Shown: one piece after another, positions 1-64,000 of the stretch | Numbering within the stretch: position 1 is the first letter of the stretch | Layout: each line of letters opens with the position of its first letter | From: Deinococcus sp. | GTDB lineage: Bacteria > Deinococcota > Deinococci > Deinococcales > Deinococcaceae | Direction: 5' to 3' | Assembly (NCBI RefSeq): GCF_965247185.1 | Contig: NZ_CBDFHA010000001.1 | Coordinates: forward strand, 50,215-114,214 | DNA length: 64,000 nt | Notes under the pieces: generated by a model | Database searches by the model: none | Told to the model about the DNA's origin: nothing | The model's input: only the letters and a program-made list of their open reading frames with translations | Program-made: the position numbers and the translations under genes

Positions 1-873
1 TTCAAGAAGAACATGGGGCCGTTTGCGCCGGAACTGTACCGCCTGCATGTACCCAATATGTACCGCGTGCCCAAGGGTATGACCCCCGAAGAGTATTTGC
101 AATGGTCTTGCGATCAACTCGATTTTGCGCTGACCGCTTATATCGACGGCTCGGCGATTGCCGCGTTTGTGATCGAGCCGGTGCTGGGCGAGGGCGGTAT
201 TGTCCCAATTCCCGCCAAGTTTCTAGAGAAAGTGCGCGAAGTCTGTGACCGAGTAGGCGCAGTGATGATCGCCGACGAGATTCAGAGTGGATCGGGGCGC
301 ACCGGCAAGCTGTTTGCCATCGAGCATAGCGGCGTGGTGCCCGACCTGATCACGGTGGCCAAGAGCCTGGGAGCCGGCATGCCGATCAGCGCGGTGGTGG
401 GCCGGGCCGAGATCATGGACGCGCCGCACTTGGGCGCGGTGGGCAGCACCTACGGCGGCGGCCCGCTCGCCTGCGCCGCCGCCGTCGCCAGCCTGAAGCT
501 GCTGACCGATCCTGAGTTTCTGGCGGGCGCGACTCGGATCGAAAGCACCGTGCGGCGCGTATTTGAAGGCGTGCAAAAAGACGTGCCCGCGCTGGGCGAC
601 ATCCGGGGAGTAGGCGGCATGATGGCGATTGAGTTTGTGCATCCAGATAGCGGCGACGCCAAGACGCCCTGGCCCGAACTGGTGATGGAAGTGGTGGGGC
701 GCAGTTTCCGGCGCGGCGTGATCGTGATGCGGGCGGGGCTGTTTACCAATGCGGTGCGCTTTCTGCCCGCGCTCAACATTCCGCAGGATCAACTGGAGGA
801 AGCGCTGAACATCGTTGCACAGGTGGTGCGCGAGGTGTACGCCGAACAATCCAGGCAGCCCGTCACCGCATGA
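1..873 (+). CDS. gabT: PLP-dependent class III aminotransferase (4-aminobutyrate aminotransferase-like); 5' end lies outside the window
   Basis: The frame-1 ORF is open to the window edge. Translation shows VIEPVLGEGGI, MIADEIQSGSGRTGK and ITVAKSLGAGMPISA (PLP-lysine context), typical of the Aminotran_3/GabT family. The stop overlaps the next start (ATGA at 870-873). Confidence 0.8.
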   Translation, partial: FKKNMGPFAPELYRLHVPNMYRVPKGMTPEEYLQWSCDQLDFALTAYIDGSAIAAFVIEPVLGEGGIVPIPAKFLEKVREVCDRVGAVMIADEIQSGSGRTGKLFAIEHSGVVPDLITVAKSLGAGMPISAVVGRAEIMDAPHLGAVGSTYGGGPLACAAAVASLKLLTDPEFLAGATRIESTVRRVFEGVQKDVPALGDIRGVGGMMAIEFVHPDSGDAKTPWPELVMEVVGRSFRRGVIVMRAGLFTNAVRFLPALNIPQDQLEEALNIVAQVVREVYAEQSRQPVTA

Positions 874-1559
874 ATGAGGTCTCCGCCCTCCCCATTCACG
901 CCAGCGCTCAGAATGGACGCTTCGTGGTGGTCAATTCGCAACCCTGGATGGCCGACGGTCTGACGCGGGTGCAGCGGGCCTGTTTTCCCGACCTGAGCGA
1001 GGCCGAACTGATGGGGCCGGGGCACTTTCAGCAGCATCTTCAGGTGTTCCCGGAAGGCCAGTTCGCGGTCTGGGACAACGACCAGCAGTGCGTGGCTGCC
1101 AGCAGCACCGATCTGTGCCTGAACATCGATCTGGCCCACTACGCCCACCCGTACATGCAGGAAGTCGGCGACAACACGCTGTCCACCCACGTTCCCGGCG
1201 GCGAGTGGCTGTACGGTGCAGACATCGGCGTGCATCCTGAGTACCGCAGTCAGGGCCTGAGTACGCTGCTGTACGGGGCACGGCAACATCTGGTGCGGCG
1301 TTTGGGATTGAAAGGCCACGTCGCCGGAGCCATGCCCAAAGGCTACGGCGCACACGCCCACGCCATGCCCATCGAGGAATACGTGTACCGGGTGGCGCTC
1401 AACGAACTCAAGGACCCGGTGCTGAGCGTGCAACTGCGGCGCGGCTACCGCGTCTGGGGCATCATTCCCGACTATTTGGACGATGCGAGCTGCCGCCACT
1501 ACGGCGTTTTCATCGTCTGGCGCAATCCGGATATCGGCTGGAGCGAGCGCCATGCCTGA
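870..1559 (+). CDS. GNAT-family N-acetyltransferase
   Basis: 229-aa ORF. The acetyl-CoA-binding-type segment GADIGVHPEYRSQGLSTLLYGARQHLVRRLG matches the GNAT Q/RxxGxG/A pattern. It is coupled to both flanking genes by overlaps. Confidence 0.7.
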   Translation: MNEVSALPIHASAQNGRFVVVNSQPWMADGLTRVQRACFPDLSEAELMGPGHFQQHLQVFPEGQFAVWDNDQQCVAASSTDLCLNIDLAHYAHPYMQEVGDNTLSTHVPGGEWLYGADIGVHPEYRSQGLSTLLYGARQHLVRRLGLKGHVAGAMPKGYGAHAHAMPIEEYVYRVALNELKDPVLSVQLRRGYRVWGIIPDYLDDASCRHYGVFIVWRNPDIGWSERHA

Positions 1560-3126
1560 CCTGTTGCTGTACCACGCCCGGTTTTTGACGCTGAACGAGG
1601 GCCAGCCGAAAGCCGAAGCGCTGCTGATCCGGGCCGGAAAAATAGTCGCTGTGGGGGCGCTGGAACGGGTGCAGGCGCAGGCTCTGCCGGACGTGCAGCG
1701 GCGAGATTTGAATGGTGCGGTGGTGGTGCCGGGCCTGAACGACGCGCATATTCACGTCTGGAAGGTGGGTCAGCTCCGTACCACGTCGCTGGATTTGCGC
1801 GGCCTGAGCGATCTGGACGAGCTGTATGCGCGGGTGGCTGAGCGGGCAAGCACCCTTGAGCCGGGTCAGTGGCTGGTCGGGCGCGGCTGGAACGAAGCGC
1901 TGCTGGGCGGCCAAGGCCCGACCCGCCGTGGGCTGGACGAAGTTTCGCCTCACAACCCGGTCCTGCTGACCCGCACCTGTGCCCATATCCACGCGGTCAA
2001 TTCGCCCGCGCTGGAGGCCGCCCGCATCACCTCCGGCACGCCTGCACCGGGAGGCGGTGAGATTCACTTCGAGGAAGGTTTGCTGATCGAGACGGCGTTC
2101 GGCCTGCTGACCCGCGCCATGCCCGTCCCTGACGCGGCGCAGTACCAACGCTGGATTGTGGCGGGCCTGGAGTACCTGGCCTCGCTGGGTCTGACGAGCG
2201 TCACTGACCCCGCCGTAGACCCACCGCTGTACGCCGCTTACCGCGCCCTGGACGCACGCGGCGCACTGCCGATCCGGGTCAACCTGCTGTTCATCCGCCG
2301 CCCCGACGGGGGAGACGAGACCTATCCGCTGCCGGAACGGTACGTGTCCGACAGGCTGCGCTGCGACAGCGTCAAGTTCTTCACCGACGGCGGCCTGAGC
2401 GGGGCGACGGCGGCGCTGAGCGTGCCATACCGCAACACGCCGCAGCCCACACGGGGCCTGCTGCGCTTCGAGCCGGACGATCTCTACCGGCTGGCCGAGG
2501 AAGCGCATACGGCAGGCTTTCGCATCGGAGCGCACGCCATCGGAGACAGAGCGCTCGATCAGCTCCTGGACGTATACGAGCGGCTTGAGCGCCAGCATCC
2601 GGGCGGCCAGCGTCACCGCATCGAGCATTTCGGGCTGCCCAGCGCCGACCACCTGCGCCGCGCCGCCGATCTGGGCGTGCATGCCGTGCCGCAGGCGATT
2701 TTTTTGCACGAGCTGCGCGGCAATTTTGAGCGCTATCTGCCGCCGGAGTTTCTGCCGCGCACCTATCCGCTCAGGAGCATGCTGGACGCTGGGCTGAATG
2801 TGGCGCTCAGTTCGGATGGCCCGGTGGTACGCGAGCTGCGCCCGCTGGTGGGCCTGCAAGCGGCGGTGCAGCAGCCGATGACGCCGGGGCAGCAACTCAC
2901 GCCGCTGGAAGCGTTGCGCGCCTATACCCTCGGCGGCGCGCACGCACAGGGCGACAGCGACAATCGCGGCAGCCTGGAAGTGGGAACATGGGCTGATCTC
3001 AGCGTGCTGGCCGCCGACCCACTGACCCATCCGCATCCCGGCAAAATACCACTGCTGGGGAGCTACCTGGGCGGCGTTCCTCTTCCCGCTCCGCACGTCT
3101 CACCCCCAGAAGGAGTTCCATCATGA
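1552..3126 (+). CDS. metal-dependent amidohydrolase (Amidohydro_3-like)
   Basis: I chose the ATG at 1552 (MPDLLLYHARFLTL), which overlaps the upstream stop at 1557-1559. It has the N-terminal HxH metal motif (PGLNDAHIHVW), a later HAIGD, and C-terminal LSSDGPV / GSLEVGTWADL, as in amidohydrolase family 3. The longer track ORF from 1483 overlaps the GNAT gene. Confidence 0.8.
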   Translation: MPDLLLYHARFLTLNEGQPKAEALLIRAGKIVAVGALERVQAQALPDVQRRDLNGAVVVPGLNDAHIHVWKVGQLRTTSLDLRGLSDLDELYARVAERASTLEPGQWLVGRGWNEALLGGQGPTRRGLDEVSPHNPVLLTRTCAHIHAVNSPALEAARITSGTPAPGGGEIHFEEGLLIETAFGLLTRAMPVPDAAQYQRWIVAGLEYLASLGLTSVTDPAVDPPLYAAYRALDARGALPIRVNLLFIRRPDGGDETYPLPERYVSDRLRCDSVKFFTDGGLSGATAALSVPYRNTPQPTRGLLRFEPDDLYRLAEEAHTAGFRIGAHAIGDRALDQLLDVYERLERQHPGGQRHRIEHFGLPSADHLRRAADLGVHAVPQAIFLHELRGNFERYLPPEFLPRTYPLRSMLDAGLNVALSSDGPVVRELRPLVGLQAAVQQPMTPGQQLTPLEALRAYTLGGAHAQGDSDNRGSLEVGTWADLSVLAADPLTHPHPGKIPLLGSYLGGVPLPAPHVSPPEGVPS

Positions 3127-4583
3127 CCCAGACCCCCCCCGCCCTTCGACCCGAACTGCAAGACGTGCCCACCGGGGCCTTCATCGCGGGCGAGTGGCGC
3201 AGCCTGCCGCGCACCTTCAGCGTCGATACGCCGTTCGACGGTTCCGAGCTGGCCCGCGTCTCGGATGCCGGTCCTGACGAAGCGCAGGAAGCCATCGAGG
3301 CGGCGGTGGCGGCGTTTGCGGCCTGGAAGGACGATCACTTCCGCCGCGCCGACCTGATCGCCGGCTGGGCCGATCTGATCGAAGCGAACACCGAGCGCAT
3401 GGCCCGCGTGATGGCGCTGGAGATGGGCAAGCCGCTGGCCGAGTGCAAGGCCGAGATCGGCGGCGGGCTGGGTTATATCCGCTACTACATCGACGCCGCG
3501 CGCCATATCAGCGGCGAGCGCGTCTCCAGCCGCTTTGCCCACAAGCGTGGCCTGACCCGCAGCGAGGCCGTGGGCGTGGTGTACGCGGTCACGCCCTGGA
3601 ACTTTCCGATGTCGATGATTGCCCGCAAGGCTGGCCCGGCGCTGGCGGCAGGCTGCCCGCTGATCCTCAAGCCCGCCGAGCAAAGTCCCCTGACCGCGCT
3701 GCTGCTGGCCGAGCTGTGGCGGCAGGCGGGCGGACCTGCCGGAACGCTGCAAGTCCTGGCGACCAATCAGCCCGCCGAGTTCAGCGCTCCCTTTTTCGAG
3801 GACGCCCGCGTTCGCAAGATCACCTTCACCGGCAGTACCGACGTGGGCCGCCGCCTGTACGCTCAGGCCGCGCCGACCCTGAAGCGCATCAGCCTGGAAC
3901 TGGGCGGGCACGCGCCCACCCTGGTCTTCGCCGACGCCGACCTCGATCTGGCGGTGCGTGAAAGCATGGTCGCCAAGTTCCGCAATGCGGGCCAGACCTG
4001 CATCACCGCCAACCGCTTTTACGTGCATGCGGACGTGGTGGACGAGTTCGCCGCCCGCTTTGCCGAGGCGGCGGGCAAGCTCAAAATGGGCGATCCGCTC
4101 GACCCCGGCACCGAGATCGGCCCGCTGGTCGATGACCAAGGCCATGCCAAGGTCGCGGCTCATGTGCAGGACGCCCTCGAGCGCGGGGCAACGGCGCTGA
4201 CGGGCGGGCAACCCGGTCAGGGGCGCTTCTTTGAGCCGACGGTCCTCAGCGGCGTGCAACCTGGCACCCGCATGCTGAAGGAAGAAACCTTCGGCCCGGT
4301 GGCCCCCATCGTCAGCTTCACTTCGGACGAGGAGGCGGTGAAGCTGGCCAACGACTCGGAATACGGGCTGGCCGCCTACGTCTTTACCCGCGATCTGTCC
4401 CGTGCCTTTCGCGTCACCGAGGCGCTGGAGTTCGGCATCATCGGCGTCAACGACGGCGGCCCGGTGGGCGCGGCGGCCCAGGCTCCCTTCGGCGGCTTCA
4501 AGAACAGCGGCATCGGCAAGGAGGGCGGCCACTGGGGGCTGGACGAGTATTTGCAGGTCAAGTACATCGGCCTGGGCATCTGA
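3123..4583 (+). CDS. gabD: NAD(P)-dependent aldehyde dehydrogenase, succinate-semialdehyde dehydrogenase-like
   Basis: 486 aa. It has the ALDH glutamate motif LELGGHAP and the catalytic-Cys motif FRNAGQTCITANRFYV, which closely resembles the GabD FRNAGQTCVCANR. The start makes an ATGA overlap with the upstream stop (3123-3126). Confidence 0.8.
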   Translation: MTQTPPALRPELQDVPTGAFIAGEWRSLPRTFSVDTPFDGSELARVSDAGPDEAQEAIEAAVAAFAAWKDDHFRRADLIAGWADLIEANTERMARVMALEMGKPLAECKAEIGGGLGYIRYYIDAARHISGERVSSRFAHKRGLTRSEAVGVVYAVTPWNFPMSMIARKAGPALAAGCPLILKPAEQSPLTALLLAELWRQAGGPAGTLQVLATNQPAEFSAPFFEDARVRKITFTGSTDVGRRLYAQAAPTLKRISLELGGHAPTLVFADADLDLAVRESMVAKFRNAGQTCITANRFYVHADVVDEFAARFAEAAGKLKMGDPLDPGTEIGPLVDDQGHAKVAAHVQDALERGATALTGGQPGQGRFFEPTVLSGVQPGTRMLKEETFGPVAPIVSFTSDEEAVKLANDSEYGLAAYVFTRDLSRAFRVTEALEFGIIGVNDGGPVGAAAQAPFGGFKNSGIGKEGGHWGLDEYLQVKYIGLGI

Positions 4584-4672
4584 TATGCAATTGCACGAAA
4601 CCCTTGGAGTGTTGGCGAGCAAGGGTCTCCCTTCCCTAGCGGGTGAGAACCCTTCAGCCATCAGGGAAGGGA

Positions 4673-4701
4673 GCGGGCAAGCGTCCTCATGGGCGGTGTT
4701 C
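4673..4701 (-). repeat. dispersed repeat family, short copy (inverted orientation)
   Basis: The reverse complement reads gaacaccgcccatgaggacgcttgcccgc. It shares the 18-nt core cgcccatgaggacgcttg with the copies at 33635 and 62489. Intergenic. Confidence 0.7.
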
Positions 4702-4806
4702 GCAGATTCCCTGCGATCAGAGCAAAACCGTATGAGATCGGTGCCGCCCGGAACGTCGTTCCACTCTCACCTCCTGCCTTCCTACCTCCAAAAAAAGCTC
4801 CGAGCG

Positions 4807-5763
4807 TCAGGGCACCGTGACGGTGCCGGTATCGGCGTAGCTGCGGTTGATCTGATCGGGGAAGACCACCGCGCCCATCTGCGAGCCGTTGTAGCTGCGT
4901 GCGAAGATTCCGGTGGCGTAGGTTCCGGCAGGCAGGGTGCTGGTCCAGGGGCCGGAGGTCGGCAGGGCGCTGAAGTAGGCGGATCGCCGCACGCTGGAGC
5001 CGTTGGCCGTGACATTCAGGAAGGCCTCTTGCAAAGCGGCAGGCAGGGTGCCGCTGACGCTGTAGCCGCTGCGGCTGAGCGTAACCGCCGCGCTGGGGAG
5101 TGGGAGCAGCATTGACGCGTCCACCGTGAAGGTCTTGGTGTAGCTCTGCGTCCCGACCCTGATGCTGGCGGTATAAGACCCGCTCACGGCAGGCACGTCG
5201 GTACCGGTGTGGAAGGTCACGGCATTGGCGGCGTAGAGGGTGCCGGTCAGCGGTTTGCCCTTGTTGAAGGTGCTCGGCCCCTGCACGGTGTAGTCGGTGT
5301 CGCTGGTCAACGTCAGGCCCCCCGCGTCCCGGAAGGTCGCCGTGAAGCTGTATCCGGCAGGGTTGCCCGCCGACGTGTAGGTGCCGCCGACCACGTCCAG
5401 CCCGTAAGTCCCAACCGTGGTCACAGCGCTCTTGCCCCCGACCGCAGCCGTGATGATCACCGGACTGGCGGCGGCAGTCAGGTGGCGGGCCGTCAGGGTG
5501 CCGTCGCTGCTGACGCTGAGCGTCGTGGGATCGCTGGACGTGAACGTGGCGGTCTGGGCAAACGGCAGGCCGTCGCTCCCGGTCACGCTGACGCCCAATT
5601 TGGTGCTGGTGTCTAGCAGGAGCGGGCCATTGGGTCCAGTGAGCTTGATGCTGGCGACAGTGGGCACACTCGGTTTGGAATCGCAGGCCGAGAGCAGCAC
5701 AACGCTCAGCAGGGGAGCGCAAAGGAGCGCGCGAGGAACTGCCTGGACACTGGAAATGCGCAT
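4807..5763 (-). CDS. secreted lipoprotein with bacterial Ig-like (Big_2-type) repeats
   Basis: I chose the start at 5763 (MRISSVQ...) because GGAGG lies about 10 nt upstream. It has a lipobox (LLSAC). Repeated T/S/V-rich beta segments include TFTSSDPTTLSVSSDGTLTARHLTAAASPVIITAAVGGKSA, which is typical of Big_2. Confidence 0.6.
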   Translation of the reverse strand: MRISSVQAVPRALLCAPLLSVVLLSACDSKPSVPTVASIKLTGPNGPLLLDTSTKLGVSVTGSDGLPFAQTATFTSSDPTTLSVSSDGTLTARHLTAAASPVIITAAVGGKSAVTTVGTYGLDVVGGTYTSAGNPAGYSFTATFRDAGGLTLTSDTDYTVQGPSTFNKGKPLTGTLYAANAVTFHTGTDVPAVSGSYTASIRVGTQSYTKTFTVDASMLLPLPSAAVTLSRSGYSVSGTLPAALQEAFLNVTANGSSVRRSAYFSALPTSGPWTSTLPAGTYATGIFARSYNGSQMGAVVFPDQINRSYADTGTVTVP

Positions 5764-6048
5764 GGTAACGGGCCTCCTTTGAGCCGGAATGGGCGGGACG
5801 AGCTGCCTGGAACCGTACGGAACTGCCGTGGCCGGACGCCGACCACCCGTGTATTTTTTCACAATATGTTGCCGTGCGGATATGGCCCGAACCCTAGCCT
5901 TTCTGAAGGATGAACCTGTGTTCCAGCGTCTCTCACCCGCTCAATAAGGCCAGGGCGACAGGTCGCTAGCGTCCTTTTCCTCTCCGCCACGATCTGCCAT
6001 CACACCGACTGGTCGGTGGTTCGCTGAACCCCTGACGACGCTGCGCCC

Positions 6049-6371
6049 TTGAAGAAACAGGCACAGCAGGTGCACGAGGCGACTGGCCTCTTGGTGACAG
6101 AGGTGACGATCCATCGCCTGTTCGACCAGTTGGGGATCACTTTAAAAAAGACCGTCATCGCCGCTGAGCCAGATGCTGAAGAGCGACGGCAGTCTGTCAA
6201 TGACATTCAGGTATTGTCCTACTCTTCTCGAAACTGAAGGCGCTGGTTCGAGGTGGAAACGGGCGTGTGCTGGAAGACTTCTGGAAGGCCATCAGCAACG
6301 CCTTGTCCACCCTCTCGCCCAAGGATGTGTGGGTCTGGTTTACCGTTGCTTATTCATCACTCTTATTGTGA
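6049..6371 (+). pseudogene. IS630-family transposase remnant (HTH part and C-terminal tail only; DDE core missing; frame change)
   Basis: Frame A reads ...LVTEVTIHRLFDQLGITLKKTVIAAEPDAEERRQ. This is the IS630 pattern: an HTH, then G.t.KKK...AE.D..., then R. A different frame reads KLKALVRGGNGRVLEDFWKAISNALSTLSPKDVWVWFTVAY*, the IS630 C-terminal pattern ...LKallR...L..ai..al....wF...gY. Only about 320 nt remain, so the catalytic core is deleted. The remnant sits in a locally lower-GC stretch. Confidence 0.55.
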
Positions 6372-6671
6372 CAAACGTTCTATTCCCTGTCGCCGAACCG
6401 GAACTCATGTTTCACATAAAAATGGTTAACCTGGCCGACCTTCCTGGCAAGGGATCAGCTCTTTTCAGGCAGAACCGCCGCTCCTTGTCCACTGCGCTAT
6501 TGGCCGCAAAGGCACTCTAGATGTGGTCTCAGTCTTCATTGACCGGGGGTAAGCCGCCGGGGAACGGCCAGATGTGAAATTTTAGAGATATGAGACGCCG
6601 GCGCTTGCGTAAGCTGGCTAAGCAGCGTCTCAACCGCTTTCGCTCTCTCTGCTCCAACAAGGACGGTTCTC

Positions 6672-8015
6672 ATGAAGAAGATACACCTCCTGTTCCTCCC
6701 CCTCAGCGTCCTGCTCCTGAACGCCTGCTCTTCTACTCCCAGCGATCTCGGCGCATTTTCGGGAAACCAACCCGGACAGGTCGCGCCGAGGTATGACTAC
6801 CTCGCCACCTTCACGGTCCAGGCCGGCGATACGCCCGCTTCACTCCAGGCTGCCTCCGGCGGCAAGCTGGTCGGCTGGAACGGGGCAGACTGCGCCGCAA
6901 CCAGTTCCTGTCAGGCCGTGATCGGTCTCAACCGGGGGCTGACGACCCTCAGCGTCTCGACCCTGGAGACCCAACTGCGCCGCAGCGTGACCCTGGAAGC
7001 GAACCGAGATCAGTTCAGTGCCGGCGGCGCGGTCACCGCCACCATCGGCGGCACGCGGGCCACCTGGGCCGACGGAAGTCTGCTGGCCTGGACCGGCGGC
7101 ACGCGGGCGACCTGGGCCGACGGCCAGTACAAGCCCATCCCTCAGAATTCCCAGACCTGGAACACCATTCGCTTGCAGCAGGCTCAGTCACTCGCCCCGA
7201 ACCTGGGGGCAGGCGTCACGGTGGCGGTCATCGACACCGGACTCGACCTGACGCACCCGGCTTTCCAGGGTTCGCTGAGCGACCCTTCGACCTGGCAGGA
7301 CTATTACGCGGGCGACGCGGTGCCGCAGGACGAGGGCGTGCTGGGCACCGGGGGCTACGGTCACGGCTCCAATGTGGCCGGGATCATCCTTCAGATCGCT
7401 CCCCGCGCCAAGATCATGCCGATCCGGATTCTGGGGCCGGACGGCTCCGGCGACGTGCTGAACGTGGCCAAGGCGATCTCCTGGGCCACTGCCAAAGGGG
7501 CCACCATCATCAATCTCAGCTTGGGCAGCAGCAGTTCGTCCAGCGTCGTGCAGGACGCCATCAAAGCGGCCACTGCCAAGAACGTCGTGGTGGTGACCTC
7601 GGCTGGAAACGGCAACCTGGACAAGCTGACCTTCCCGGCTTCGCTCTCAAGTAGCTTCAGCAATCTGCTCAGCGTGGGTAGCGTGGACGCCAACGACGTG
7701 AAATCCAGCTTCTCGAACTACAGCAAGGATTTGGAAGTGATGGCCCCCGGTGAGAACGTTTATGCCCCGGCTCCCGGCAACCTGATGGCGGCCTGGAGCG
7801 GCACCAGCATGTCGGCTCCGATGGTGTCGGGCGGGCTGGCCCTGGCGCTTGGACAGCCGCTGAAGGTGTCGGTTTCCGGCCTGCTGCAAATCGGTGCGCG
7901 CAGCAGCTACAACATCTACGGTGTGCCGCTGAATGCGCCCTACATGGGCAAATTGGGCTTTGGCAGGCTGGACTTGGCCGCCTTCCTGACCCAGGCTCAG
8001 TCCGTCGAACCCTGA
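6672..8015 (+). CDS. S8 (subtilisin-like) serine peptidase, lipoprotein
   Basis: It has a lipobox (LLLNAC). The Asp/His/Ser catalytic motifs are AVIDTGLDLTHPAF, GHGSNVAGII and GTSMSAPMVSGG. Confidence 0.85.
   Translation: MKKIHLLFLPLSVLLLNACSSTPSDLGAFSGNQPGQVAPRYDYLATFTVQAGDTPASLQAASGGKLVGWNGADCAATSSCQAVIGLNRGLTTLSVSTLETQLRRSVTLEANRDQFSAGGAVTATIGGTRATWADGSLLAWTGGTRATWADGQYKPIPQNSQTWNTIRLQQAQSLAPNLGAGVTVAVIDTGLDLTHPAFQGSLSDPSTWQDYYAGDAVPQDEGVLGTGGYGHGSNVAGIILQIAPRAKIMPIRILGPDGSGDVLNVAKAISWATAKGATIINLSLGSSSSSSVVQDAIKAATAKNVVVVTSAGNGNLDKLTFPASLSSSFSNLLSVGSVDANDVKSSFSNYSKDLEVMAPGENVYAPAPGNLMAAWSGTSMSAPMVSGGLALALGQPLKVSVSGLLQIGARSSYNIYGVPLNAPYMGKLGFGRLDLAAFLTQAQSVEP
7047..7123 (+). repeat. 29-nt direct repeat (two copies, 48-nt period) encoding GGTRATWADG twice
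   Basis: ggcggcacgcgggcSacctgggccgacgg occurs at 7047-7075 and at 7095-7123, inside the pro-region of the S8 peptidase. Confidence 0.8.
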
Positions 8016-8037
8016 TGAGCGGGCACCTGCCTGTCAA

Positions 8038-10125
8038 ATGACCGCCTCCTCTGACCTGCCAGCCAGCGAGGTGCCTCTGAGCGAGCGCGCCGTCCTGCTC
8101 AGGGCCGAGGCCGTCCGCGCGCTCGACGCACAGCCCCAGCGTGCGGTGCCCGCCGTGCAGGACTACCGCGCCTTCGCCGACCTCCATGTGCTGACGGCGG
8201 CGGGTGCCCACAGCCGCCTGCTCCTGGCCCAGGCGCTGCTGCAAGCCGATGAGCCTCGAACGGCGCTGGAAGCCGTTGTCGCCGCTGCCCAGCTCTACCG
8301 CGCGCAGCAGGACGCGCTGGGTGAGGCTCAGGCGTGGAGTCTGGCAGGCAAGATCCACCGGGGTCTTGGGGCGTTCGAGGCTGCCGAAGAAGCCTTGCAG
8401 CATGCCGTCGCGTTGGTGCAGCGAGGATCGACCCCTGCCGAGCAGCAGGCACACGCCAGCGCGCTGAACCAGCTCGCGGGCGTGCAGTTTCACCGGGGCG
8501 GGTCTGCCGAGGCGCTGCTTTCGCTGGAGCTGGCCCTGGGCGTGTATACGGCGCAGGCAAACGCTTCCGGGCAGGCGAGCTGCCTGACCAACATCGCCAC
8601 CATCCAGGACGCCCTTGGGCAATACCACGCGGCCATTCAGACCATCGGACGCGCCTACGCGCTCTACAAGACCCAGCTCCCGGAGCCGCGTTCGGAAGCC
8701 TTCATCCTCAATACGCTTGCCCGGCTTCACGCTTCCAGTCAGGACATCAAGCTGGCGACCGAGGTCGGGAGGTCGGCGCTGCTGGCGGCGCAGGCCAGTC
8801 AGGACGCCGTGCTGACGGCCACGACGCGGCTCAATCTGGGAACCTTCCACCTGCAAGCGGGGCAGTACGAATCTGCCGCCCTGCACCTTCAGGCAGCCCT
8901 GGAGGAGAGCCGGGCGCTGGAATACCGCGCCGGGGAACTCTCGACCCTCGACAGCCTGGGCATGCTGCATCAGCAGACCGGGCGAATGGCCGACGCCCGC
9001 GAGGCCTTCACCGAGGCGCTGGCGCTGGCCCTCGATCTGGAAGATACCCAGGGCGAACTGGACTCGCGGCTGCACCTGGCGACTGTTGACCTGCTGCTGG
9101 GCGACCTTGAAGCGGCTGAACAGCAGGTGAGGCGAGGCTTGGAGCTGTCGGTCAACGCTCACAGCCCGAAGGAAGAGGCCGAGGCCCACCGCATCCTGGC
9201 CGAACTCTTCGCGCGGCAGAGTGATTACCGCCGGGCCTTCGAGCACAGCCAGGAGCATCTGCGGGTGCGGGGGCAACTGTTCGATGTCGAGCGTGACCGG
9301 CAGACCCGCAATCTCAGCATTCAGTTCGAGGTTGAGCGCGTCAGGCATAACGCCGATGTCTCCCGGCTCCAGACCGAGACGGAGCAGCGTGCCCGCGAAC
9401 GCGCCGAACTGGTGGTGGTCGAGCGGACCGCCGAACTCGCGCGCGCTCAGCACGAGGTCGTGACGCGCCTGGCGCTGGCTGCCGAGTACCGTGACGACAC
9501 CACCGGAGCGCATACCAAGCGCGTCGGACAGGCGGCAGCCCGCATCGCCCGCGCTCTGGGCTGGTTGCCGGAACGCGCGGAGATTCTGGGCGTCGCGGCC
9601 CGCCTGCACGATGTCGGAAAGATCGGGATTCCCGACGCGGTTTTGCTCAAGGCCGGAAAACTGAGCGCCGAAGAATTCGAGCAGATGAAGACCCACACCC
9701 TGATCGGCGCGCGAATCCTGTCGGGAGGGCGCTCGGAACTGCTGCGCCTGGCTGAGGAGATCGCGCTGACGCACCACGAACGCTGGGACGGCAGCGGCTA
9801 TCCAAACGGCCTGCGTGCCGAACAGATTCCGCTAACGGGCCGAATCGTGGCGCTGGCGGACGTTTACGACGCGCTGACACAGGAGCGGCCCTACAAGCGG
9901 GCCTGGACGCCCCAGGAAGCGCTGAAGGAACTTCAGAGTCAGGCGGGCACCCACTTTGACCCGCTGATTGTTCAAACGGCCCTGCGTGTGCTTGCCGTCC
10001 CCGCGTCGGCACCGCCGCAACCACATCCTTCGGCACCAGGCGACCAACCGGAGCCAGGTCAGGACGACGCCCCAGCTCTGTCGGACGGCTGCCGTGAAGT
10101 CGACGCGGCTTCATGCGAAGAATGA
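8038..10125 (+). CDS. TPR-repeat / coiled-coil / HD-GYP domain protein (putative c-di-GMP phosphodiesterase)
   Basis: 695 aa. The N-terminal half has repeated TPR-like A/L-rich helices. The C-terminal part has RLHDVGKIGIPDAVLLK ... HHERWDGSGYPNGL, i.e. the HD and GYP signatures. Confidence 0.85.
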   Translation: MTASSDLPASEVPLSERAVLLRAEAVRALDAQPQRAVPAVQDYRAFADLHVLTAAGAHSRLLLAQALLQADEPRTALEAVVAAAQLYRAQQDALGEAQAWSLAGKIHRGLGAFEAAEEALQHAVALVQRGSTPAEQQAHASALNQLAGVQFHRGGSAEALLSLELALGVYTAQANASGQASCLTNIATIQDALGQYHAAIQTIGRAYALYKTQLPEPRSEAFILNTLARLHASSQDIKLATEVGRSALLAAQASQDAVLTATTRLNLGTFHLQAGQYESAALHLQAALEESRALEYRAGELSTLDSLGMLHQQTGRMADAREAFTEALALALDLEDTQGELDSRLHLATVDLLLGDLEAAEQQVRRGLELSVNAHSPKEEAEAHRILAELFARQSDYRRAFEHSQEHLRVRGQLFDVERDRQTRNLSIQFEVERVRHNADVSRLQTETEQRARERAELVVVERTAELARAQHEVVTRLALAAEYRDDTTGAHTKRVGQAAARIARALGWLPERAEILGVAARLHDVGKIGIPDAVLLKAGKLSAEEFEQMKTHTLIGARILSGGRSELLRLAEEIALTHHERWDGSGYPNGLRAEQIPLTGRIVALADVYDALTQERPYKRAWTPQEALKELQSQAGTHFDPLIVQTALRVLAVPASAPPQPHPSAPGDQPEPGQDDAPALSDGCREVDAASCEE
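9445..9987 (+). other. HD-GYP domain (approximate boundaries)
   Basis: Covers about aa 470-650 of the 8038-10125 product: AEYRDDTTGAHTKRV ... HDVGK ... HHERWDGSGYP ... DVYDALT. Confidence 0.75.
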
Positions 10126-10401
10126 GTTCTGGTGTGCTGGACAGCCGATCAAATTAATCCTATCAACATCAGACAGCACTATTGTTGCGCGCGCAAACAA
10201 CTTCTGGTGGGTTTTCGGTTAATATCTCCTCTATGAAGTGCTTTTGTCTACAACCCAAGATGTTCGTCACTTCTGGTTACCTGGAAGACTCGTGAGGCTT
10301 TGAGATGATTTCACATCCTTTCGAGTTGACTGTACTGTGTACGTACTGCCTGTGAATGTGCGTCATCGATGTCTCGAAGCGGCACAAGGGCGTACAGACG
10401 G

Positions 10402-11451
10402 CTAACCATCCGCCCTTTCAGGCAATGCTGGAGGCACCACCAGGGCGCTGAGGGCCAGACCGCCCAGCGCGGCCATGACGCAGACGCCCGTCCATAGCTC
10501 CAGGCTGGCTCCCAGCAAGGTGGCCCGCCCGGAACCGACGAAAAAGGGTACCCACAGCAGCGGCGGCAGCAGGGCTGCAAAGGCCCGGAACGCCAGCGGG
10601 CGACTCGGCGAGGGGAGCAGCCACCTGAGGAGCAGGTCGGCGGCCAGGCCGCTGCCCAGCGCCAGCAGGAGGACAGCGGGAGCCGCGTCCAGCCCCACCG
10701 TCATTCCCCGCATCAGCAGGGTATTCAGGCCATACATCAGCGTCACCGCCCCCAACGGGAGGGTCCAGCGGCGCAGAAGCAGCAGCACCGGGGCTGTCAG
10801 CAGCAGCGAGGTGAGCAGCGTCGAGGTCGCGAAGCTGCGCGCTCCCTGAAAGCTGCTGGCGTCGGGCAAATCGACCAGCGCCCAAGCGTACATATGTATG
10901 AACGAGGCGAAACAGAGCGCCGCCGTCATCGAGAGTACGGCGGGCCAGACCAGTGCCGCGCCGCTACGCCGGGAACTGGGGGCGCGCCAGTTGGCGACCA
11001 GCGGGGATAATACCAGCAGTTCGGCCCCCAGGAACAGCAGCAGGTGGGTGGGCGAGAGCAGCGCGTCGATCCCCACCTCGATGCCGAACAGGGTGTGCCA
11101 GGTCAGGTCGCCCAGGCCGCCCACCCCGAAGACCACCACGCCCACGGCTCCCTGTTCGTAGCCCGTCGGAAAGGCCCGCAGCCCGCGCTGGCCGGTCTTC
11201 CAGCCCTGTCGGCCCAGCCAGCCGATCCAGAGCGCCGTCGCCAGGAAGCCGCTGTAAAAGACGGCGTGCCAGGGCGTGAAGAAGGTCTCCAGTCGGTCTC
11301 CGAGATGGTTGTGTGCCCAGCCGTCCACGAAGATGCCGGCCATCAGCCAGAAAGCCACCAGCAGCGTCACGACGTTCTGGGCAGGGCTGGCAAACCAGCG
11401 CGGCATGGGCAAGCCTGAAGACGTGGACGGGCCATACGGCTGGGTGGTCAT
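10402..11451 (-). CDS. polytopic integral membrane protein, function unknown
   Basis: 349-aa ORF with about 9-10 hydrophobic segments. GGAGG lies 5 nt upstream of the ATG at 11451. I recognise no family motif. Confidence 0.6.
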   Translation of the reverse strand: MTTQPYGPSTSSGLPMPRWFASPAQNVVTLLVAFWLMAGIFVDGWAHNHLGDRLETFFTPWHAVFYSGFLATALWIGWLGRQGWKTGQRGLRAFPTGYEQGAVGVVVFGVGGLGDLTWHTLFGIEVGIDALLSPTHLLLFLGAELLVLSPLVANWRAPSSRRSGAALVWPAVLSMTAALCFASFIHMYAWALVDLPDASSFQGARSFATSTLLTSLLLTAPVLLLLRRWTLPLGAVTLMYGLNTLLMRGMTVGLDAAPAVLLLALGSGLAADLLLRWLLPSPSRPLAFRAFAALLPPLLWVPFFVGSGRATLLGASLELWTGVCVMAALGGLALSALVVPPALPERADG

Positions 11452-11726
11452 CGAAGCCTCCTTGATGTCACCACGTTACCGCAAGTCCAGCGGGCCAGAG
11501 GTGAAGAGCCGAATGTTCAGGGTGGGCGTCGCCATGACCCTCAGCGCTTATCTGTGATATACGAAGATTTTACACGGCTGGCACAGAATAGAGGGCAAGC
11601 GCTTCCACTCACCCTGCAAGAAAAAGGCTTCTTGTCAGATTGCACGCTTCCTCTGTCACCTCAGCGCTTGAGGGCTGCTGGGCGGCGACACGCGCCGGGA
11701 TCGATGGGCGCGCCAGGCGGTGAACG

Positions 11727-12407
11727 ATGACTCAGCTTCCTACCGGCTTCAGCAGTTCCCTGTGGCCCGCGCGGATCGCCATTCTGGCCATCATCGCACT
11801 CCAGGTGCTGCTCAATGAACGGTTGACGGCGGGGCCGAACTGGCTGCTTCCGGCCCTGGAAGCGGCGCTGCTGATCCCGCTGTCGGTGGTTCGCCACGCT
11901 CAGGCGCGGCAGTCCGCGTCGCCCTCCGCCCAGGGCTGGCTTCCCTCCCACGGGGCGTCACGGGTCCTGGCCTTCGTATTGATCGCGCTGCTGAATCTGG
12001 CAAATCTGGTCTCCCTGTTGCTGCTGGTGCAGGCGCTGCTGCACGGCAGCAAGGCCACCGGACGGCTGCTGCTGATCAACGCCCTGAACATCTGGCTGAC
12101 CAACATCATCGTCTCCGCGCTGTGGTACTGGGAACTTGACCGGGGCGGCCCGCTCAAGCGGCAGTGGCGGCAGGAACGCGCGCCTGACCTGCTGTTCCCC
12201 CAGATGGCGGCAGCGAGCGGGCCGGGGGACTGGACGCCGAGCTTCGTGGACTATCTGTTCGTGGCCTTTACCAACGCTACGGCCTTTTCGCCCACCGATA
12301 CCCTGCCGCTGACCCAGAACGTCAAGCTGCTGATGATGGTACAGGCCGCCACCTCGCTCCTGACCATCGCCCTGGTCGCCAGCCGCGCCGTCAATATCCT
12401 CGCCTGA
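11727..12407 (+). CDS. integral membrane protein (DUF1345-like, tentative)
   Basis: 226 aa with about 5 TM segments. The C-terminal FVDYLFVAFTNATAFSPTD segment resembles the DUF1345 signature as I remember it. This was not verified. Confidence 0.55.
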   Translation: MTQLPTGFSSSLWPARIAILAIIALQVLLNERLTAGPNWLLPALEAALLIPLSVVRHAQARQSASPSAQGWLPSHGASRVLAFVLIALLNLANLVSLLLLVQALLHGSKATGRLLLINALNIWLTNIIVSALWYWELDRGGPLKRQWRQERAPDLLFPQMAAASGPGDWTPSFVDYLFVAFTNATAFSPTDTLPLTQNVKLLMMVQAATSLLTIALVASRAVNILA

Positions 12408-12428
12408 CGAGCTATCTTCGCAGAAATC

Positions 12429-12456
12429 GGCCATGCCCGACTCTCCGGGCATGGCC
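12429..12456. terminator. GC-rich hairpin (11-bp perfect stem, 6-nt loop) between convergent genes
   Basis: GGCCATGCCCG-actctc-CGGGCATGGCC, 22 nt after the stop of the 11727-12407 gene. There is no clear U-tract. Confidence 0.5.
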
Positions 12457-12531
12457 ACGCTGATTCAGGCAGCATAAGGGGCGTGTTGCTACTGCCAGAT
12501 CGATCAGGATGGTGCAGCCCCGAACAGCAGC

Positions 12532-12565
12532 GAGGAGGGCCATCCACTCAGGAATGGCCCTCCTC
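12532..12565. terminator. GC-rich hairpin (12-bp perfect stem, 10-nt loop) between convergent genes
   Basis: GAGGAGGGCCAT-ccactcagga-ATGGCCCTCCTC, just downstream (on the minus strand) of the stop of the 12588-13790 gene. Confidence 0.5.
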
Positions 12566-12587
12566 GCCCAGCCGAGTTCTCTCTGCG

Positions 12588-13790
12588 CTAGTCCTTTTTC
12601 TGAAGGCCCTGTCTCCAGTCTTCAGCCACCTTGCCCGCCGCTTCCCGCCCGCCCAGCCCAAAGGCCAGCGCGAAGGCCACAGCCAATGCTCCCAGCGTCA
12701 GTCCGAAGGCCAGGTTCACAATCTGGAGCGCGATGCCCATCTGTTGCAGCGCCATCGCGCCGAACAAGGCCAGCGTCGCCACCCTGGCGACATTGCTCAG
12801 CAGCTTGCTCTGTGCCCCGGCACTGCTGGAGATGAGCTGCGCGGCCAGATTCGCCAGATAGATGCCGATGGCAAAGATCACCAGGCCCGCCAGCACCTTC
12901 CCCGCAACCACGATCAGTTGGGCCAGCAAACTCGCCAGCGCCGCGAAGGCCAACAGATTGAGCGCCGCCTGCGCCGCGAACAGGATGATCGCCACCATCA
13001 CCACCGTGCCCACGATCTTCGAGGGAGTGGTGGCCGGGGCGCTGCCGACCTTGACGGAGGCGGAAGGCGCGGTGCCCAGACCGAGCGCCTGCGGCAGCCG
13101 ATCAAAGCCGATCCCTGTCAACAAGCTGGACACCAGCTCGGCCACCAGTCGGCCCACGAAATAGGCGACGCCGATCAGCAGCGCGGCGCTCAGCACGCCG
13201 GGGATCGCGCCCAGGAAGCGGTCGATCAGATTCTGCACCGGCTGCGCCACAGCGGGGAGGCCCAGCGCTCCCAGCGTGGCGCTGATCACTGGCAGCAAGA
13301 TCAGGACGTACACCACCAGCCCGAGCAGGGCAGACAGACTGGTGCTGCCGCTCAGACCCAGCCGAGCACCGTAGCGGTCGAGGCCGGTGCTGAACGACGT
13401 GACCAGGTTGCGTACCAGCCGAGCCACGAACAAGCCGATAAAGAGGATCAGCACTGCTCCGAACAGCCGGGGCAGGGCGGCGATCACGGTGCTGACCAGG
13501 CCGGTCAGCGGGAGCAGCAGGGTCCCCACACCCAGGTTGGCCAGGATGGTCGGCAGGAACAACAAGATGACCAGAAAATAGGAAAGGTCGCCGAGCGGTT
13601 TGACCAGCGCGGCGGGCTTGCTGGGATCGTGAGTGAGTCTCTCATCGAGGCGCAGACGCTTCAGGACGTTCACCACCACGCTGCGGACGATGGCCGCCAC
13701 GACCAGCGCGACGATGATCAGGAGGACGGCGGTAACGATGCTGGGCAGATAGGCGACGGCGCGGTTGTAGTAGTCCGTGAACACGTTCAT
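12588..13790 (-). CDS. membrane protein with conserved TM-helix repeats (mechanosensitive-channel-related N-terminal type)
   Basis: I chose the start at 13790 (MNVFTDYYNRAVAYLPSIVTAVLLI...) because GGAGG lies 4 nt upstream. Repeated units of the type LP..V.A.LLL.IG..VA..V resemble the TM_helix repeat family. Confidence 0.6.
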   Translation of the reverse strand: MNVFTDYYNRAVAYLPSIVTAVLLIIVALVVAAIVRSVVVNVLKRLRLDERLTHDPSKPAALVKPLGDLSYFLVILLFLPTILANLGVGTLLLPLTGLVSTVIAALPRLFGAVLILFIGLFVARLVRNLVTSFSTGLDRYGARLGLSGSTSLSALLGLVVYVLILLPVISATLGALGLPAVAQPVQNLIDRFLGAIPGVLSAALLIGVAYFVGRLVAELVSSLLTGIGFDRLPQALGLGTAPSASVKVGSAPATTPSKIVGTVVMVAIILFAAQAALNLLAFAALASLLAQLIVVAGKVLAGLVIFAIGIYLANLAAQLISSSAGAQSKLLSNVARVATLALFGAMALQQMGIALQIVNLAFGLTLGALAVAFALAFGLGGREAAGKVAEDWRQGLQKKD

Positions 13791-14436
13791 GCGACCTCCG
13801 AAGACCGCGCGGCGCACCGTCGGCCTTCTGCCTTCACCTTAGAGACTGCAACTCTTTCTTATATCTATCATCATTGGTCGATTGCTCATGATTGCTCATC
13901 TGGCGGTGGCTCGCTGGGGTGGCCTGCCACGTCCTAGCGAGAGGCTCCGCGAATCACCCGCGCTGAGTGGAAATCCCTGAACGTCCTCACTCAGTCGGAA
14001 AAGTCCTCAAACGAGCCTTTAACTGCTTCGCACTAACGTGATTTAGTTCTAAAACCTTCTGGAGTTCAACCTGGCGCTGCCTCCGCCCGCCTTCATTCCT
14101 CTCAGGTCGCAGGTGTAGGTCCCGTCAGCGCAAGGCGGGACTTTGATCGGGCCTCGGCTCCCCAGCAATTCGGCAGGTCTGCCTGCTGTCTGACCGATAT
14201 GACGGTCATGGAGGTGACGAAAACGACGTCTGGGCGGGCATGCTTCTCAATTTTCCTTTTATGTGAGCGCGAGCAGTCCAGCAGGCGGATGAGAGTACCC
14301 CCGACGAAACTCAAAAAGACACACAGCGTTCACATGGCGGCGTCAGATTGACATCAAGGAAAGGGGGCTTGGGTGTGCGGCACAGCCACGCCAGCGATAC
14401 GTCGAGCGCCTCGCCCTACCAACAGGAGGAACAGGA

Positions 14437-15807
14437 ATGCTCAGATCACGTGTTGTCTCTTCCCTCGCTCCATTTGCGCTGCTGACCCTGGCGCTGGTCT
14501 CGTGTGGAGGCCCGCTGACGCCGGTCAGCTCCGCGCCCCAGACCAGCCCGTCCAGCGCTCAAATCATCACCGTCAATGTGCGTCCTCAGACCAGCGAGGC
14601 CGACCTGCTCAGCCGTTACCCCGGCGGCCAGGTGCTCGCGCTGCACGCCGACGAGGGCTACGCCCAGTTGCTGCTGAGCGCCGACGCCCTGAGCCGCCCG
14701 GTCATCGGCACCCTCAGCCTGAACGCCCAGTCTCTGAGCGTCGCGGCCAGCGAACCTGATCTTCTGCTCACAGCAGGCGATACGGCTCCTGCCAGCGCGT
14801 CCACGGCCAGCCTCCAGACGCTGGGTCTGGACGATCCCGAAGCGCAGGGCAACAGTGCCTGGGCCGGCGGTAACAGTGCCTGGGCGGGAGGCAACAGTGC
14901 CTGGGCGGGGGGCCTGAGCAGCGGCCCCTTCACGACTCTCAAAGAGAATCTGGGGCTGTGGAACCTGGTCAATCTCAGCAGCGGTCAGACAATGGCTCCC
15001 GCGCTGGGTAAGGGTGTGCGCGTGGCGGTGCTGGATACCGGCGTGGATTTGAACCACCCAGCTTTTGCTGGGCACCTGGATACAGCGTCCGGCTGGGATT
15101 ACGTCGGCAACGACAATGTTGAGCAGGACGAGCCGGGCAAAAGCCCCGGTTTGAGCAAGGCCTACGGACACGGCACCGCTGTGGCGGGTGTGATCTTGCA
15201 GGTCGCCCCGAATGTCACCATCGTTCCGTTTCGCGTGCTCAGCCCCGATGGTTCCGGCAGCCTTTCGAACATCATCATGGCCGTGAACGACGCTGTGAAG
15301 AGCAATGTCAAGGTCATCAACATGTCGCTCGGCACGGTTACGCCTTCCGCCGCTCTCAATGCCGCCATCACCAGCGCCATCAGGAAGGGCATCATGGTGG
15401 TCGCCAGCAGCGGCAATTCAGGCGACGAAAACGTGACCTACCCTGCGCGCTCCTCAATCGAGATGCAGGTAAGCCTGGGTGGCGGACTGATCGGGGTCGC
15501 CAGCGTCAACAAGGATGACATGAAGTCCAGCTTCTCGACCTATGGCCTGGGTATCGACCTGCTGGCCCCCGGCGAGTCGGTGGCGACGGCCTTCCCGAAC
15601 AATCAGCGCACCAACGCCACCGGCACCTCGTTCGCTGCGCCCATCGTAAGCGGCGCGGTGGCTCTGGCGATCTCTGCCGGACGCACCGACGTGATCGCGC
15701 TCTACAAGAGCCTCAAGCTGAGTGCGATGGCCCCCATGGACTTCAATTATATGAGCAAGTTGGGCAACGGCACGCTCAATGTCGCCAAGTTGATGGTGAC
15801 AAAATGA
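14437..15807 (+). CDS. S8 (subtilisin-like) serine peptidase, lipoprotein; paralog of 6672-8015
   Basis: It has a lipobox (LVSCG). The catalytic motifs are AVLDTGVDLNHPAF, GHGTAVAGVI and GTSFAAPIVSGA. An AGGAGG RBS precedes the ATG. Confidence 0.85.
   Translation: MLRSRVVSSLAPFALLTLALVSCGGPLTPVSSAPQTSPSSAQIITVNVRPQTSEADLLSRYPGGQVLALHADEGYAQLLLSADALSRPVIGTLSLNAQSLSVAASEPDLLLTAGDTAPASASTASLQTLGLDDPEAQGNSAWAGGNSAWAGGNSAWAGGLSSGPFTTLKENLGLWNLVNLSSGQTMAPALGKGVRVAVLDTGVDLNHPAFAGHLDTASGWDYVGNDNVEQDEPGKSPGLSKAYGHGTAVAGVILQVAPNVTIVPFRVLSPDGSGSLSNIIMAVNDAVKSNVKVINMSLGTVTPSAALNAAITSAIRKGIMVVASSGNSGDENVTYPARSSIEMQVSLGGGLIGVASVNKDDMKSSFSTYGLGIDLLAPGESVATAFPNNQRTNATGTSFAAPIVSGAVALAISAGRTDVIALYKSLKLSAMAPMDFNYMSKLGNGTLNVAKLMVTK
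14848..14910 (+). repeat. 3 x 21-nt tandem repeat encoding (G)NSAWAGG three times
   Basis: The units are ggcaacagtgcctgggccggc / ggtaacagtgcctgggcggga / ggcaacagtgcctgggcgggg, in frame within the pro-region of the second S8 peptidase. Confidence 0.9.
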
Positions 15808-16074
15808 GCCGCACTCGCCGCAGCTCTAGAAAGAGTCGTCCACTGCTCCAACGTCGTCCAGGCCTGCATGCGGGGAGCCGTGGCGTCTGGAAGGAGCGCC
15901 GGCTGGGAGGCGGTGTTGTCGCCTCGCGGCTCAGCCGTCATCCGCTGGGTCTCTGGAGCGACGCACAATCCGGGTATCAACTTTTTCACAAGGCCTGACA
16001 CCCAATTTCGTACCATGCGGGAAGAGATTGGACGTTCTTCCCTGGCCGCGAACCCCTTCCTTGCCTCCATGCCC

Positions 16075-16116
16075 GCTTCCTGTCCAAAACAGCGCCGATG
16101 ACGACGCTTGGCCGCT
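16075..16116 (+). repeat. dispersed ~42-nt repeat family, copy
   Basis: gcttcctgtccaaaacagcgccgatgacgacgcttggccgct. By hand alignment, 35/42 positions are identical to the copy at 62489-62530. Intergenic. Confidence 0.7.
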
Positions 16117-16133
16117 GGTCAAACCCATTTCAC

Positions 16134-16183
16134 AACCGCAGCGAATCCGGTCAAGCTTTCTCCTGGCCGGATTCGCTGCGGTT
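16134..16183. repeat. perfect 17-bp inverted repeat with 16-nt loop
   Basis: AACCGCAGCGAATCCGG-tcaagctttctcctgg-CCGGATTCGCTGCGGTT. It is intergenic, 17 nt downstream of the repeat copy at 16075-16116. Confidence 0.9.
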
Positions 16184-16201
16184 CGTCCATGTCTCAGAAG
16201 C

Positions 16202-16228
16202 TGTGCAGAGGAACATCACCTCTGCACA
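16202..16228. terminator. 10-bp perfect hairpin (7-nt loop) downstream of the HxlR gene
   Basis: TGTGCAGAGG-aacatca-CCTCTGCACA, 44 nt beyond the minus-strand stop at 16272. On the plus strand it is followed by cttcatttgc. Confidence 0.4.
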
Positions 16229-16271
16229 CTTCATTTGCAAGCTCCAACAGGACGACGCAGGCCACCAACAG

Positions 16272-16655
16272 CTACGACGGCTGCTGCCCCGCTGCCCACT
16301 GGTAGGCCCAGTCCGCCAGGGCGGCCATCACGGCGCGCAGGCCCAGCCCCTTCTCGGTCAGCCGGTACTCGATGCGCACCGGGGTCTCGGCGAAGACGTG
16401 CCGCTCCAGCACCCCCGCTGCCTCCAGTTCCTTGAGCCGGGTGCTGAGCGTTCGGGCGCTCAGGCCGGGAATGACCGTCTCCAGGTCGCCAAAGCGCCGA
16501 TGCCCGTGGAACAGCGCCCAGATAATGGCCGCTGTCCAGCGCTTTCCCACCAGTTCGCTGGCCTCCAGGAAGACGGGGCTGAGGGGGCCTTCCAGCGTGC
16601 TACGGTCTGAGGTCACGGGGCCATTGTAAGCCGCCCCACTGGTATCAGAATACAA
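16272..16655 (-). CDS. HxlR-family winged-helix transcriptional regulator
   Basis: KRWTAAIIWALFHGHRRFGDLETVIPGLSARTLSTRLKELEAAGVLERHVFAETPVRIEYRLTEKG is the canonical HxlR domain. The gene is divergent from an SDR gene, a common pairing. Confidence 0.85.
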   Translation of the reverse strand: MYSDTSGAAYNGPVTSDRSTLEGPLSPVFLEASELVGKRWTAAIIWALFHGHRRFGDLETVIPGLSARTLSTRLKELEAAGVLERHVFAETPVRIEYRLTEKGLGLRAVMAALADWAYQWAAGQQPS

Positions 16656-16716
16656 CCAGCTATAAAAATGTTAGTAATTGGCAGGATAGCGAATCGCTCG
16701 CCGCCGAGGGGGCCTG

Positions 16717-17453
16717 ATGACCTTAGCGCTGGAGCGTAAAAAAGTGATCGTGACCGGAGGCAGCCGGGGCATCGGCAGGGCCACGGTGCTGCGCCTGGCC
16801 GCGATGGGCGCGCACGTGCTGTTTTCGTACCGCAGTGACGAGGATGCGGCCAGGGCAGTCGAGGCCGAGGTGCGGGAGATGGGCGGCCAAGCGCTAGGGG
16901 TGCAGGCCGACCTCTCGGTGCTGGCCGATCTCCAGCGCCTCTTCGCGGTGATTCCCGAGCGCTTCGGCGGACGGCCCGACGCCTACATCGGCAACGCCTT
17001 CCCGGCAGCCGTGTTCATGCCCACCGCCATCATGACCGAAAACGGCTACGACGGCCTGTTCGCTGCCGTGCGCGGGCATTATTTTGCGCTTCAGCAGGCC
17101 GCCTTGAGCGTCAACGACGGCGGCAGCAGCATCGTGCTGTCCAGCGGGGCCGCCGCCCAGCCGCAGCCTGCGAGTGGGGCCTACGCAGGAGCCAAGGCTG
17201 CCGTCGAACGCTTCGCCCTCTCGCTCGCGAGCTGGGGGACCGCCGCATCACGGTGAATGTGGTGTCGCCGGGCGTCACCCAGACGGGTAGCCTGGTGGCC
17301 CCTCAACAGATGATCGACGCCCTGGTGGCCCAGACGCCGCTGGGCCGGCTCGGCCTGCCGGACGACGTGGCTGCGGCGGTCGCGCAGCTCTGCCTGCCGG
17401 AGCTGAGCTGGGTCAACGGTCAGATCATCCAGGTCAATGGCGGCATCCTGTGA
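16717..17453 (+). pseudogene. short-chain dehydrogenase/reductase (SDR) interrupted by a frameshift near 17222-17235
   Basis: ORF 16717-17256 carries TGGSRGIGRA and YAGAKAAVERFALSLA, then terminates. The next frame continues ELGDRRITVNVVSPGVTQT...VNGQIIQVNGG (17253-17453). The two pieces together (about 245 aa) make one normal SDR. This is either a real frameshift or an assembly error. Confidence 0.7.
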
Positions 17454-17530
17454 TGGAAGTACCGTGATGAGTCGTCAGGGGCAGCTTTGCCATTCCGGCG
17501 GGCACCGACATCGGCCACGTCCACCTGAAT

Positions 17531-17923
17531 GTGTCCGACCTGGAGCGCAGTCTGGCCTTCTATCAGGGCGTGCTGGGCTTCGCGCGGGTGACGCGCTCCG
17601 GCCCAGGCCCGCGTGGGGCGGCCTTCCTCTCGGCAGGCGGCTATCACCACCACATCGGCCTGAACACCTGGCGAATGCAGGGGGCCACGCCGCCGCCAGC
17701 GGGACACACCGGGCTGTACCATTTCGCCGTGCGCTTCGCCTCGCGCGCCGTTCAGGGGGCCACCGATCACGGGGTCAGCCACTCGGTCTATCTGGCCGAC
17801 CCTGACGGCAACGGGCTGGAACTGACTGCCGATCTGCCCCGTGAAGAATGGCCGCTGAACGCGTGCGGCGAGCCGGAGATGTTCGCCGGGAAGGCGCTGG
17901 ACCTGAATGCCCTGCTGTCCTAG
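17531..17923 (+). CDS. VOC/glyoxalase-family protein (start uncertain)
   Basis: (V)SDLERSLAFYQGVLGF ... GGYHHHIGLNTW ... HFAV ... VSHSVYLADPDGNGLEL is the VOC fold. The in-frame upstream residues FAIPAGTDIGHVHLN, which include the expected metal-binding His, have no canonical start codon. An ATG at 17467 lies in another frame. Confidence 0.65.
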   Translation: MSDLERSLAFYQGVLGFARVTRSGPGPRGAAFLSAGGYHHHIGLNTWRMQGATPPPAGHTGLYHFAVRFASRAVQGATDHGVSHSVYLADPDGNGLELTADLPREEWPLNACGEPEMFAGKALDLNALLS

Positions 17924-17958
17924 TAGGTGCAGGGGGGAGCCGGCTCCGAGGGCGAACG

Positions 17959-18258
17959 TCAGAACGCTTCAGCCGACGACACCACGTAGCGCTGAAGCTG
18001 CGGGGCCGCCGCGACCAGGCCCGGAAGTTGGCGGTTGAACTCCGCCATGTGCGCGGTCTGGAAGTGGGTGCTCAGCGCGGCGTCGTCCACCCAGGCCTCG
18101 AAGACGTGGAAGAGGTCGGGGTCGGCCAGATCGGCGCTGAAGGTGTAGGCCAGGCACCCGGCCTCGGCGTGGGTGGCCTGCGCCATGCTCAGCGCGTGGG
18201 TGACGGCGGCCTCGCGCTTGCCCGGCTGGAGTCGGACGGTTCCGGCGATCAGGATCAT
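17959..18258 (-). CDS. antibiotic-biosynthesis-monooxygenase (ABM) domain protein (putative quinol monooxygenase type)
   Basis: 99 aa. MILIAGTVRLQPGK...EAGCLAYTFSADLADPDLFHVFEAWVDDAALSTHFQTAHMAEF is the typical ABM ferredoxin-like pattern. Confidence 0.8.
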   Translation of the reverse strand: MILIAGTVRLQPGKREAAVTHALSMAQATHAEAGCLAYTFSADLADPDLFHVFEAWVDDAALSTHFQTAHMAEFNRQLPGLVAAAPQLQRYVVSSAEAF

Positions 18259-18331
18259 GATGGGTCTCCTTTAAATGATTAGAAGCGGTTTCGGTGACTT
18301 CAGTTGATGGTTGTGGGCAGCTTGAACAGCG

Positions 18332-19378
18332 CTACAGCAGCTCGCGGCGAACGCCCGGCAGGCCTAGCAGCGCGTCCGGGCCGAACACCTCGGCGGGCGT
18401 CCGGTAGCCGGGTCGGTGCTGCCCGTCCAGCACCAGGCGGGCGGCCAGCACCGCGCTCTGGGCGCTGAACAGGTACGCTTCCGGGCCGAACAGCCTGGCG
18501 GCCACCCGCTGGCCCTCACGGTTCTGGGCCTCGCCGTAGACCACCGTGCGGCCCGCCGCGAGTTCCGCCGCGCTCGGCCCGCGCCCCTGGGCGGCCACCT
18601 GGCGCTGGAGCAGTCCCTGGACGGCCCGGCTGCGGACCAGGGCGGGCCATACAGCGTCCAGGCGCATCAGGGTGGCCAGCGGCTGCGGAATGACGCTGTA
18701 GGTGTCGATGTCCGGGATGCCGGTGCTGGCATATGCGCTGACCAGGTCGGCCCGCCAGGGGTTGAACAGCGCTGTGCGCGGTCCTGCTCCGAAATCGGTC
18801 TGCCGCCGTTTCCAGGCCGCCGGAACCGGGATCAGCGCCCCTTTGCGCCGGGCGACGCCGCCGTGAGCCAGCCCGTACAGCACCGTCTGGGCCGTGCCCT
18901 GCGACACGCCGCCCTGGGTCTCGAAGGCCAGCGTGAGCCGCGCGGCGTCGGGCAGCAGGCGGTGCAGGTATACCGCCACGCTGTCGGTGGGAAAGACCCC
19001 GAAGCCCACCCCCGGCATCAGCATCACGCCGCGCGCCACGGCCTCCAGGTCGAGCGCCTGGGCCGCCCTGAAGTCCTCGACCTCGCCCGCCAGATCGAGG
19101 GACTGCACGCCCGCGTTCAAGGCGTGGCGCAGCAGCGGCGCGGCGGTGAGGTGAAACGGCCCGCTGGCGTTGATCAGCACCTGATGGCCGCCCAGCGCCT
19201 GCCGGGCGGCGTCGGGGTTGTCCAGCGCGAAGACCCGGTGCGGCAGGCCGAGTTCGGCCCCCAGCGCCGCCAAACTGGACTCGGTGCGGCCCGCCAGCGT
19301 GATGGGCAGCTTCTGCCGCGCCGCCTCACGGGCGATCAGCTCGCCCATGAAGCCGCTGGCCCCGTAGAGCAGCACCAT
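18332..19378 (-). CDS. saccharopine dehydrogenase-like NAD(P)-binding protein
   Basis: I chose the start at 19378 (MVLLYGASGFMGELIAREAA, a Rossmann GxxGxxG) because it forms an ATGA overlap with the upstream SDR stop. The longer track ORF (to 19636) adds a Gly/Arg-rich extension that overlaps the SDR gene. Confidence 0.75.
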   Translation of the reverse strand: MVLLYGASGFMGELIAREAARQKLPITLAGRTESSLAALGAELGLPHRVFALDNPDAARQALGGHQVLINASGPFHLTAAPLLRHALNAGVQSLDLAGEVEDFRAAQALDLEAVARGVMLMPGVGFGVFPTDSVAVYLHRLLPDAARLTLAFETQGGVSQGTAQTVLYGLAHGGVARRKGALIPVPAAWKRRQTDFGAGPRTALFNPWRADLVSAYASTGIPDIDTYSVIPQPLATLMRLDAVWPALVRSRAVQGLLQRQVAAQGRGPSAAELAAGRTVVYGEAQNREGQRVAARLFGPEAYLFSAQSAVLAARLVLDGQHRPGYRTPAEVFGPDALLGLPGVRRELL

Positions 19379-20211
19379 CAGTGGCTTCTCGCCTGGGTCT
19401 GCTTGACCATGCGCGGTACCAGGCTGCGCGGCAGGAAGCGCGGCGTGAGGGTTTGCAGCTTGTTGATCCGGCCCACCACCTTCACGGCCTGACCGGCGAA
19501 CATCGCCTCCAGCCCCTCGCGGGCCACCTCCTCGGCGCTCATCATCGGCGAGAGCAGCGGGTTGTTGCCCGCGATCAGCTTGCTCTCCCCCATCTGGGCG
19601 CGGTCCTGGAACCCGGTCTGCACCGGCCCCGGACACAGCGCCGTGACGTGGACGCCAAAAGAGCGCACCTCCTCGTTGAGCGCCTCACTGAAGCTCAGCA
19701 CGTAGGCCTTGCTGGCGTAGTACACCGCCATCAGCGGGCCGGGCATGAAGGCCGCCGTGCTCGCCACGTTCAGTACCCGGCCCCGGCGGCGCTCGACCAT
19801 GCCGGGCAGGAAGCGGTGCGTCAGGTCGGTCAGCGCCGCGATGTTGACCTGGATCATCTCCAGTTCGTGTTTCAGCGGCAGCAGGTGAAACTCACCGTAG
19901 GACGCGAAGCCCGCGTTGTTGACCAGAAAATCCACCGTCAGACCGAGCCTGCTGACCTCGGCCTCGATCTGCTGGGCCGCGTCTGGAAGCGTCAGGTCCT
20001 GCGCGATGACCGTCGCCCGGACGCCGTGCCGAGCGGTCAGGTCTGCCGCCAGCGCTCCCAGTTTGCTGGCAGTGCGGGCCACCAGGATCACGTCGATCTT
20101 TCTGGCCGCGAGCTGGCGGGCGAAGCTCTCTCCGATGCCGCCGCTGGCCCCGGTGATCAGGGCGGTGCGGCGGGCCGGGGGCTGGACGATGGGTAAGGGG
20201 GAAATCGTCAT
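19378..20211 (-). CDS. SDR-family oxidoreductase
   Basis: TALITGASGGIGESFARQLA (TGxxxGxG), NNAG and YYASKAYV (YxxxK) motifs. Confidence 0.85.
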   Translation of the reverse strand: MTISPLPIVQPPARRTALITGASGGIGESFARQLAARKIDVILVARTASKLGALAADLTARHGVRATVIAQDLTLPDAAQQIEAEVSRLGLTVDFLVNNAGFASYGEFHLLPLKHELEMIQVNIAALTDLTHRFLPGMVERRRGRVLNVASTAAFMPGPLMAVYYASKAYVLSFSEALNEEVRSFGVHVTALCPGPVQTGFQDRAQMGESKLIAGNNPLLSPMMSAEEVAREGLEAMFAGQAVKVVGRINKLQTLTPRFLPRSLVPRMVKQTQARSH

Positions 20212-20373
20212 GGCTGTTCTCCTTCGGGTGATTTAGAGCGGGGGTGCCGTTGCCAGTCGTTGCCTGACTGACCCGGAGTAAATTAAGTCTAATAACTACC
20301 GCTCCATCTGTCAAGCTGCTGTGATCCCAACTCGCGCCTTGAGTCCTGGGAAAGCTTGAGCTATTATTGACTC

Positions 20374-21027
20374 ATGGTCATTCAAGTGCGGGCGAGGTCG
20401 AGCGAGGCCAAAGCCGCCCGGCGGGCAGAGATTTTGGAGCAGGCACGGGGGCTGCTGGCGACGACCCGCTATCCGGCGCTGACCCTGGCTGACATCGCCG
20501 CACGGGTGGGGCTGACCAAGCCCGCGCTGTTCGCCTATTTCGCCAGCAAGGAGGAGCTGTTTCTGGAACTGTACGAGTCGCTGCTGCTCGGCTGGCTGGA
20601 CGCCCTGGAGAAACACCTGCGCCTGGGCGGCGTCCATACCCCGCAGAGCCTGGCGACGCTCGTCACCGCGATGTCTGCCGAGCACCCCGACCTGCTGAGA
20701 CTGATTCCGCTGCTGGCCGGCCTGCTGGAACACAACATCGGTGCGGCGCGGGCCTTGCAGCACAAGCGCTGGCTGGCGGGTCGGCTCCAGCCGGTCACTC
20801 CGCTGCTGGAACGGGTGTTGCCCGGCCTCCAGGAAGGCGGCGGGATGCGTCTGCTCACCTACACCCAGGCGCTGATCGCCGGGCTGCAACCGATGAGCGA
20901 ACCCGCTCCGGCAGTGCGTGAGGCTGTGGCTGAGAGCGGCCTCGGGGCCATGCACGTCGATCTGTTCACGGCACTCCAGGACAGCCTGGCGGCGCTCTAT
21001 CAGGGCCTGAGTTCGCGGCGGCAGTAA
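20374..21027 (+). CDS. TetR-family transcriptional regulator
   Basis: N-terminal HTH: RRAEILEQARGLLATTRYPALTLADIAARVGLTKPALFAYFASKEELF. Divergent from the SDR / saccharopine-DH-like operon. Confidence 0.85.
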   Translation: MVIQVRARSSEAKAARRAEILEQARGLLATTRYPALTLADIAARVGLTKPALFAYFASKEELFLELYESLLLGWLDALEKHLRLGGVHTPQSLATLVTAMSAEHPDLLRLIPLLAGLLEHNIGAARALQHKRWLAGRLQPVTPLLERVLPGLQEGGGMRLLTYTQALIAGLQPMSEPAPAVREAVAESGLGAMHVDLFTALQDSLAALYQGLSSRRQ

Positions 21028-21428
21028 CGCTGGCACCCTCCTGCGCAGGCGGTCTACAAGTTCTCAAGTTCTACAGTCCAGCGTGAGGCGAATGGGGCAA
21101 ACGCCGTCCGAGAAGGAATTCTTGATGACGGCGCAGATTGGAGTTGCTCTTCTGGGCTGAACTCAAGCGGGAAGCTACAGCCGTGAGGTGTGGGAGAGGA
21201 CTACGGCTCATCACCCTGATTGCGCACACCTCGAACTCACGCCGTTACCAGTAAGCGTACGGTGTTGATCGGGCGCAAGTGTCTCGGCTCAGAGCCTGTT
21301 CAAACCGTTGGCGTCAACGCAATGAATCGCAACGGATACAACCTGACCGCCGGGCCGAGCGCCACCCTGATACCTGTTCTAGAAAGCGGGCGGAGGATCG
21401 TCTGGCGCGTTTTACACCGCACCGCTCC

Positions 21429-21445
21429 CTCATAAGCCTTATGAG
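21429..21445. promoter_or_regulatory. 17-bp perfect palindrome abutting a candidate -35 box
   Basis: CTCATAAG-C-CTTATGAG ends 4 nt before the TTGACA at 21450. Confidence 0.35.
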
Positions 21446-21449
21446 AATC

Positions 21450-21478
21450 TTGACAATGCTCTTGCACTTGGGTAGGCT
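21450..21478 (+). promoter_or_regulatory. candidate sigma-70-type promoter (TTGACA-N17-TAGGCT) upstream of the LacI-type regulator
   Basis: Consensus -35 TTGACA at 21450-21455, a 17-nt spacer, and a TAnnnT-type -10 at 21473-21478, in a lower-GC intergenic stretch. Confidence 0.35.
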
Positions 21479-21573
21479 GATGACCAACACAGCAACCAAG
21501 GTCAGTCCTGCCGTAGCGCCGTCTTGTAACTCGGGAAATGCCCGCCTCGTCGCCTCCACTATGGCTCCTCGTT

Positions 21574-21585
21574 ACAAACGTTTGC
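21574..21585. promoter_or_regulatory. LacI-type palindromic operator candidate (ACAAACGTTTGC)
   Basis: 10-bp perfect palindrome CAAACGTTTG, 34 nt upstream of the regulator start. Nearly identical to the site at 22644. Confidence 0.55.
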
Positions 21586-21618
21586 AGCTCTCTCATCTTT
21601 TTCGCGCCGGGAGGCTCC

Positions 21619-22620
21619 GTGAACCGACTCGCTGAAATCGCCAAACTCGCAGGGGTTTCGGCGGCGACGGTCTCCAGAACATTGACCCGGCCCGAGCTGG
21701 TGGCCGAGCGCACCCGGCGGCGGGTGATGAATGCCGTACAGGCCACCGGTTTTCGCCCGAACGAGCTGGCCCGCAGTCTGAAGCAGCAGGAGTCGCGCAC
21801 CGTCGGGCTGGTGGTGACCGACCTCAACCCCTTTCACGCCACGCTCGTCAAGGCCGTGCAGGACACTGCCGAGCAGAACGAACTGAACGTCATCCTGTTT
21901 ACCAGCGACGATTCCGAGGTGCGTGAGCGACAGGCGCTGTCGATTCTGCGCAGCCACATGCCGCAGGGCCTGATCCTGATTCCCACCGCGCATACCCGCC
22001 AGCACCAGACCCTGCTGCGCGGTCTGACCGTCGTGGAACTTGACCGCGAAACCGGAATGGACGGAGCGCATACCGTCCAGGTGCAGAACCGCAGCGGGGC
22101 GAGCGAGGCGGTGCGGCACCTGATTGTCCTGGGCCACCGAAAGATCGGGGCGATCTTCGGGCAGCTTCATATCAGCACCGCGCTGGCCCGCTTTCAGGGC
22201 TACCGCGACGCGCTCGACCAGGCCGGACTGCCCTACGACGAGCGGCTGATCCGCTACGGCAACGACCTGGAGGCGAGCGGGCGGACGGCGGCGCTGACCC
22301 TGCTGGACGTGTCCCCCAGCGAGCGTCCCACCGCTCTGTTCGTCAGCAACCATGAGATGACGGTGGGCGCAATCATCGCCATTCGCGCCCTGGGCCTGAA
22401 GATTCCCGGCGACGTCTCGCTGGCAGGCTTCGACGATTCGCGCCTGATGCTGCTGCACGAGCCGCCGATCAGCGTGGTGGCGCAACCCACCTATGAACTC
22501 GGCGTGCGTGCCTGCGAGGTGCTGGTGCAGGCGCTGGGCGGCGCAGCCGAACCGATCCACCTGCGTCTGGAGGCCCCGTTTCTGCCCAGAGGCTCCACCG
22601 CCCACCCAAGTTCCGCCTAG
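21619..22620 (+). CDS. LacI-family transcriptional regulator (probable inositol-locus repressor)
   Basis: I chose the GTG at 21619 because GGGAGG lies 4 nt upstream. The N-terminal HTH is VNRLAEIAKLAGVSAATVSRTLTRPELV, followed by a periplasmic-binding-fold sugar domain. Confidence 0.85.
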   Translation: MNRLAEIAKLAGVSAATVSRTLTRPELVAERTRRRVMNAVQATGFRPNELARSLKQQESRTVGLVVTDLNPFHATLVKAVQDTAEQNELNVILFTSDDSEVRERQALSILRSHMPQGLILIPTAHTRQHQTLLRGLTVVELDRETGMDGAHTVQVQNRSGASEAVRHLIVLGHRKIGAIFGQLHISTALARFQGYRDALDQAGLPYDERLIRYGNDLEASGRTAALTLLDVSPSERPTALFVSNHEMTVGAIIAIRALGLKIPGDVSLAGFDDSRLMLLHEPPISVVAQPTYELGVRACEVLVQALGGAAEPIHLRLEAPFLPRGSTAHPSSA

Positions 22621-22643
22621 CCCGGTACATTTGTGAGCATCCT

Positions 22644-22655
22644 ACAAACGTTTGT
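22644..22655. promoter_or_regulatory. LacI-type palindromic operator candidate (ACAAACGTTTGT)
   Basis: 12-bp perfect palindrome, 78 nt upstream of the ABC substrate-binding gene. Confidence 0.6.
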
Positions 22656-22732
22656 CAGAGGCTCATTTCTCAGACCTTCATCGACGCCCGCTCGCTTCCC
22701 TCCTCGCCCTCTTTCCAGCACAAGGAGTCCAT

Positions 22733-23674
22733 ATGAAAAACGCTGCACTGCTCAGCCTGTTTGCTCTCGCCGCCCTCTCTGCCGCCTCGACTGCCGCCGC
22801 CCAGACGCCGATCCGCATCGTGGTGGTGTCGCACGGTCAGGCCTCCGACCCCTTCTGGAGCGTGGCCAAGAACGGGGCCAGCCAGGCCGCCAAGGAGCTG
22901 GGCGTGCGGGTGGAGTGGCGCGCGCCCGAAACCTTTGACATGGTGCGGATGAGCCAACTCATCGACGCGGCGGTGGCGAGCAAGCCCGACGGCCTGGTGG
23001 TCACGATTCCCGACAAGACCGCCCTGAGCGCGTCGATCATGCGCGCCGTCAAGGCCGGCATTCCGGTGATCTCGATGAACTCCGGCAGCGACGTGGCCGC
23101 CTCGCTGGGCATCCTGGCCCACGTGGGGCAAGACGAGTATCCGGCGGGCGTGGGGGCGGGCAAGCGCATGAAATCGCTGGGCGTCACCAAGGCTGTGTGC
23201 ATCAACCAGGAGGTCGGCAACGCTTCGCTGGACGCCCGCTGCAAGGGCTTTTTCGACGGCCTGGGCGTGAAGGGCGATGTGCTGCCGGTCAAGATCGCCG
23301 ATCCCACCGGCATCCGCAACGCCATCACGGCCTATATGCAGAAAAACCCTACCGTCAACGGGGTGCTGACCCTGGGGCCGAGCGCCGCCGAGCCGGTGCT
23401 GTCGGCGCTGGAAGCCAACGGCGGGCTGAACAAGGTCAAGTTCGGCACCTTCGACCTCAGCCCCAACGTGCTGACCGCCCTGAGCGCGGGCAAGATGTCC
23501 TTTGCCATCGACCAGCAGCAATGGCTGCAAGGGTATCTGCCGGTGGTGCTGCTCACCAACTACAAGCGCTACGGCCTGCTGACCGCCAGCGACATCATCT
23601 ACACCGGCCCCGGCTTCGTGACCCAGCAGACCGCCAAACAGGTGGTGGATCTCGCCAAGCAGGGCATTCGCTGA
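22733..23674 (+). CDS. sugar (probably inositol) ABC transporter substrate-binding protein
   Basis: I chose the start at 22733 ([24 protein letters not shown] signal peptide), preceded by AAGGAG. It has a periplasmic-binding-protein type I fold (RbsB-like): [16 protein letters not shown]... Confidence 0.85.
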
Positions 23675-23806
23675 CCCCGGCCTCCGTGCCCCCGGCATCT
23701 GGGGGCGCGGGCTGCCCGGACGCTGCCCCCTGTGACCGCTGAACATGCTCCGAACGCGGTTGGCCCGGAGAGACCCGCGAGCCAACCGCACTTTCAAGGA
23801 GACTCG

Positions 23807-24850
23807 ATGACCACCCAACCGGTCGCCCGTGACGAGCGCCTTCAGTCGCTCAGCCCCTGGCAACGCCTGATCTCCCGGCCCGAATTCGGCGCGCTCGCCG
23901 GACTGCTGCTGGTCTTTGCGATCTTTACTTTTGCTGCTGGCGGCTCCGGATTTTTATCATTGAGCGGCACCGTCAATTATCTGGAAGTGGCCGCGCAGGT
24001 GGGCATCGTCGCGGTCTTTGTGGGCCTGCTGATGATCGGCGGGGAGTTTGACCTCTCGGTCGGATCGATGCTCGGCGCTTCCGGCATCGTGCTGGCGCTG
24101 CTGGTACATCCCAACCACGGTCACCTGCCGCTGGCGCTCGCCATTCCCGTCACCTTCGCGGTGGCCGCGCTGATCGGCTGGTTCAACGGCTGGCTGGTGC
24201 TAAGAACCGGGCTGCCGAGTTTTATCGTGACGCTCGCCACGCTGTTCATCCTGCGCGGCGCGTCGCTGGGCTTCACCAAGCTGATCACCAACCTGACGCT
24301 GGTGCAGGGCATCGACGATCAGGTGAAGACGCCGCTGGGAAGACTGTTCAGCGGCGACCTGCTGGGCGTGCCCGCCTCGGTATGGTGGTGGCTGGCACTG
24401 ACCCTCCTCATGGGCTTCGTGCTCAACACCACCCGCTTCGGCAACTGGATTTTTGCGGTGGGCGGCGACTCGAACGCCGCGCGCAACGTCGGCGTGCCGG
24501 TGCAGCGGGTCAAGACGGTGCTGTTCATGCTGACCGCCATGGCCGCCACGCTGGTCGCCATCATCCAGGTGACCAAGTACGGCAGCGCCGACGTGCTGCG
24601 CGGCACCCAGCTCGAACTGAACACCGTCGCGGCGGCGGTGATCGGCGGCTGTCTGCTGACCGGCGGCTACGGCAGCGTGATCGGGGCCAGCATCGGGGCG
24701 CTGATCCTGGGCATGGTGCAGCAGGGCATCATCTATACCAGCGTGGATTCCGACTGGTTTCAGGTGATGGTGGGGGCCATGATCCTGGGCGCGGTGGTGC
24801 TGAACAACGCCCTGCGCGGACGCTCGCTGCTGCTTCGGAGGAAGAGATGA
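23807..24850 (+). CDS. sugar ABC transporter permease (RbsC/AraH-like)
   Basis: I chose the start at 23807 ([10 protein letters not shown]...), preceded by AAGGAG. About 9-10 TM segments, BPD_transp_2-like. The stop overlaps the ATPase start. Confidence 0.85.
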
Positions 24851-25731
24851 GTGGCCCGGAAACGAGTGCACAGAAAATGAGTCCGCAGGGCGCAGCACGC
24901 CCGCCGGTTGACCGCACTCAGACGCCGGTGATCGACGTGCGGGGGGTCAGCAAGTATTTCGGCCCGGTCACGTCCCTGAGGGACATTCACATGCAGGTCT
25001 ATCCCGGCGAGGTGCATTGCCTGCTGGGCGACAACGGCGCGGGAAAAAGCACGCTGATCAAGGTGCTGTCGGGGGTGCATCAGCCGAGTGAGGGCGAAGT
25101 CCAGATAGCTGGCAAGAAAGTGGTGTTCGATTCGCCCCGCGCGGCGCTGGAAAGCGGCGTGGCGACGGTCTTTCAGGACCTGGCGATGCTGCCGCTGATG
25201 AGCATCAAGCGCAATTTCTTTCTGGGCCGCGAGCCGACCCGCACCGTGCTGGGCGTGCGGGTGCTGGACGAGGCGCTGACCACCCGGGTGGCCCGCGAGG
25301 AGCTGCGCAAAATCGGCATCGATGTGCGCGACCCGGATCAGCCGGTGGGCACGCTGTCGGGCGGCGAGCGGCAGTGCGTGGCGATTGCGCGGGCGGTGTA
25401 CTTCGGCGCGAAGGTCTTGATTCTCGACGAGCCGACCAGCGCCCTGGGCGTGAACCAGGCGGCGATGGTCCTCAAGTACGTGCTCCAGGCACGGGCCAAG
25501 GGGCTGGGCGTGGTCTTGATCACCCACAACGTCCACCACGCCTGGGCGGTGGGCGACACCTTCACCATCCTGAACAGGGGCCGCAGCTACGGCACCTTCA
25601 CCCGCGAGGCGACCACCCGCGAGGCGCTGCTGGAGATGATGGCGGGCGGCGAAGCGCTCGAAGAACTGAGCGTTGAACTCAACGAGCTGGCCCATCAGGA
25701 CCAGATGCAGGCCGGTGTGGCCGCCCACTGA
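24847..25731 (+). CDS. ABC transporter ATP-binding protein
   Basis: The start forms an ATGA overlap at 24847-24850. Walker A is GDNGAGKST, the ABC signature is LSGGERQ, and Walker B is [10 protein letters not shown]. Confidence 0.9.
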
Positions 25732-25838
25732 GTGCGCCCGCGCTGACCCGTCTGCCCCGCCCCTTTCCCGTTTTGGAGTGTTCCTATGACCGATGACCCC
25801 CTTTTGCCACCGTCCGTTTCAGCTTCCGTGGGGGCCAG

Positions 25839-26897
25839 ATGATGCCGCCGACAGCACCTGAGCTGGTCTTGCAGTGCGCCCTGATCGGGGCGGGCCGGAT
25901 GGGTCAGGCGCACGCAAGCGTGCTGGCGGGGCTGAGAGACGTCAAAATCACCTGGGTGGTCGATGTCAACGAAGAGAGCGCCCGGCAGGTGGCGGCGCAG
26001 CTCGGCGCGCAGGCCAGCACCGATCTGGACGCGGCGCTCTCTCAGCCGGACGTGCAGGCCGTCCTGATCACCACGCCCGCCGGAACCCACGCCGACACCA
26101 TCGAGAGATCGGCGCGGGCCGGCAAGGCGATTTTTAGCGAGAAGCCGCTCGCCAAGACCCTGGAGGACGGCGTGCGGGCGGTGCGCGCGGTGGAAGCGGC
26201 GGGCGTGCCCAATCAGGTGGGCTTCCAGCGCCGCTACGATCCGGCCTGCGTCAGTGCCAAGGCCAGAATCGAAGCGGGCGAGCTGGGGCGGCTGGAAGGC
26301 TTCCGGGCGGTGGGCCGCGATCCGCAGCCGCCGCCCACCGAGTACCTGGTGGGCGCGGGCGGGCTGCTGGTGGATATGGGCGGCCACGACCTCGACCTGG
26401 CGCGTTTTCTGGTGGGCGAGGTGGCCGAGGTGCGGGCCATCGGCGGGGCGCTCGCCAAGCCGGAACTGGCCCAGCACGGCGAGCACGATACGGCGGTGGC
26501 GCTGCTGAGGTTCGAGAACGGGGCGCTGGGCACGCTGGAAGTGGGCCTTCGTACCGCCTACGGCTACGACATCCGCACCGAGGTGCTGGGCGAGAAGGGG
26601 CGGCTGCACATCGAGCGCGACAAGCAGCCCGACCTGAGCGTCTACGACGCGGGCGGCGTGCATCACGACCGCCCCCGCCACTTCAGCGAACGCTTCGGGG
26701 AGGCCTACGCCGCCGAGATCAGCGCTTTCGCGCGCGGGGTACAGGCAGGCCGCCCGCTGACGCCCTCGGTGCGCGAGGCGCTGCACTCGCTGAGGCTGGC
26801 CCTGGCCGCCCAGCACGCCCTGGTGAGCGGCGAGACGGTGCAGGTGCAGGACTTCGGGAGGGAACTGATGCGGCAGATCGAGCCGGAGCGGCTATGA
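25839..26897 (+). CDS. iolG: Gfo/Idh/MocA oxidoreductase, inositol 2-dehydrogenase-like
   Basis: The N-terminal Rossmann segment is CALIGAGRMGQAHA, and the EKP motif (FSEKPLA) is present. It sits at the head of the iol catabolic genes. Confidence 0.75.
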   Translation: MMPPTAPELVLQCALIGAGRMGQAHASVLAGLRDVKITWVVDVNEESARQVAAQLGAQASTDLDAALSQPDVQAVLITTPAGTHADTIERSARAGKAIFSEKPLAKTLEDGVRAVRAVEAAGVPNQVGFQRRYDPACVSAKARIEAGELGRLEGFRAVGRDPQPPPTEYLVGAGGLLVDMGGHDLDLARFLVGEVAEVRAIGGALAKPELAQHGEHDTAVALLRFENGALGTLEVGLRTAYGYDIRTEVLGEKGRLHIERDKQPDLSVYDAGGVHHDRPRHFSERFGEAYAAEISAFARGVQAGRPLTPSVREALHSLRLALAAQHALVSGETVQVQDFGRELMRQIEPERL

Positions 26898-28801
26898 AGG
26901 CAGAGACGGCCCGCCTGACGGTGGCCCAGGCGCTGATTCACTTTCTGGCCGTGCAGCACAGCGAGCAGGACGGCCAGCGGCAGCGGCTGATTCCTGGCGT
27001 CTGGGGCATCTTCGGACACGGCAACGTGGCGGGGCTGGGCCAGGCACTCGAAGAGTACGGGGACGGTCTGAAGCTGCCCACCTACCGCCCGCAGAACGAG
27101 CAGGGCATGGTGCATGTGGCCGCCGCCTTCGCCCGTCACCGCAACCGCCTACAGACCTTCGCCTGCACCGCCAGCGTGGGGCCGGGCAGCACCAATATGC
27201 TGACCGGCGCGGCGCTGGCAACCATCAATCGGTTGCCGGTGCTGCTGCTGCCCAGCGATCATTTCGCCAGCCGCCTGCCCGACCCGGTCTTGCAGGGCCT
27301 GGAGCATCCGTCGGAACACGACCTCTCGGTGAACGACTGCTTCAGGCCGGTCAGCCGTTTCTATACCCGGATCTCCAGGCCGGAACAACTGCTCTCGGCG
27401 CTGCCCGAAGCGATGCGGGTGCTGACCGACCCGGCAGAGACCGGCGCGGTGGTGCTCAGCCTGCCGGAGGACGTGCAGGCCGAAGCGTACGACTGGCCCG
27501 CCGCCTTCTTGCAGCCGCGCGTCTGGCGCGTTCGCAGGCCCGCGCCGGAGACCGAGTTGATCGAGCAGGCGGCGGCGCTGATCCGGGCCGCCAAGCGCCC
27601 CTTGATCGTCTGCGGGGGCGGCGTCATCTACAGCGGGGCGCACGAAGCGCTGGCCGGGCTGGCGGCGGCCTTCGGGATTCCGGTGGTCGAGTCTCAGGCG
27701 GGCAAGGGAGCGCTGCCCTGGAACCATCCCATGAACGCCGGACCCGTCGGGTCGGCGGGCGGGCTGGCGGCCAACCGGCTGGCGAAGGGTGCCGATCTGG
27801 TGATCGCTGTGGGCACGCGCCTGGGCGACTTCGTGACGGCCAGCAGGACAGCCTTTCAGCACGAAGGCGTGCAGATCGTCGGACTGAATGTGGTGGCGAT
27901 GGACGCCGCCAAGCTCGGTGCCCTGAGCTTGGTGGCCGACGCCCGAGCGGGACTGGAGGCGCTGCAAGCCGCGCTGCAAGGTCACCGGGTCGACGAGGGC
28001 TACGCCGGGGAGGTGGCGGCGCTCAAGGGCCGTTGGGACGCGGCGGTCGACGATGCCCGGCGCGACACCGGCAGCACGCCGCCCTCGCAGGGGAGCGTGA
28101 TCGGGCGCGTCAATGACAGCGTCGGAGGCCGCGCCACCGTGATCTGCGCGGCGGGGAGCCTGCCCGGCGACCTGCTGCGGCTGTGGCGACCCCTAGACAG
28201 CAAGAGCTACCATGTCGAGTACGGGTATTCCTGTATGGGCTACGAGATTCCGGCGGGCTTGGGCGTGGCACTGGCCGAGCCGGGCCGCCGGGTGGTGGTG
28301 ATGATCGGCGACGGCTCGTACCTGATGATGAACAGCGAGCTGGTGACGGCGGTGGCCGAGAACCTCGACCTGACGGTGGTGCTGGTGGACAACCGCGCCT
28401 ACATGAGCATCCGGGGCCTACAGCTCGAGTGCGGCAGCCCCAGCTTCAACAACGAGCTGCGCCACCGCAACCCCCTGACTGGCCGCACCGACGGCGAGAC
28501 TGTGCAGCTCGATTTCGTGCAGCACGCGCAGGCACTGGGAGCGCAGGCGACGCGGGCCGACACGCTGGACGCCCTTGACGACGCCTTGGTTCGCGCCGCT
28601 CACGGCGGCGTGCACGTGATCGTGGTGCCGGTCAATCTGCGCGAACGGGTGCCCGGCTTCGAGAGCTGGTGGGACGTGCCGATTGCCGCCGTCTCGGGCC
28701 AGGCAGGAGTCAACGCTGCTCGGCGGCACTACGAGCAGCAGGTCGCCGGGCAGGTGAGGTACTTTACGCCGAGTGGACAACCCGCAAAGGAGACGCTATG
28801 A
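26894..28801 (+). CDS. iolD: 3D-(3,5/4)-trihydroxycyclohexane-1,2-dione acylhydrolase (TPP enzyme)
   Basis: 635-aa ThDP-dependent enzyme. It has the TPP-binding motif GDGSYLMMNSELVTAV...N, with the size and N-terminus (LTVAQALIHFL) typical of IolD. Confidence 0.85.
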   Translation: MKAETARLTVAQALIHFLAVQHSEQDGQRQRLIPGVWGIFGHGNVAGLGQALEEYGDGLKLPTYRPQNEQGMVHVAAAFARHRNRLQTFACTASVGPGSTNMLTGAALATINRLPVLLLPSDHFASRLPDPVLQGLEHPSEHDLSVNDCFRPVSRFYTRISRPEQLLSALPEAMRVLTDPAETGAVVLSLPEDVQAEAYDWPAAFLQPRVWRVRRPAPETELIEQAAALIRAAKRPLIVCGGGVIYSGAHEALAGLAAAFGIPVVESQAGKGALPWNHPMNAGPVGSAGGLAANRLAKGADLVIAVGTRLGDFVTASRTAFQHEGVQIVGLNVVAMDAAKLGALSLVADARAGLEALQAALQGHRVDEGYAGEVAALKGRWDAAVDDARRDTGSTPPSQGSVIGRVNDSVGGRATVICAAGSLPGDLLRLWRPLDSKSYHVEYGYSCMGYEIPAGLGVALAEPGRRVVVMIGDGSYLMMNSELVTAVAENLDLTVVLVDNRAYMSIRGLQLECGSPSFNNELRHRNPLTGRTDGETVQLDFVQHAQALGAQATRADTLDALDDALVRAAHGGVHVIVVPVNLRERVPGFESWWDVPIAAVSGQAGVNAARRHYEQQVAGQVRYFTPSGQPAKETL

Positions 28802-29739
28802 GCCTGCGCTTTGGCAATGCGCCCTGCTCCTGGGGCACCATCGAGGGCTTCGGCGAGGGGACGCCTGCCGCGCAGATGCTCGATGAACTGGTGCTGGCGG
28901 GCTACGCCGGCACCGAACTGGGCGACTACGGCTACCTGCCCACCGACCTCGCCGAACTGCGGGCCGCGTTGACTCAGCGCCACCTGACGATGCTCGGTGC
29001 CTACGAGGGCGTGTATCTGCGCGACCCCGCCGCCCACGCGCAGGGTGAAGCGCGGGTGCTGCGGCTGGCCCGGCAGCTCGCGGCGGTGGCCGACCTGGGC
29101 GACCCCGGCTGGCAGCCGCTGGTGGTGCTGGCCGACGAGCACAGCCGCGATCCGGCCCGTTCGCGGAATGCGGGCCGCATCACTCCCAGTCTGGCGCTGG
29201 ATTCCCAGAGCTGGACGCACTTCACGGCTGGGGCCCAGCGTATCGCCCGCGCCGTGCAGGCCGAAACGGGCCTGCGGACGGTCTTTCATCATCACTGCGG
29301 CGGCTACGTGGAAACACCGAGCGAGATCGCCACGTTTCTGGAGCGCACCGACCCGGCGCTGATCGGGCTGGTCTTCGACACCGGACACGCCCTGTACGGC
29401 AGCGGCGGCAGCGACCCACAGACGGTGCTGGACCTGCTGGAGCGGCACCGCGAGCGGGTCTGGTATCTGCATTTCAAGGACGTGAGCGCCGGGGTGGCCG
29501 CCGAGTCCAGGCGCGCCGGACGGAGCTACCAGGAGGCCGTGGGCGCAGGTGTGTTCTGTGAACTGGGCCGGGGCGCAGTGCCGTTCGGCGCGGTGCTTCA
29601 GGCCCTGACCGCCAGCGGCTACCACGGCTGGGTGACGGTGGAACAGGACGTGCTGCCGGGCATGGGCGAACCGCTGATGAGCGCGGTGGCCAACCGGGAG
29701 TACCTGCGGGCACTCGAACGGCAGGGCACACCGTCATGA
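28798..29739 (+). CDS. iolE: inosose dehydratase (xylose-isomerase-like TIM barrel)
   Basis: The start forms an ATGA overlap with the iolD stop. MSLRFGNAPCSWGTIEGF is the typical IolE N-terminus (NAP.SWG). Confidence 0.8.
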   Translation: MSLRFGNAPCSWGTIEGFGEGTPAAQMLDELVLAGYAGTELGDYGYLPTDLAELRAALTQRHLTMLGAYEGVYLRDPAAHAQGEARVLRLARQLAAVADLGDPGWQPLVVLADEHSRDPARSRNAGRITPSLALDSQSWTHFTAGAQRIARAVQAETGLRTVFHHHCGGYVETPSEIATFLERTDPALIGLVFDTGHALYGSGGSDPQTVLDLLERHRERVWYLHFKDVSAGVAAESRRAGRSYQEAVGAGVFCELGRGAVPFGAVLQALTASGYHGWVTVEQDVLPGMGEPLMSAVANREYLRALERQGTPS

Positions 29740-30788
29740 CCCCGGTGCCGGAGCTGTTCACCATCGGGCGCTGCTCGATTGACCTTTACAGCCAGGACAT
29801 CGGCGCGGCCTTCGCGGATGTCCGAACCTTCGGGGCGTACCTGGGCGGCAGTCCGCTGAACATCGCGGTGGGCGCAGCTCGGCTGGGCGTGCCCTCGGCG
29901 CTGCTGACGGCAGTGGGCCAGGATCAGGTGGGCGACTTCGTGCTGGCGGGCCTGAAGCGCGAGGGTGTCGAGACGCGCTACATTCCGCGCAAAGCCGGAA
30001 CGCGCACGCCCGCCGTGCTGCTGGCCGTCCAGCCGCCCGACCGCTTTCCCATCACCTTCTACCGCGACAACGCCTCGGACGTGCAGCTCGGCATCCAGGA
30101 TGTGCGGGCCGCGCCCATCGAGCGGGCGCGCGCCCTGGTGGTCAACGGCAGCTCCCTGGCGCGCGATCCCAGCCGCTCGGCCACCCTGGCTGCCGCCCAG
30201 AGGGCACACGGCGCGGGCGTGACGGTCTACCTGGACCTCGACTTCCGCGCCGATCAGTGGGCCGATCCGCTGGCCTTCGGGCTGAACATCAGGGCGCTGC
30301 TGCGCGATGTGGACGTGATCCTGGGCACCGAAGAAGAGATCAACGCGGCGCTGCTGCACGATCCGGCCCAGGTGGTGATCCGGCACGGTATGGTCACGGC
30401 CCCGGAGATCGCAGGAGACCTGGAGGCCAATACCGCCGCGCTGCTCTCGGAGGTGCCGGTCGTGATCCGCAAGGAGGGAGCGCGCGGCTGCACGGTCTTC
30501 GAGCGGGGTCGTCCGCCGCTTTCGGTGCCGGGGGTGCCGACCCGGGTGGTCAGCGTGCTGGGCGCGGGCGACGCCTTTGCGGGCGGGCTGATCGCCGGAC
30601 GACTGCGCGGCCAGACCTGGCAGGCCGCCGCCCGGCTGGGCAATGCCTGCGGCTCGGTGGTGGTGGGCCAGATCGGCTGCTCGCACTTCGCCCCCACCTG
30701 GGAGGAGGCGCAGGCGCTGCTGGCGGGTCAGCCCCAACCGCCCCAGCAGCCGCAGGAAGACAGCCAGCCGCCGGAGGAGCGGGCGTGA
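29736..30788 (+). CDS. iolC: 5-dehydro-2-deoxygluconokinase (PfkB family)
   Basis: PfkB signature GAGDAFAGGLI near the C-terminus, in the operon context between iolE and the aldolase. Confidence 0.8.
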   Translation: MTPVPELFTIGRCSIDLYSQDIGAAFADVRTFGAYLGGSPLNIAVGAARLGVPSALLTAVGQDQVGDFVLAGLKREGVETRYIPRKAGTRTPAVLLAVQPPDRFPITFYRDNASDVQLGIQDVRAAPIERARALVVNGSSLARDPSRSATLAAAQRAHGAGVTVYLDLDFRADQWADPLAFGLNIRALLRDVDVILGTEEEINAALLHDPAQVVIRHGMVTAPEIAGDLEANTAALLSEVPVVIRKEGARGCTVFERGRPPLSVPGVPTRVVSVLGAGDAFAGGLIAGRLRGQTWQAAARLGNACGSVVVGQIGCSHFAPTWEEAQALLAGQPQPPQQPQEDSQPPEERA

Positions 30789-31693
30789 CCTTCTTTCCCG
30801 ACGCCCGGCCCTTGATCCGGGCGGCCTACGCCGGCGGCTCTGCCCTGCCCGCCTTCAATGTCTGCTCGTTGGAGATGGCGCTGGGCTGCGTGCAGGCCGC
30901 CGAGACGGCTCAGCGCCCCGTGCTGTTGCAGACCTATCCCGCCGACATCGAGCAGGCCAGCCCGCAGGTATTTGCCCAGATGGTGCGCGCCCTGGCCGAC
31001 GAGGTGAGCGTGCCGGTGGCGCTGCATCTCGATCATGGCCGCGACCTCCGGCAGGTGATCGCCTGCCTGCGGGCCGGCTACAGCAGCGTGATGTTCGACG
31101 GCCAGGGCCTGCCCTTCGCGCAGACGCTCCAGATGACCGCCAGGCTGGCCGAGGTGGCCCACGCCAGCGGGGCCGCGCTGGAGGTCAGCGCCGAGAGCTT
31201 CGGGGTGCCGGGAGCCACAGGCAACCCGGCTGAAAGCACCGATCCCGCGCAGGCCGCGCAGCTCCATGCGGCGGGGGCCGATCTGGTGGCCTGCGCGGTG
31301 GGCAGCGAACACGCCGCGTCCAGCCGCCTCGATCTGTCGCTGCTGGCCCGCATCGCCGCTCAGGTGCAGGGGCCGCTGGTGCTGCACGGCGGCAGCGGCA
31401 TCCACCCGGACGACCTGCGGCGGGCGCTGCCCTACGGCGTGGTCAAGGTCAATGTCGGCAGCGCCCTGTACCGCGCCGTGCGGCAGGGCTGGTCGGCGTG
31501 TGCCGCGCTGCCCAACCCGATCCAGTCCAACCCTGTTCAGTCCAGTGCCATTCAGACCAGCCACCGCGCCGGCTACGCCCATCTCCGCGCCGCCGTGCGC
31601 GAGGTGGCGGGCGCGTACTTTCAGCGCCTGACGCCCGCCGCCACTGATCCGCTTTCTGTCCCGCCCCTTCCCACCCCAGAGGTCACGCCATGA
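30785..31693 (+). CDS. iolJ: class II aldolase family, 6-phospho-5-dehydro-2-deoxy-D-gluconate aldolase-like
   Basis: The GTG start at 30785 forms a GTGA overlap with the iolC stop. PAFNVCSLEM, VALHLDHG and LVLHGGSG are class II FBP-aldolase family motifs. The 478-aa track ORF from 30257 is an out-of-context extension overlapping iolC. Confidence 0.7.
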   Translation: MTFFPDARPLIRAAYAGGSALPAFNVCSLEMALGCVQAAETAQRPVLLQTYPADIEQASPQVFAQMVRALADEVSVPVALHLDHGRDLRQVIACLRAGYSSVMFDGQGLPFAQTLQMTARLAEVAHASGAALEVSAESFGVPGATGNPAESTDPAQAAQLHAAGADLVACAVGSEHAASSRLDLSLLARIAAQVQGPLVLHGGSGIHPDDLRRALPYGVVKVNVGSALYRAVRQGWSACAALPNPIQSNPVQSSAIQTSHRAGYAHLRAAVREVAGAYFQRLTPAATDPLSVPPLPTPEVTP

Positions 31694-32730
31694 CGAAGAC
31701 GCCGTCTCTCCCTATCCGCTTCGCCATTCTCGGTGCAGGCCGCATGGGGGCCGAACATGGGCTGGCCCTGGTCAGTCTGCCGGACGTGCAGGTGGTGGCG
31801 GTGGCCGACCCCATCGAGGACGCCGCCCTCAGGCTGGCTCAGCTTACGCGCGCGGCCCGCACCTATGCCGATCCGCACGACGCCATTCACGATCCGCAGG
31901 TGCAGGCGGTCATCATCGTGACGCCGACCGGCACCCACGCGGCGCTGATCGAGGCCGCCGCCAACGCCGGAAAGGCCATCTTCTGCGAGAAGCCGGTCGC
32001 CACCGACCTGGCCGAGACCGAGCGCGTCATGAAGATCGTGCAGGAACGCGGCGTGCCGTTTCAGATCGGCTTCAACCGCCGCTACGACGCGGCCTACCTT
32101 CAGGCCAAGGAGCGCATTCTGGCCGGAGAGGTCGGGCAGATCGAGCAGTTCAGCGCCACCGGGCGCGACCCTGCGCCGCCGCCGCTGGAGTACCTGAAAG
32201 GATCGGGCGGGGTCTTTCTGGATCAGTCGATTCACGACCTTGACGCCGCCCGCTTTCTGGTGGGCGAGGTCAGGGAGGTGATCGCCGTGGGCACGGTGAA
32301 GGTGGACAGAGCCATCGGCGAGATCGGGGACGTCGATACCACCAGCGTGATCCTGATGTTCGAGAACGGCGCTCAGGGCGTGGTGCAGAACTCGCGGCGG
32401 GCGGTCTACGGCTACGACGTGCGCACCGAGGTGTTCGGGTCGGGCGGCAAGCTGGTGATGGACGCCACGCCCAGGACGGCGCTGATGCGCTACGGCGAGA
32501 ACGTGTCCATGGACCACTTCTACTTCTTCATGGACCGCTTCAAGGACGCCTACCGCGCCGAGATCGCCGCCTTTGTGCGGGCGCTCAGCGAAGGCCGCCC
32601 ACCGACGCCCGGCCCCCACGACGCGCTGGAATCGTTGCGGCTGGCGCTGGCCTGCACCCGCAGCCTGAAGGAGGGCCGCGCGGTACGGGTGCAGGACGTG
32701 CAGGTCGAGCCGCAGGGAGTCGGCGGGTGA
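31690..32730 (+). CDS. second Gfo/Idh/MocA oxidoreductase (inositol dehydrogenase paralog)
   Basis: FAILGAGRMGAEHG Rossmann segment and FCEKPVA motif. The overall pattern parallels the gene at 25839-26897. Confidence 0.75.
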   Translation: MTKTPSLPIRFAILGAGRMGAEHGLALVSLPDVQVVAVADPIEDAALRLAQLTRAARTYADPHDAIHDPQVQAVIIVTPTGTHAALIEAAANAGKAIFCEKPVATDLAETERVMKIVQERGVPFQIGFNRRYDAAYLQAKERILAGEVGQIEQFSATGRDPAPPPLEYLKGSGGVFLDQSIHDLDAARFLVGEVREVIAVGTVKVDRAIGEIGDVDTTSVILMFENGAQGVVQNSRRAVYGYDVRTEVFGSGGKLVMDATPRTALMRYGENVSMDHFYFFMDRFKDAYRAEIAAFVRALSEGRPPTPGPHDALESLRLALACTRSLKEGRAVRVQDVQVEPQGVGG

Positions 32731-33563
32731 CGCCGTTCAGCACCCACCGGAAACCAGGTCAGGACGGCAGCGTGAAGATCACCCCGGCCAGCGCCGGCTG
32801 GACGTACCTGTGGTTCGGGGCGATGACGCTGAACGACGCCAGCTACGCGGGTGACAGCGGCGAAAATGAGCTGGCGCTGGTGCCGCAGCAAGGCCGCCTG
32901 AGCGTCCACCTGAACGGCGAAACGCATGACCTTTCGAGGCGGGGCGTCTTCGAGGAGCTGCCGACGGTGATGTATCTGCCGCCTCATACCTCCTACACCG
33001 TGAGCGGAAGCGGCACCTTCGCGCAGGGGGGCGCGCCCGCCAGCGGGAAGTACCCGGCGCGCATCATCCGGCCAGGGGCCATCCGGGTGGAACTGCGCGG
33101 CGGCGCGAACGCCTCACGGCAGGTCAGCCATCTGCTCGGCCCCGATCAGCTCGCCGAACGTCTGCTGGTCTACGAGGTCTATACGCCCAGCGGCCACTGG
33201 AGCGGCTGGCCTCCGCACCGGCACGACGGCCAGCTCGGCAGCCTGTACATCGAGGAGACGTACCATTACCGCATTCAGCCTCCCAGCGGCTGGGCCATTC
33301 ACCGCAACTACAGCCCGGAAGACGGCTACGACGAGGCGCTGATCGCCCGCGACGGCGACCTGATTCTCAGCCCGCGCGGCTATCATCCCGTGGCGGCGGC
33401 CCCTGGCAGCAACGTGTATTACCTGAACTTCATGGCCGGGGAAGCGGTGGCGCAGGCCAGAAGCACCCCGCCCACCGACGAGCCGGAGTGGGCCTGGATG
33501 CGCCAGGACTGGGGCGGGCGGGCACTGGCGCTGCCCATCGGCGGCACGACCGCGGAAGACTAG
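32727..33563 (+). CDS. iolB: 5-deoxy-glucuronate isomerase (KduI/IolB family)
   Basis: 278-aa cupin. WSGWPPHRHD ... EETYHY ... GYHPVAAAPGSNVYYLNFMAG matches the IolB pattern. Confidence 0.8.
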   Translation: MTPFSTHRKPGQDGSVKITPASAGWTYLWFGAMTLNDASYAGDSGENELALVPQQGRLSVHLNGETHDLSRRGVFEELPTVMYLPPHTSYTVSGSGTFAQGGAPASGKYPARIIRPGAIRVELRGGANASRQVSHLLGPDQLAERLLVYEVYTPSGHWSGWPPHRHDGQLGSLYIEETYHYRIQPPSGWAIHRNYSPEDGYDEALIARDGDLILSPRGYHPVAAAPGSNVYYLNFMAGEAVAQARSTPPTDEPEWAWMRQDWGGRALALPIGGTTAED

Positions 33564-33634
33564 CGGTTCGGATTCATGTCATGGCAGCAAGCGTCGTGAA
33601 CAGGGGTCCGGTGGCATCAGGAAGGGAACTCGCT

Positions 33635-33676
33635 TCTTCTTGGCGAGGACAGCGCCCATGAGGACGCTTGACCGCC
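33635..33676 (+). repeat. dispersed ~42-nt repeat family, copy
   Basis: tcttcttggcgaggacagcgcccatgaggacgcttgaccgcc. By hand alignment, 38/42 positions are identical to 62489-62530, including a 22-nt exact run. It lies in the intergenic space between convergent iolB and the histidine kinase gene. Confidence 0.8.
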
Positions 33677-33754
33677 CCCCGCAAGCCACGCCTCCGGTTG
33701 TGCCCGAGCCGAGGGAGGACACACGAACAAACTTCTAGACGCTTTCCCGGACGG

Positions 33755-35503
33755 TCACTCGCCTTTGGGCAGAGAAAAGCGCAGGGTGCTGCCTTCGTCG
33801 AGTCTGCCTTCCGCCCAGACTTCGCCGCCATGTCGCTCGATGATGCGCCGCACGTTGGCCAGGCCCACGCCATTTCCCTCGAACTCCGTCTCGCGGTGGA
33901 GTCGCTGAAACATGCCGAAGAGTCGGTGCGTATAGCGCGGATCAAAGCCTACGCCATTGTCCCGCACATGCACCAGCCAGGCCCTGGGGAGTTCCTCGGC
34001 CCACAGTTCGATACGGGCCGGCTGGCGGGGGCGGCTGTATTTCAGGGCGTTTCCAAGCAGGTTCGTCAGCACCAGGCGAAGCAGGGTGGCGTCCCCCGGC
34101 ACAGTCGGCAACTCCCCGACGATCCACTGCACCTCGCGTCCGGCGATGTCCTGAGCCAGGTCAGCCCGAACGGCCCCGACCAACCTGGAGAGATCCACGG
34201 GTTGACGATCCAGCGGCTGCTGCGCGGTTCTGGAAAAGGCCAGCAACACGTCGATCATGCCGTTCATACGCAGCGCCGACGACTTGACCACCCCCAGGTG
34301 CCGCTGGGCGCGCTCGTCCAGCCGCTGCTCCAGCTCCTTTCCCAGCAATTCGGTGAAGCCCAGGATATGCCGCACCGGGGTTCTCAGGTCGTGCGAGATC
34401 GACAGGGCGAAGGCGTCGAGTTGCTCGTTGGCCGCTTCCAGTTTGCGGCGTTCCGTGGCAACCTGCTCCAGGGTGTCCGCACGTTCCAGTGCCAGCGTCA
34501 GGTTGAAGACGGACGTTTCCAGCAGCGCCCGGTCTATCACAGACCAGCGCCGCTGCTCAAACAGTCCCACACAGAACACCCCGGCGGGTTGTCCGTGGAC
34601 CAGCACCGGCAGGGACGCGGCGGCTTTGACGTGCCGGATGGTCTCAGCCGGGGTGTCCGCTCCCTGGTCATACTGCTCCTGATAGAACGGCTCCAGGCTG
34701 ACGAAGGGCTGCCGCAGGCTCTGGGACTCATAGGGAAGGCCCTGATCGACCACCGCCTGGAGTTCTTCGTTGCCCAGATCGCCCACCTGCGACGTCAGCC
34801 GCCAGCGTCCGGCGTCGAGTTCGAAGTAGGCCGCGTATCCGGGCGGCAGCAGCCGCAGGACGATCTTCTGGGCCGAGCGCACCAGCGTCGGTCGGTCGGT
34901 TTCCATGGTCAGGTCGCGGGTGAGCTGGGCAAAGGCTTCCAGCGCCCGGTTGCGAATCTCGACCTCCGCAGAGCGCAACTGCAAGGCCTCGGCTGCGACC
35001 TTGAGCCGCTGCTCGGCCAGTACCTGCGCCGTCGTTTCCGTCACCGTTACCAGGATGCCGCCCACCTCGCCGTCGTCCCGCACCGGGCTGTAGCAGAGGG
35101 TGAAATAGGCCTGTTCCAGGACGCCGTCGCGGGTGATGGGATAGAGCTGGTTCTCGAAGTAGTAGGTTTCGCCGCGCCGCGTTCCGGCATACAGCGGCTC
35201 GTTGATATGCCAGACCTCGGGCCAGACTTCCCGGGTGGGTCGGCCCACGGCCTCGGGATGCCTGGCCCCCAGAATCACCGCGTAGCCGTCATTGTAGAGC
35301 TGGATCAGCTCCTCGCCCCACAGCACGATCATCGGAAAGGCGCTGGACAGCACCAGCTCCACCACCGTACACAAACTCCTCGGCCACGTTTTCACCGGGC
35401 CGAGCGGCGTCGAGGCCCAGTCGATAGACCGCAGGAGCCGCGCCGCCTCACTCGGGCCGGAAAAGGGGGCAGAGTGGGCGAACGGATCGGAAGCGGCGGT
35501 CAT
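33755..35503 (-). CDS. cytoplasmic sensor histidine kinase (PAS - GAF - HisKA - HATPase_c)
   Basis: SIDWASTPLGPVKTWPRSL (PAS_4-type N-terminus), a GAF-like middle region, the H-box ISHDLRTPVRHILGF, N/G boxes NLLGNALKY and GNGVGLANV, and no TM segment. The start is uncertain: ATG at 35503, ATG at 35599, or TTG at 35611. Confidence 0.8.
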   Translation of the reverse strand: MTAASDPFAHSAPFSGPSEAARLLRSIDWASTPLGPVKTWPRSLCTVVELVLSSAFPMIVLWGEELIQLYNDGYAVILGARHPEAVGRPTREVWPEVWHINEPLYAGTRRGETYYFENQLYPITRDGVLEQAYFTLCYSPVRDDGEVGGILVTVTETTAQVLAEQRLKVAAEALQLRSAEVEIRNRALEAFAQLTRDLTMETDRPTLVRSAQKIVLRLLPPGYAAYFELDAGRWRLTSQVGDLGNEELQAVVDQGLPYESQSLRQPFVSLEPFYQEQYDQGADTPAETIRHVKAAASLPVLVHGQPAGVFCVGLFEQRRWSVIDRALLETSVFNLTLALERADTLEQVATERRKLEAANEQLDAFALSISHDLRTPVRHILGFTELLGKELEQRLDERAQRHLGVVKSSALRMNGMIDVLLAFSRTAQQPLDRQPVDLSRLVGAVRADLAQDIAGREVQWIVGELPTVPGDATLLRLVLTNLLGNALKYSRPRQPARIELWAEELPRAWLVHVRDNGVGFDPRYTHRLFGMFQRLHRETEFEGNGVGLANVRRIIERHGGEVWAEGRLDEGSTLRFSLPKGE

Positions 35504-35835
35504 AGCAGTCACCCTAAGATAAGGGCTGGGATTATTAGACAGCACCCCGCTGGCCTTGGGGATGGGTTCAGACTGGCGAGCGGTCCTGGGATGTTCCATA
35601 CAGCGCGGCAATTCGCCACCGTCAATGAAGTCGGCGACCCGGTTTTAAGATTGCTCTAGCCTCACTGAGGGATAGGGCAGGCGACTTTATGTCTGCCCTC
35701 CCGAGAGTTCCTTCGCCCCATTCATATGGTTACTCAGGGGCGTCACCGACTCTTACCTTATAAAGCAATCAATCAGTGCGGTGGCTTGGTTGGCTCGGTG
35801 CTGCTTGACAGACCCTGCTGGAACGGTGCCGCGTG

Positions 35836-38800
35836 CTAGAAACAGACCCGGTCGCGGCCAGAGTTTTTGGCCTCGTACAGCTTGGTATCGGCGCGCGCGA
35901 TCAGGCGCTCGTGGTTGGGAACATTGAGGTCGGAGACCACGCCGATGGAGAGCGTCACTTGGAGGCCGGGATGCACCTGATCCCAGCCGTAGCCGCGCAC
36001 GGCGGCCTGAATCCGCTCGCAGACCCGGCGTCCCTGCTCCAGCGTGGTGCCGGGAAAGACGAACAGGAACTCCTCGCCGCCGTAGCGCCCCACCGCGTCG
36101 CTGGGGCGGCAGGTCTGGGTAAAAATCTGCGCCACCAGCCGCAGCACCTGATCGCCGACCAGATGAGAAAAGCGGTCGTTGATGAGCTTGAAGTGGTCGA
36201 GATCGACCATGGCGATGCACAGGAGCTGAGCCGACGATTTCTGCTGCCAGAACTCGTGCTGCAAGAGGCCCTCGATGTGCTTGCGGTTGTACAGCCCGGT
36301 CAGGCCGTCCTCGGAGAGCTGGCGCTGGAGCAGCTTGGACTGGCTCTCCAGCATGTTCACCAGGCCGCTCTTCTCGACGTTGGCCCGTGCCAGGGCCTCG
36401 TTGGCGCTGGCGAGTTCGATGCTGCGCAGCTTGTAGATCTGGGCGTCCGACTGTGCCCGCTCGACTTCGAGCTGTACCATCAGCGCCCGCGTCTTCAAGG
36501 AGGCTTCCTGATTGAAGATGTCCAGCTCGACGGCGTGATGCCGGCGGTAGTAGTCCAGCGCGCGCTCGGCGTCCCCGGCGGCAGCGCTCAGTTCCGAGAG
36601 ACTGCGGTAGGCCTGCATCTCCAGCTCCTTGACGCTCAGCTCCTGTGCCAAGCCCAGCGCGGCCAGGTAGTCCTGCTGGGCCTGCGGGTTGCCGCGTTTC
36701 TGACGGACCTGCCCGAGTTCGTACAGACTCCAGGCCCTCATCTGCTGGTATCCGGCCTCGCTGGCATAGATCAGTGCCCGCTGCTGCAAGGTTTCGGCCA
36801 GTTCGTCCTGGCCCAGTCGGCTGTGGGCCTTGCCCGCCGTGGACTGGGCCAGCGCCTCGATGTAGGGCTGGGCGTGACTGCGGGCCTGCTGCGCGGCGCG
36901 GTCAGCCAGCCGGATGCACAGCTCGTCGTCGCCCTGTTCAAAGGCCAGCTCGGCGTGGGTGCCCAGCGCCTTGGTCTCGCCCACCATGTCGCCGATCTCG
37001 CGGTAGACCGTCAGGCTCTCGACCAGGTAGCTGCTGGCCTTGTCCAGCGAGCGGCTGTCCTTGCTGACGATGGCCAGGTTGTGCAGACAGTGGGCCTCGC
37101 GTTGCCGGTTTTGCTGTTCGCGGGCGATCCGCAGCACCGTGGAAAGCTGATCCAGGGCCTTATCGTAGTCCGAGAGCGCGTTGTAGACCCCGGCCATGAA
37201 GTTGGCGCAGTCGGCCTGAAGGCTCAATTGACCGTGGGCGACGCCGATGTCCAGGCCACGGACAAAGTGCCCCAGCGCCTGTTCGAAGGCCGACGACATG
37301 AAGCGGAAAAACCCGACGTTGCGGTGTGCCAGACCCAACAGCAATTCGTCGCCGCCTTTCTCGGCGCGGCGCAGAGCTTCCTCGGCCAGTTCCTCGGCCT
37401 CTTTGGGCTGGCTCTGTCGCAGGTGCCAGGCCCGCTCGATCAGCTCGGCCAACAGATGATCGCTGGCCGGCAGCGGCAAGCTGGACGGCGGCTGGCGCTC
37501 CGGCAGCGTCAGCGCCGACGCGCGCGGCTGAAACAGCCCTTCGAGCGAGCTGAGGTTGGAGGTGATCAGGGCGGTGAGGGAGGTGATGAGCTGCGGATCG
37601 AACTGCATGCCCGACTGAGTCTGCATCTCGCGCAGCGCTTCTTCCACGCTCCAGGCCGGTTTGTAGAGCCGCGCGGTGGTCAGCGCGTCGAAGACGTCGG
37701 CCACCGCCACCACCCGGCCCGACACCGGAATGGCCTCGCCCGCCAGCCCTTTGGGGTAGCCGCGCCCGTCCCAGCGCTCGTGGTGGGTGCGGGCGATCTC
37801 CTCGGCCATCTGGAGCAGCGGCGCGGTGCTGCCTTCCAGCACCTTGGCCCCGATGACCGTATGGGTCTTCATGCGCTCGAATTCCTCGGGGGTGTAGCGC
37901 CCCGGCTTCAGCAGCACGCTGTCGGGCACGCCGATCTTGCCGATATCGTGCAGCCGCGCCGCCCAGCGGATCAGATCGACCGTCTCGGGCGGCAGCCCGA
38001 TGGCCTGGGCCAGGTGGCCCGCCAGCTCGCCGACCCGCCTGGTGTGCTGGCCGGTCTCGTCGTCGCGGTACTCGGAGGCCATGCCCAGCCGGGTGACCAG
38101 CTCGATCTGGGCGGCCTCCAGCTCGGCGGTTCTGACCCGCACGGTCTCCTCGGCCTGAAGGCGGGCGGCCTGCGAGACCTCGCCCATCTTGCGGTACATG
38201 TCGGCCTCGTGACGCGCCCGTTCGGCCTCGAAGCGGGCCGTCAGGGTCTGGACCCGGCGCTCGCCATTCTCGTCGAACAACTTGCCGGCCAGCTCCTGAT
38301 AGGCGCGCAGATGCTGGAAGGCCGTCGCCAGATCGCCGACCTCCTCGAAGCCCAGATACAGCGCCTGGTGCAGCTCCAGCGCCGACTGCCGCAGGTTGTG
38401 CGACAGCGCGGTGTCCAGCGCCTCTTGCAGCAGCGCCCTCGCCGCGTCGATGGCCCCCTGTTTGAAGCGCAGGCGTCCCAGACTGAGCTGGGCGTTGACC
38501 CGGCCCTGGAGGTCGCCGGTCTCCAGCGACTGCCGCAGCGATTGTCCGAACAGCTCGTCGGCCTGCGCGTCGTCGCCCATGTCGCTGTAGACCTGGCCCA
38601 GGTTGTCGGTCAGGTCGATCAGTTCCTGCGGATTGGAGGTCTGGGCCAGCCGCAGGCCGCGCGTCAGGGTCTCGACGGCCAGCGAGTACTGCCCCTGGGC
38701 CTTGTAGACCAGCCCGAGCTGGCTGAGGGCCGAGAGCTGGGTGTCGATGTCTCCGCTCTGCACCGACAGCTCCAGGCCGGGCAACAGATAATCGAGCGCC

Positions 38801-39291
38801 TGAGTAAACTGGCGCAGCGACAGGTAGGTGTGCCCGATATTGACCAGGCAGGCGGCGCGCAGTTCGGCGGGCACGTCGGCATACTGCATCGAGAGCTGCT
38901 GGCACTGGAACAGCGTGGTGAGCGCCTCGGCGTGGTCGCCCAGCGTGGCGTACAGCAGCCCCAGATTGCTCAGGCACTCGACCTCGCCCACCCAGTCGCC
39001 CAGCCGCGCGCGCACCTCGACCTCCTGACGCAGCAGTTCCAGCGCCCGCAGATACTGGCCCCGGCGCTGTTCGGCGGTGATGGCATACGACAGCCCTTCG
39101 GCCAGGGCCGCGTCGTCGCCGCGCTCGGCGGCCAGCGCCAGGAGTCTGGCCGCCACCTCGGCCAGCGCGTCGTCATTGCCCTGGGCGCGCAGGTCGCGGG
39201 CCTTCTGGGCCAACGCCTGCAACGTCTCCGACAGGCCGGAGCGCTCGGCTGCGCGCGACTCCAGGGGCGGTGGATGGTCGGCCTGGGTCAT
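35836..39291 (-). CDS. 1151-aa TPR / HD-GYP / TPR / GGDEF multidomain c-di-GMP turnover protein
   Basis: The HD-GYP part is RLHDIGKIGVPDSVLLK ... HHERWDGRGYPKGL. The C-terminal GGDEF domain is MVDLDHFKLINDRFSHLVGD ... RPSDAVGRYGGEEFLF, with both the RxxD I-site and GGEEF intact. TPR-like repeats precede both catalytic domains. The start forms an ATGA overlap with the upstream gene. Confidence 0.85.
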   Translation of the reverse strand: MTQADHPPPLESRAAERSGLSETLQALAQKARDLRAQGNDDALAEVAARLLALAAERGDDAALAEGLSYAITAEQRRGQYLRALELLRQEVEVRARLGDWVGEVECLSNLGLLYATLGDHAEALTTLFQCQQLSMQYADVPAELRAACLVNIGHTYLSLRQFTQALDYLLPGLELSVQSGDIDTQLSALSQLGLVYKAQGQYSLAVETLTRGLRLAQTSNPQELIDLTDNLGQVYSDMGDDAQADELFGQSLRQSLETGDLQGRVNAQLSLGRLRFKQGAIDAARALLQEALDTALSHNLRQSALELHQALYLGFEEVGDLATAFQHLRAYQELAGKLFDENGERRVQTLTARFEAERARHEADMYRKMGEVSQAARLQAEETVRVRTAELEAAQIELVTRLGMASEYRDDETGQHTRRVGELAGHLAQAIGLPPETVDLIRWAARLHDIGKIGVPDSVLLKPGRYTPEEFERMKTHTVIGAKVLEGSTAPLLQMAEEIARTHHERWDGRGYPKGLAGEAIPVSGRVVAVADVFDALTTARLYKPAWSVEEALREMQTQSGMQFDPQLITSLTALITSNLSSLEGLFQPRASALTLPERQPPSSLPLPASDHLLAELIERAWHLRQSQPKEAEELAEEALRRAEKGGDELLLGLAHRNVGFFRFMSSAFEQALGHFVRGLDIGVAHGQLSLQADCANFMAGVYNALSDYDKALDQLSTVLRIAREQQNRQREAHCLHNLAIVSKDSRSLDKASSYLVESLTVYREIGDMVGETKALGTHAELAFEQGDDELCIRLADRAAQQARSHAQPYIEALAQSTAGKAHSRLGQDELAETLQQRALIYASEAGYQQMRAWSLYELGQVRQKRGNPQAQQDYLAALGLAQELSVKELEMQAYRSLSELSAAAGDAERALDYYRRHHAVELDIFNQEASLKTRALMVQLEVERAQSDAQIYKLRSIELASANEALARANVEKSGLVNMLESQSKLLQRQLSEDGLTGLYNRKHIEGLLQHEFWQQKSSAQLLCIAMVDLDHFKLINDRFSHLVGDQVLRLVAQIFTQTCRPSDAVGRYGGEEFLFVFPGTTLEQGRRVCERIQAAVRGYGWDQVHPGLQVTLSIGVVSDLNVPNHERLIARADTKLYEAKNSGRDRVCF
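35839..36324 (-). other. GGDEF domain of the 1151-aa protein (approximate)
   Basis: About aa 990-1151: LTGLYNRKHIEG...DLDHFKLIND...GGEEF...SIGV. Confidence 0.75.
37597..38109 (-). other. HD-GYP domain of the 1151-aa protein (approximate)
   Basis: About aa 395-565: SEYRDDETGQHTRRV...HDIGK...HHERWDGRGYP...DVFDALT. Confidence 0.75.
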
Positions 39292-41282
39292 GGTCGAGAG
39301 CCTCCTGGCTCGTCATGCTGGGTCTTGGAGAGGTCGGCGGGCGGCGGGGCGGCGCTGCCGCTTTCCAGCCGTTCCAGCGCCAAGCGCAGCAGCTCCGAGG
39401 GCTGCGCGGCCTCATCCGGCGAGCTGGCATGCCCCAGCCGCAGGGAGTCGGCGGCGGGCTGCTCCCGCATGAGCCGGGCTGCCAGCGCGTCGAGCCGGGA
39501 GATCATGGCTCCCTGCTCTCCCGGCTCGTGCGAGCGTACCAGCGTGACCAGCAGCGCGCCGCCCAGCCGGTAGACCCGGTCCTCCAGCCGTAGGGCGGCG
39601 CGCAACTCGCCGGCCAGCGCCCGGATCAGGTCGTTGCCCGCCGCAAAGCCCAGCCGGGCATTGAGCGTCCTGATGTCGGCGATCTCGAAGAGGCTCAGGG
39701 TCAGGGCGCTGCGGTGGCGCTGGCTGTACGACAATTCGCTGCTCAGGTCGCTCAGCAGCGCGCGGCGGTTGGGCAACTCGGTCAGCTCGTCGTTCAGGGC
39801 CGCCCGCTCGATCATCAGGGTCTGGCGCTGGCGTTCAAAGGCCAGCCCGAAGGCGTGCGCCCCCGCCTCCAGCAGCCCCAGATGGCCACCCTCTACCTGG
39901 ATGGAGGGCGAAGAGCTGTCCGCGACGCCGGGCGTTTCCAGGTACAGCGCGTGGACTTCGGGCAGTCCCGACCCGACCGGGATCAGCAGCACCTGGCCTC
40001 CCCCCGGCAACGGCGCGCTGCGGGTCGGAATGCGCGCCGGAATATGCAAGTGGGCCGCAGCGGGGGCGATATCCACTGAACGCAGCAGCAGGGCCGCGAC
40101 GGCGGCGGCGCTCGCCTCGCCTTGCAGCGCGCTGGTCAGTTCGCGCCCGTCCGGAGCGTGGGCGGCCACACAGCTCAGCCCGCCCGTCCGCAGTCGCCAC
40201 AGCGAGCAGGCTGGGGCACCCGCCAGCCGTGCCAGCCTGCTCAGGCCCAGCGACAGCACCTCGGACAGGCTCCCGGCCCCGGCCAAAGTCTGCGCCAGCT
40301 CGTAGAGTGCCTCCAGATCGGCGTTGGCCCGCGCCAATTCCAGCGTGCGCACCTGCACCCGTCCCTCCAGATCGGCGTTCAGGCTGCGGACCTCGCGCTC
40401 GGCCTCCTGACGCCGCTGAATCTCGCCGTTAAGCCGTAGCGCCGGATTGACCAGCCCCGCCACCGCGTCCAGAACCGATTTGACCTCCAGCGGCCAGCCG
40501 TTCGGGCCTGCCGCCCCCCAGAAGGCCAGCAGCGCCCACGGCCCCTCGGCAGCGTCTCCGGTGCCCAGCGGTACCAGGGCCAGGTCGTCACGGCTCGCCA
40601 GCGTGCGGCCCTCGGCGTGTACGCCCCCTGGCGGCAGGGCCAGGCCCGCCGAGGGGCCGGCGTGGGCGGGCCGCCCAGGGGCCGGGAGCGCCCACAGCGA
40701 GACCCCGCGCACGCCGTAGGTCTCGCGCAGCAGCTCATACACATCCGCAATGATACGCGCTGAATCGGTCACCTGAAGGATGCGCTGGGCCAGCCGGGTC
40801 AGCAGCCGCGCCTCGGGCGGCAAGCGCTTCAGGTGCGGCTGCGCAACATTGGCCGAGTCGGGCAGCGGGCAGCGGTAGCCCAGGCCGCGCACGGTCTCGA
40901 TGGCCTCCGGCCCCAGTTTGCTGCGCACCCGCTTGACGTAGGTGTCGATGACGCGGTCGTCTCCCCTGAACTCCAGCCCCCACAGCCGCTCCAGGATGTC
41001 GTCCCGGCTAAACAGCCGCCCGCGCGACACGAACAGCAGCTCGATCAGCAGGTATTCCTTGCTGGTCAGGGCGATCCTCTGGCCGTCCAAAAAGGCGCTA
41101 CGTTCCTGCGGGTCGATGTCCAGACTGTGTGACCCGCCAACCGAACGGCGCATCCGGGCCGCCGCGTCCGGCTGGCTCGGCGGAGTGGCCGTCTGGGCAG
41201 CGGCGATCACGCGGCGCGTCTCCAACATCCGTGGGTCTGAGCCGGGAGCGCCCGGTGCGTCCGCCTGGATGGTGCCAGCCAC
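39288..41282 (-). CDS. OmpR/PhoB-type winged-helix DNA-binding domain fused to GAF-like regions and a degenerate GGDEF domain
   Basis: Trans_reg_C-like N-terminus: LTSKEYLLIELLFVSRGRLFSRDDILERLWG...RVIDTYVKRVRSKL...VRGLGYRC. No receiver domain is seen. The C-terminus is GGDEF-like (LTELPNRRALL...), but GGDEF is replaced by GGALL while RLED (RxxD) sits 5 residues upstream. The start is uncertain (GTG at 41282 or an internal ATG). Confidence 0.7.
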   Translation of the reverse strand: MAGTIQADAPGAPGSDPRMLETRRVIAAAQTATPPSQPDAAARMRRSVGGSHSLDIDPQERSAFLDGQRIALTSKEYLLIELLFVSRGRLFSRDDILERLWGLEFRGDDRVIDTYVKRVRSKLGPEAIETVRGLGYRCPLPDSANVAQPHLKRLPPEARLLTRLAQRILQVTDSARIIADVYELLRETYGVRGVSLWALPAPGRPAHAGPSAGLALPPGGVHAEGRTLASRDDLALVPLGTGDAAEGPWALLAFWGAAGPNGWPLEVKSVLDAVAGLVNPALRLNGEIQRRQEAEREVRSLNADLEGRVQVRTLELARANADLEALYELAQTLAGAGSLSEVLSLGLSRLARLAGAPACSLWRLRTGGLSCVAAHAPDGRELTSALQGEASAAAVAALLLRSVDIAPAAAHLHIPARIPTRSAPLPGGGQVLLIPVGSGLPEVHALYLETPGVADSSSPSIQVEGGHLGLLEAGAHAFGLAFERQRQTLMIERAALNDELTELPNRRALLSDLSSELSYSQRHRSALTLSLFEIADIRTLNARLGFAAGNDLIRALAGELRAALRLEDRVYRLGGALLVTLVRSHEPGEQGAMISRLDALAARLMREQPAADSLRLGHASSPDEAAQPSELLRLALERLESGSAAPPPADLSKTQHDEPGGSRP
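39363..39800 (-). other. degenerate GGDEF domain with retained RxxD (approximate)
   Basis: About aa 495-640. The DxDxFKxIND region reads EIADIRTLNA, and the signature reads RLED-RVYRL-GGALL. Confidence 0.65.
40869..41129 (-). other. winged-helix (Trans_reg_C-like) DNA-binding domain (approximate)
   Basis: About aa 52-138 of the 39288-41282 product. Confidence 0.65.
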
Positions 41283-41489
41283 CCTGAATCCGGGAGGATC
41301 GGGGCCGCTAGCTTCGGTGGAGACGCGGGAGGAACGGTCATGGGGAGGGGCAGGGCGCTGGCTGGGAAGAGGTCTGACTTCGTCCGGCGCTCCGTGCTTA
41401 AAGTATGCTCATCAAGCCTGACAGAATCCCGACGAACGCTGAGCAGGCTCTGAGGCTTTAGTATACGGGCCACTGGCCCGGCTGTCGGC

Positions 41490-42341
41490 TCAGCCCTTCA
41501 TCCCCGTCAGGACGATGCCCTCGATGATCTGTTTCTGGAAGACCGCGAAGACGATCAAGACCGGGATGACCGCCAGGCTGCTGGCCGCCATGATCAAGCC
41601 CCACTGTGTTCCGGCCTCGCCGCTAAACAGCGCCACGCCCACCGGCAGCGTGCGGAACTCAGGCTTTTGGATCACCACCAGCGGCCACAAAAAGGCGTTG
41701 TAGTTGCCCAGGAAGGTGAAGATGGCGAGGCTGGCGAGCGCCGGACGCACCAGCGGCAGCGCCACCCGGCGAAAAATCTCGAACTCGCCCATACCGTCGA
41801 TACGGGCCGCCTCCAGCAGGTCGTTGGGCAGCGACTCGAAGAACTGCCGCATCAGGAAGACCCCGAAGGCGCTCATCAGGCCGGGAAACATGATGCTCAG
41901 GTAGGCTCCGGGCGTGCTGAGCGTCAGTTTCAGATGCACCACACTCACGTACCAGGGCAAAATCAGCATCTCGGTGGGAATCATCAGCGTCGCCAGGATC
42001 AGGATGAAGATCAGGTTTTTGCCGGGAAACTCGAACTTGGCCAGGGTATAGCCCGCCAGCGAGTCGAACAGCAGCACGCTGAGGGTGCTCAGGCCCGCCA
42101 CCAGCAGCGAATTACCGAACCACCGCAGGTACTCGGTCTTCTCGATCACCGTCTGGTAGTTGGCGGTGGTGGGACTCTGGGGCCAGAAGCCCAGGTTGAA
42201 CAGCTCGGCAAAGGGCTTGAGGCTGGTCAGCAGCATCCAGGCGAAGGGAAAGAGCGTGAGCGCCGCTCCGGCGAACAGCAGCAGATACAGCAGCCAGCGC
42301 AGGGCGGGCGAGCGGGGAACAGTTTGAACGGTCTGTGTCAT
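41490..42341 (-). CDS. carbohydrate ABC transporter permease (MalG-like, CUT1)
   Basis: 283 aa with 6 TM segments and the EAA loop EAARIDGMGEFEIFRRVALPLVRPAL. Confidence 0.85.
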   Translation of the reverse strand: MTQTVQTVPRSPALRWLLYLLLFAGAALTLFPFAWMLLTSLKPFAELFNLGFWPQSPTTANYQTVIEKTEYLRWFGNSLLVAGLSTLSVLLFDSLAGYTLAKFEFPGKNLIFILILATLMIPTEMLILPWYVSVVHLKLTLSTPGAYLSIMFPGLMSAFGVFLMRQFFESLPNDLLEAARIDGMGEFEIFRRVALPLVRPALASLAIFTFLGNYNAFLWPLVVIQKPEFRTLPVGVALFSGEAGTQWGLIMAASSLAVIPVLIVFAVFQKQIIEGIVLTGMKG

Positions 42342-42374
42342 CGGGAGGATTGGGTCATCGGGAAGGCCGGGTCA

Positions 42375-43289
42375 TCAGTAGTCGAAGCGCCGGGTCAGGA
42401 AGCGGAGCTGAAACAGCGTGATAAGCAGGATCAGCACGAACAGCACCACCGTCAGTGCGGCGGCGTAGCCCATCTCATAGCGCCCGAAGGCCATCTGGTA
42501 GATGTACACCGCTACCGACAGCGTGCTGCCCAGCGGCCCGCCTTGGTCGGTGAAGTTCAGATTCACGATCTGGGTGAACAGTTGCAGGTAGGCAATCGTC
42601 CCCGTGACCACGCTGAAAACGATGGTGGGATTGAGCAGCGGCAAGGTGATGCCGGTAAACAGCCGCCAGCCGCCCGCTCCGTCGAGGTCGGCGGCCTCGT
42701 ACAGGCTGCGCGGAATGGCGGCCAGGCCCGCCAGAAACAGCACGATCTGGAAGCCCAGGTTCTGCCAGACCACCAGTGCCGCCGTGGTCGGCAGCGCCTG
42801 TGCGGGCGAGGTCAGGAAGTTCTGCGGCGGCAGGTGCAGCCAGACCAGCAGGGTATTGACCGGCCCGAACTGCGGGCTGAACAGCCACTGCCAGACCCAG
42901 GCCGCCGCCACGACGGGCGTCACGTAGGGCAGGAAGTAGAGCGCCCGCAGCAGCCCCTGAAACAGCCGCACCCGGCTGAGCAGCAGCGCCACCCCCAGCC
43001 CCAGCACGATCTGGGCCGGAACGCCGATCAGGGTATACAGCGCAGTGTTCAGCAGCGCCTTGCCAAAAACGTCGTCGTGTAGCAGCCGCGAGTAGTTGTC
43101 CAGGCCGATGAAGGGAGAGGTGGTTTTCAGGATGCTGTACTTGAACAGGCTCAGCCGGAACGCACTGAGGGTCGGGAGCAGCCGCACGATCAGGAAGAAC
43201 AGCAGCGGCAACGCCAGAAAAGTGTAGGCGGTCAGGGTCTGCCGCTGCCGGATGCTCAGACCCCGGCGGCGGGCAGGAGCTGAGATCAT
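42375..43289 (-). CDS. carbohydrate ABC transporter permease (MalF-like, CUT1)
   Basis: I chose the start at 43289 (MISAPARRRGLSIRQRQTLTAYTFLALP), preceded by GGAG. The EAA loop is EAADLDGAGGWRLFTGITLPLLNP. Confidence 0.85.
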   Translation of the reverse strand: MISAPARRRGLSIRQRQTLTAYTFLALPLLFFLIVRLLPTLSAFRLSLFKYSILKTTSPFIGLDNYSRLLHDDVFGKALLNTALYTLIGVPAQIVLGLGVALLLSRVRLFQGLLRALYFLPYVTPVVAAAWVWQWLFSPQFGPVNTLLVWLHLPPQNFLTSPAQALPTTAALVVWQNLGFQIVLFLAGLAAIPRSLYEAADLDGAGGWRLFTGITLPLLNPTIVFSVVTGTIAYLQLFTQIVNLNFTDQGGPLGSTLSVAVYIYQMAFGRYEMGYAAALTVVLFVLILLITLFQLRFLTRRFDY

Positions 43290-43350
43290 ACGGACTCCAC
43301 TCGCTCCGCTCGGATTCTTTCCGAGGACAGGCCGGAAAGAACCGGGATGA

Positions 43351-44613
43351 TCACTTCTTGTAAAACCCGTCCAGAATCTTCTGCTCGTCGCTGGCAGCCT
43401 TTTTGATGGCGCTGGCCGGGTCGCCGCCCTGGAGCAGCACGGTATTGATGGCGTCCACCCAGGCCTTGCGCTGTCCGGCCTCGTCCACAAAGATGGTGCT
43501 GTATGCAAAGGGCAGGCTGTACACGAAGGGGCCGACCACCGGATCAGTCCTGAGCGTGCCGTCGCCCGCGAGCTTGCGGCTGGCGGGAATCTCGCCGACG
43601 TTCTTCAGCCAGTCGCGCTGGGTGTCTTCGCTGGTCAGGAACTTCAGGAACTTGATGCTGGCGTTCAGCTTGTCGCCGGTGGCGTTCTTGGTAATGCCGT
43701 TGACCCAGAACGAGCCGAAGTTGGCGCGCATGCCGCCCTGCCCCAGCACCGGCAGCGGCGTGACGCCCCAGTTGAACTTGGCCCCGGTGGTGATGGTGTT
43801 GATGGCAAACGAACCGTCCACGATCATGCCGACCTTGCCGGCAATAAAGGCGTCGCGGTAGCTGTTGTTGCCGGGAAAGAAGTTGGGCACCCCGAGCTTC
43901 TGCTTGGTCATCAGGTCGGTGTAGAAGGTCATGGCCTTGATCCCGGCGTCGCTGGCATAGGTCGCGGTCTTGCCGTCCTTGCTGTAGGGCTGCCCGCCGA
44001 ACTGCCGCACCAGCACCTCGCGCAGCACGTGGTAGTCCTGGCCGTCCGGCTGGATGCCAAAGCCCAGCGTGGTAAATCTGGGCGGCGCGCCCTTGACGAT
44101 CTTCTGGGCGTCGGCAATGAACTGCTCCCAGGTGTGCGGCGGCTGGGTGATGCCGGCGGCCTTGAACAGGTCTTTGTTGTAAAAGAGTGCCAGCGTGCGC
44201 ACAGCGGTGGGCAGCGCGTAGTACTTGCCGTTCGCCTTGCTGATCTTGACCATCGGCGCAAAACTGGCGTCGATCTGGGCGGTCGGGAAATCCTTCTCCG
44301 GGAGCGGCTGCAAGTACCCGCTGTCGAGGTACTGAGGCAGCCAGCCGTAATACAAGTTCACCACGTCCGGCCCCTGCCCGGTGGGAACGCTGGTGGCGAC
44401 CTTCTGGTTGTAGGCGTCGTAGGGAAAGTTCTCCTGCTTGACGGTGATGTCGGGGTTGGCGGCCTGAAACTTCTTGATCAGCGCGTTCATCTCGGTCACC
44501 TTGCTGGCGTAGTCGTACTGCCAGTAGGTGATGGTGACGGGGGCCGCCTGCGCCGCGTTCAGCAGGGCGGAGCCGGTCAGCAGGGCGGTCAGGGTCAGCA
44601 GGGTCTTGGACAT
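43351..44613 (-). CDS. carbohydrate ABC transporter substrate-binding protein (family 1)
   Basis: I chose the start at 44613 (MSKTLLTLTALLTGSALLNAAQA signal peptide), preceded by AAGGAG. SBP_bac_1-like: ITYWQYDYASK... Confidence 0.85.
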   Translation of the reverse strand: MSKTLLTLTALLTGSALLNAAQAAPVTITYWQYDYASKVTEMNALIKKFQAANPDITVKQENFPYDAYNQKVATSVPTGQGPDVVNLYYGWLPQYLDSGYLQPLPEKDFPTAQIDASFAPMVKISKANGKYYALPTAVRTLALFYNKDLFKAAGITQPPHTWEQFIADAQKIVKGAPPRFTTLGFGIQPDGQDYHVLREVLVRQFGGQPYSKDGKTATYASDAGIKAMTFYTDLMTKQKLGVPNFFPGNNSYRDAFIAGKVGMIVDGSFAINTITTGAKFNWGVTPLPVLGQGGMRANFGSFWVNGITKNATGDKLNASIKFLKFLTSEDTQRDWLKNVGEIPASRKLAGDGTLRTDPVVGPFVYSLPFAYSTIFVDEAGQRKAWVDAINTVLLQGGDPASAIKKAASDEQKILDGFYKK

Positions 44614-44831
44614 AAAACACTCCTTGAGGGCGGGAACGTAGCGCCACACTAGAGCATTTGACGAGAGAATGCTGCGCTTTCTGCATTTTTTTGGCCGAGC
44701 AAGGGCTTCTTTCCCTGATGAGTGGAAACCCTGCACCATCAGGAATGGAGGCGTTGGCGGCGCTGCAAGGCGAGGCCGTCATTCGCAGCACTGCTCGACG
44801 AATGTCCCTGAGCATCTTCTGTCACTAAGCA

Positions 44832-44877
44832 TCTTCCTTGACCTGGAGAACCCGGAGCGCCAACAGGACGCGTTGCC
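44832..44877 (+). repeat. dispersed repeat family, diverged copy with small insertions
   Basis: tcttccttgacctggagaacccggagcgccaacaggacgcgttgcc aligns to the 62489 copy with four short gaps (about 35 matched positions). Intergenic. Confidence 0.5.
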
Positions 44878-45104
44878 AGGTATTATTCCTGGGTAGTGGC
44901 TGCTGGGACGTGATAGAGCACAAGGATGCCTAGACGTTCAGGGTGTCAGTGCAAGCAACGGCTAAAGGATGAGCCAAGCGAGCAAGCCCAGCCAGGGGTT
45001 CTGCTACAAGCATTGTGATCGTCGGTTGCGTCTAGATGCCGGCTGCACCATCGCCTGAGTCCCCCCGCATTTCACGTCCATAAGACCACTTTCCGACAGC
45101 CATA

Positions 45105-46385
45105 TCACTTGGCCAGCCAGATGGGCGGGGCGTCGCTGCTGAAGGCGCGTCCCTCGGCGTCGAGAAGCTGCATCGGCGATTTGCCGTTCAGCGGAAAGAT
45201 ATACAGGCCGTCTTTGTAGTTCCCGGTTCGCTGGGCGACGAGAGATTGGCCGTCCGGCGACCAGCCGGGCAATCTCTCGCTGCCGTCACCCGACGAAACC
45301 TGCTTCAGCCCACTCCCGTCGATGCCGATGACCCACAGGTGCCCGTTCATGCTGAAGGCCACCCGCTTGCCGTCGGGACTGACGGTAGGCTGGATAGGAT
45401 TCACCAGATTGCGCCCCAGCGGGGTGGGCTTGCTGCTGCCCGGCGAGAGCAGATACAGACCCGGCTCCAGGGTATCGGGGCGCTCCGGGGTGGCGGCCAC
45501 CAGCCGTCCGTCCGGCAGCCAGTCGGCGCTGTCGAGGTCGGGAAAGAAGGCCAAGTCGTGCCCGGCCTGATCGGTGATCTGCACGCCGGTTCCCTTCGTG
45601 GTGTCGTAGGACCGGAACGCCACCTTTCCCCCGTCGCGGCTCAGCCGCACATCGCCGCTCACGTCGTCCTGCTGCCGCCTGAACTGGCCCACGATGTCGC
45701 CGCTGGGCCGCACGAACACCACCGTGCCGTCCTGGATGCTGCCGATGGCCCACAGACCGTTGCTGCTGGCGCTGATGGAGCTGCCCTTGGTGAGGGTCTG
45801 CTCGCGCCCGGTCTTAAGGTCGATGGCGGCGATCATGCCCGGCTGGTACTGCTGGCGGTACAGCAGCAGGCCCGTCAGGGTGCTGTTCGCGGGGCCAGCG
45901 GGCTTGGCTGTCCCGCCCTGGGCCGTTCCGCCCTGCCCGCTCCCCGCCGTCAGGTTGGCCGGGAGTGGCCCGGCAGCGTTGCCCAGCGTGCAGAGGTACT
46001 CGCCGTAGCGCTCGTCGGCATCGAATTTCCCGGTCTTGTCGCCGATGCGGATTCCGGCGTCGCTGCCGCGCCGCTCCAGCATGCTCTGATAGCCCTTCAG
46101 ATAGCCGCTCTGGAAGCTGATGCGGTGGGTCTGCGGCACGTAGCTGTAAGTTCCCTTCTGCTTGCCGTCCACGGTGTAGTTGCCCTTGCCGTCCACCTTC
46201 AGCGTGCTGATGAACGATGAGTGGACGCGCGGAGTCAAGTCGAGTCTCAAGGTGCCGTCCGGGTTGAGGGCGGTGGTGGTGCCGGACTGAAGCAGGTCGC
46301 ACTGGTAGGTACCGGCGGGCGGCAGGGTGGCCGCCGCCGCCTGGGCAGCAGTCAGCAGGAACAGCACGGGAAGAAATGGACGCAT
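45105..46385 (-). CDS. secreted TolB-like beta-propeller (PD40/WD40-like repeat) protein with a novel N-terminal domain
   Basis: I chose the start at 46385 (MRPFLPVLFLLTAAQAAAA), preceded by GGAG. It has repeated SPDG/SRDG-type PD40 motifs (VSPDGKRVAFS, WSPDGQSLVAQ, LSRDGGKVAF). Confidence 0.7.
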   Translation of the reverse strand: MRPFLPVLFLLTAAQAAAATLPPAGTYQCDLLQSGTTTALNPDGTLRLDLTPRVHSSFISTLKVDGKGNYTVDGKQKGTYSYVPQTHRISFQSGYLKGYQSMLERRGSDAGIRIGDKTGKFDADERYGEYLCTLGNAAGPLPANLTAGSGQGGTAQGGTAKPAGPANSTLTGLLLYRQQYQPGMIAAIDLKTGREQTLTKGSSISASSNGLWAIGSIQDGTVVFVRPSGDIVGQFRRQQDDVSGDVRLSRDGGKVAFRSYDTTKGTGVQITDQAGHDLAFFPDLDSADWLPDGRLVAATPERPDTLEPGLYLLSPGSSKPTPLGRNLVNPIQPTVSPDGKRVAFSMNGHLWVIGIDGSGLKQVSSGDGSERLPGWSPDGQSLVAQRTGNYKDGLYIFPLNGKSPMQLLDAEGRAFSSDAPPIWLAK

Positions 46386-46478
46386 AGGGTCTCCTTTTCC
46401 TTTGGCCGAGAACACGAGAGAAGTATGAGAGCGGCGGACAGGGGGAGGGCCGAGAGGACGGACGCCAGGGAACCGGCC

Positions 46479-47738
46479 TCAGCGCCAGGCGTAGCTGTAA
46501 CTCACCACCACGGCGTCGCCCTTGTCGGTCAGCAGCGGGCGCACCTGGCCGTCCAGCGTCAGCGAGTACAGTCTGCCGCTGTTGGCGTTAAAGATCAGGG
46601 CGCGGCTATCCGGCGACCATACCGGGTCAAAGGCGTTGTTGTCGGCGCTGCCCAGCCGTTTGGCCGCGCTGCCGTCCGGGTTCGCCAGCCAGACCCAGCC
46701 GTTGGACACGAACGCCAGGCGCTTGCCGTCGGGGCTGAGCTGCGCCGCCGTCAGATTATCTACCTTCAGCGGGATGGCCCGCCAGCTCTTCAGGTCGGGG
46801 GTGCTGATCCACAGGCCCGCAGGCTCCCCGTCGCGGGCCGTGACCAGCAGCCGCCCGTCCGGGGTCCAGGCCGGAGCCGCTCTGCCGTCCAGATTGGCCA
46901 GCACCTGGCCGCTGCGGTCGCGCACCGTCACGCCGGGGTGATACGGGTCGCCGGTGGTGTAGGCCACCCGCCCACCGTCGGGCGACAGGGATAGCTGCGA
47001 CACGTCACTGTCGCTCTCCAGCTGCGGCAGCACCTTCTGAGGCTGGTAGGTGGAGCTGGCGAACGCGACCTGATCCTGGGTATTGAGGTAGGCCACGCTG
47101 CCGTTCGCACTCACCGACACGTCCCTGCCCGTCAACCGGCCAACGCTGCGCCCGCTGGTCAGGTCGAAGCTCAGGATGGTCTGATTGGAGCTGTACAGCA
47201 GCGTTCCCTTGAGGCCGGGATTGGCGACGCCCGCTTTGGGCGCTGCCGGGCCGCTGGCGGGAGTGTTGGTGGCGGTGCCGGAGCTGCTGCCGGAACTGCC
47301 GCTTGCCTTGGCTTCCAGCTCGCACCAGAAGGCGCTGTCCTCGTGGGTCTTGGGGTCCAGAAACTGCAAGGTGTAGGCCCGCAGGGTGGCCCCGGAGTCC
47401 TGGCGCACGTCCACCGAGTAACGGATGGGATAGCGGCTCATGGGGCCGTTCGTGAAGCGGAAGCCGCCCTGGGCCGCGTTGAAGCTGTAACTTCCCTGCC
47501 CGGTCTGGGTGCCGCCCTGCAGGTGGTAGCTTCCCTTGCCGCTGAGTATGACGCTGCCCAGCGAGCGGTTGGGGCGGCGGTAGCGCAGGGTCGTGCCCAG
47601 GTCGGAGTCGAATTCCGGCGACAGAACCAGACAGGTGTACGCTCCCGCCGGGGGGGCCGCAGACCCGGCGGCCAGCATGCCCGGCCCGCCCGTCAGGAGT
47701 GCTCCCAGATAAAATGCTGCCCACCCTGACTGTTTCAT
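46479..47738 (-). CDS. secreted TolB-like beta-propeller protein, tandem paralog of 45105-46385
   Basis: I chose the start at 47738 (MKQSGWAAFYLGALL...), preceded by GAGGTGA. PD40 motifs are LSPDGGRVAYT, LSPDGKRLAFV and WSPDSRALIF. Its N-terminal domain is parallel to that of the neighbour. Confidence 0.7.
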   Translation of the reverse strand: MKQSGWAAFYLGALLTGGPGMLAAGSAAPPAGAYTCLVLSPEFDSDLGTTLRYRRPNRSLGSVILSGKGSYHLQGGTQTGQGSYSFNAAQGGFRFTNGPMSRYPIRYSVDVRQDSGATLRAYTLQFLDPKTHEDSAFWCELEAKASGSSGSSSGTATNTPASGPAAPKAGVANPGLKGTLLYSSNQTILSFDLTSGRSVGRLTGRDVSVSANGSVAYLNTQDQVAFASSTYQPQKVLPQLESDSDVSQLSLSPDGGRVAYTTGDPYHPGVTVRDRSGQVLANLDGRAAPAWTPDGRLLVTARDGEPAGLWISTPDLKSWRAIPLKVDNLTAAQLSPDGKRLAFVSNGWVWLANPDGSAAKRLGSADNNAFDPVWSPDSRALIFNANSGRLYSLTLDGQVRPLLTDKGDAVVVSYSYAWR

Positions 47739-47891
47739 ACTCACCTCGCCGCTAAGCCGCTGGTCCTGCGCCGCCGGTTCGCTTGCGCACGGCACAGATC
47801 GTCCCATTTGGCCCTGCAAACCCACTCTAACGGTGCCGGACGAGTGCGTTTATTTGAAGGTGCGGCCCACAAAGGTAAGAACCTTAATTGT

Positions 47892-49346
47892 TCAGCCTGG
47901 ATTGATGTTTCCTGCTGGCGATGTCGGGGTGGGTAGGCTCTCAGAACCGTTCCGCAGCCGCGTCTGGGCCTCCCCGATGCGGGCGACCCAAGTGGCCAGG
48001 GTCTCTTCGTCGTGCCCAAGCCGCTCGCCCGCGTGCTGCAACTGCGCCCGCATCGCCGCCGGGCCGGGGCCGCCCAGCGTCTCGCGCCGCGTCACGAAGG
48101 TCTGGGCATCCAGGGCGCTTTGTACCGTGCCGTCCGGGACGGCGAGACCCAGCGCCCGCAGGTCGGCGTCGGTGGCCCTGTGCAGCGGGCGGCCCTCGGC
48201 CCTGAGTTTGCTCAGCAGCGCCTGGGCGCTGTGATGCGCGGCCCGGAAGTCGCCGGTCTGACGGGCCAGGGTGTCGGCGAGTTCGGTCAGGGTGGCGTCG
48301 CTGTGGTCGGCCTGCTCGCGCCAGCGTTCCCGCTCGATCCGCAGGCCCTCCAGCGAGGCGATCAGCAGCCGCAGCCCCTGCGAGAAGTCCGTCCAGAGCA
48401 GCCATAAGGGTTGCTGCACGTCGGTGCCGGGGTCGTTGATGTCGCCGAAGGGCGTGTTGTGGCTGCTGTACACCACCGCCTGCGCATACCCCAGCACCTT
48501 GCTCAGCCGGGTGCGGGCGTGTTCCAGCGCCACCGGATTGCGCTTCTGCGGCATCACGCTCGATCCCTGCACCAGCCCGTCGGCCAGACTCAGCAGGCCC
48601 TGTGAAGCCCAGTTCAGCAGGTCGTACAGACACCTCGACAGCGTGACGGCGCAGGTGCTCACGGCTCCGGCGATTTCCAGTTGCCAGTCGCCGGTCGAGA
48701 CGGCGTCGTAGGTATTCTCGACGGGGCCGTCAAAGGCCAGCAGCGCGGCGGTATAGGGCCGGTCGAGCGGGTGGCTGCTGCCCGAGAGCGCCACCGCCCC
48801 CAGCGGGCTATGGTTCAGGCGGCCCAGCGCGTCCCTAAGCCGGGCGCTGTCGCGCGACAGGCTGTTCTCGACGGCGGCCAGGTAGTGCCCGAAGGTGATC
48901 GGCTGGGCGGGCTGGTGGTGGCTGTGGGCCAGCATCAAAGTGGCGCTCTCAGCCCCCGCCAGTGTCAGGAAACTGCGCCGCAGCCGCAGCAGCTCGTCCA
49001 TCGCCGCCAGGAGCTGTTGGCGAGCGGCGAGGCGGTACACGGTCATGTCCAGGTCGTTGCGCGACAGCGCGGTTCGCAGCGCCCCGGCCCCTGCCGGCGT
49101 CTCGGCAGCCAGCACCCGGTCGAGCGCAAAGAACAGGTCCTCGACGCCCGGATCGTAGTCGGGCGGCTGAAACTCCCGCAGCCGCCGCAACCCTGCCAGC
49201 GCCTCGGCGGCGTGCGGCGTCCCGACCCGTAGCAGGCCCAGGGCGTGGGCACTCAGCGCGTCCAAAAAGTGCGGCAGCAGATGCTGGCGGGCGTGTCGAT
49301 AATCCGGCTCCAGCACGGCGCTGAGGTAGTCAGGGTGCCAGCTCAA
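47892..49346 (-). CDS. fumarate-lyase superfamily protein, argininosuccinate-lyase-like
   Basis: SRNDLDMTVYRL and the signature loop GSSVMPQKRNPVALEH (GSSxMPxKxNP). The N-terminus is atypical for housekeeping ArgH. Confidence 0.75.
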   Translation of the reverse strand: MSWHPDYLSAVLEPDYRHARQHLLPHFLDALSAHALGLLRVGTPHAAEALAGLRRLREFQPPDYDPGVEDLFFALDRVLAAETPAGAGALRTALSRNDLDMTVYRLAARQQLLAAMDELLRLRRSFLTLAGAESATLMLAHSHHQPAQPITFGHYLAAVENSLSRDSARLRDALGRLNHSPLGAVALSGSSHPLDRPYTAALLAFDGPVENTYDAVSTGDWQLEIAGAVSTCAVTLSRCLYDLLNWASQGLLSLADGLVQGSSVMPQKRNPVALEHARTRLSKVLGYAQAVVYSSHNTPFGDINDPGTDVQQPLWLLWTDFSQGLRLLIASLEGLRIERERWREQADHSDATLTELADTLARQTGDFRAAHHSAQALLSKLRAEGRPLHRATDADLRALGLAVPDGTVQSALDAQTFVTRRETLGGPGPAAMRAQLQHAGERLGHDEETLATWVARIGEAQTRLRNGSESLPTPTSPAGNINPG

Positions 49347-49955
49347 CGCGGTCTCCAGAGAGGTGAACGGTTCAAGACCACATCATAGGCCAAGGGTGGC
49401 TCGAACAACCAGAATATATACAATTCTGCTTGCCGCTCCATCCTCAGCCTGGGCTGTTGTTGGACTTGCCCACCCTCCCTAGCTGCCACCCGCCCCGCGC
49501 CCCTGCTTGGGCTTGGGAAGAGCATGCTGACCTCTTAGAACATGCCGCCCAGAGTGATTGCGGATCGACTGGAAGTATATAAACATCGGCTTCACCATGC
49601 AGGTCCATACACATTTTTATGACGAGTAGTGCTGCATATTACGAAACTGCTCGCGAATCTAAGGAAGCCAGCTAAAGGCGGGGGTAACACCGCAAACAAA
49701 AAGAGATGCTTCGGCAACTGAGTCATCCCTGCGTTTTAATTAAGACGAATATTATGTCCTCTAGATGGCTGCCACTTTTATTCGATAGATTGGCAAAAAG
49801 AGTAGCTAATGTAAGCTATGCGGACGGATTAAGTCTCGTAATGCCAACCCATTCTAATGGCGAAGGACGTTAAACTCTACGCCTGACGGAACAGATATTT
49901 CCGAGGGCAGCCCATTCTGACCAATCAATCCCCAGCGCGTTGTATATATTCTGAC

Positions 49956-50294
49956 TTATTGGCCCCAGACTTCTGCCACGATGCCCGCCGCCAGCTCGTC
50001 TACCGTTTCGCGTTCCAGGGCGACGGGATCGATGTCGCGGCCCAGGTCGCGTTGCAGGCAGTACAGCAGCTCGACGCTCATCAGCGAGTCAAAGCCGATG
50101 GCCAGGAAGCTGCGGTCTGCGCCCGCGTCGGTGTCCGCGCCGCCCTGCCGCCGGATGAAGGCCACCTGCTGCTCGATGTAGCGGGTCAGCTCGGCGGATT
50201 TGTCGGCAGAACTCAGGGGTTCCAGGGCGTCTAAGAGGCGGCCCTTGCCGCCCCCCGCGTTTAGGGCCGTCCAGTCGGTCATGGGCTTGGTCAT
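49956..50294 (-). CDS. acyl/peptidyl carrier protein (phosphopantetheine attachment site)
   Basis: 112 aa. FLAIGFDSLMSVELLYCLQRDLG contains the DSL serine motif. Confidence 0.8.
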   Translation of the reverse strand: MTKPMTDWTALNAGGGKGRLLDALEPLSSADKSAELTRYIEQQVAFIRRQGGADTDAGADRSFLAIGFDSLMSVELLYCLQRDLGRDIDPVALERETVDELAAGIVAEVWGQ

Positions 50295-50356
50295 AGCGTC
50301 TCCTCTTGTACAGCTTCCGCTTTCTCTACAAATCCTGCCTCATTTCATGATTGGGA

Positions 50357-51376
50357 TCAGTAGATCATCAGCACGCTGGCCCACGACAGGCCCGCCCCGA
50401 AGCCGCACAGCAGCAGCGTTTCGCCGCGCTCGATCTGGCCCGCCTCCAACGCACCGTGCAGCAGAATCGGGATCGAGGCCGAGACGGTGTTGCCGGTCTG
50501 GGCCAGGTTGCGGGGCATGCGGGCGTCGTCGAGCTTCAAGCGCGCTTGCAGGCCGCCCAGCACCATCCCCGACGCCTGATGGAACAGGAAATGATCTACG
50601 TCGGCCAGCGTCAGGCCGTGCGCCGAGAGCAGCCCCGTCAGATGCGGCGGCACTTGGGCGTAGGTGAAGGCCAGCATCGCCTTGCCGTTCATATGAATCT
50701 GGTCGCGGGTTCGGCGGTTTGGGCCGTCCTGCACGAGTTCCAGCGGCTCACTCGGCGTGGGCAGCCGGGCCGCACCCCCCGGCACGCAGAAGGCCGCGCC
50801 GTGGCTGCCGTCGGTTCCCCAGGCCGAGCCGATCACCCGAGACGAGCCGTCCGAGCGGGTCAGCAGCGTGGCCGCCGCGCCGTCCGAGAACAGCAGCCTG
50901 GTCGAGCGGTCTTGCGGCGAGATCAGCTTGCTGTATGTGTCGGCGGTGACGATCAGCACCCGCCGGGCCGCGCCCGACGCGATCAGGCTGCTCGCCAGGA
51001 TCAGGCTGTAGGTGAAGCCCGAACACGCCAGGTTGAGATCGAGCGCCCCCACCGACGTGGGCAACCCCAAGCGTCCGTGCAGCAGGCAGGCGTTGCCCGG
51101 CAGGCGCTGGTCGGGCGTCTGGGTGCAGAACAGCAGCAGGTCGAGGCTGCCCGGCAACTCCGGCTGCGCGTCCAGCAGCTTGCGGCAGGCGCTCTCGGCC
51201 AGATCGAGCGCCGTCTCGTCCGGGCCAGCCAGGTGCCGCAGCTCCACGCCGGTATGCTTGGCGGCCTCGGGCACGTTCCAGCCTGGAAACTGGGCGTGCA
51301 ACTCGGCGTTGGTCTCGCGGCGGGGCGGCAGATGCACCGCCAGCGCCCCGATCCGCGCCTGGAAGGGGGGATTCAC
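50357..51376 (-). CDS. 3-oxoacyl-ACP synthase III (KAS III / FabH-like)
   Basis: The Cys-His-Asn triad contexts are LACSGFTYSL, FLFHQASGMV and GNTVSASIPILL. The GTG start forms a GTGA overlap with the upstream radical SAM stop. Confidence 0.85.
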   Translation of the reverse strand: MNPPFQARIGALAVHLPPRRETNAELHAQFPGWNVPEAAKHTGVELRHLAGPDETALDLAESACRKLLDAQPELPGSLDLLLFCTQTPDQRLPGNACLLHGRLGLPTSVGALDLNLACSGFTYSLILASSLIASGAARRVLIVTADTYSKLISPQDRSTRLLFSDGAAATLLTRSDGSSRVIGSAWGTDGSHGAAFCVPGGAARLPTPSEPLELVQDGPNRRTRDQIHMNGKAMLAFTYAQVPPHLTGLLSAHGLTLADVDHFLFHQASGMVLGGLQARLKLDDARMPRNLAQTGNTVSASIPILLHGALEAGQIERGETLLLCGFGAGLSWASVLMIY

Positions 51377-52794
51377 GGCGCGGCCCGCCCCGGCTGTGAC
51401 CGCGATAGAGCCCGGAGCTGGGCGAAGTGCGCCTCGGTGATCTCCTCGACCCGGCCCTGCATCAGCGCGGTCTGGATCAGCGGTACTCTGTAGGCTCCCT
51501 CGGCGGTCAGGCGGATGGCCTCGCTGCCGATGCTCAGCAGCCCCAGCTCCTCACAGGCCCGCCAGATCGGGGCGAACTCGTCCAGCACATCGCGCCCGAA
51601 GTTGCGAAGGTAGCTGGCCCGGTCTACGCTCAGCGACTGGAGATTGCGGAACAGCAGCGACAGCCGCAGATCGGCGGGGCTGCGAGCGTAGCCGCACTCC
51701 ACCGGCAGCCGGCCCTGCTCCAGCGCGCCGTAGTACCCCGGCAGAGTGCGGGCGTTCATGAAGGTCCAGCCGCCCGCGTCCGGGGAGCGGTGATGGTCTG
51801 GGAAGTCGCTGATCGCCGCGTAGCCCCAGGCCCAGACATCGTGCGCGTCGAAGCTGCGGCGGCATTCCTCGTAGACGAAGCCAGTCTGAGTACCGGCTTC
51901 GACCCGCTGAAAGTCATAGGGCGTGAGCTGGGCATAGCCGCCCGCCGCCAGCAGCGACACGGCCCCGTGGTACATCTCGCGCACCCGTTCCGGCGAGGGC
52001 AGCTCGTCGCGGTGGTTGAGCGCAAAATCGGTGGCCCCGCCGACGTTCAGCTCGTAGTGGGTGATGTGCTCGACGCCGCTCGCCATCAGGTCTTGCAGGT
52101 CGCGGCGCATGTGATCCAGGGTCTGCTGCGGCCAGCCGTAAATCAGGTCCACGTTGCAGCCCAGGCCCAGCTCGGCGGCCCACTGCACCGCCTGAAAGAC
52201 GTGTCTGGGCGTCTGGGTGCGCCCGCTCAGGCGGCTGAGCCCCTGATCGAGCTGCTGCGCGCCCATGCTGATGCGGGTCACGCCCTGCTCTTTCATCGCC
52301 AGCAGCTTGTCGCGGCTGAACAGTTGCGGAATGCCCTCCAGGGTGATCGGCGTGCCAGGGGGCAGGCTGGGCAGCAGCGAGCGGATCATGCCCAGCAGGC
52401 GCGGGTACTGCCCGACCTTGAGCAGGTTGGGCGTGCCGCCTCCGATAAAGATGCTGCGCGGCTGCAAATGTTGCCAGCGTTCCCGGTAGTGTTCGCCCTC
52501 GCGTTCCAGCGCCGTCAGGTACACGTCGAGCTGATCCTGGCTCACGTAGCCCTCGGTGGGAAACAGACAGTACCCGCAGTGCGACGGCTGCGTGACCAGG
52601 CAGAACGGCAGCGCCACGTACAGCTCGCAGGTGGGCGCGTCCGTTCCGGGTGGGCGCACGTCCGGCGGCGCGTGCGCCCTGTCCTTCCAGAAGCGCGGCG
52701 AGGGAAAGCTGTGCAGCACCTTGTTGACCTGCCGCACACTCAGATGCGTTTCCAGGTAGCGGCGGGCGGCGGGCAGGGTACTCAGGTCGGTCAT
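51373..52794 (-). CDS. HemN-like (class C type) radical SAM enzyme
   Basis: LYVALPFCLVTQPSHCGYCLF (cluster-binding region), IFIGGGTPNLL and RISMGAQQLD are the HemN-family pattern. GGAGG lies 4 nt upstream of the ATG. Confidence 0.8.
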   Translation of the reverse strand: MTDLSTLPAARRYLETHLSVRQVNKVLHSFPSPRFWKDRAHAPPDVRPPGTDAPTCELYVALPFCLVTQPSHCGYCLFPTEGYVSQDQLDVYLTALEREGEHYRERWQHLQPRSIFIGGGTPNLLKVGQYPRLLGMIRSLLPSLPPGTPITLEGIPQLFSRDKLLAMKEQGVTRISMGAQQLDQGLSRLSGRTQTPRHVFQAVQWAAELGLGCNVDLIYGWPQQTLDHMRRDLQDLMASGVEHITHYELNVGGATDFALNHRDELPSPERVREMYHGAVSLLAAGGYAQLTPYDFQRVEAGTQTGFVYEECRRSFDAHDVWAWGYAAISDFPDHHRSPDAGGWTFMNARTLPGYYGALEQGRLPVECGYARSPADLRLSLLFRNLQSLSVDRASYLRNFGRDVLDEFAPIWRACEELGLLSIGSEAIRLTAEGAYRVPLIQTALMQGRVEEITEAHFAQLRALSRSQPGRAAP

Positions 52795-53062
52795 GGGGCC
52801 TCCTCTGGAGCATGTTCAGGGAGTCGGGAGTGGGAAGGAGGAACGACGCTCTGGATGACGTTCCGGTCTATGTTTCTGACACCGTTTTTATGCTCAGTGC
52901 TTTAGAGCTTGGTTGGGGCGGGCTTGGAGCGTTTTTTTGGGGGTGGCGACAGCATACTGATAGGCTTTCCTGTCTCATTTTTGGATGACATGTTGTGGTG
53001 AACTGCTCTTACCGGGTCTGACTCGAAACGGCGAACGGATCGCTGCACTCCATTACAGCCGC

Positions 53063-54148
53063 TCAGCGAAACCTCAGTGCCCCCCTCTCCCCCGCCCCAG
53101 TCAGCCCCACGCCGTCCAGCCCCGACCAGTCGAGTTCCGGCGCGGCAAACAGCGTCATCAGGGTGCAGACCTGCGGCACCGGCACGAAGCCGCAGGCCAG
53201 AAAGGTGGCGGCCTCGCAGAAGTCTGGGCGCGGCGCGACGGCGACCCAGGCCCCGCGCGCCGCGATACCCGCCACGCAGGCGCGCAGCAGCTCGCGCTTG
53301 CCCGCCGGGGGCAGCCCGTCCAGCAGCAGCAGGTCGATGATCTCGGCAGGAATGTGCCCCCGACCCTTCAGCGGCCAGCGAAACGCGCTGGCAAAGCCCC
53401 CCACGCCCGCCCCGTCCGGATACACCAGGGTCTGCGAGCTGCCGGAGGCGTGGAGCTGGTGGGCCAGCGCGGGGCCGTCCCAGAGCTGGCCCAGGCGGTG
53501 TCGCTGCGCCCCGGCGTCCAGCAGCAGGTGGCAGCCCGCCAAATCGGACGGCTGAAAGGGGCGGACGGGTGAGCGCTGGCCCGCGCCCGGAGCCGCTTGC
53601 AGCCGCGACAGCACGCGCAGGCCCAGCGACTCGGCGGCGTGGTCGAGCTGCTCGGCCATACAACCCGCCCGCAGGAAGCGCATCCAGAACTGCACCGGCC
53701 CGATGGTGCGGTAGCGCTTCGGGAAGGCCCGCCGGAAGGCCGACCAGAACTGGTAGGCGCTGGAGCGGGGCGAAGCATTCACGTACCCCAGGAAGAACTT
53801 CAGATGATGGGCGCGGTGCAGGCGTTCGAGCGCGTTGATCAGCCGGGTCGCCACGCCCCTGGCCGCGTACGCCGGGTCTACGCTGAGGTAGCTTCCCTGG
53901 CTGCCCGCCACCTCGTCTCCGCAGAGCCGCACGCGCACCCGCTCGGCCAGGAAGCAGCCGACCAGCCGGGAGCCGTCGTAGGCCGCCAGGTGCAGGTCGT
54001 GGTCAGGGCCGCCCAGCATCTGCCAGCGCAGGTCGGCCCCGCTGTAGTGCGGAATCAGGTCGCGGGCCAGATAGCGCCCCGCCCAGCAGGCGTTGATGAA
54101 GGCGGCCAGCTCGTCCGGGCTGCCGTCGTATGGCCGCACCTCGATCAC
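53063..54148 (-). CDS. two-domain GNAT-like acyltransferase
   Basis: 361 aa. The N-terminal half has GNAT-type VDPAYAARGVATRLINALERL. The C-terminal half has a second acyltransferase-like fold. The GTG start forms a GTGA overlap with the aminotransferase stop. Confidence 0.6.
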   Translation of the reverse strand: MIEVRPYDGSPDELAAFINACWAGRYLARDLIPHYSGADLRWQMLGGPDHDLHLAAYDGSRLVGCFLAERVRVRLCGDEVAGSQGSYLSVDPAYAARGVATRLINALERLHRAHHLKFFLGYVNASPRSSAYQFWSAFRRAFPKRYRTIGPVQFWMRFLRAGCMAEQLDHAAESLGLRVLSRLQAAPGAGQRSPVRPFQPSDLAGCHLLLDAGAQRHRLGQLWDGPALAHQLHASGSSQTLVYPDGAGVGGFASAFRWPLKGRGHIPAEIIDLLLLDGLPPAGKRELLRACVAGIAARGAWVAVAPRPDFCEAATFLACGFVPVPQVCTLMTLFAAPELDWSGLDGVGLTGAGERGALRFR

Positions 54149-55644
54149 GAGAAGGCCCCGTGCCCCTGCATGGCCCGCAGACTCGTTTCCAGCCCGGCCA
54201 CGATTCGCGCCGCGTCGTCCGCCGTGTGCGCCGCCGACAGGTCGAGGGTGGGCAGCGTCTCCATGTACACGCCCTGAAGCCGCAGATAGAGCGTCAGCAG
54301 CCGCGCCGCCCGCACGTTGCCGGGGGTGAACGAACGGTAGTAGGCGCGGGCCGGGTTGCGGGCGTCTGTGGGCGAGACACCTGCCGGATCGGGCGGGTCG
54401 GTCTGGAACCCCAACATCGAGTACAGCCGGGGATGGCCGTCGAGCCGAATCGGGATGCCCAGTTCGGCGCTCAGCCGCTGCACCTGCGCCCCGACGTGGG
54501 CGTGGTGGGCGTCGAGCGGCGCGAACAGCTCCGGCCCCGCCGCCTTGAGTGAGCGCAGTTGCAGCAGCGAGGCGCTCAGGGCCAGCGAGTTGGCCGCGTG
54601 GGTGGTGCTGATCCAGACCTTGCCGCCCAGGTAGTCGCCCAGCAGTCCGGCGGTGCTGGCGCGGTTCATGATCTCGGCCCGCCCGCCCACCATGCTCAGC
54701 GGCAGGCCCAGCCCGGCGGTGATCTTGCCGAAGACGCTCAGGTCGGGCTGCACGTCGAAAGCCTCGGCGATGCCGCCGGGGGCCAGCCGGAAACCCGTCA
54801 CCACCTCGTCGCAGATCAGCGGAATGCCCAGTTCCAGCGTCAGGTCGCGCAGCCGCTGGGTAAAAGCCCGCGCTCCCGCCAGGTCGTTCATCATGAAGCG
54901 CGGCACCGGGTCGAGCAGCACGCCCGCCAATTCATGTGCATGCCGCTCGATCAGCTCGTAGGCCAGCTCGTCGCCGTAGGGCAAGATCAGGTAGTCCGCG
55001 CCCGCCGAGGGCGGCAGCCCCCCGGTGGCGACCTGCGGCACGATGGCCCCCAGCGGCCCCTCGCCCGTTCGCCCGGCCCAGGTCAGCGCGGTATTGACCA
55101 GCCCCGATTCGTGCCAGCCGTGATAGCAGCCCTCGAACTTGGCGATCAGCCCTCGGCGGGTATGGGCGCGGGCCAGCCGCAGCGCCGCCTCGACGGCGTC
55201 CGCCCCCGAATGCAGGAAGGCCACCCGCTCCAGCCCCGGCACCAGCGAGCGCACCAGCTCGGCGAGTTCCACACCCTCCTGCACGAAGTAACCCGCCCCC
55301 GGCCTGCGGCCCAGCGCCTCTCTCAGCCCCTCGACCACCTGCGGCGGGTTGTGGCCCAGGATGCCCGCCGTGTAGCCCATGTGGGCATCGATGTAGTCGT
55401 GCCCGTCCAGGCAGCGCAGATGAGACCCCGCCGCCGACAGGGCGCAGATCGGCAACAGCGGGCTGAAGTACGGCAGTTGCGAGCGGCCCGCCGAGACGCT
55501 CTCCAGGCTGCGGGCGTGCCACTCCAGCGAACGGCGCTGCCGGGTCGCCACCTGCGCCGCCACCCCCAGCAGCGCCCGGTTGCCGCCGCACAGAGTCGCC
55601 AGCGATCTGCCCTGGTCGGCGCTCAGCGTCCAGCCGGCGGTCAC
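54145..55644 (-). CDS. class III PLP aminotransferase (glutamate-1-semialdehyde aminomutase-like)
   Basis: GILGHNPPQVVEGL, FLHSGADAVEAALRLAR, ICDEVVTGFR and DLSVFGKITAGLGLP (PLP-Lys). I chose the GTG at 55644 because it forms a GTGA overlap with the upstream stop. The track ORF extends to 55731. Confidence 0.8.
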   Translation of the reverse strand: MTAGWTLSADQGRSLATLCGGNRALLGVAAQVATRQRRSLEWHARSLESVSAGRSQLPYFSPLLPICALSAAGSHLRCLDGHDYIDAHMGYTAGILGHNPPQVVEGLREALGRRPGAGYFVQEGVELAELVRSLVPGLERVAFLHSGADAVEAALRLARAHTRRGLIAKFEGCYHGWHESGLVNTALTWAGRTGEGPLGAIVPQVATGGLPPSAGADYLILPYGDELAYELIERHAHELAGVLLDPVPRFMMNDLAGARAFTQRLRDLTLELGIPLICDEVVTGFRLAPGGIAEAFDVQPDLSVFGKITAGLGLPLSMVGGRAEIMNRASTAGLLGDYLGGKVWISTTHAANSLALSASLLQLRSLKAAGPELFAPLDAHHAHVGAQVQRLSAELGIPIRLDGHPRLYSMLGFQTDPPDPAGVSPTDARNPARAYYRSFTPGNVRAARLLTLYLRLQGVYMETLPTLDLSAAHTADDAARIVAGLETSLRAMQGHGAFS

Positions 55645-57412
55645 GGCTGGCTCCCCGGCGCGGGCAGGAAGCCGCTTGCTACCATGCCGTCCAGGTAGTG
55701 CCGCACCCGCTCGGCGTCGATGGGTGGGCACTCGGTTCCCAGCGGCAGCAGGCGGCGGGCAGCCTCGGTTCCCTCGAAGTGCGGGTACTTCAAGCCGGTG
55801 GCCTCACCCACGCCCAGGTGCGCGATGATCGGCAGCAGCGGATACAGCGCGTTGTCCGGCCCCGCCGCCTCGATCCGGGTCTGCCAGTCGCCGTAGTCGG
55901 TGGCCCCCAGTGCGTAGCCATATGAACGCAGGTGCCCGAACAGCTCACTCAGCGGGCTGGCCTGCGGATTGACCAGGTGGTAGGTGCCGCCCAGCGCCCC
56001 GGCATCCAGGGCCAGCCGCACCGTTCCCGTCGCCGCGTAATCGGCGGTCACGATGTTGAGCGTGCTGGACACCTGCGGCAGCACGCCCAGTTGCACGCAG
56101 CCCCGGTACAGGCGGCACAGCGCGTCGTTCTGGTTGCTGACCCCGCTGGCGGTGTCGCCGCCGATGATGGCCGGGCGATACAGGCTGACCGGAATGCCGC
56201 GCGCCCGCGCCAGCAGCGCGACGCCCTCGGCCACCCAGCGGCTTTGGGCGTAGCCGCCGATGACGCTGGGCAGCCGCGAGATGTCCTCGGACTCGGGGAT
56301 GCTGGCCCGCCCCGCCAGTCTGGGGCTGCTAAAGATGTTGATGGTGCTGATGAAATGCACCGGTTTGAGCCGCCCCAGTGCCGCCAGCCGGAACAGGTCC
56401 TGACAGGCCGTGACATTGGCGGGCTTCAGGGTGGCGTACGCATACGCGAAATTGACGCCCGCCCCGGCGTGAAAGACCGCGTCCGCCGTTTCAGCTAGCG
56501 CCGTGAACTGCTCTTCGCTCAGCCCGAAGTGCGGCTGGCTCAGATCGCCGGGAACGGCCCGCAGGCGGGCTTCGTCCAGCGGGCGATCCGGCAGGTAGCG
56601 GCGCTGTGCCTGACGCAGGCGTTCCAGCGCGGCTTCCTCTGTCGCGGCCCGCACCAGGCAGTGAATGACCGCCTCGGTGCGGGCCTGGAGTTCGGCCAGC
56701 AGGTGAGCGCCAAAAAAGCCGGTGCCGCCGGTCAGGAGCAGGTGTCGCCAGTGGGCCGGATCGACCACGGCTGCACCTGGGGCAGGCCGGATGTCGTCAG
56801 CAAGCGTCACGTCGGCCCGGAGCTGCGAGGTGGGCCGCTCCAGGCCGCCCGTACCGCCCGTCTCGGCACCAGCCAGCCCCAACTCGGACAAGCCCAGCAC
56901 AGAGAGGTCGGCTTCCGGTTCCGGCGTCAGCGTGCGGGCCGCGCCCACGCCCAGCGCCAGCCCCGCCACCGTCGGCGTGCCGAAGACCAGGGCGATGGGC
57001 AACTCGGTACCGAACGCCGCGCTCAGCTTCACGCCCAGCTCGGCGGCCAGCAGCGAATCGCCACCCAGCAGAAAGAAATCGTCGTGCAGGCCGATGTCGG
57101 GGCGGCCCAGCACCTCGCGGAACAGCTCGAGCACCCGGCGTTCGGCGTCGTTCCGGGGGGCCAGCGCCTCGCCCGCCGCGCCCGCGCTGGGGTCTGGCAG
57201 CGCGTCCAGGTCGATCTTGCCGTTGCGGGTCAGCGGAAAGGCGGGCAGCAGCGCGTAGGCACGCGGCAGCAGGTGGGCGGGCAACTGCCGCTCCAGGCCG
57301 CGTCCCACCGCTGCCAGCAGCTCGGCCCCGCTGGGGGCGGTGGGCTGAAGTTCCAGCTCCGGCAGCAGGGCGCTCAGCAGCTCGTGCTGGGTGGGCGTCA
57401 GGTCGGGGGCGG

Positions 57413-57416
<4 letters not shown>
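55641..57416 (-). CDS. NRPS subunit: adenylation-domain C-terminal motifs (A9/A10) - PCP - thioester reductase (R) domain
   Basis: LPAHLLPRAYALLPAFPLTRNGKIDLDALP (A9/A10), FFLLGGDSLLAAEL (PCP), LLTGGTGFFGAHLL (NAD(P)-binding) and GGYAQSRWVAE (SDR active-site region). Confidence 0.85.
55737..56747 (-). other. terminal thioester reductase (NAD_binding_4-type) domain (approximate)
   Basis: About aa 224-560: TGGTGFFG ... YAQSR ... . Confidence 0.8.
56952..57155 (-). other. PCP (thiolation) domain (approximate)
   Basis: About aa 88-155 of the 55641-57416 product. Ser121 lies in GGDSL. Confidence 0.8.
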
Positions 57417-61239
<3,823 letters not shown>

Positions 61240-61243
<4 letters not shown>

Positions 61244-64000
61244 GCGCCGCCCGCTGCCGGAGGCGCGGCCCCCTCGCCCAGCAGCCCTTTCAGCAGCGCG
61301 TCGAGCTGGGCTTCCGGCAGGCTATCCAGCTCGGCGTCCATTGGAATGGGCAGCGGCGGCAGCGGATCGGCGCTCAGGTTCAGGCCCTCCAGCACGAACT
61401 CGCTCAGGCCGCGCAGGGTCACGCCGCTCACGAACTTCATCGGCGGAATCCTGACGCCGGTCTCGGCCTGAATCTGCCCGCCCAGCTCGACAGCCATCAG
61501 CGAATCCACGCCCATCTTCATGATCGCCTGATCGGCGTCGAGCTTGCCCGGCGAGGTGCCCAGGATGCGGGCGAGCTGCTCGGAGAGCCGCCCGAACAGC
61601 AGCTTCCAGCGCTCCCCCTCGTCCAGCCCGCGCAGCGTCTCCACAAAGTCGGCCTCGCCGCCTGCGCCTGCCTCGCCCAGGGGAGCGCCGTGCAGGGCCG
61701 CCAGCCTCGGAGGGAGCGCCGCGCCGCGCGCCCGGACGAGGGCAGGCCAGTGTAGCGCCGCCACCCCCACCGTCGCGGCGGGCGTATGCCACAGCGCTTC
61801 CAGCGCCGCCAGCAGCCGCGAGACCGGCACCGGCGTCACGCCCGCCGCCTCCAGTTGCGCCGCCACCCCGCTCTGGGTCGCCAGGTAGCCGACGTCAGCC
61901 ACCGCGCCCCAGGCCACGCTCAGGGCGGGTAGGCCCAGGCCCCGGCGGTGCTCGGCCAGCCCATCCAGAAAGGCGTTGGCGGCGGCGTAGTTGGCCTGCC
62001 CCAGGTTGCCGACCAGCGCGCTGACCGAGCTGAAGCACACGAACTGCTCCAGCTCGTCCCGGAGTGTCAGGGTGTGTAGGTTCCAGCCGCCCGCCACCTT
62101 CGGCCCGGTCACGCGGGCAAAGCGCTCCGGGGTCAGGCCCTCGATCAGCCCGTCATCGATCACCATCGCAGCGTGGAAGACGCCCAGCAGTGGCCCAGCC
62201 GTCCGCAGACCGTCCAGCAGCGCGCCCAGCGCCGCCGGATCGGCGATGTCGGCCCGCAGCGTCTGTACTTCTATCCCCTGCCCGCGCAGATGTTCGACCC
62301 GTGCCCGCGCCGCCTCGCTGCCTGTGCTGCGCCCCAGCAGCGCTAGCCGCCGCGCCCCGTGCGCCGCCAGCCACTCGGCCAGCGCCAGCCCAAAACCCCC
62401 CAGCCCGCCGCTGACGACGTACCAGCCGTCCGGGTTCAGCTCCAGCGTCTTCGGCGGACGGATCACCTGCGGGGGCACGCTCTGCGCGTCTTCTTGACCA
62501 GAACAGCGCCCATGAGGACGCTTGGCCGCCTCCATGCTCAGCACCACCTTGCCGGTGTGCCGCGCCTGCGCCATGAAGCGGAAAGCGCCGAGGGCCTGGT
62601 AGAAGGGGAAGACCCGGTAGGTCAGCGGCGACAGTTCGCCGCGCTCGAAGAGGCCCATCACCTCGCTCAGCAGTCGCCGCATCGGGCCAGGGCGATCCAC
62701 CCACATCCGGTCGAGATCGACGGCGAAGTACGACAGATTGTTGCGAAACGGCCCCAGGTCGAGCGGGCTGTTGCCGTAGATGTCGCGTTTGCCGATCTCG
62801 ACAAAGCGTCCGTAGGGCTTCAGGATCGCCAGGCTGCGCCCGATGGCGTCGCCGGACAGCGAGTTGAGCACGATGTCCACGCCCTGGCCGCCGGTCAGGG
62901 CCAGGATGTCTTCGGCAAAGTTGAGGGTGCGCGAGTCGAACACGGCGGCGGCACCCAGGCCCAGCAGCAGCTCGCGCTTTTCGGGCGTTCCGGCGGTGGC
63001 GTACACCGTGGCCCCCACCCGCCGCGCCAGCGCCAGCGCCGCCAGCCCCACGCCGCCCGCCGCCGCGTGGATCAGCACGCTGTCTTCCGGCCCCATCTGC
63101 GCCAGGGTGTGCAGCGCGTAGGAGGCGGTCATGAAGGCGATGGGCACTGCCGACAGCGCCTCGCTGCCCAGGTGGGCGGGTGCGGGCACGGCAAAGGTGG
63201 CGGGCACGGTCAGGTAGGTGCTCAGCGCGTCGCGGGCGCAGATGACCACCCGCTGACCCACACTCACGTCCGTGACACCTTCGCCGACCCGCACCACCTC
63301 GCCCGCCGCCTCCATGCCGTAGGCCCGCCCGGTGTAGCCGCCTTCCAGCGCCTCGTCCGGCAGCATGCCCATCGCCAGCATGATGTCCTTGAAGTTCAGC
63401 GCGGCGGCCTGCACCCGTAGCTCGACCTCTCCGGCGTCGGGGGCGCGGCGCGGCAGCTCCAGATAGCCCAGGCTGCCCAGCACGCCGCTTCTGGGCACCG
63501 TCAGGCGGTAGGCGCTGTCCTGCGGGGCTGATGAAGGAGGCGTCAAGTCGGCCAGCACGGGCCGGGTCAACCTATGCACGAAGCGTTTCCCGCTTCTGAA
63601 CGCCACCTCGTCTTCGGGGCTGGCCGCCAGCAGCTCGGACACCAGGGCGGGCAGCGCCTCCTGAAGTGGGGCCAGCGGGTCGAGATCGAGGCAGCGCGGG
63701 ATGAACTGCGGGTATTCGACTCCGACCACCCGCGCCAGCCCCCACAGCTCCGAGGCCGCCGGGTTGCACAGATCACCGCGCACAGCCTGAGCGCCGCGCG
63801 TGACCAGCCACAGGGCGGGCGCAGCGTCGGGGAAACTCTGCCCCACGCGGGCCAGTGCCTGCACCAGCGCCAGCGCCGCCTGTGCGCCCGTCGCCTCGGC
63901 GGCTTGAATGTCGGCAAGCGTGGGTTCGGCTGGAACCTCCAGGTTCCGCGCGAAGACGACGCCGGTCAGCGGCCCCCTGTGCAGCAGATCGGACAGCAGC
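61240..64000 (-). CDS. type I polyketide synthase, C-terminal part (psiKR - ER - KR - ACP); 5' end beyond the window
   Basis: The frame stays open to position 64000 (LLSDLLHRGPLTGVVFARNL... upstream of the track Met). ER: AAALNFKDIMLAMG, LIHAAAGGVGLAAL. KR: VVSGGLGGFGLALAEWL, HAAMVIDDG, GQANYAAANAFLD. ACP: MGVDSLMAVEL. The downstream NRPS GTG start overlaps this gene's stop (GTGA). Confidence 0.9.
61390..61617 (-). other. PKS ACP domain (approximate)
   Basis: About aa 750-825. Ser788 lies in GVDSL. Confidence 0.8.
61885..62427 (-). other. PKS ketoreductase catalytic domain (approximate)
   Basis: About aa 480-660. A VIDD (LDD-like) motif suggests a B-type KR. Confidence 0.7.
62489..62530 (+). 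repeat. dispersed ~42-nt repeat family, copy located inside the PKS coding sequence (ER-KR linker)
   Basis: tcttcttgaccagaacagcgcccatgaggacgcttggccgcc. On the coding (minus) strand it is read in frame as AAKRPHGRCSGQED. Confidence 0.8.
62536..63513 (-). other. PKS enoylreductase domain (approximate)
   Basis: About aa 118-443 counted from the track Met at 63864. Confidence 0.75.

Follow-up and report, generated by a model that had tools for sequence, protein, structure and literature searches.

A predicted one-component transcription factor with a degenerate GGDEF domain and a conserved I-site, paired with a TPR–HD-GYP–GGDEF enzyme in Deinococcus

Results

Organization of the locus

The window, a stretch of 64,000 nucleotides from a Deinococcus sp. 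genome, carries on its minus strand a regulator gene (39288..41282) which, read from a GTG codon, encodes a 664-aa protein combining a winged helix-turn-helix (wHTH) domain, two GAF domains joined by a helix, and a degenerate GGDEF domain. This anatomy, set out in the original prediction except for the helix, was confirmed by the open reading frame, Pfam searches, PDB alignments and a structural model. The true start of the gene is uncertain, because database gene calls on the same reading frame give proteins of 640 and 646 aa (starts 18 or 24 codons later); sequence conservation starts near residue 52. Upstream, on the same strand, lies a conserved element, TCTGTCAGG-N8-GCATACT (41402..41425); in relatives an opposite-strand CTKACAGATTTCTCWCAY is found at this element, and the window copy is degenerate. 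A promoter-like site, CCGACA-17-TATACT (41460..41488, minus strand), proposed from its match to the consensus, is located between an ABC permease gene and the regulator gene.

Immediately downstream is the partner gene (35836..39291, minus strand), which encodes a 1151-aa protein of TPR–HD-GYP–TPR–GGDEF organization. The regulator stop codon and the partner start codon overlap as ATGA, with AGGAGG 9 nt upstream. Pfam recognizes HD_5 (HD-GYP) at residues 409-568 and GGDEF at 995-1148, in addition to TPR repeats, and the HD, GYP, GGEEF and RxxD residues show no or almost no variation across 17 orthologs. The translationally overlapping bifunctional protein that had been anticipated at this position is thus borne out, with the motifs of both enzymatic domains conserved.

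An OmpR/PhoB-type winged helix without a receiver domain

The winged helix occupies residues 54-137 (40872..41123, minus strand) and was assigned by Pfam Trans_reg_C and by PDB matches to GlnR DNA-binding domains. Trans_reg_C (PF00486) matches residues 67-137 with an E value of 1.4e-22 and 79.9 bits against a cut-off of 26.2, in agreement with the N-terminal domain originally proposed. Solved chains matching this region number 83, the best 60 of which are mostly OmpR-family DNA-binding domains; the closest sequences among the matches listed, 8hml (E 5e-15) and 8hih (E 9.2e-14), are reported as GlnR DNA-binding domains (PMC10235972). The base-contacting GlnR residues R186 and R194, in a numbering that we mapped ourselves, align with the invariant R110 and R118 of the regulator.

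The winged helix is preceded by approximately 50 poorly conserved residues, in which, as in the rest of the protein, Pfam detected no Response_reg match at E values up to 1, so that the window protein is indeed receiver-less, as had been suggested. The NCBIfam response-regulator equivalogs all scored far under their cut-offs and matched by their C-terminal parts only. Assignment to the OmpR-family response regulators was therefore rejected. Two relatives, P0051 and P0043, have about 130 additional N-terminal residues, which no Pfam family matches. SARP and CadC/ToxR types were likewise discarded, since Pfam found no BTAD in the regulator and the model places a soluble GAF domain straight after the winged helix.

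Two GAF domains joined by a long helix

Both GAF-like stretches noted originally were upheld as GAF folds, the first by structural comparison and the second by its relatives and the model. GAF domain 1 (residues about 149-256; 40515..40838, minus strand) has variable loops and was modelled on its own with a pLDDT of 83.4; Atlas leads also point to GAF. Comparison of this model with 48,161 chains using VIA-align gave a best Z of 11.7 (4g3k), and the 50 matches listed (Z 11.7 to 8.3) consist largely of GAF domains or of the GAF portion of phytochromes. According to DSSP, the model then contains a continuous helix of about 70 residues joining the two GAF domains (residues 265-334, or H221-290 in model numbering; 40281..40490, minus strand), which is probably a dimer coiled coil. 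GAF domain 2, with its exit helix (residues about 339-496; 39795..40268, minus strand), gives a weak Pfam GAF match at residues 339-475 (E 0.018, 16 bits, below the 22.4 cut-off), shows an alpha/beta pattern in the full-length model, and is matched by GAF or GAF_3 in the relatives P0051 and P0041 (GAF_3 E 1.4e-6 in P0051). The full-length model reaches a pLDDT of 83.6, but its pTM of 0.51 is too low to fix how the domains are arranged relative to one another. A profile of the regulator family also matches, over profile positions 107-592, the GAF-GAF-GGDEF protein P0065.

A degenerate GGDEF domain with an invariant RxxD

The C-terminal domain (residues about 506-641; 39360..39767, minus strand) is a GGDEF fold by both Pfam and Foldseek. 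PF00990 matches residues 496-640 (E 3.9e-17, 62.9 bits, cut-off 23.8), TIGR00254 scores 56.4 bits against a cut-off of 37.4, and isolated GGDEF domains are superimposed with TM scores of 0.69-0.78, normalised to those domains, and rmsd of 2.6-3.9 A. The segment RLEDRVYRLGGALL (residues 565-578; 39549..39590, minus strand) contains the I-site RxxD (R565, D568) and, after it, what is left of the GG(D/E)EF loop. In HMMER alignments to solved cyclases, RLED falls under RESD of TpbB (7a7e/4iob) and RPED of Dcsbis (4zmm), and GGALL under their GGDEF/GGEEF. RLED is therefore located at the I-site, five residues before the GG(D/E)EF position, precisely where it had been predicted.

The signature has been replaced throughout the family: its position reads [GNS]GA[LVT][LVF] in 19/19 loci, SGATF in P0043 and NNGMY in P0051. 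Compared with the partner GGDEF, in which GGEEF corresponds to GGALL, NGATF or NNGMY of the regulators, the metal-binding Asp is changed to Glu, FK to IR and the GD of the guanine-binding loop to GN, and the YxAK..GR phosphate-binding residues are gone; the roles of the metal-, guanine- and phosphate-binding residues are those which we take to hold for GGDEF domains generally. Both the substitution of RLGGALL for the signature and the divergence of the metal/substrate region, as originally described, stand up to alignment with solved cyclases and the partner, and no member retains the catalytic residues.

By contrast with the signature, R565 and D568 are invariant in 21/21 members, being two of just 14 invariant columns among 173, and RxxD is retained even in P0051 of D. 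deserti, the GGDEF domain of which scores only 21 bits. R596 (codon at 39495..39497, minus strand) aligns with a conserved Arg that follows the GGDEF hairpin in Dcsbis and in the partner (R1093, invariant in 17/17 orthologs); the position is R in 20/21 members and K in one. We take R596 to be the third I-site residue, presumably equivalent to R390 of PleD. This pattern supports the original view of the regulator as a candidate I-site receptor for c-di-GMP.

The RxxD adjoins a core strand, and the entire segment R-x-E-D-R-x-Y-R-L is conserved; part of the RxxD invariance may accordingly be structural.

Co-occurrence of the regulator and its partner

The regulator family is limited to one genus, Deinococcus by source names, where it is found in 24 of 111 genomes; 21 of the 125 genomes searched were identified initially, and G067, G072 and G023 were added. 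Exactly these 24 of 125 genomes also have a full-length ortholog of the partner, matched at E = 0 or, in G099, as a split gene. The two genes are adjacent and on the same strand in 23 of the 24, and in the remaining one, G090, they are on different contigs. Measured from the end of the regulator stop codon, a start codon for the partner is available between 19 nt upstream and 2 nt downstream in 17/19 loci. Some regulators are just 32-38% identical, and G023 retains the module even though its regulator is devoid of GAF domain 1. In total, profile searches of the window's genome yielded 16 GGDEF, 7 HD-GYP and 2 EAL matches and no match to PilZ; another candidate c-di-GMP receptor is a single ORF with three MshEN domains.

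A tandem repeat upstream of an S8 protease gene

An exported S8 subtilase is encoded directly after the pair in 16 of 21 loci checked (13/18, plus G067, G072 and G023). In the window, the ortholog of this gene (60.6% identity; 14437..15807, plus strand), the predicted target, is about 20 kb from the pair and on the other strand; by eye, its N-terminus resembles a lipoprotein signal. A predicted operator, AAGACACACAGCGTTCACATGG (14316..14337, plus strand), with two GTCAC-like half-sites 11 bp apart, starts 121 nt before the S8 start codon, and 8 nt separate the end of its second half-site, TTCACAT, from a -10-like CAGATT. Using a matrix built from eight other genomes, this site is the top match in the whole 3.83 Mb genome (23.6 bits, the next scoring 19.4).

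More generally, the promoter of the S8 gene that accompanies the pair has, at the -35 position, GTCAC-N6-GTCAC as a tandem repeat. Among 23 genomes with the cassette, 18 have the repeat 95-152 nt (299 nt in one case) 5' of the estimated start of their best S8 homolog, including 10 of the 15 that did not contribute to the matrix; the corresponding figure for cassette-free genomes is 0/7. The tandem form on the strand of the gene is missing in five cassette genomes, with scores of 4.8 (G014), -1.6 (G067), 1.1 (G072) and -0.7 (G023), and of 18.1 in G038 on the other strand only. The repeat also occurs beyond this system: 55/111 genomes of the genus contain the rigid pattern GTCACRBNNNNKTCACAY, and cassette-free G058 has four such sites near a SARP/AfsR-like regulator, so a different winged-helix protein might be the one acting at the S8 site. 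Furthermore, 58 of 102 S8 matches are paired with TPR-HD-GYP genes in the absence of such a regulator, which raises the possibility that the protease is tied to the enzyme and not to the regulator.

Discussion

Proposed mechanism

Taken at its simplest, the regulator would be a one-component, c-di-GMP-responsive activator of the S8 gene fed by the coupled enzyme, a proposal to which we give an even chance. As a cytoplasmic transcription factor, it would bind, through its GlnR-like winged helices, the tandem GTCAC half-sites spaced 11 bp. The repeat appears to replace the -35 element of the exported S8 gene, so the regulator most likely activates the promoter, as PhoB and GlnR do. The GAF–long helix–GAF–GGDEF part probably forms a parallel dimer, similar to diguanylate cyclases controlled by GAF domains or phytochromes. 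Its GGDEF domain, predicted to be unable to make c-di-GMP, would keep the product-inhibition site (R565, D568, R596), and c-di-GMP bound there may cross-link or re-orient the two dead domains, which in turn would alter the head-to-tail docking of the two N-terminal winged helices on the repeat. The GAF domains may supply a second input, and local c-di-GMP would be set by the translationally coupled TPR-HD-GYP-GGDEF enzyme, in which the degrading and synthesising sites both appear intact.

Alternative explanations

The dead GGDEF domain could instead be a protein-contact module, serving regulator dimerisation or docking on the HD-GYP/GGDEF part of the partner, with control in the style of trigger enzymes and an RxxD kept for the interface or fold. 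The strict co-occurrence, adjacency and start/stop overlap would suit a stoichiometric complex, as would the long TPR arrays of the partner, typical protein-binding modules. HD-GYP/GGDEF contacts are said to occur in Xanthomonas. Trigger phosphodiesterases (PMC5052742) and a cyclase–regulator complex, DgcY/HhmR (PMC12421958), offer precedents. We nevertheless regard this explanation as unlikely, for it does not account for why exactly the three I-site residues are fixed while the active-site half decays in every lineage; moreover, complex formation and ligand binding are compatible with each other.

Less probable still is that the signal, a small molecule or redox, enters through the GAF domains, the GGDEF domain being a vestige of a GAF-GAF-GGDEF cyclase or binding GTP or another nucleotide. 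Two well-folded GAF domains with conserved cores, the match of the family profile to an active GAF-GAF-GGDEF protein, and the retention in 20/21 members of N541, which we take to be the guanine-contacting position, are consistent with this, but the module persists in G023 where GAF domain 1 is lacking, a vestige is not expected to keep RxxD invariant across such divergent members, and GTP would require phosphate- and metal-binding residues that have been lost. Variant signatures can be active, as exemplified by AGDEF in VCA0965 (PMC3974145), yet a still-active diguanylate cyclase with an unusual motif and an incidental DNA-binding domain is scarcely credible and was rejected, given that the acidic residues of GG(D/E)EF are lost in 21/21 members together with the metal- and phosphate-binding positions.

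Comparison with known systems

The candidate I-site receptor resembles several dead-GGDEF proteins. PelD combines a GAF domain with a dead GGDEF domain and is a membrane protein of a polysaccharide machine. PopA, an adaptor, is a dead-GGDEF I-site receptor with an RxxD site (reviewed in PMC12564702). In Myxococcus xanthus, SgmT has a GAF and a c-di-GMP-binding GGDEF domain, and the DNA-binding regulator DigR controls genes for secreted proteins including the fibA protease (PMC3509222). All three share with the regulator a dead GGDEF with RxxD five residues before the lost signature, and PelD and SgmT also the combination with GAF; however, none has a DNA-binding domain, SgmT being a histidine kinase that needs DigR, whereas the regulator unites sensor, receptor and DNA binding in a single chain. 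SgmT/DigR likewise ties GAF and GGDEF sensing to control of a protease gene, but does so by a two-component phosphorelay in which c-di-GMP sequesters the kinase, whereas the regulator contains neither kinase nor receiver; the protease of the M. xanthus system, moreover, is a metalloprotease rather than an S8 subtilase.

With GlnR the regulator shares Trans_reg_C, and GlnR is reported to recognise gTnAc/GaAAC sites with six bases between them, at promoters whose -35 is poor (PMC10235972), a spacing that matches the predicted GTCAC-N6-GTCAC at -35. In contrast to OmpR, PhoB and GlnR, the regulator has no receiver or phosphorylation, and the order is reversed, with the winged helix N-terminal and the regulatory part C-terminal. 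MabR, of the PucR/MabR family, is a transcription factor with a non-catalytic GGDEF-fold domain (PMC11617747) but, as far as that account describes it, has neither an A-site nor an I-site motif (HGTWL, RHGR) and carries a C-terminal PucR-type HTH and a globin domain. Pfam found neither PF17853 (GGDEF_2) nor PF13556 (PucR HTH) in the regulator at E values up to 1, and membership of the PucR family was rejected.

The best whole-length Foldseek matches include the phytochrome-linked cyclases 5llw (PadC) and 6et7, and Dcsbis (4zmu). They have tandem GAF-type sensors, a long helix and a C-terminal GGDEF, but the whole-length TM is low (0.2), so that domain order alone is shared; PadC and Dcsbis are active enzymes without a DNA-binding domain. 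The REC-Trans_reg_C-Hpt-REC-GGDEF proteins P0136, P0139, P0144, P0167 and P0185 also place a winged helix and a GGDEF in one chain, but there the head is a complete response regulator, Hpt and another receiver follow, GAF is absent, and the GGDEF domains score 88-133 bits. In literature searches on these points we found no paper on a wHTH-GAF-GAF-dead-GGDEF architecture, nor any on a c-di-GMP-controlled output in Deinococcus.

Implications

The complete picture is a Deinococcus-confined three-gene circuit in which the enzyme would set c-di-GMP, the dead-GGDEF I-site factor would read it, and S8 would be activated via a GlnR-type repeat; we put this forward tentatively, as somewhat less probable than not in its entirety. 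The protease may feed back on the TPR sensor and so close the loop, because its pairing with TPR-HD-GYP genes persists without the regulator. Deinococcus has many c-di-GMP enzymes and, in the genome studied, no PilZ receptor, and this family offers a compact case in which a name can be put to each of the enzyme, the receptor, the predicted operator and the target gene. Since its predicted regulon is small, with a single site standing out in 3.8 Mb, the system would serve as a clean model or a portable switch. If the proposal is correct, the regulators would be the first class of transcription factors sensing c-di-GMP by a GGDEF I-site, and a fused dead-cyclase I-site driving DNA binding would represent a new mode of reading c-di-GMP among transcription factors. 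They would also illustrate a route from a product-inhibited cyclase to a regulator and provide the first defined c-di-GMP output in Deinococcus.

Results

The open reading frame at 39288..41282 (-), read in the original prediction as a receiver-less winged-helix regulator with GAF regions and a degenerate GGDEF domain, encodes 664 residues from a GTG start; its start is uncertain because public gene calls for the same frame give 640 and 646 residues. Conservation in the family alignment begins around residue 52. Pfam recovers the OmpR-type winged helix (Trans_reg_C, residues 67-137, E = 1.4e-22, 79.9 bits against a cut-off of 26.2) and the GGDEF domain (residues 496-640, E = 3.9e-17, 62.9 bits against 23.8), and gives no receiver match in the protein. 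The Pfam GAF match (residues 339-475, E = 0.018) is sub-threshold; further backing comes from a structure model for the first GAF region and from relatives for the second. NCBIfam adds only a GGDEF domain model above cut-off, all response-regulator and cyclase equivalogs falling far under theirs. Two relatives, P0051 of D. deserti (700 aa) and P0043 (751 aa), carry about 130 additional residues ahead of the winged helix, in which Pfam finds no receiver or other family even at E = 10. A degenerate-receiver ancestor was considered on the basis of the source name of P0051, "putative response regulator" (OmpR), and was set aside with that search.

The structure model of residues 45-664, built from a 37-row alignment, has a mean pLDDT of 83.6 and a pTM of 0.51, a value too low to fix how the domains are placed relative to one another. 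In the model, the winged helix (residues 54-137) is followed by an alpha/beta domain (GAF 1, about 149-256), a single unbroken helix of ~70 residues (265-334), then another alpha/beta domain that ends in an exit helix (GAF 2, 339-496), and a GGDEF fold (506-641). Over the whole chain, the best Foldseek matches are diguanylate cyclases, both phytochrome-linked (5llw, E = 1e-14) and of the GAF-GGDEF type (Dcsbis, 4zmu), and the last domain superimposes on many isolated GGDEF domains with an rmsd of 2.6-3.9 A. The first alpha/beta domain, modelled separately from 19 sequences (pLDDT 83.4) and compared with 48,161 solved chains, has GAF domains or the GAF portion of phytochromes as most of its best 50 hits (Z from 11.7, for 4g3k, to 8.3); a protein-atlas look-up likewise points to GAF. 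The second is identified as GAF by the weak Pfam match together with GAF and GAF_3 matches in relatives, and a GAF-GAF-GGDEF protein matches the family profile over positions 107-592. A PDB sequence search with the middle region gave a best E of only 0.87. Together, the model and the GAF evidence give the layout winged helix - GAF - long helix - GAF - GGDEF. In genome G023, the regulator (L158, G023:C2:1-12000) lacks GAF 1, tblastn covering residues 71-150 and then 310-629, and remains inside a regulator-partner-S8 protease module.

The catalytic signature of the GGDEF domain is replaced, GGALL lying under the GGDEF/GGEEF of solved cyclases, and RLED occupies the inhibitory I-site, where it aligns with RESD of TpbB and RPED of Dcsbis; the segment at 39549..39590 singled out earlier corresponds to residues 565-578. 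The sequence features described in the original prediction were confirmed in every point. When 21 family members are aligned to GGDEF domains from 19 partner enzymes, the regulators are seen, relative to the enzymes, to have exchanged the first metal-binding Asp for Glu and FK for IR; the GD of the guanine-binding loop has become GN (or GS), GGEEF has become GGALL, NGATF, SGATF or NNGMY, and the YxAK..GR residues near the C-terminus are gone. The functional roles of these positions we take to be those described for PleD and WspR. R565 and D568 are two of only 14 invariant columns among 173, and E567 and R596 have one exception each among the 21 members. R596 aligns with a conserved Arg in Dcsbis and in the partner GGDEF domain (R1093, the same in all 17 orthologs). 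Even the most diverged member, P0051, whose GGDEF score is only 21 bits, retains RKQD, with NNGMY five residues on. Judged from these alignments, the c-di-GMP-making half of the domain is decayed in every lineage and the inhibitor-binding part is retained. The dead domain thus has the sequence features of an I-site receptor of the PopA/PelD/SgmT type.

Searching 5.8 billion proteins by word index returned 33 full-length relatives, every one combining PF00486 and PF00990, and the named members are all from Deinococcus. Only eight full-length representatives were found when 1.84 billion cluster representatives were searched exhaustively with a profile; these eight carry generic source names, e.g., "winged helix-turn-helix domain-containing protein". 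A related-locus search with the regulator protein found no relative, and alignment-based locus matches, being generic OmpR-family loci from other phyla, were set aside. Within the family, the protein query detected the regulator in 21 of 125 genomes, all in one genus, and three further diverged copies (G067, G072, G023) bring the total to 24 of 111 genomes of the genus, with none in the 14 genomes of the other seven genera.

The downstream gene at 35836..39291 (-) encodes, as predicted, a bifunctional enzyme; its 1151 residues include TPR repeats, an HD-GYP domain at 409-568 (HD_5) and, at 995-1148, a GGDEF domain. The regulator stop overlaps the partner ATG in the predicted ATGA, with AGGAGG 9 nt upstream. 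Full-length partner orthologs (E = 0, 51-77% identity) are present in 23 genomes and a split copy in G099, so that regulator and partner occupy exactly the same 24 genomes; weaker partner paralogs are far more widespread, with a match at E <= 1e-100 in 75 of 125 genomes. The two genes are adjacent and on the same strand in the window, in all 18 fetched loci, in G067, G072 and G023 and, by coordinates, in G085, the exception being G090, where they lie on separate small contigs. In 17 of 19 loci, a partner start codon falls in the stretch from 19 nt ahead of the end of the regulator stop to 2 nt past it; seven of these 17 have a 4-nt overlap (the other two loci gave no call). The partner motifs HD, H..HHE, GYP, D-x-D-HFK-IND, RxxD, GGEEF and K..GR show no or almost no variation among 17 orthologs, and both catalytic domains therefore look functional by their sequences. 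The regulator is strictly co-inherited and coupled with an enzyme able to make and break c-di-GMP.

Two loci, L109 (G099:C2) and L121 (G091:C275), have the partner split into two frames (874 and 476 codons, two tblastn pieces), owing either to a frameshift or to a sequencing error. In the window, the gene directly downstream of the partner, 33755..35611 (-), encodes a PAS-GAF-HisKA-HATPase histidine kinase; since none of the 18 related loci gave a match to it above 60 bits, it is not counted in the module. One of the fetched loci, L118, also contains a 917-codon IMP dehydrogenase gene (1828-4581, -) with a Hom_end_hint (intein) match within the IMPDH domain.

A Peptidase_S8 (subtilase) gene comes next after the partner, in the same orientation, in 13 of 18 loci and in G067, G072 and G023. 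The window ortholog, at 14437..15807 (+), is on the opposite strand about 20 kb away and shares 60.6% identity with that of locus L108. Its N-terminus, read by eye, looks like a lipoprotein signal peptide, and its pro-region contains a triple tandem GNSAWAG (residues about 147-168). The spacers upstream of the S8 genes, otherwise unalignable, share the tandem repeat AAGTCACAC-RGC-AGTCACAC, in which two GTCAC half-sites lie 11 bp apart and whose end precedes a -10-like hexamer by about 8-14 nt. A matrix was built from eight sites of other genomes, the window excluded, and scanned over both strands of the 3.83-Mb genome. Among 28 matches of at least 12 bits, the top one, at 23.6 bits (next best 19.4), is window 14316..14337, a predicted operator starting 121 nt upstream of the S8 ATG.

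The region upstream of the best S8 homolog was then scanned in 30 genomes, counting tandem sites of at least 16 bits on the strand of the gene. Such a site was found in 18 of the 23 genomes carrying the regulator-partner cassette (10 of the 15 outside the matrix) and in none of the seven genomes without it (best score 8.6), counts that come from related genomes and are not independent trials; in the cassette-free genomes, the best S8 match is probably a paralog. Six genomes (G000, G036, G042, G064, G075, G112) have the tandem site despite an S8 gene that does not adjoin the pair. Among the five lacking it, G038 has a site on the other strand only (18.1 bits), G014, G067 and G072 show, by eye, a GTCAYAA..TTGTGAC arrangement instead, and G023 has a single GTCACAA-type half-site; G014, G067, G072 and G023 also harbour the most diverged regulators (32-34% identity).

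For residues 53-149, the best solved matches are GlnR DNA-binding domains (8hml, 8hig, 8hih; E = 5e-15 to 9e-14), with other OmpR-family domains nearly equal in score (e.g., RstA, 2e-14). According to the GlnR study (PMC10235972), GlnR binds gTnAc and GaAAC sites (consensus GTAAC) separated by six bases, serves promoters with a non-optimal -35 element, and contacts guanines through hydrogen bonds from R186 and R194. The GlnR stretch RTVDVHVRR aligns over RVIDTYVKR of the regulator, and we map GlnR R186 and R194 onto R110 and R118, neither of which varies across the 33 aligned members. Given this geometry, GTCAC-N6-GTCAC is the kind of site bound by the closest characterised relative, an analogy lending modest support to a fit between the repeat and this winged helix. 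Overall, we regard direct control of the S8 promoter by the regulator as slightly more probable than not.

Similar half-sites are evidently used by other winged-helix regulators of these bacteria, which tempers the target assignment. The rigid pattern GTCACRBNNNNKTCACAY, well above its reversed-pattern control in count, is present in 55 of the genus's 111 genomes, many without the cassette, and was rejected as a genome-wide co-occurrence test for being too common. In G058, which lacks the cassette, four GTCACG..CAGTCACAC repeats lie at -35-like positions within 23 kb of one contig (L152, G058:C11:68000-86000; L153, G058:C11:86000-100000), spread around the gene for a 1188-residue BTAD + AAA_16 (SARP/AfsR-like) regulator, from 6.7 kb upstream of it to 11.1 kb downstream; they probably represent a separate winged-helix regulon. 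Genes near these repeats encode a peptide-binding protein, a multicopper oxidase and cupredoxin proteins. A further sequence, GTCACAG-(A/G)(A/G)(G/T)T-GTCACAT, occurs once per genome in G003, G008, G013, G017, G044, G051, G056 and G059, species mostly without the cassette, and may be another conserved operator.

No S8-type operator was found ahead of the regulator gene itself in 19 loci (best 9.1 bits), leaving autoregulation through the same site unsupported. A different 18-bp conserved element, CTKACAGATTTCTCWCAY, occupies the opposite strand there: 12 of 18 loci have it, allowing up to two mismatches, and in none of those 11-16 kb loci does it recur elsewhere; it lies just upstream of the gene in L104, L105, L107, L108, L111, L114, L115 and L118-L121. 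Read by eye on the coding strand, it comprises a pair of TGTSAG-like half-sites spaced by 11 bp and located about 11 nt before a -10-like hexamer. The window copy at 41402..41425 (-) is half degenerate, with the proximal half and GCATACT only.

The link between S8 proteases and TPR-HD-GYP enzymes extends well beyond the cassette. An S8 match lies within 3 kb of a partner-like match on the same contig in 58 of 102 cases (120 partner-like matches), 56 of the 58 pairs being on the same strand, in 39 genomes. The window itself holds a second pair, S8 at 6672..8015 (+) and TPR-HD-GYP(-GGDEF) at 8038..10125 (+), with no regulator. This suggests a general protease/c-di-GMP-enzyme partnership across Deinococcaceae; the protease link may thus be primarily with the enzyme, the regulator being an addition in one clade.

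Discussion

We propose, from conserved sequence features, that the regulator is a c-di-GMP receptor-regulator, a model that as a whole we hold at about even probability. The protein would dimerise through its GAF-helix-GAF stalk, like the cyclases it resembles, and c-di-GMP bound at R565, D568 and R596 would lock or re-orient the two dead domains. In PleD-type cyclases, product inhibition by c-di-GMP acts in this way. The change would be relayed through the stalk to the winged helices at the N-termini, where it would decide their head-to-tail seating on the repeat and the recruitment of RNA polymerase. The sign of regulation is not predictable, activation being suggested by the predicted site taking the place of a -35 element.

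Other readings of the dead domain were weighed. It could serve purely as a protein-contact surface, a reading to which we give perhaps half the credence of the receptor model; the strict pairing with one enzyme speaks for it, and the invariance of R565 and D568 beside the decay of the active-site half is left unexplained by it. Less probable still is control driven by the GAF domains, both present in the model, with the GGDEF domain vestigial or GTP-binding; the G023 protein that lacks GAF 1 and the lost metal- and phosphate-binding residues speak against it. Residual cyclase activity is very improbable, the acidic signature residues being replaced in all 21 members, and the regulator does not belong to the active cyclases.

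Response regulators possess a receiver and this protein does not, so it is not one of them; nor does it belong to the PucR family, in which MabR has a GGDEF-like domain with neither motif (PMC11617747). By analogy, the nearest functional counterpart is SgmT/DigR of Myxococcus, in which a GAF sensor together with a c-di-GMP-binding GGDEF domain controls genes for secreted proteins, the FibA protease included, by way of a DNA-binding regulator that is a separate protein (PMC3509222). Roles split there between proteins would be united in one chain in Deinococcus. Literature on Deinococcus c-di-GMP and on degenerate-GGDEF/winged-helix factors, in a search with subscription journals mostly outside it, did not contain this architecture, and the words "winged" and "OmpR" are absent from a 2025 review of c-di-GMP effectors (PMC12564702). 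Makarova et al. (2007) reported that Deinococcus gained GGDEF proteins and expanded its subtilisin-like proteases (PMC1978522). PilZ has no match in this genome; elsewhere in it, three MshEN domains at G000:C1:1783101-1784333 (+), in one 918-codon ORF (PilF-type ATPase), mark another candidate c-di-GMP receptor.

The architecture of the regulator is new and lineage-restricted, and with a candidate ligand site, operator and target all named, the system is now directly testable.

What the first reader, a model, noticed from the sequence alone, without database searches (positions are those of the whole stretch)
57405..57436. Adenylation domain both interrupted by an Ox domain and split across two ORFs; one extra G in a G5 run would fuse them
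What the sequence shows.
- Motifs A1-A8 and the Ox domain are in the 1276-aa ORF, which ends ...LKGEPA*.
- A9/A10 (LPRAYALLPAFPLTRNGKIDL, including the catalytic A10 Lys) start the next ORF (MTAPDL...).
- The two ORFs overlap by ATGA at 57413-57416.
- Eight nucleotides upstream on the coding strand is a GGGGG run (C5 on the plus strand, 57424-57428).
- Reading with six Gs gives ...LKGGTRMTAPDL..., which is one continuous Cy-A(Ox)-PCP-R module of about 1868 aa.

There are three explanations.
- (a) It is a homopolymer sequencing error.
- (b) It is a recent inactivating frameshift.
- (c) It is a genuine split A domain whose C-terminal subdomain is supplied in trans.

Ox insertion within the A-domain C-terminal region is known (EpoB). 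A gene break at that point would be unusual.
Basis: partly seen in the sequence, partly recalled or inferred. Interest (0 to 1): 0.65.

Follow-up and report, generated by a model that had tools for sequence, protein, structure and literature searches.

The report
Conserved split oxidase-interrupted NRPS adenylation domain
The gene break inside this peptide-synthetase adenylation domain is real: the same split occurs at the same residue in at least eight related Deinococcus-type gene clusters, so it is a rare natural case of one enzyme domain built from two proteins, not a sequencing error or a dead gene.

Summary
ORF1 (57413-61243, minus strand) encodes Cy, A motifs A1-A8 and an Ox domain. ORF2 (55641-57416) encodes A9/A10, PCP and R. 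They overlap by ATGA, with a G5 run just upstream.

The frameshift suspicion is not supported.
- Contigs from two sequencing runs of different samples reproduce the junction exactly.
- Seven orthologous clusters, 56-78% identical, break at the same residue with an ATGA or GTGA overlap. They include D. ruber, two Deinococcus plasmids, a further genome and a MAG.
- Most of them have no homopolymer there.
- No close fused relative was found.
- The A9-A10 piece on ORF2 is as conserved as the catalytic domains (65-84% identity, dN/dS about 0.3-0.4).

The G5 run sits where the orthologues carry AGGAGG-like ribosome-binding sites. Any one-base insertion before an ATGA overlap fuses the two frames.

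ORF1 ends in a tail motif (RLxxRVxxLSxxEAxxLL) shared with many NRPS proteins whose natural C-terminus is an Ox domain. ORF2 begins with the head motif (LS/TPxQxELLxxLL) found on the proteins downstream of four such proteins. The break is therefore a standard inter-protein junction placed inside an A domain.

The closest precedent is corallorazine Crz1/Crz2 (2024), where the insert is a methyltransferase. I rate this a new variant of a known kind, of moderate interest.

The parts
61240..64000 (-). 3' part of the upstream type I PKS gene (ER-KR-ACP seen). It runs off the window end. Its C-terminus carries a docking-like motif (...LPEAQLDALLKGLL...).
   Evidence: Pfam finds ADH_N/ADH_zinc_N, KR and PP-binding. 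The frame is open to the window end and matches residues 1610-2469 of the KNUC1210 PKS. C-terminal motif.
57413..61243 (-). ORF1, 1276 aa: N-terminal docking-like head, Cy, A (A1-A8 plus hairpin), Ox and C-terminal tail. It starts in a GTGA overlap with the PKS gene.
59774..61069 (-). Heterocyclisation (Cy) domain, ORF1 residues about 59-490, with FDMLILD (DxxxxD).
   Evidence: Pfam Condensation. PDB matches to BmdB, EpoB Cy, HMWP2 Cy and the bacillamide Cy domain. Motif read from the translation.
58319..59695 (-). N-terminal 90% of the adenylation domain: A core (A1-A7), A8 (GRVDRQVKLHGHRIELGEIE, residues 917-936) and the following beta-hairpin, ORF1 residues about 517-975.
   Evidence: TIGR01733 matches residues 546-950, full length. 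The match to BmdB ends at ORF1 residue 974.
57548..58102 (-). FMN-type oxidase (Ox, nitroreductase fold), ORF1 residues about 1048-1232. It is a single copy, not a pseudodimer.
   Evidence: Pfam Nitroreductase, 1.3e-13. BmdC oxidase, E 5.6e-22; ORF1 1048-1232 matches BmdC 144-328 of 336.
57416..57547 (-). C-terminal tail of ORF1 (residues 1233-1276, ...ARLKRLNERVAQLADDEAAALLSALKGEPA). It lies beyond the Ox fold and carries the motif RLxxRVxxL(S/T)xxEAxxLLxA, typical of proteins that end with an Ox domain. It is probably a docking helix.
   Evidence: AF2 gives a helix followed by a low-confidence end.
57423..57430 (-). AAGGGGGA: a Shine-Dalgarno-like element for ORF2, 6 nt before the ATG.
   Evidence: Sequence. 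Orthologues carry aaggagga, aggaaggag, tgagg, gaggaagg or gggggggaagg at the same place. Other coupled starts in this operon have G-rich elements at the same distance.
57413..57416 (-). ATGA stop/start overlap between ORF1 and ORF2 (translational coupling).
   Evidence: The same 4-nt overlap is found in 7 orthologous loci.
55641..57416 (-). ORF2, 591 aa: head, A9-A10, PCP and thioester reductase (R).
57330..57416 (-). N-terminal head of ORF2 (residues 1-29, MTAPDLTPTQHELLSALLPELELQ...), motif L(S/T)PxQxELLxxLL. It is the probable docking partner of the ORF1 tail.
   Evidence: Conserved in orthologues. The same motif opens the proteins downstream of four unrelated Ox-terminal NRPS proteins.
57192..57329 (-). 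C-terminal piece of the A domain's small subdomain: a helix (AELLAAVGRGLERQ), A9 (LPAHLLPRAY) and A10 (PLTRNGKIDL, catalytic Lys67 at 57216-57218), ORF2 residues 30-75.
   Evidence: Aligns to the A9/A10 region of LgrA, SrfA-C and BmdB and to NF003417 positions 454-499. Identity to orthologues is 65-84%, dN/dS 0.28-0.41.
56937..57155 (-). PCP (carrier) domain, ORF2 residues 88-160, with the phosphopantetheine serine in GGDS (Ser121).
   Evidence: Pfam PP-binding, 5e-16. PDB carrier-domain matches.
55665..56741 (-). Thioester reductase (R) domain, ORF2 residues about 226-584, with TGGTGFFG.
   Evidence: TIGR01746, 5.2e-86; NAD_binding_4, 6.2e-56.
49956..55644 (-). The rest of the conserved operon: class III aminotransferase (54145-55644), GNAT-like protein (53063-54148), radical SAM protein (51373-52794), KAS III (50357-51376) and ACP (49956-50294).
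   Evidence: Pfam. The same gene order is found in D. ruber, QL22, KNUC1210 and the metagenome loci.

Best explanation
This is a genuine, evolutionarily stable two-protein NRPS module.

**The two proteins.** ORF1 carries Cy, the large part of a cysteine-type A domain up to A8 and its hairpin, an FMN oxidase, and a C-terminal tail. ORF2 is translated by coupling at an ATGA overlap, with an SD-like AAGGGGGA 6 nt upstream. It carries an N-terminal head, the missing A9-A10 piece of the small A subdomain with the catalytic lysine, the PCP and a reductase domain.

**Inferred mechanism.**
1. The ORF1 tail and the ORF2 head act as a docking pair that holds the two proteins together.
2. The small A subdomain is then rebuilt non-covalently, half from each protein.
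3. The rebuilt domain activates Cys and loads the PCP of ORF2.
4. Cy condenses the PKS-made acyl chain with Cys and cyclises it. Ox oxidises the thiazoline to a thiazole.
5. R releases an aldehyde, which the adjacent aminotransferase can convert to an amine.

**Shown here:** the anatomy, the reproducibility of the sequence, the conservation of the break, the selection on both halves, and the recurrence of the tail and head motifs at other protein-protein junctions.

**Inferred:** physical docking, reconstitution of activity in trans, the substrate and the product.
For: **Sequence reproducibility.** Logan contigs from two runs of different samples cover the junction with 0 mismatches and 0 gaps (X1 record 3 at depth 23; X2 record 9 at depth 19.5).

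**Conservation of the break.** The nine closest database proteins all stop or start at the junction. The nearest proteins spanning it are only 29-31% identical. Seven orthologous loci have ORF1-like (1267-1312 aa) and ORF2-like (588-616 aa) genes with an ATGA or GTGA overlap at the homologous residue. They are D. ruber, QL22, KNUC1210, GCA_004801415, GCA_965191165 and two metagenome lineages. Only two loci have a G run there. The others have AGGAGG-like sequences.

**Selection.** ORF2 A9-A10 shows 65-84% identity and dN/dS 0.28-0.41. R shows 0.23-0.32 and Ox 0.19-0.36. The A10 Lys, the PCP Ser and the R-domain glycine motif are intact in all orthologues.

**Complementarity.** The two halves abut at BmdB residues 893 and 897.

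**Natural C-terminus.** The ORF1 tail motif is shared with about 25 representatives whose Ox domain is the natural protein end. It is absent from fused embedded Ox domains. In those, the distance from the Ox end to A9 is 30-67 aa in most (88 in one), against 101-103 aa here.

**Head motif.** Four of four unrelated Ox-tail proteins are followed by proteins that begin with the same head motif: three in a 4-nt ATGA/GTGA overlap (L034, L038, L039) and one in an 8-nt overlap (L040). A TE or a C domain follows the head.

**Operon style.** Four of the six gene junctions within the window are GTGA or ATGA overlaps.

**Precedent.** In Crz1/Crz2 the A domain is interrupted by nMT after A8, followed by a stop, with A9/A10 on Crz2. 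Adenylation activity appeared only when both proteins were mixed (PMC11342130).
Against: - There is no biochemical or expression evidence for these proteins.
- The read evidence is contigs, not raw reads, so rare variants would be hidden. Both runs come from one study.
- The AF2 model of the concatenated halves gives pLDDT below 50 for the last 17 residues of the tail and the first 25 of the head. It therefore offers no support for tail-head packing.
- Head and tail are the least conserved parts (43-70% identity).
- dN/dS was estimated on short segments in a 67% GC genome and is rough.
- Two orthologous clusters (KNUC1210 and L002) carry extra frameshifts elsewhere, so some copies may be decaying or badly assembled.
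- Cys specificity is inferred only from the Cy context, similarity to BmdB and my own reading of the binding-pocket residues.
Confidence: 0.85

Rival explanations
1. Homopolymer sequencing or assembly error: the real genome has G6 and one fused gene for a Cy-A(Ox)-PCP-R protein of 1867 aa.
For: A G5 run lies 7 nt before the ATG, and one extra G gives a single open frame. Only contigs, not raw reads, could be inspected.
Against: Two runs from different samples give identical contigs at depth about 20. Seven orthologous loci from independent assemblies, including two complete plasmids and the D. ruber isolate genome, break at the same residue. Five of them have no homopolymer longer than 3 in the 40 nt upstream. 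ORF1 ends in a tail that is the natural C-terminus of many other proteins.
Confidence: 0.02
2. Recent inactivating frameshift: the module is a pseudogene in two pieces.
For: Related clusters in KNUC1210 and L002 do show additional frameshifts in ORF1, in the PCP and in the aminotransferase. Decay therefore does happen in this cluster family.
Against: The break is shared by lineages with dS of about 0.5-1.2 and amino-acid identity down to 56%, so it is old. The region downstream of the break is under purifying selection and all catalytic motifs are intact. A random frameshift would not create an SD, an ATG and a 4-nt overlap that are maintained in every lineage.
Confidence: 0.03
3. The split is real, but the A domain is not rebuilt. 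The ORF2 A9-A10 piece would be a vestige, and the PCP would be loaded by another adenylating enzyme or by ORF1 alone.
For: There is no direct evidence for complementation here. AF2 gives no confident tail-head contact. In-trans aminoacylation is known in BlmIII/BlmIV (title of reference 84 in PMC8795117).
Against: A9-A10, including the A10 Lys, is among the best conserved segments of ORF2. No stand-alone A domain is encoded in the conserved operon. In the only tested analogue the first protein alone was inactive, and adding the second protein restored activity.
Confidence: 0.07
4. Recoding: ribosomal -1 slippage or transcriptional slippage on the G run produces some fused protein alongside the two separate ones.
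For: ORF2 is in the -1 frame, and a GGG codon inside a G5 run could in principle re-pair one base back. L037 has a G7 run at the same place.
Against: There is no canonical X XXY YYZ heptamer. Five of seven orthologues have no slippery run. In L002 the ORF2 frame is closed by a stop 2 codons upstream of the start.
Confidence: 0.03

Closest known systems
Corallorazine synthetase Crz1/Crz2 of Corallococcus coralloides (PMC11342130, 2024)
   Same: The A domain is interrupted directly after A8 by a tailoring domain. A stop codon follows the inserted domain. A9 and A10 open the next ORF, ahead of the carrier domain. The authors called it the first experimentally shown split yet functional A domain.
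   Different: The insert there is an N-methyltransferase, not an Ox domain. The module there is a C-type Gly module, not a Cy-type Cys module ending in R. The organism is a myxobacterium. I did not compare tail or head docking motifs, and I made no sequence comparison with Crz (its sequences were not retrieved).
Ox-interrupted A domains: EpoB (epothilone) and IndC/BpsA (indigoidine)
   Same: An FMN-type Ox domain sits between A8 and A9, the usual insertion point (PMC8795117). EpoB is likewise a Cy-A(Ox)-PCP thiazole module fed by a PKS. The EpoB Cy domain matches ORF1 at E 9e-101.
   Different: Those are single polypeptides. Fused relatives in the databases lack the tail motif and have a much shorter linker from Ox to A9, 30-67 aa in most against 101-103 aa here. 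The Ox here groups with C-terminal (post-PCP) Ox domains, not embedded ones.
BmdB/BmdC bacillamide system (PDB 7ly4-7ly7)
   Same: It is the best structural relative of both parts. BmdB (Cy-A-PCP) matches at E 2.5e-190, and the BmdC oxidase matches the Ox domain at E 5.6e-22. It performs the same thiazoline-to-thiazole chemistry on a PCP-bound intermediate.
   Different: In bacillamide the oxidase is a separate protein and the A domain is intact. Here the oxidase is fused into the A domain and the A domain is what is divided.
NRPS proteins ending in PCP-Ox (the BlmIII / MtaD arrangement)
   Same: They share the Ox type and the C-terminal tail motif RLLxRVxxLSxEExxALLxA. The next protein starts with L(S/A/T)PxxxELLxxLL, in a 4-nt overlap in three of the four cases examined.
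   Different: There the whole A domain and the PCP precede the Ox, so the junction lies between modules or before a TE. Here the same junction lies inside an A domain.

Membership tests
Interrupted adenylation domain (tailoring domain inserted between A8 and A9) | A1-A8 lie upstream of the insert and A9-A10 downstream of it | tested here: met
   TIGR01733 and the BmdB match end at ORF1 residue 974. ORF2 residues 38-75 align to A9/A10.
Interrupted adenylation domain (tailoring domain inserted between A8 and A9) | The insert is a recognisable tailoring domain (here an FMN oxidase) | tested here: met
   Pfam Nitroreductase. BmdC oxidase, E 5.6e-22.
Interrupted adenylation domain (tailoring domain inserted between A8 and A9) | The whole A-insert-A unit is one polypeptide | tested here: not met
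   A stop codon and a 4-nt overlap follow the insert, here and in 7 orthologous loci.
Split A domain of the Crz1/Crz2 kind | The first protein ends after the inserted tailoring domain, and the adjacent ORF begins with A9/A10 followed by the carrier domain | tested here: met
   described for Crz
Split A domain of the Crz1/Crz2 kind | Adenylation activity requires both proteins | not testable with these tools
   Only indirect support is available: purifying selection on A9-A10 and no other A domain in the operon.
Split A domain of the Crz1/Crz2 kind | Homology to Crz1/Crz2 themselves (same insert, same lineage) | tested here: not met
   The insert is Ox, not nMT. This makes it an analogue, not a member of the crz family. 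Direct sequence comparison was not done.
Frameshift artefact or pseudogene | The break is not reproduced in independent data, or orthologues are fused | tested here: not met
   The break is reproduced in two runs. All close orthologues are split at the same residue.
Frameshift artefact or pseudogene | Relaxed selection or lost motifs downstream of the break | tested here: not met
   dN/dS is 0.23-0.41 in A9-A10 and R, and 0.37-0.61 in the PCP. The motifs are intact.
Thiazole-forming Cy-A-PCP plus Ox module | Cy domain with DxxxxD, an oxidase of the BmdC/EpoB type, and a Cys-activating A domain | tested here: inconclusive
   The Cy motif and the oxidase homology are met. Cys specificity is only inferred from similarity to BmdB and from pocket residues read by eye (FDLSVY, WNSVPA, LGGATEASIW). 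No specificity predictor was available.
NRPS inter-protein docking junction of the 'Ox-tail | head' type (defined here, not a curated family) | A C-terminal RLxxRVxxL(S/T)xxEAxxLL motif on the upstream protein, L(S/T)PxQxELLxxLL at the N-terminus of the downstream protein, and overlapping stop/start | tested here: met
   Physical interaction was not tested, and AF2 was uninformative.

The most novel reading that the evidence does not exclude
The split marks how this interrupted A domain arose. A cassette made of an Ox domain with its natural C-terminal docking tail, its stop/start overlap and the docking head of the next gene was inserted into the A8-A9 loop of a Cy-A-PCP-R module. The imported docking pair alone is enough to reassemble the divided small A subdomain. 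If so, the tail and head form a portable natural connector, and the A8-A9 loop is a natural split site. Both could be used to cut and recombine NRPS modules. Fused Ox-interrupted A domains might be later derivatives that lost the stop codon.
Probability: 0.3. Interest if true: 0.7.

Novelty: new variant of a known kind. Interest (0 to 1): 0.55.

Why it matters
Adenylation domains are the gatekeepers of nonribosomal peptide synthesis and were long treated as indivisible units. Only one natural, functional split has been shown experimentally (Crz1/Crz2, 2024), and its authors called it unique.

This finding adds a second, independent case. It has a different insert (an oxidase) and occurs in a different phylum. 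It has been stable across at least eight lineages and carries what look like dedicated docking elements at the break.

- **Annotation.** Such breaks should not be 'repaired' or flagged as pseudogenes.
- **Evolution.** It suggests that tailoring genes can enter A domains together with their gene boundaries.
- **Engineering.** It points to a natural split site and a connector pair for NRPS modules.
- **Product.** It marks an uncharacterised, plasmid-borne Deinococcus PKS-NRPS cluster that probably makes an alkyl-thiazole aldehyde or amine.

Tried and rejected
- **Narrow read mapping.** Laying the runs on a 451-nt stretch returned nothing useful. Widening to 7 kb worked.
- **Exact look-up of ORF2.** It is not on record.
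- **Genome-contig scan with ORF2.** It returned only distant NRPS hits (at most 49% identity over short segments) and no Deinococcus orthologue, so it gave no count of species. The orthologues came from the protein search, the contig look-ups and the plasmid search.
- **P0129.** This 2836-aa protein looked like a second A8-Ox-stop family, but the gene fills its whole 8.5-kb contig, so it is simply truncated.
- **AF2 of the concatenated halves.** The domains were confident but the junction was not, so it says nothing for or against tail-head packing. I could not hand in concatenated orthologues.
- **AF2 of ORF2 residues 1-160 alone.** It was not informative: confidence stayed high without ORF1.
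- **Foldseek.** It returned only generic NRPS A/PCP structures.
- **Distances between Ox cores.** They did not separate embedded from terminal types. A bootstrapped NJ tree did place the split clade next to terminal or post-PCP Ox domains in 39 of 40 replicates. Those types make up 69% of the taxa and the rooting was midpoint, so I treat this as weak support.
- **Literature.** 'split A domain' plus NRPS gave 0 papers. Deinococcus with PKS, thiazole and nonribosomal gave nothing relevant. No paper on an Ox-tail docking element was found.
- **Programmed frameshifting.** I considered it and set it aside because the slippery run is not conserved.
Full report
**1. The observation**

The minus strand at 57440-57411 reads gtcggccttgaagggggaacccgcATGAcc. 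ORF1 ends LKGEPA-stop and ORF2 starts MTAPDL. The two share ATGA at 57416-57413, and GGGGG lies at 57428-57424. ORF1 is 57413..61243 (1276 aa) and ORF2 is 55641..57416 (591 aa).

- Pfam finds Condensation, AMP-binding and Nitroreductase in ORF1, and PP-binding and NAD_binding_4 in ORF2.
- The condensation-type domain has the Cy signature FDMLILD.
- NCBIfam shows one A-domain profile (DltA, NF003417) covered at positions 10-451 by ORF1 and 454-499 by ORF2.
- Against the solved contiguous Cy-A-PCP module BmdB, ORF1 residues 59-974 match BmdB 8-893 (E 2.5e-190) and ORF2 residues 38-149 match BmdB 897-1008.

The two proteins are therefore complementary parts of one A domain. What separates them is the Ox insert plus 44 tail residues of ORF1 and about 30 head residues of ORF2. 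Adding one G gives a single 1867-aa frame.

**2. Is it an error?**

Two public runs from different samples of one study hold the region. Their independently built Logan contigs cover 57405-57436 with no mismatch and no gap. X1 record 3 spans 56759-58460 at depth 23. X2 record 9 spans 55000-62000 at depth 19.5. These are contigs, not reads, so minority variants cannot be excluded. The consensus is nevertheless reproducible. G/C runs of five or more occur 14 times in the two ORFs, so one near the junction is not a signal in itself.

**3. Orthologues**

I searched with a 521-aa query that spans the junction in the 'fused' reading.

- The closest proteins cover either only the part before the junction (P0001-P0004; 54-77% identity, 67-69% of the query) or only the part after it (P0006, P0013, P0016, P0020; 56-73% identity, 29-31% of the query).
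- The best proteins spanning the junction are only 29-31% identical.

The contigs show the same gene order everywhere: PKS, ORF1-like, ORF2-like, aminotransferase, GNAT-like, radical SAM, KAS III, ACP. The ORF1-like and ORF2-like genes overlap by 4 nt in each of these:

- D. ruber (L001)
- a metagenome lineage seen in three samples (L003-L005)
- a MAG (L006)
- a more distant metagenome contig (L002, GTGA)
- two complete Deinococcus plasmids (KNUC1210, 78% DNA identity; QL22, 67%)
- GCA_004801415 (L037)

The junction DNA differs between lineages: aaggaggaatcctcATGA, aggaaggagccgtcATGA, tgaggccatcATGA, gaggaaggcctgccATGA, gggggggaaggATGA and gggtgatgggctGTGA. The G run is therefore not conserved. 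What is conserved is a purine-rich SD-like element at that distance and the overlap itself.

Inside the window's own operon, four of the six junctions are GTGA or ATGA overlaps with G-rich elements upstream. That one inserted base would fuse the frames is true of every such overlap and carries no information.

**4. Selection**

I made codon alignments of the window against four orthologues.

| Region | Identity | dN/dS |
|---|---|---|
| ORF2 A9-A10 (residues 37-85) | 65-84% | 0.28-0.41 |
| R domain | not listed here | 0.23-0.32 |
| Ox domain | not listed here | 0.19-0.36 |
| ORF2 head | 47-70% | not listed here |
| ORF1 tail | 43-59% | not listed here |

The A10 lysine (NGK), the PCP serine (GGDS) and the R-domain TGxTGxxG motif are present in all orthologues. 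The estimates are rough because the segments are short and the genome is GC-rich. They are still incompatible with a dead downstream half.

**5. How rare is it?**

An exhaustive HMMER search with the Ox-plus-tail region against 1.84 billion representatives gave 2327 hits. I classified the best 150 by the order of the A8, Ox, A9/A10 and PCP segments.

- Some have A8-Ox(-Ox)-A9/A10-PCP in one protein.
- Many have A-PCP-Ox with the Ox at the C-terminus.
- A8-Ox-stop appears only in this family (P0121 and P0004) and in P0129. P0129 turned out to be cut by the end of its contig.

**6. The junction is a standard protein boundary**

The Ox fold, as defined by BmdC, ends at ORF1 residue 1232. The 44 residues after it carry the motif RLxxRVxxL(S/T)xxEAxxLLxA.

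- About 25 inspected representatives whose Ox domain is the natural C-terminus end with the same motif, for example RLLERIKNLTPDEVAALLEA and RLIDRVAALSEDEATALLTA.
- Fused embedded Ox domains lack it. The distance from the Ox end to A9 is 30-67 aa in most of them (88 in one) but 101-103 aa in the split family.
- In a bootstrapped NJ tree of 134 Ox domains the split family is monophyletic (40/40). Its sister is made only of terminal or post-PCP Ox domains in 39 of 40 replicates. I treat this as weak support; see the caveats under tried and rejected.

I looked at all four Ox-terminal proteins whose neighbourhood I could fetch. In each, the downstream protein starts with the same motif as ORF2. 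Three overlap the upstream gene by 4 nt and the fourth (L040) by 8 nt.

| Locus | N-terminus of the downstream protein | What follows |
|---|---|---|
| L034 | MSANSRIAALTPSHAELLGLLLDE | TE |
| L038 | VSDPLEALSPEQRELFLRL | C domain |
| L039 | MTSMDAQLRALAPEQRQLLEALL | C domain |
| L040 | MDDLLRHLAGLAPEERELFILL | C domain |
| Window ORF2 | MTAPDLTPTQHELLSALLPE | A9-A10, PCP, R |

A related pair sits at the PKS-ORF1 boundary in all lineages...EDQLDALLAELL-stop followed by ...LSPDEKRALLLRLL. I therefore read the tail and head as a docking pair. This is an inference. AF2 on the concatenated halves gave confident domains (mean pLDDT 82.8) but pLDDT below 50 across the last 17 tail and first 25 head residues. 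It neither supports nor contradicts the reading.

**7. Mechanism proposed**

1. ORF2 is made by translational coupling.
2. The tail and head tether the two proteins.
3. The A8 hairpin of ORF1 and the helix-A9-A10 piece of ORF2 together form the small A subdomain, which must rotate during catalysis.
4. Cys is activated and loaded on the ORF2 PCP.
5. Cy, Ox and R then produce a thiazole aldehyde from the PKS chain, and the aminotransferase can convert it to an amine.

The Ox is a single copy, so it probably dimerises like BmdC, which fits the dimeric PKS upstream (background from PMC8795117). The only experimental support for trans-complementation is by analogy. Crz1 (..A2[A1-A8]-nMT-stop) was inactive alone and became active when Crz2 (A9/A10-T..) was added. 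The authors called this the first such case.

**8. Comparison and novelty**

This works like Crz1/Crz2, but with an Ox insert, in a Cy/R module, in Deinococcus. It is not a member of the crz family. It resembles EpoB in domain order but fails the single-polypeptide feature of interrupted A domains. I found no paper describing this cluster or an Ox-interrupted split A domain. The searchable library is limited to open-access papers. I rate it a new variant of a known kind.

The more novel reading is that a whole 'Ox-tail / stop-start / head' junction was inserted into the A8-A9 loop, and that its docking pair is a portable connector. The tail, head and tree evidence suggests this, but nothing here shows it.

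**9. Context**

The window has 67% GC. Its nearest DNA relative is a 311-kb plasmid of Deinococcus sp. KNUC1210. The source is very probably a Deinococcus relative assembled from a metagenome.

Noticed in passing
L007 (Deinococcus sp. KNUC1210 plasmid NZ_CP092189.1), locus 8855-15937: The closest relative of the cluster is broken in several further places. ORF1 is annotated only as an 867-nt condensation fragment plus a 399-aa Ox protein, with an unannotated gap between them. ORF2 is cut inside the PCP (FFVLGVIRCSPPNWA*). The aminotransferase is in two pieces. This is either a decaying cluster or an error-rich assembly. The ATGA junction is nevertheless intact.
   Followed up: partly
L002 (ENA ERZ25039498 contig_68548), locus 2071-6004: The ORF1 orthologue is called as 877 aa plus 444 aa with a 35-nt overlap. 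The first piece has an out-of-frame-looking C-terminus. This is probably a frameshift inside the A domain, either real or an assembly error, and it is separate from the conserved GTGA junction.
   Followed up: partly
L035 (ENA ERZ25039550 contig_1717), locus 223-6446: A different apparent A-domain break. A 1593-aa protein ends after the A core with a low-complexity, out-of-frame-looking tail. The next ORF (P0017) starts at the end of motif A7, with A8 14 residues in (VIELLGREDGQVKIHGHRIELGEIE), followed by A9/A10-PCP-Ox, in a GTGA overlap. This one looks like a frameshift and is a useful contrast to the conserved split.
   Followed up: partly
window 61240-61243 and flanks; L001, L003, L007, L008, L037: The PKS-to-ORF1 boundary carries a second pair of short helical motifs: a PKS C-terminus ...(E/P)(D/A)QLDALLxxLL and an ORF1 N-terminus ...LSP(D/E)EKRALLxRLL. 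It resembles the tail/head pair at the ORF1-ORF2 boundary. This raises the question of how the two junctions are kept specific.
   Followed up: partly
L037 (GCA_004801415.1 SSNX01000006.1), locus about 7835-7852: This orthologue has a G7 run (ctcgggggggaaggATGA) directly before the ORF2 start. It is a longer homopolymer than in the window, at the SD position.
   Followed up: no
L007 and L008 (plasmids of 311 kb and 541 kb): In both complete Deinococcus genomes the whole PKS-NRPS cluster, with a PPTase gene just upstream, is plasmid-borne. One plasmid is typed as mobilizable (MOBP).
   Followed up: no
window 33491-33586 (+): ARAGORN calls a 96-nt tRNA-Ala(GGC), but Rfam finds no tRNA or any other family at gathering score anywhere in the window. 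It is probably a false positive or an odd tRNA.
   Followed up: no
window 45105-49346 (-): Just downstream of the cluster lie an argininosuccinate-lyase-like gene and two PD40/beta-propeller repeat proteins. I did not establish whether they belong to the cluster.
   Followed up: no
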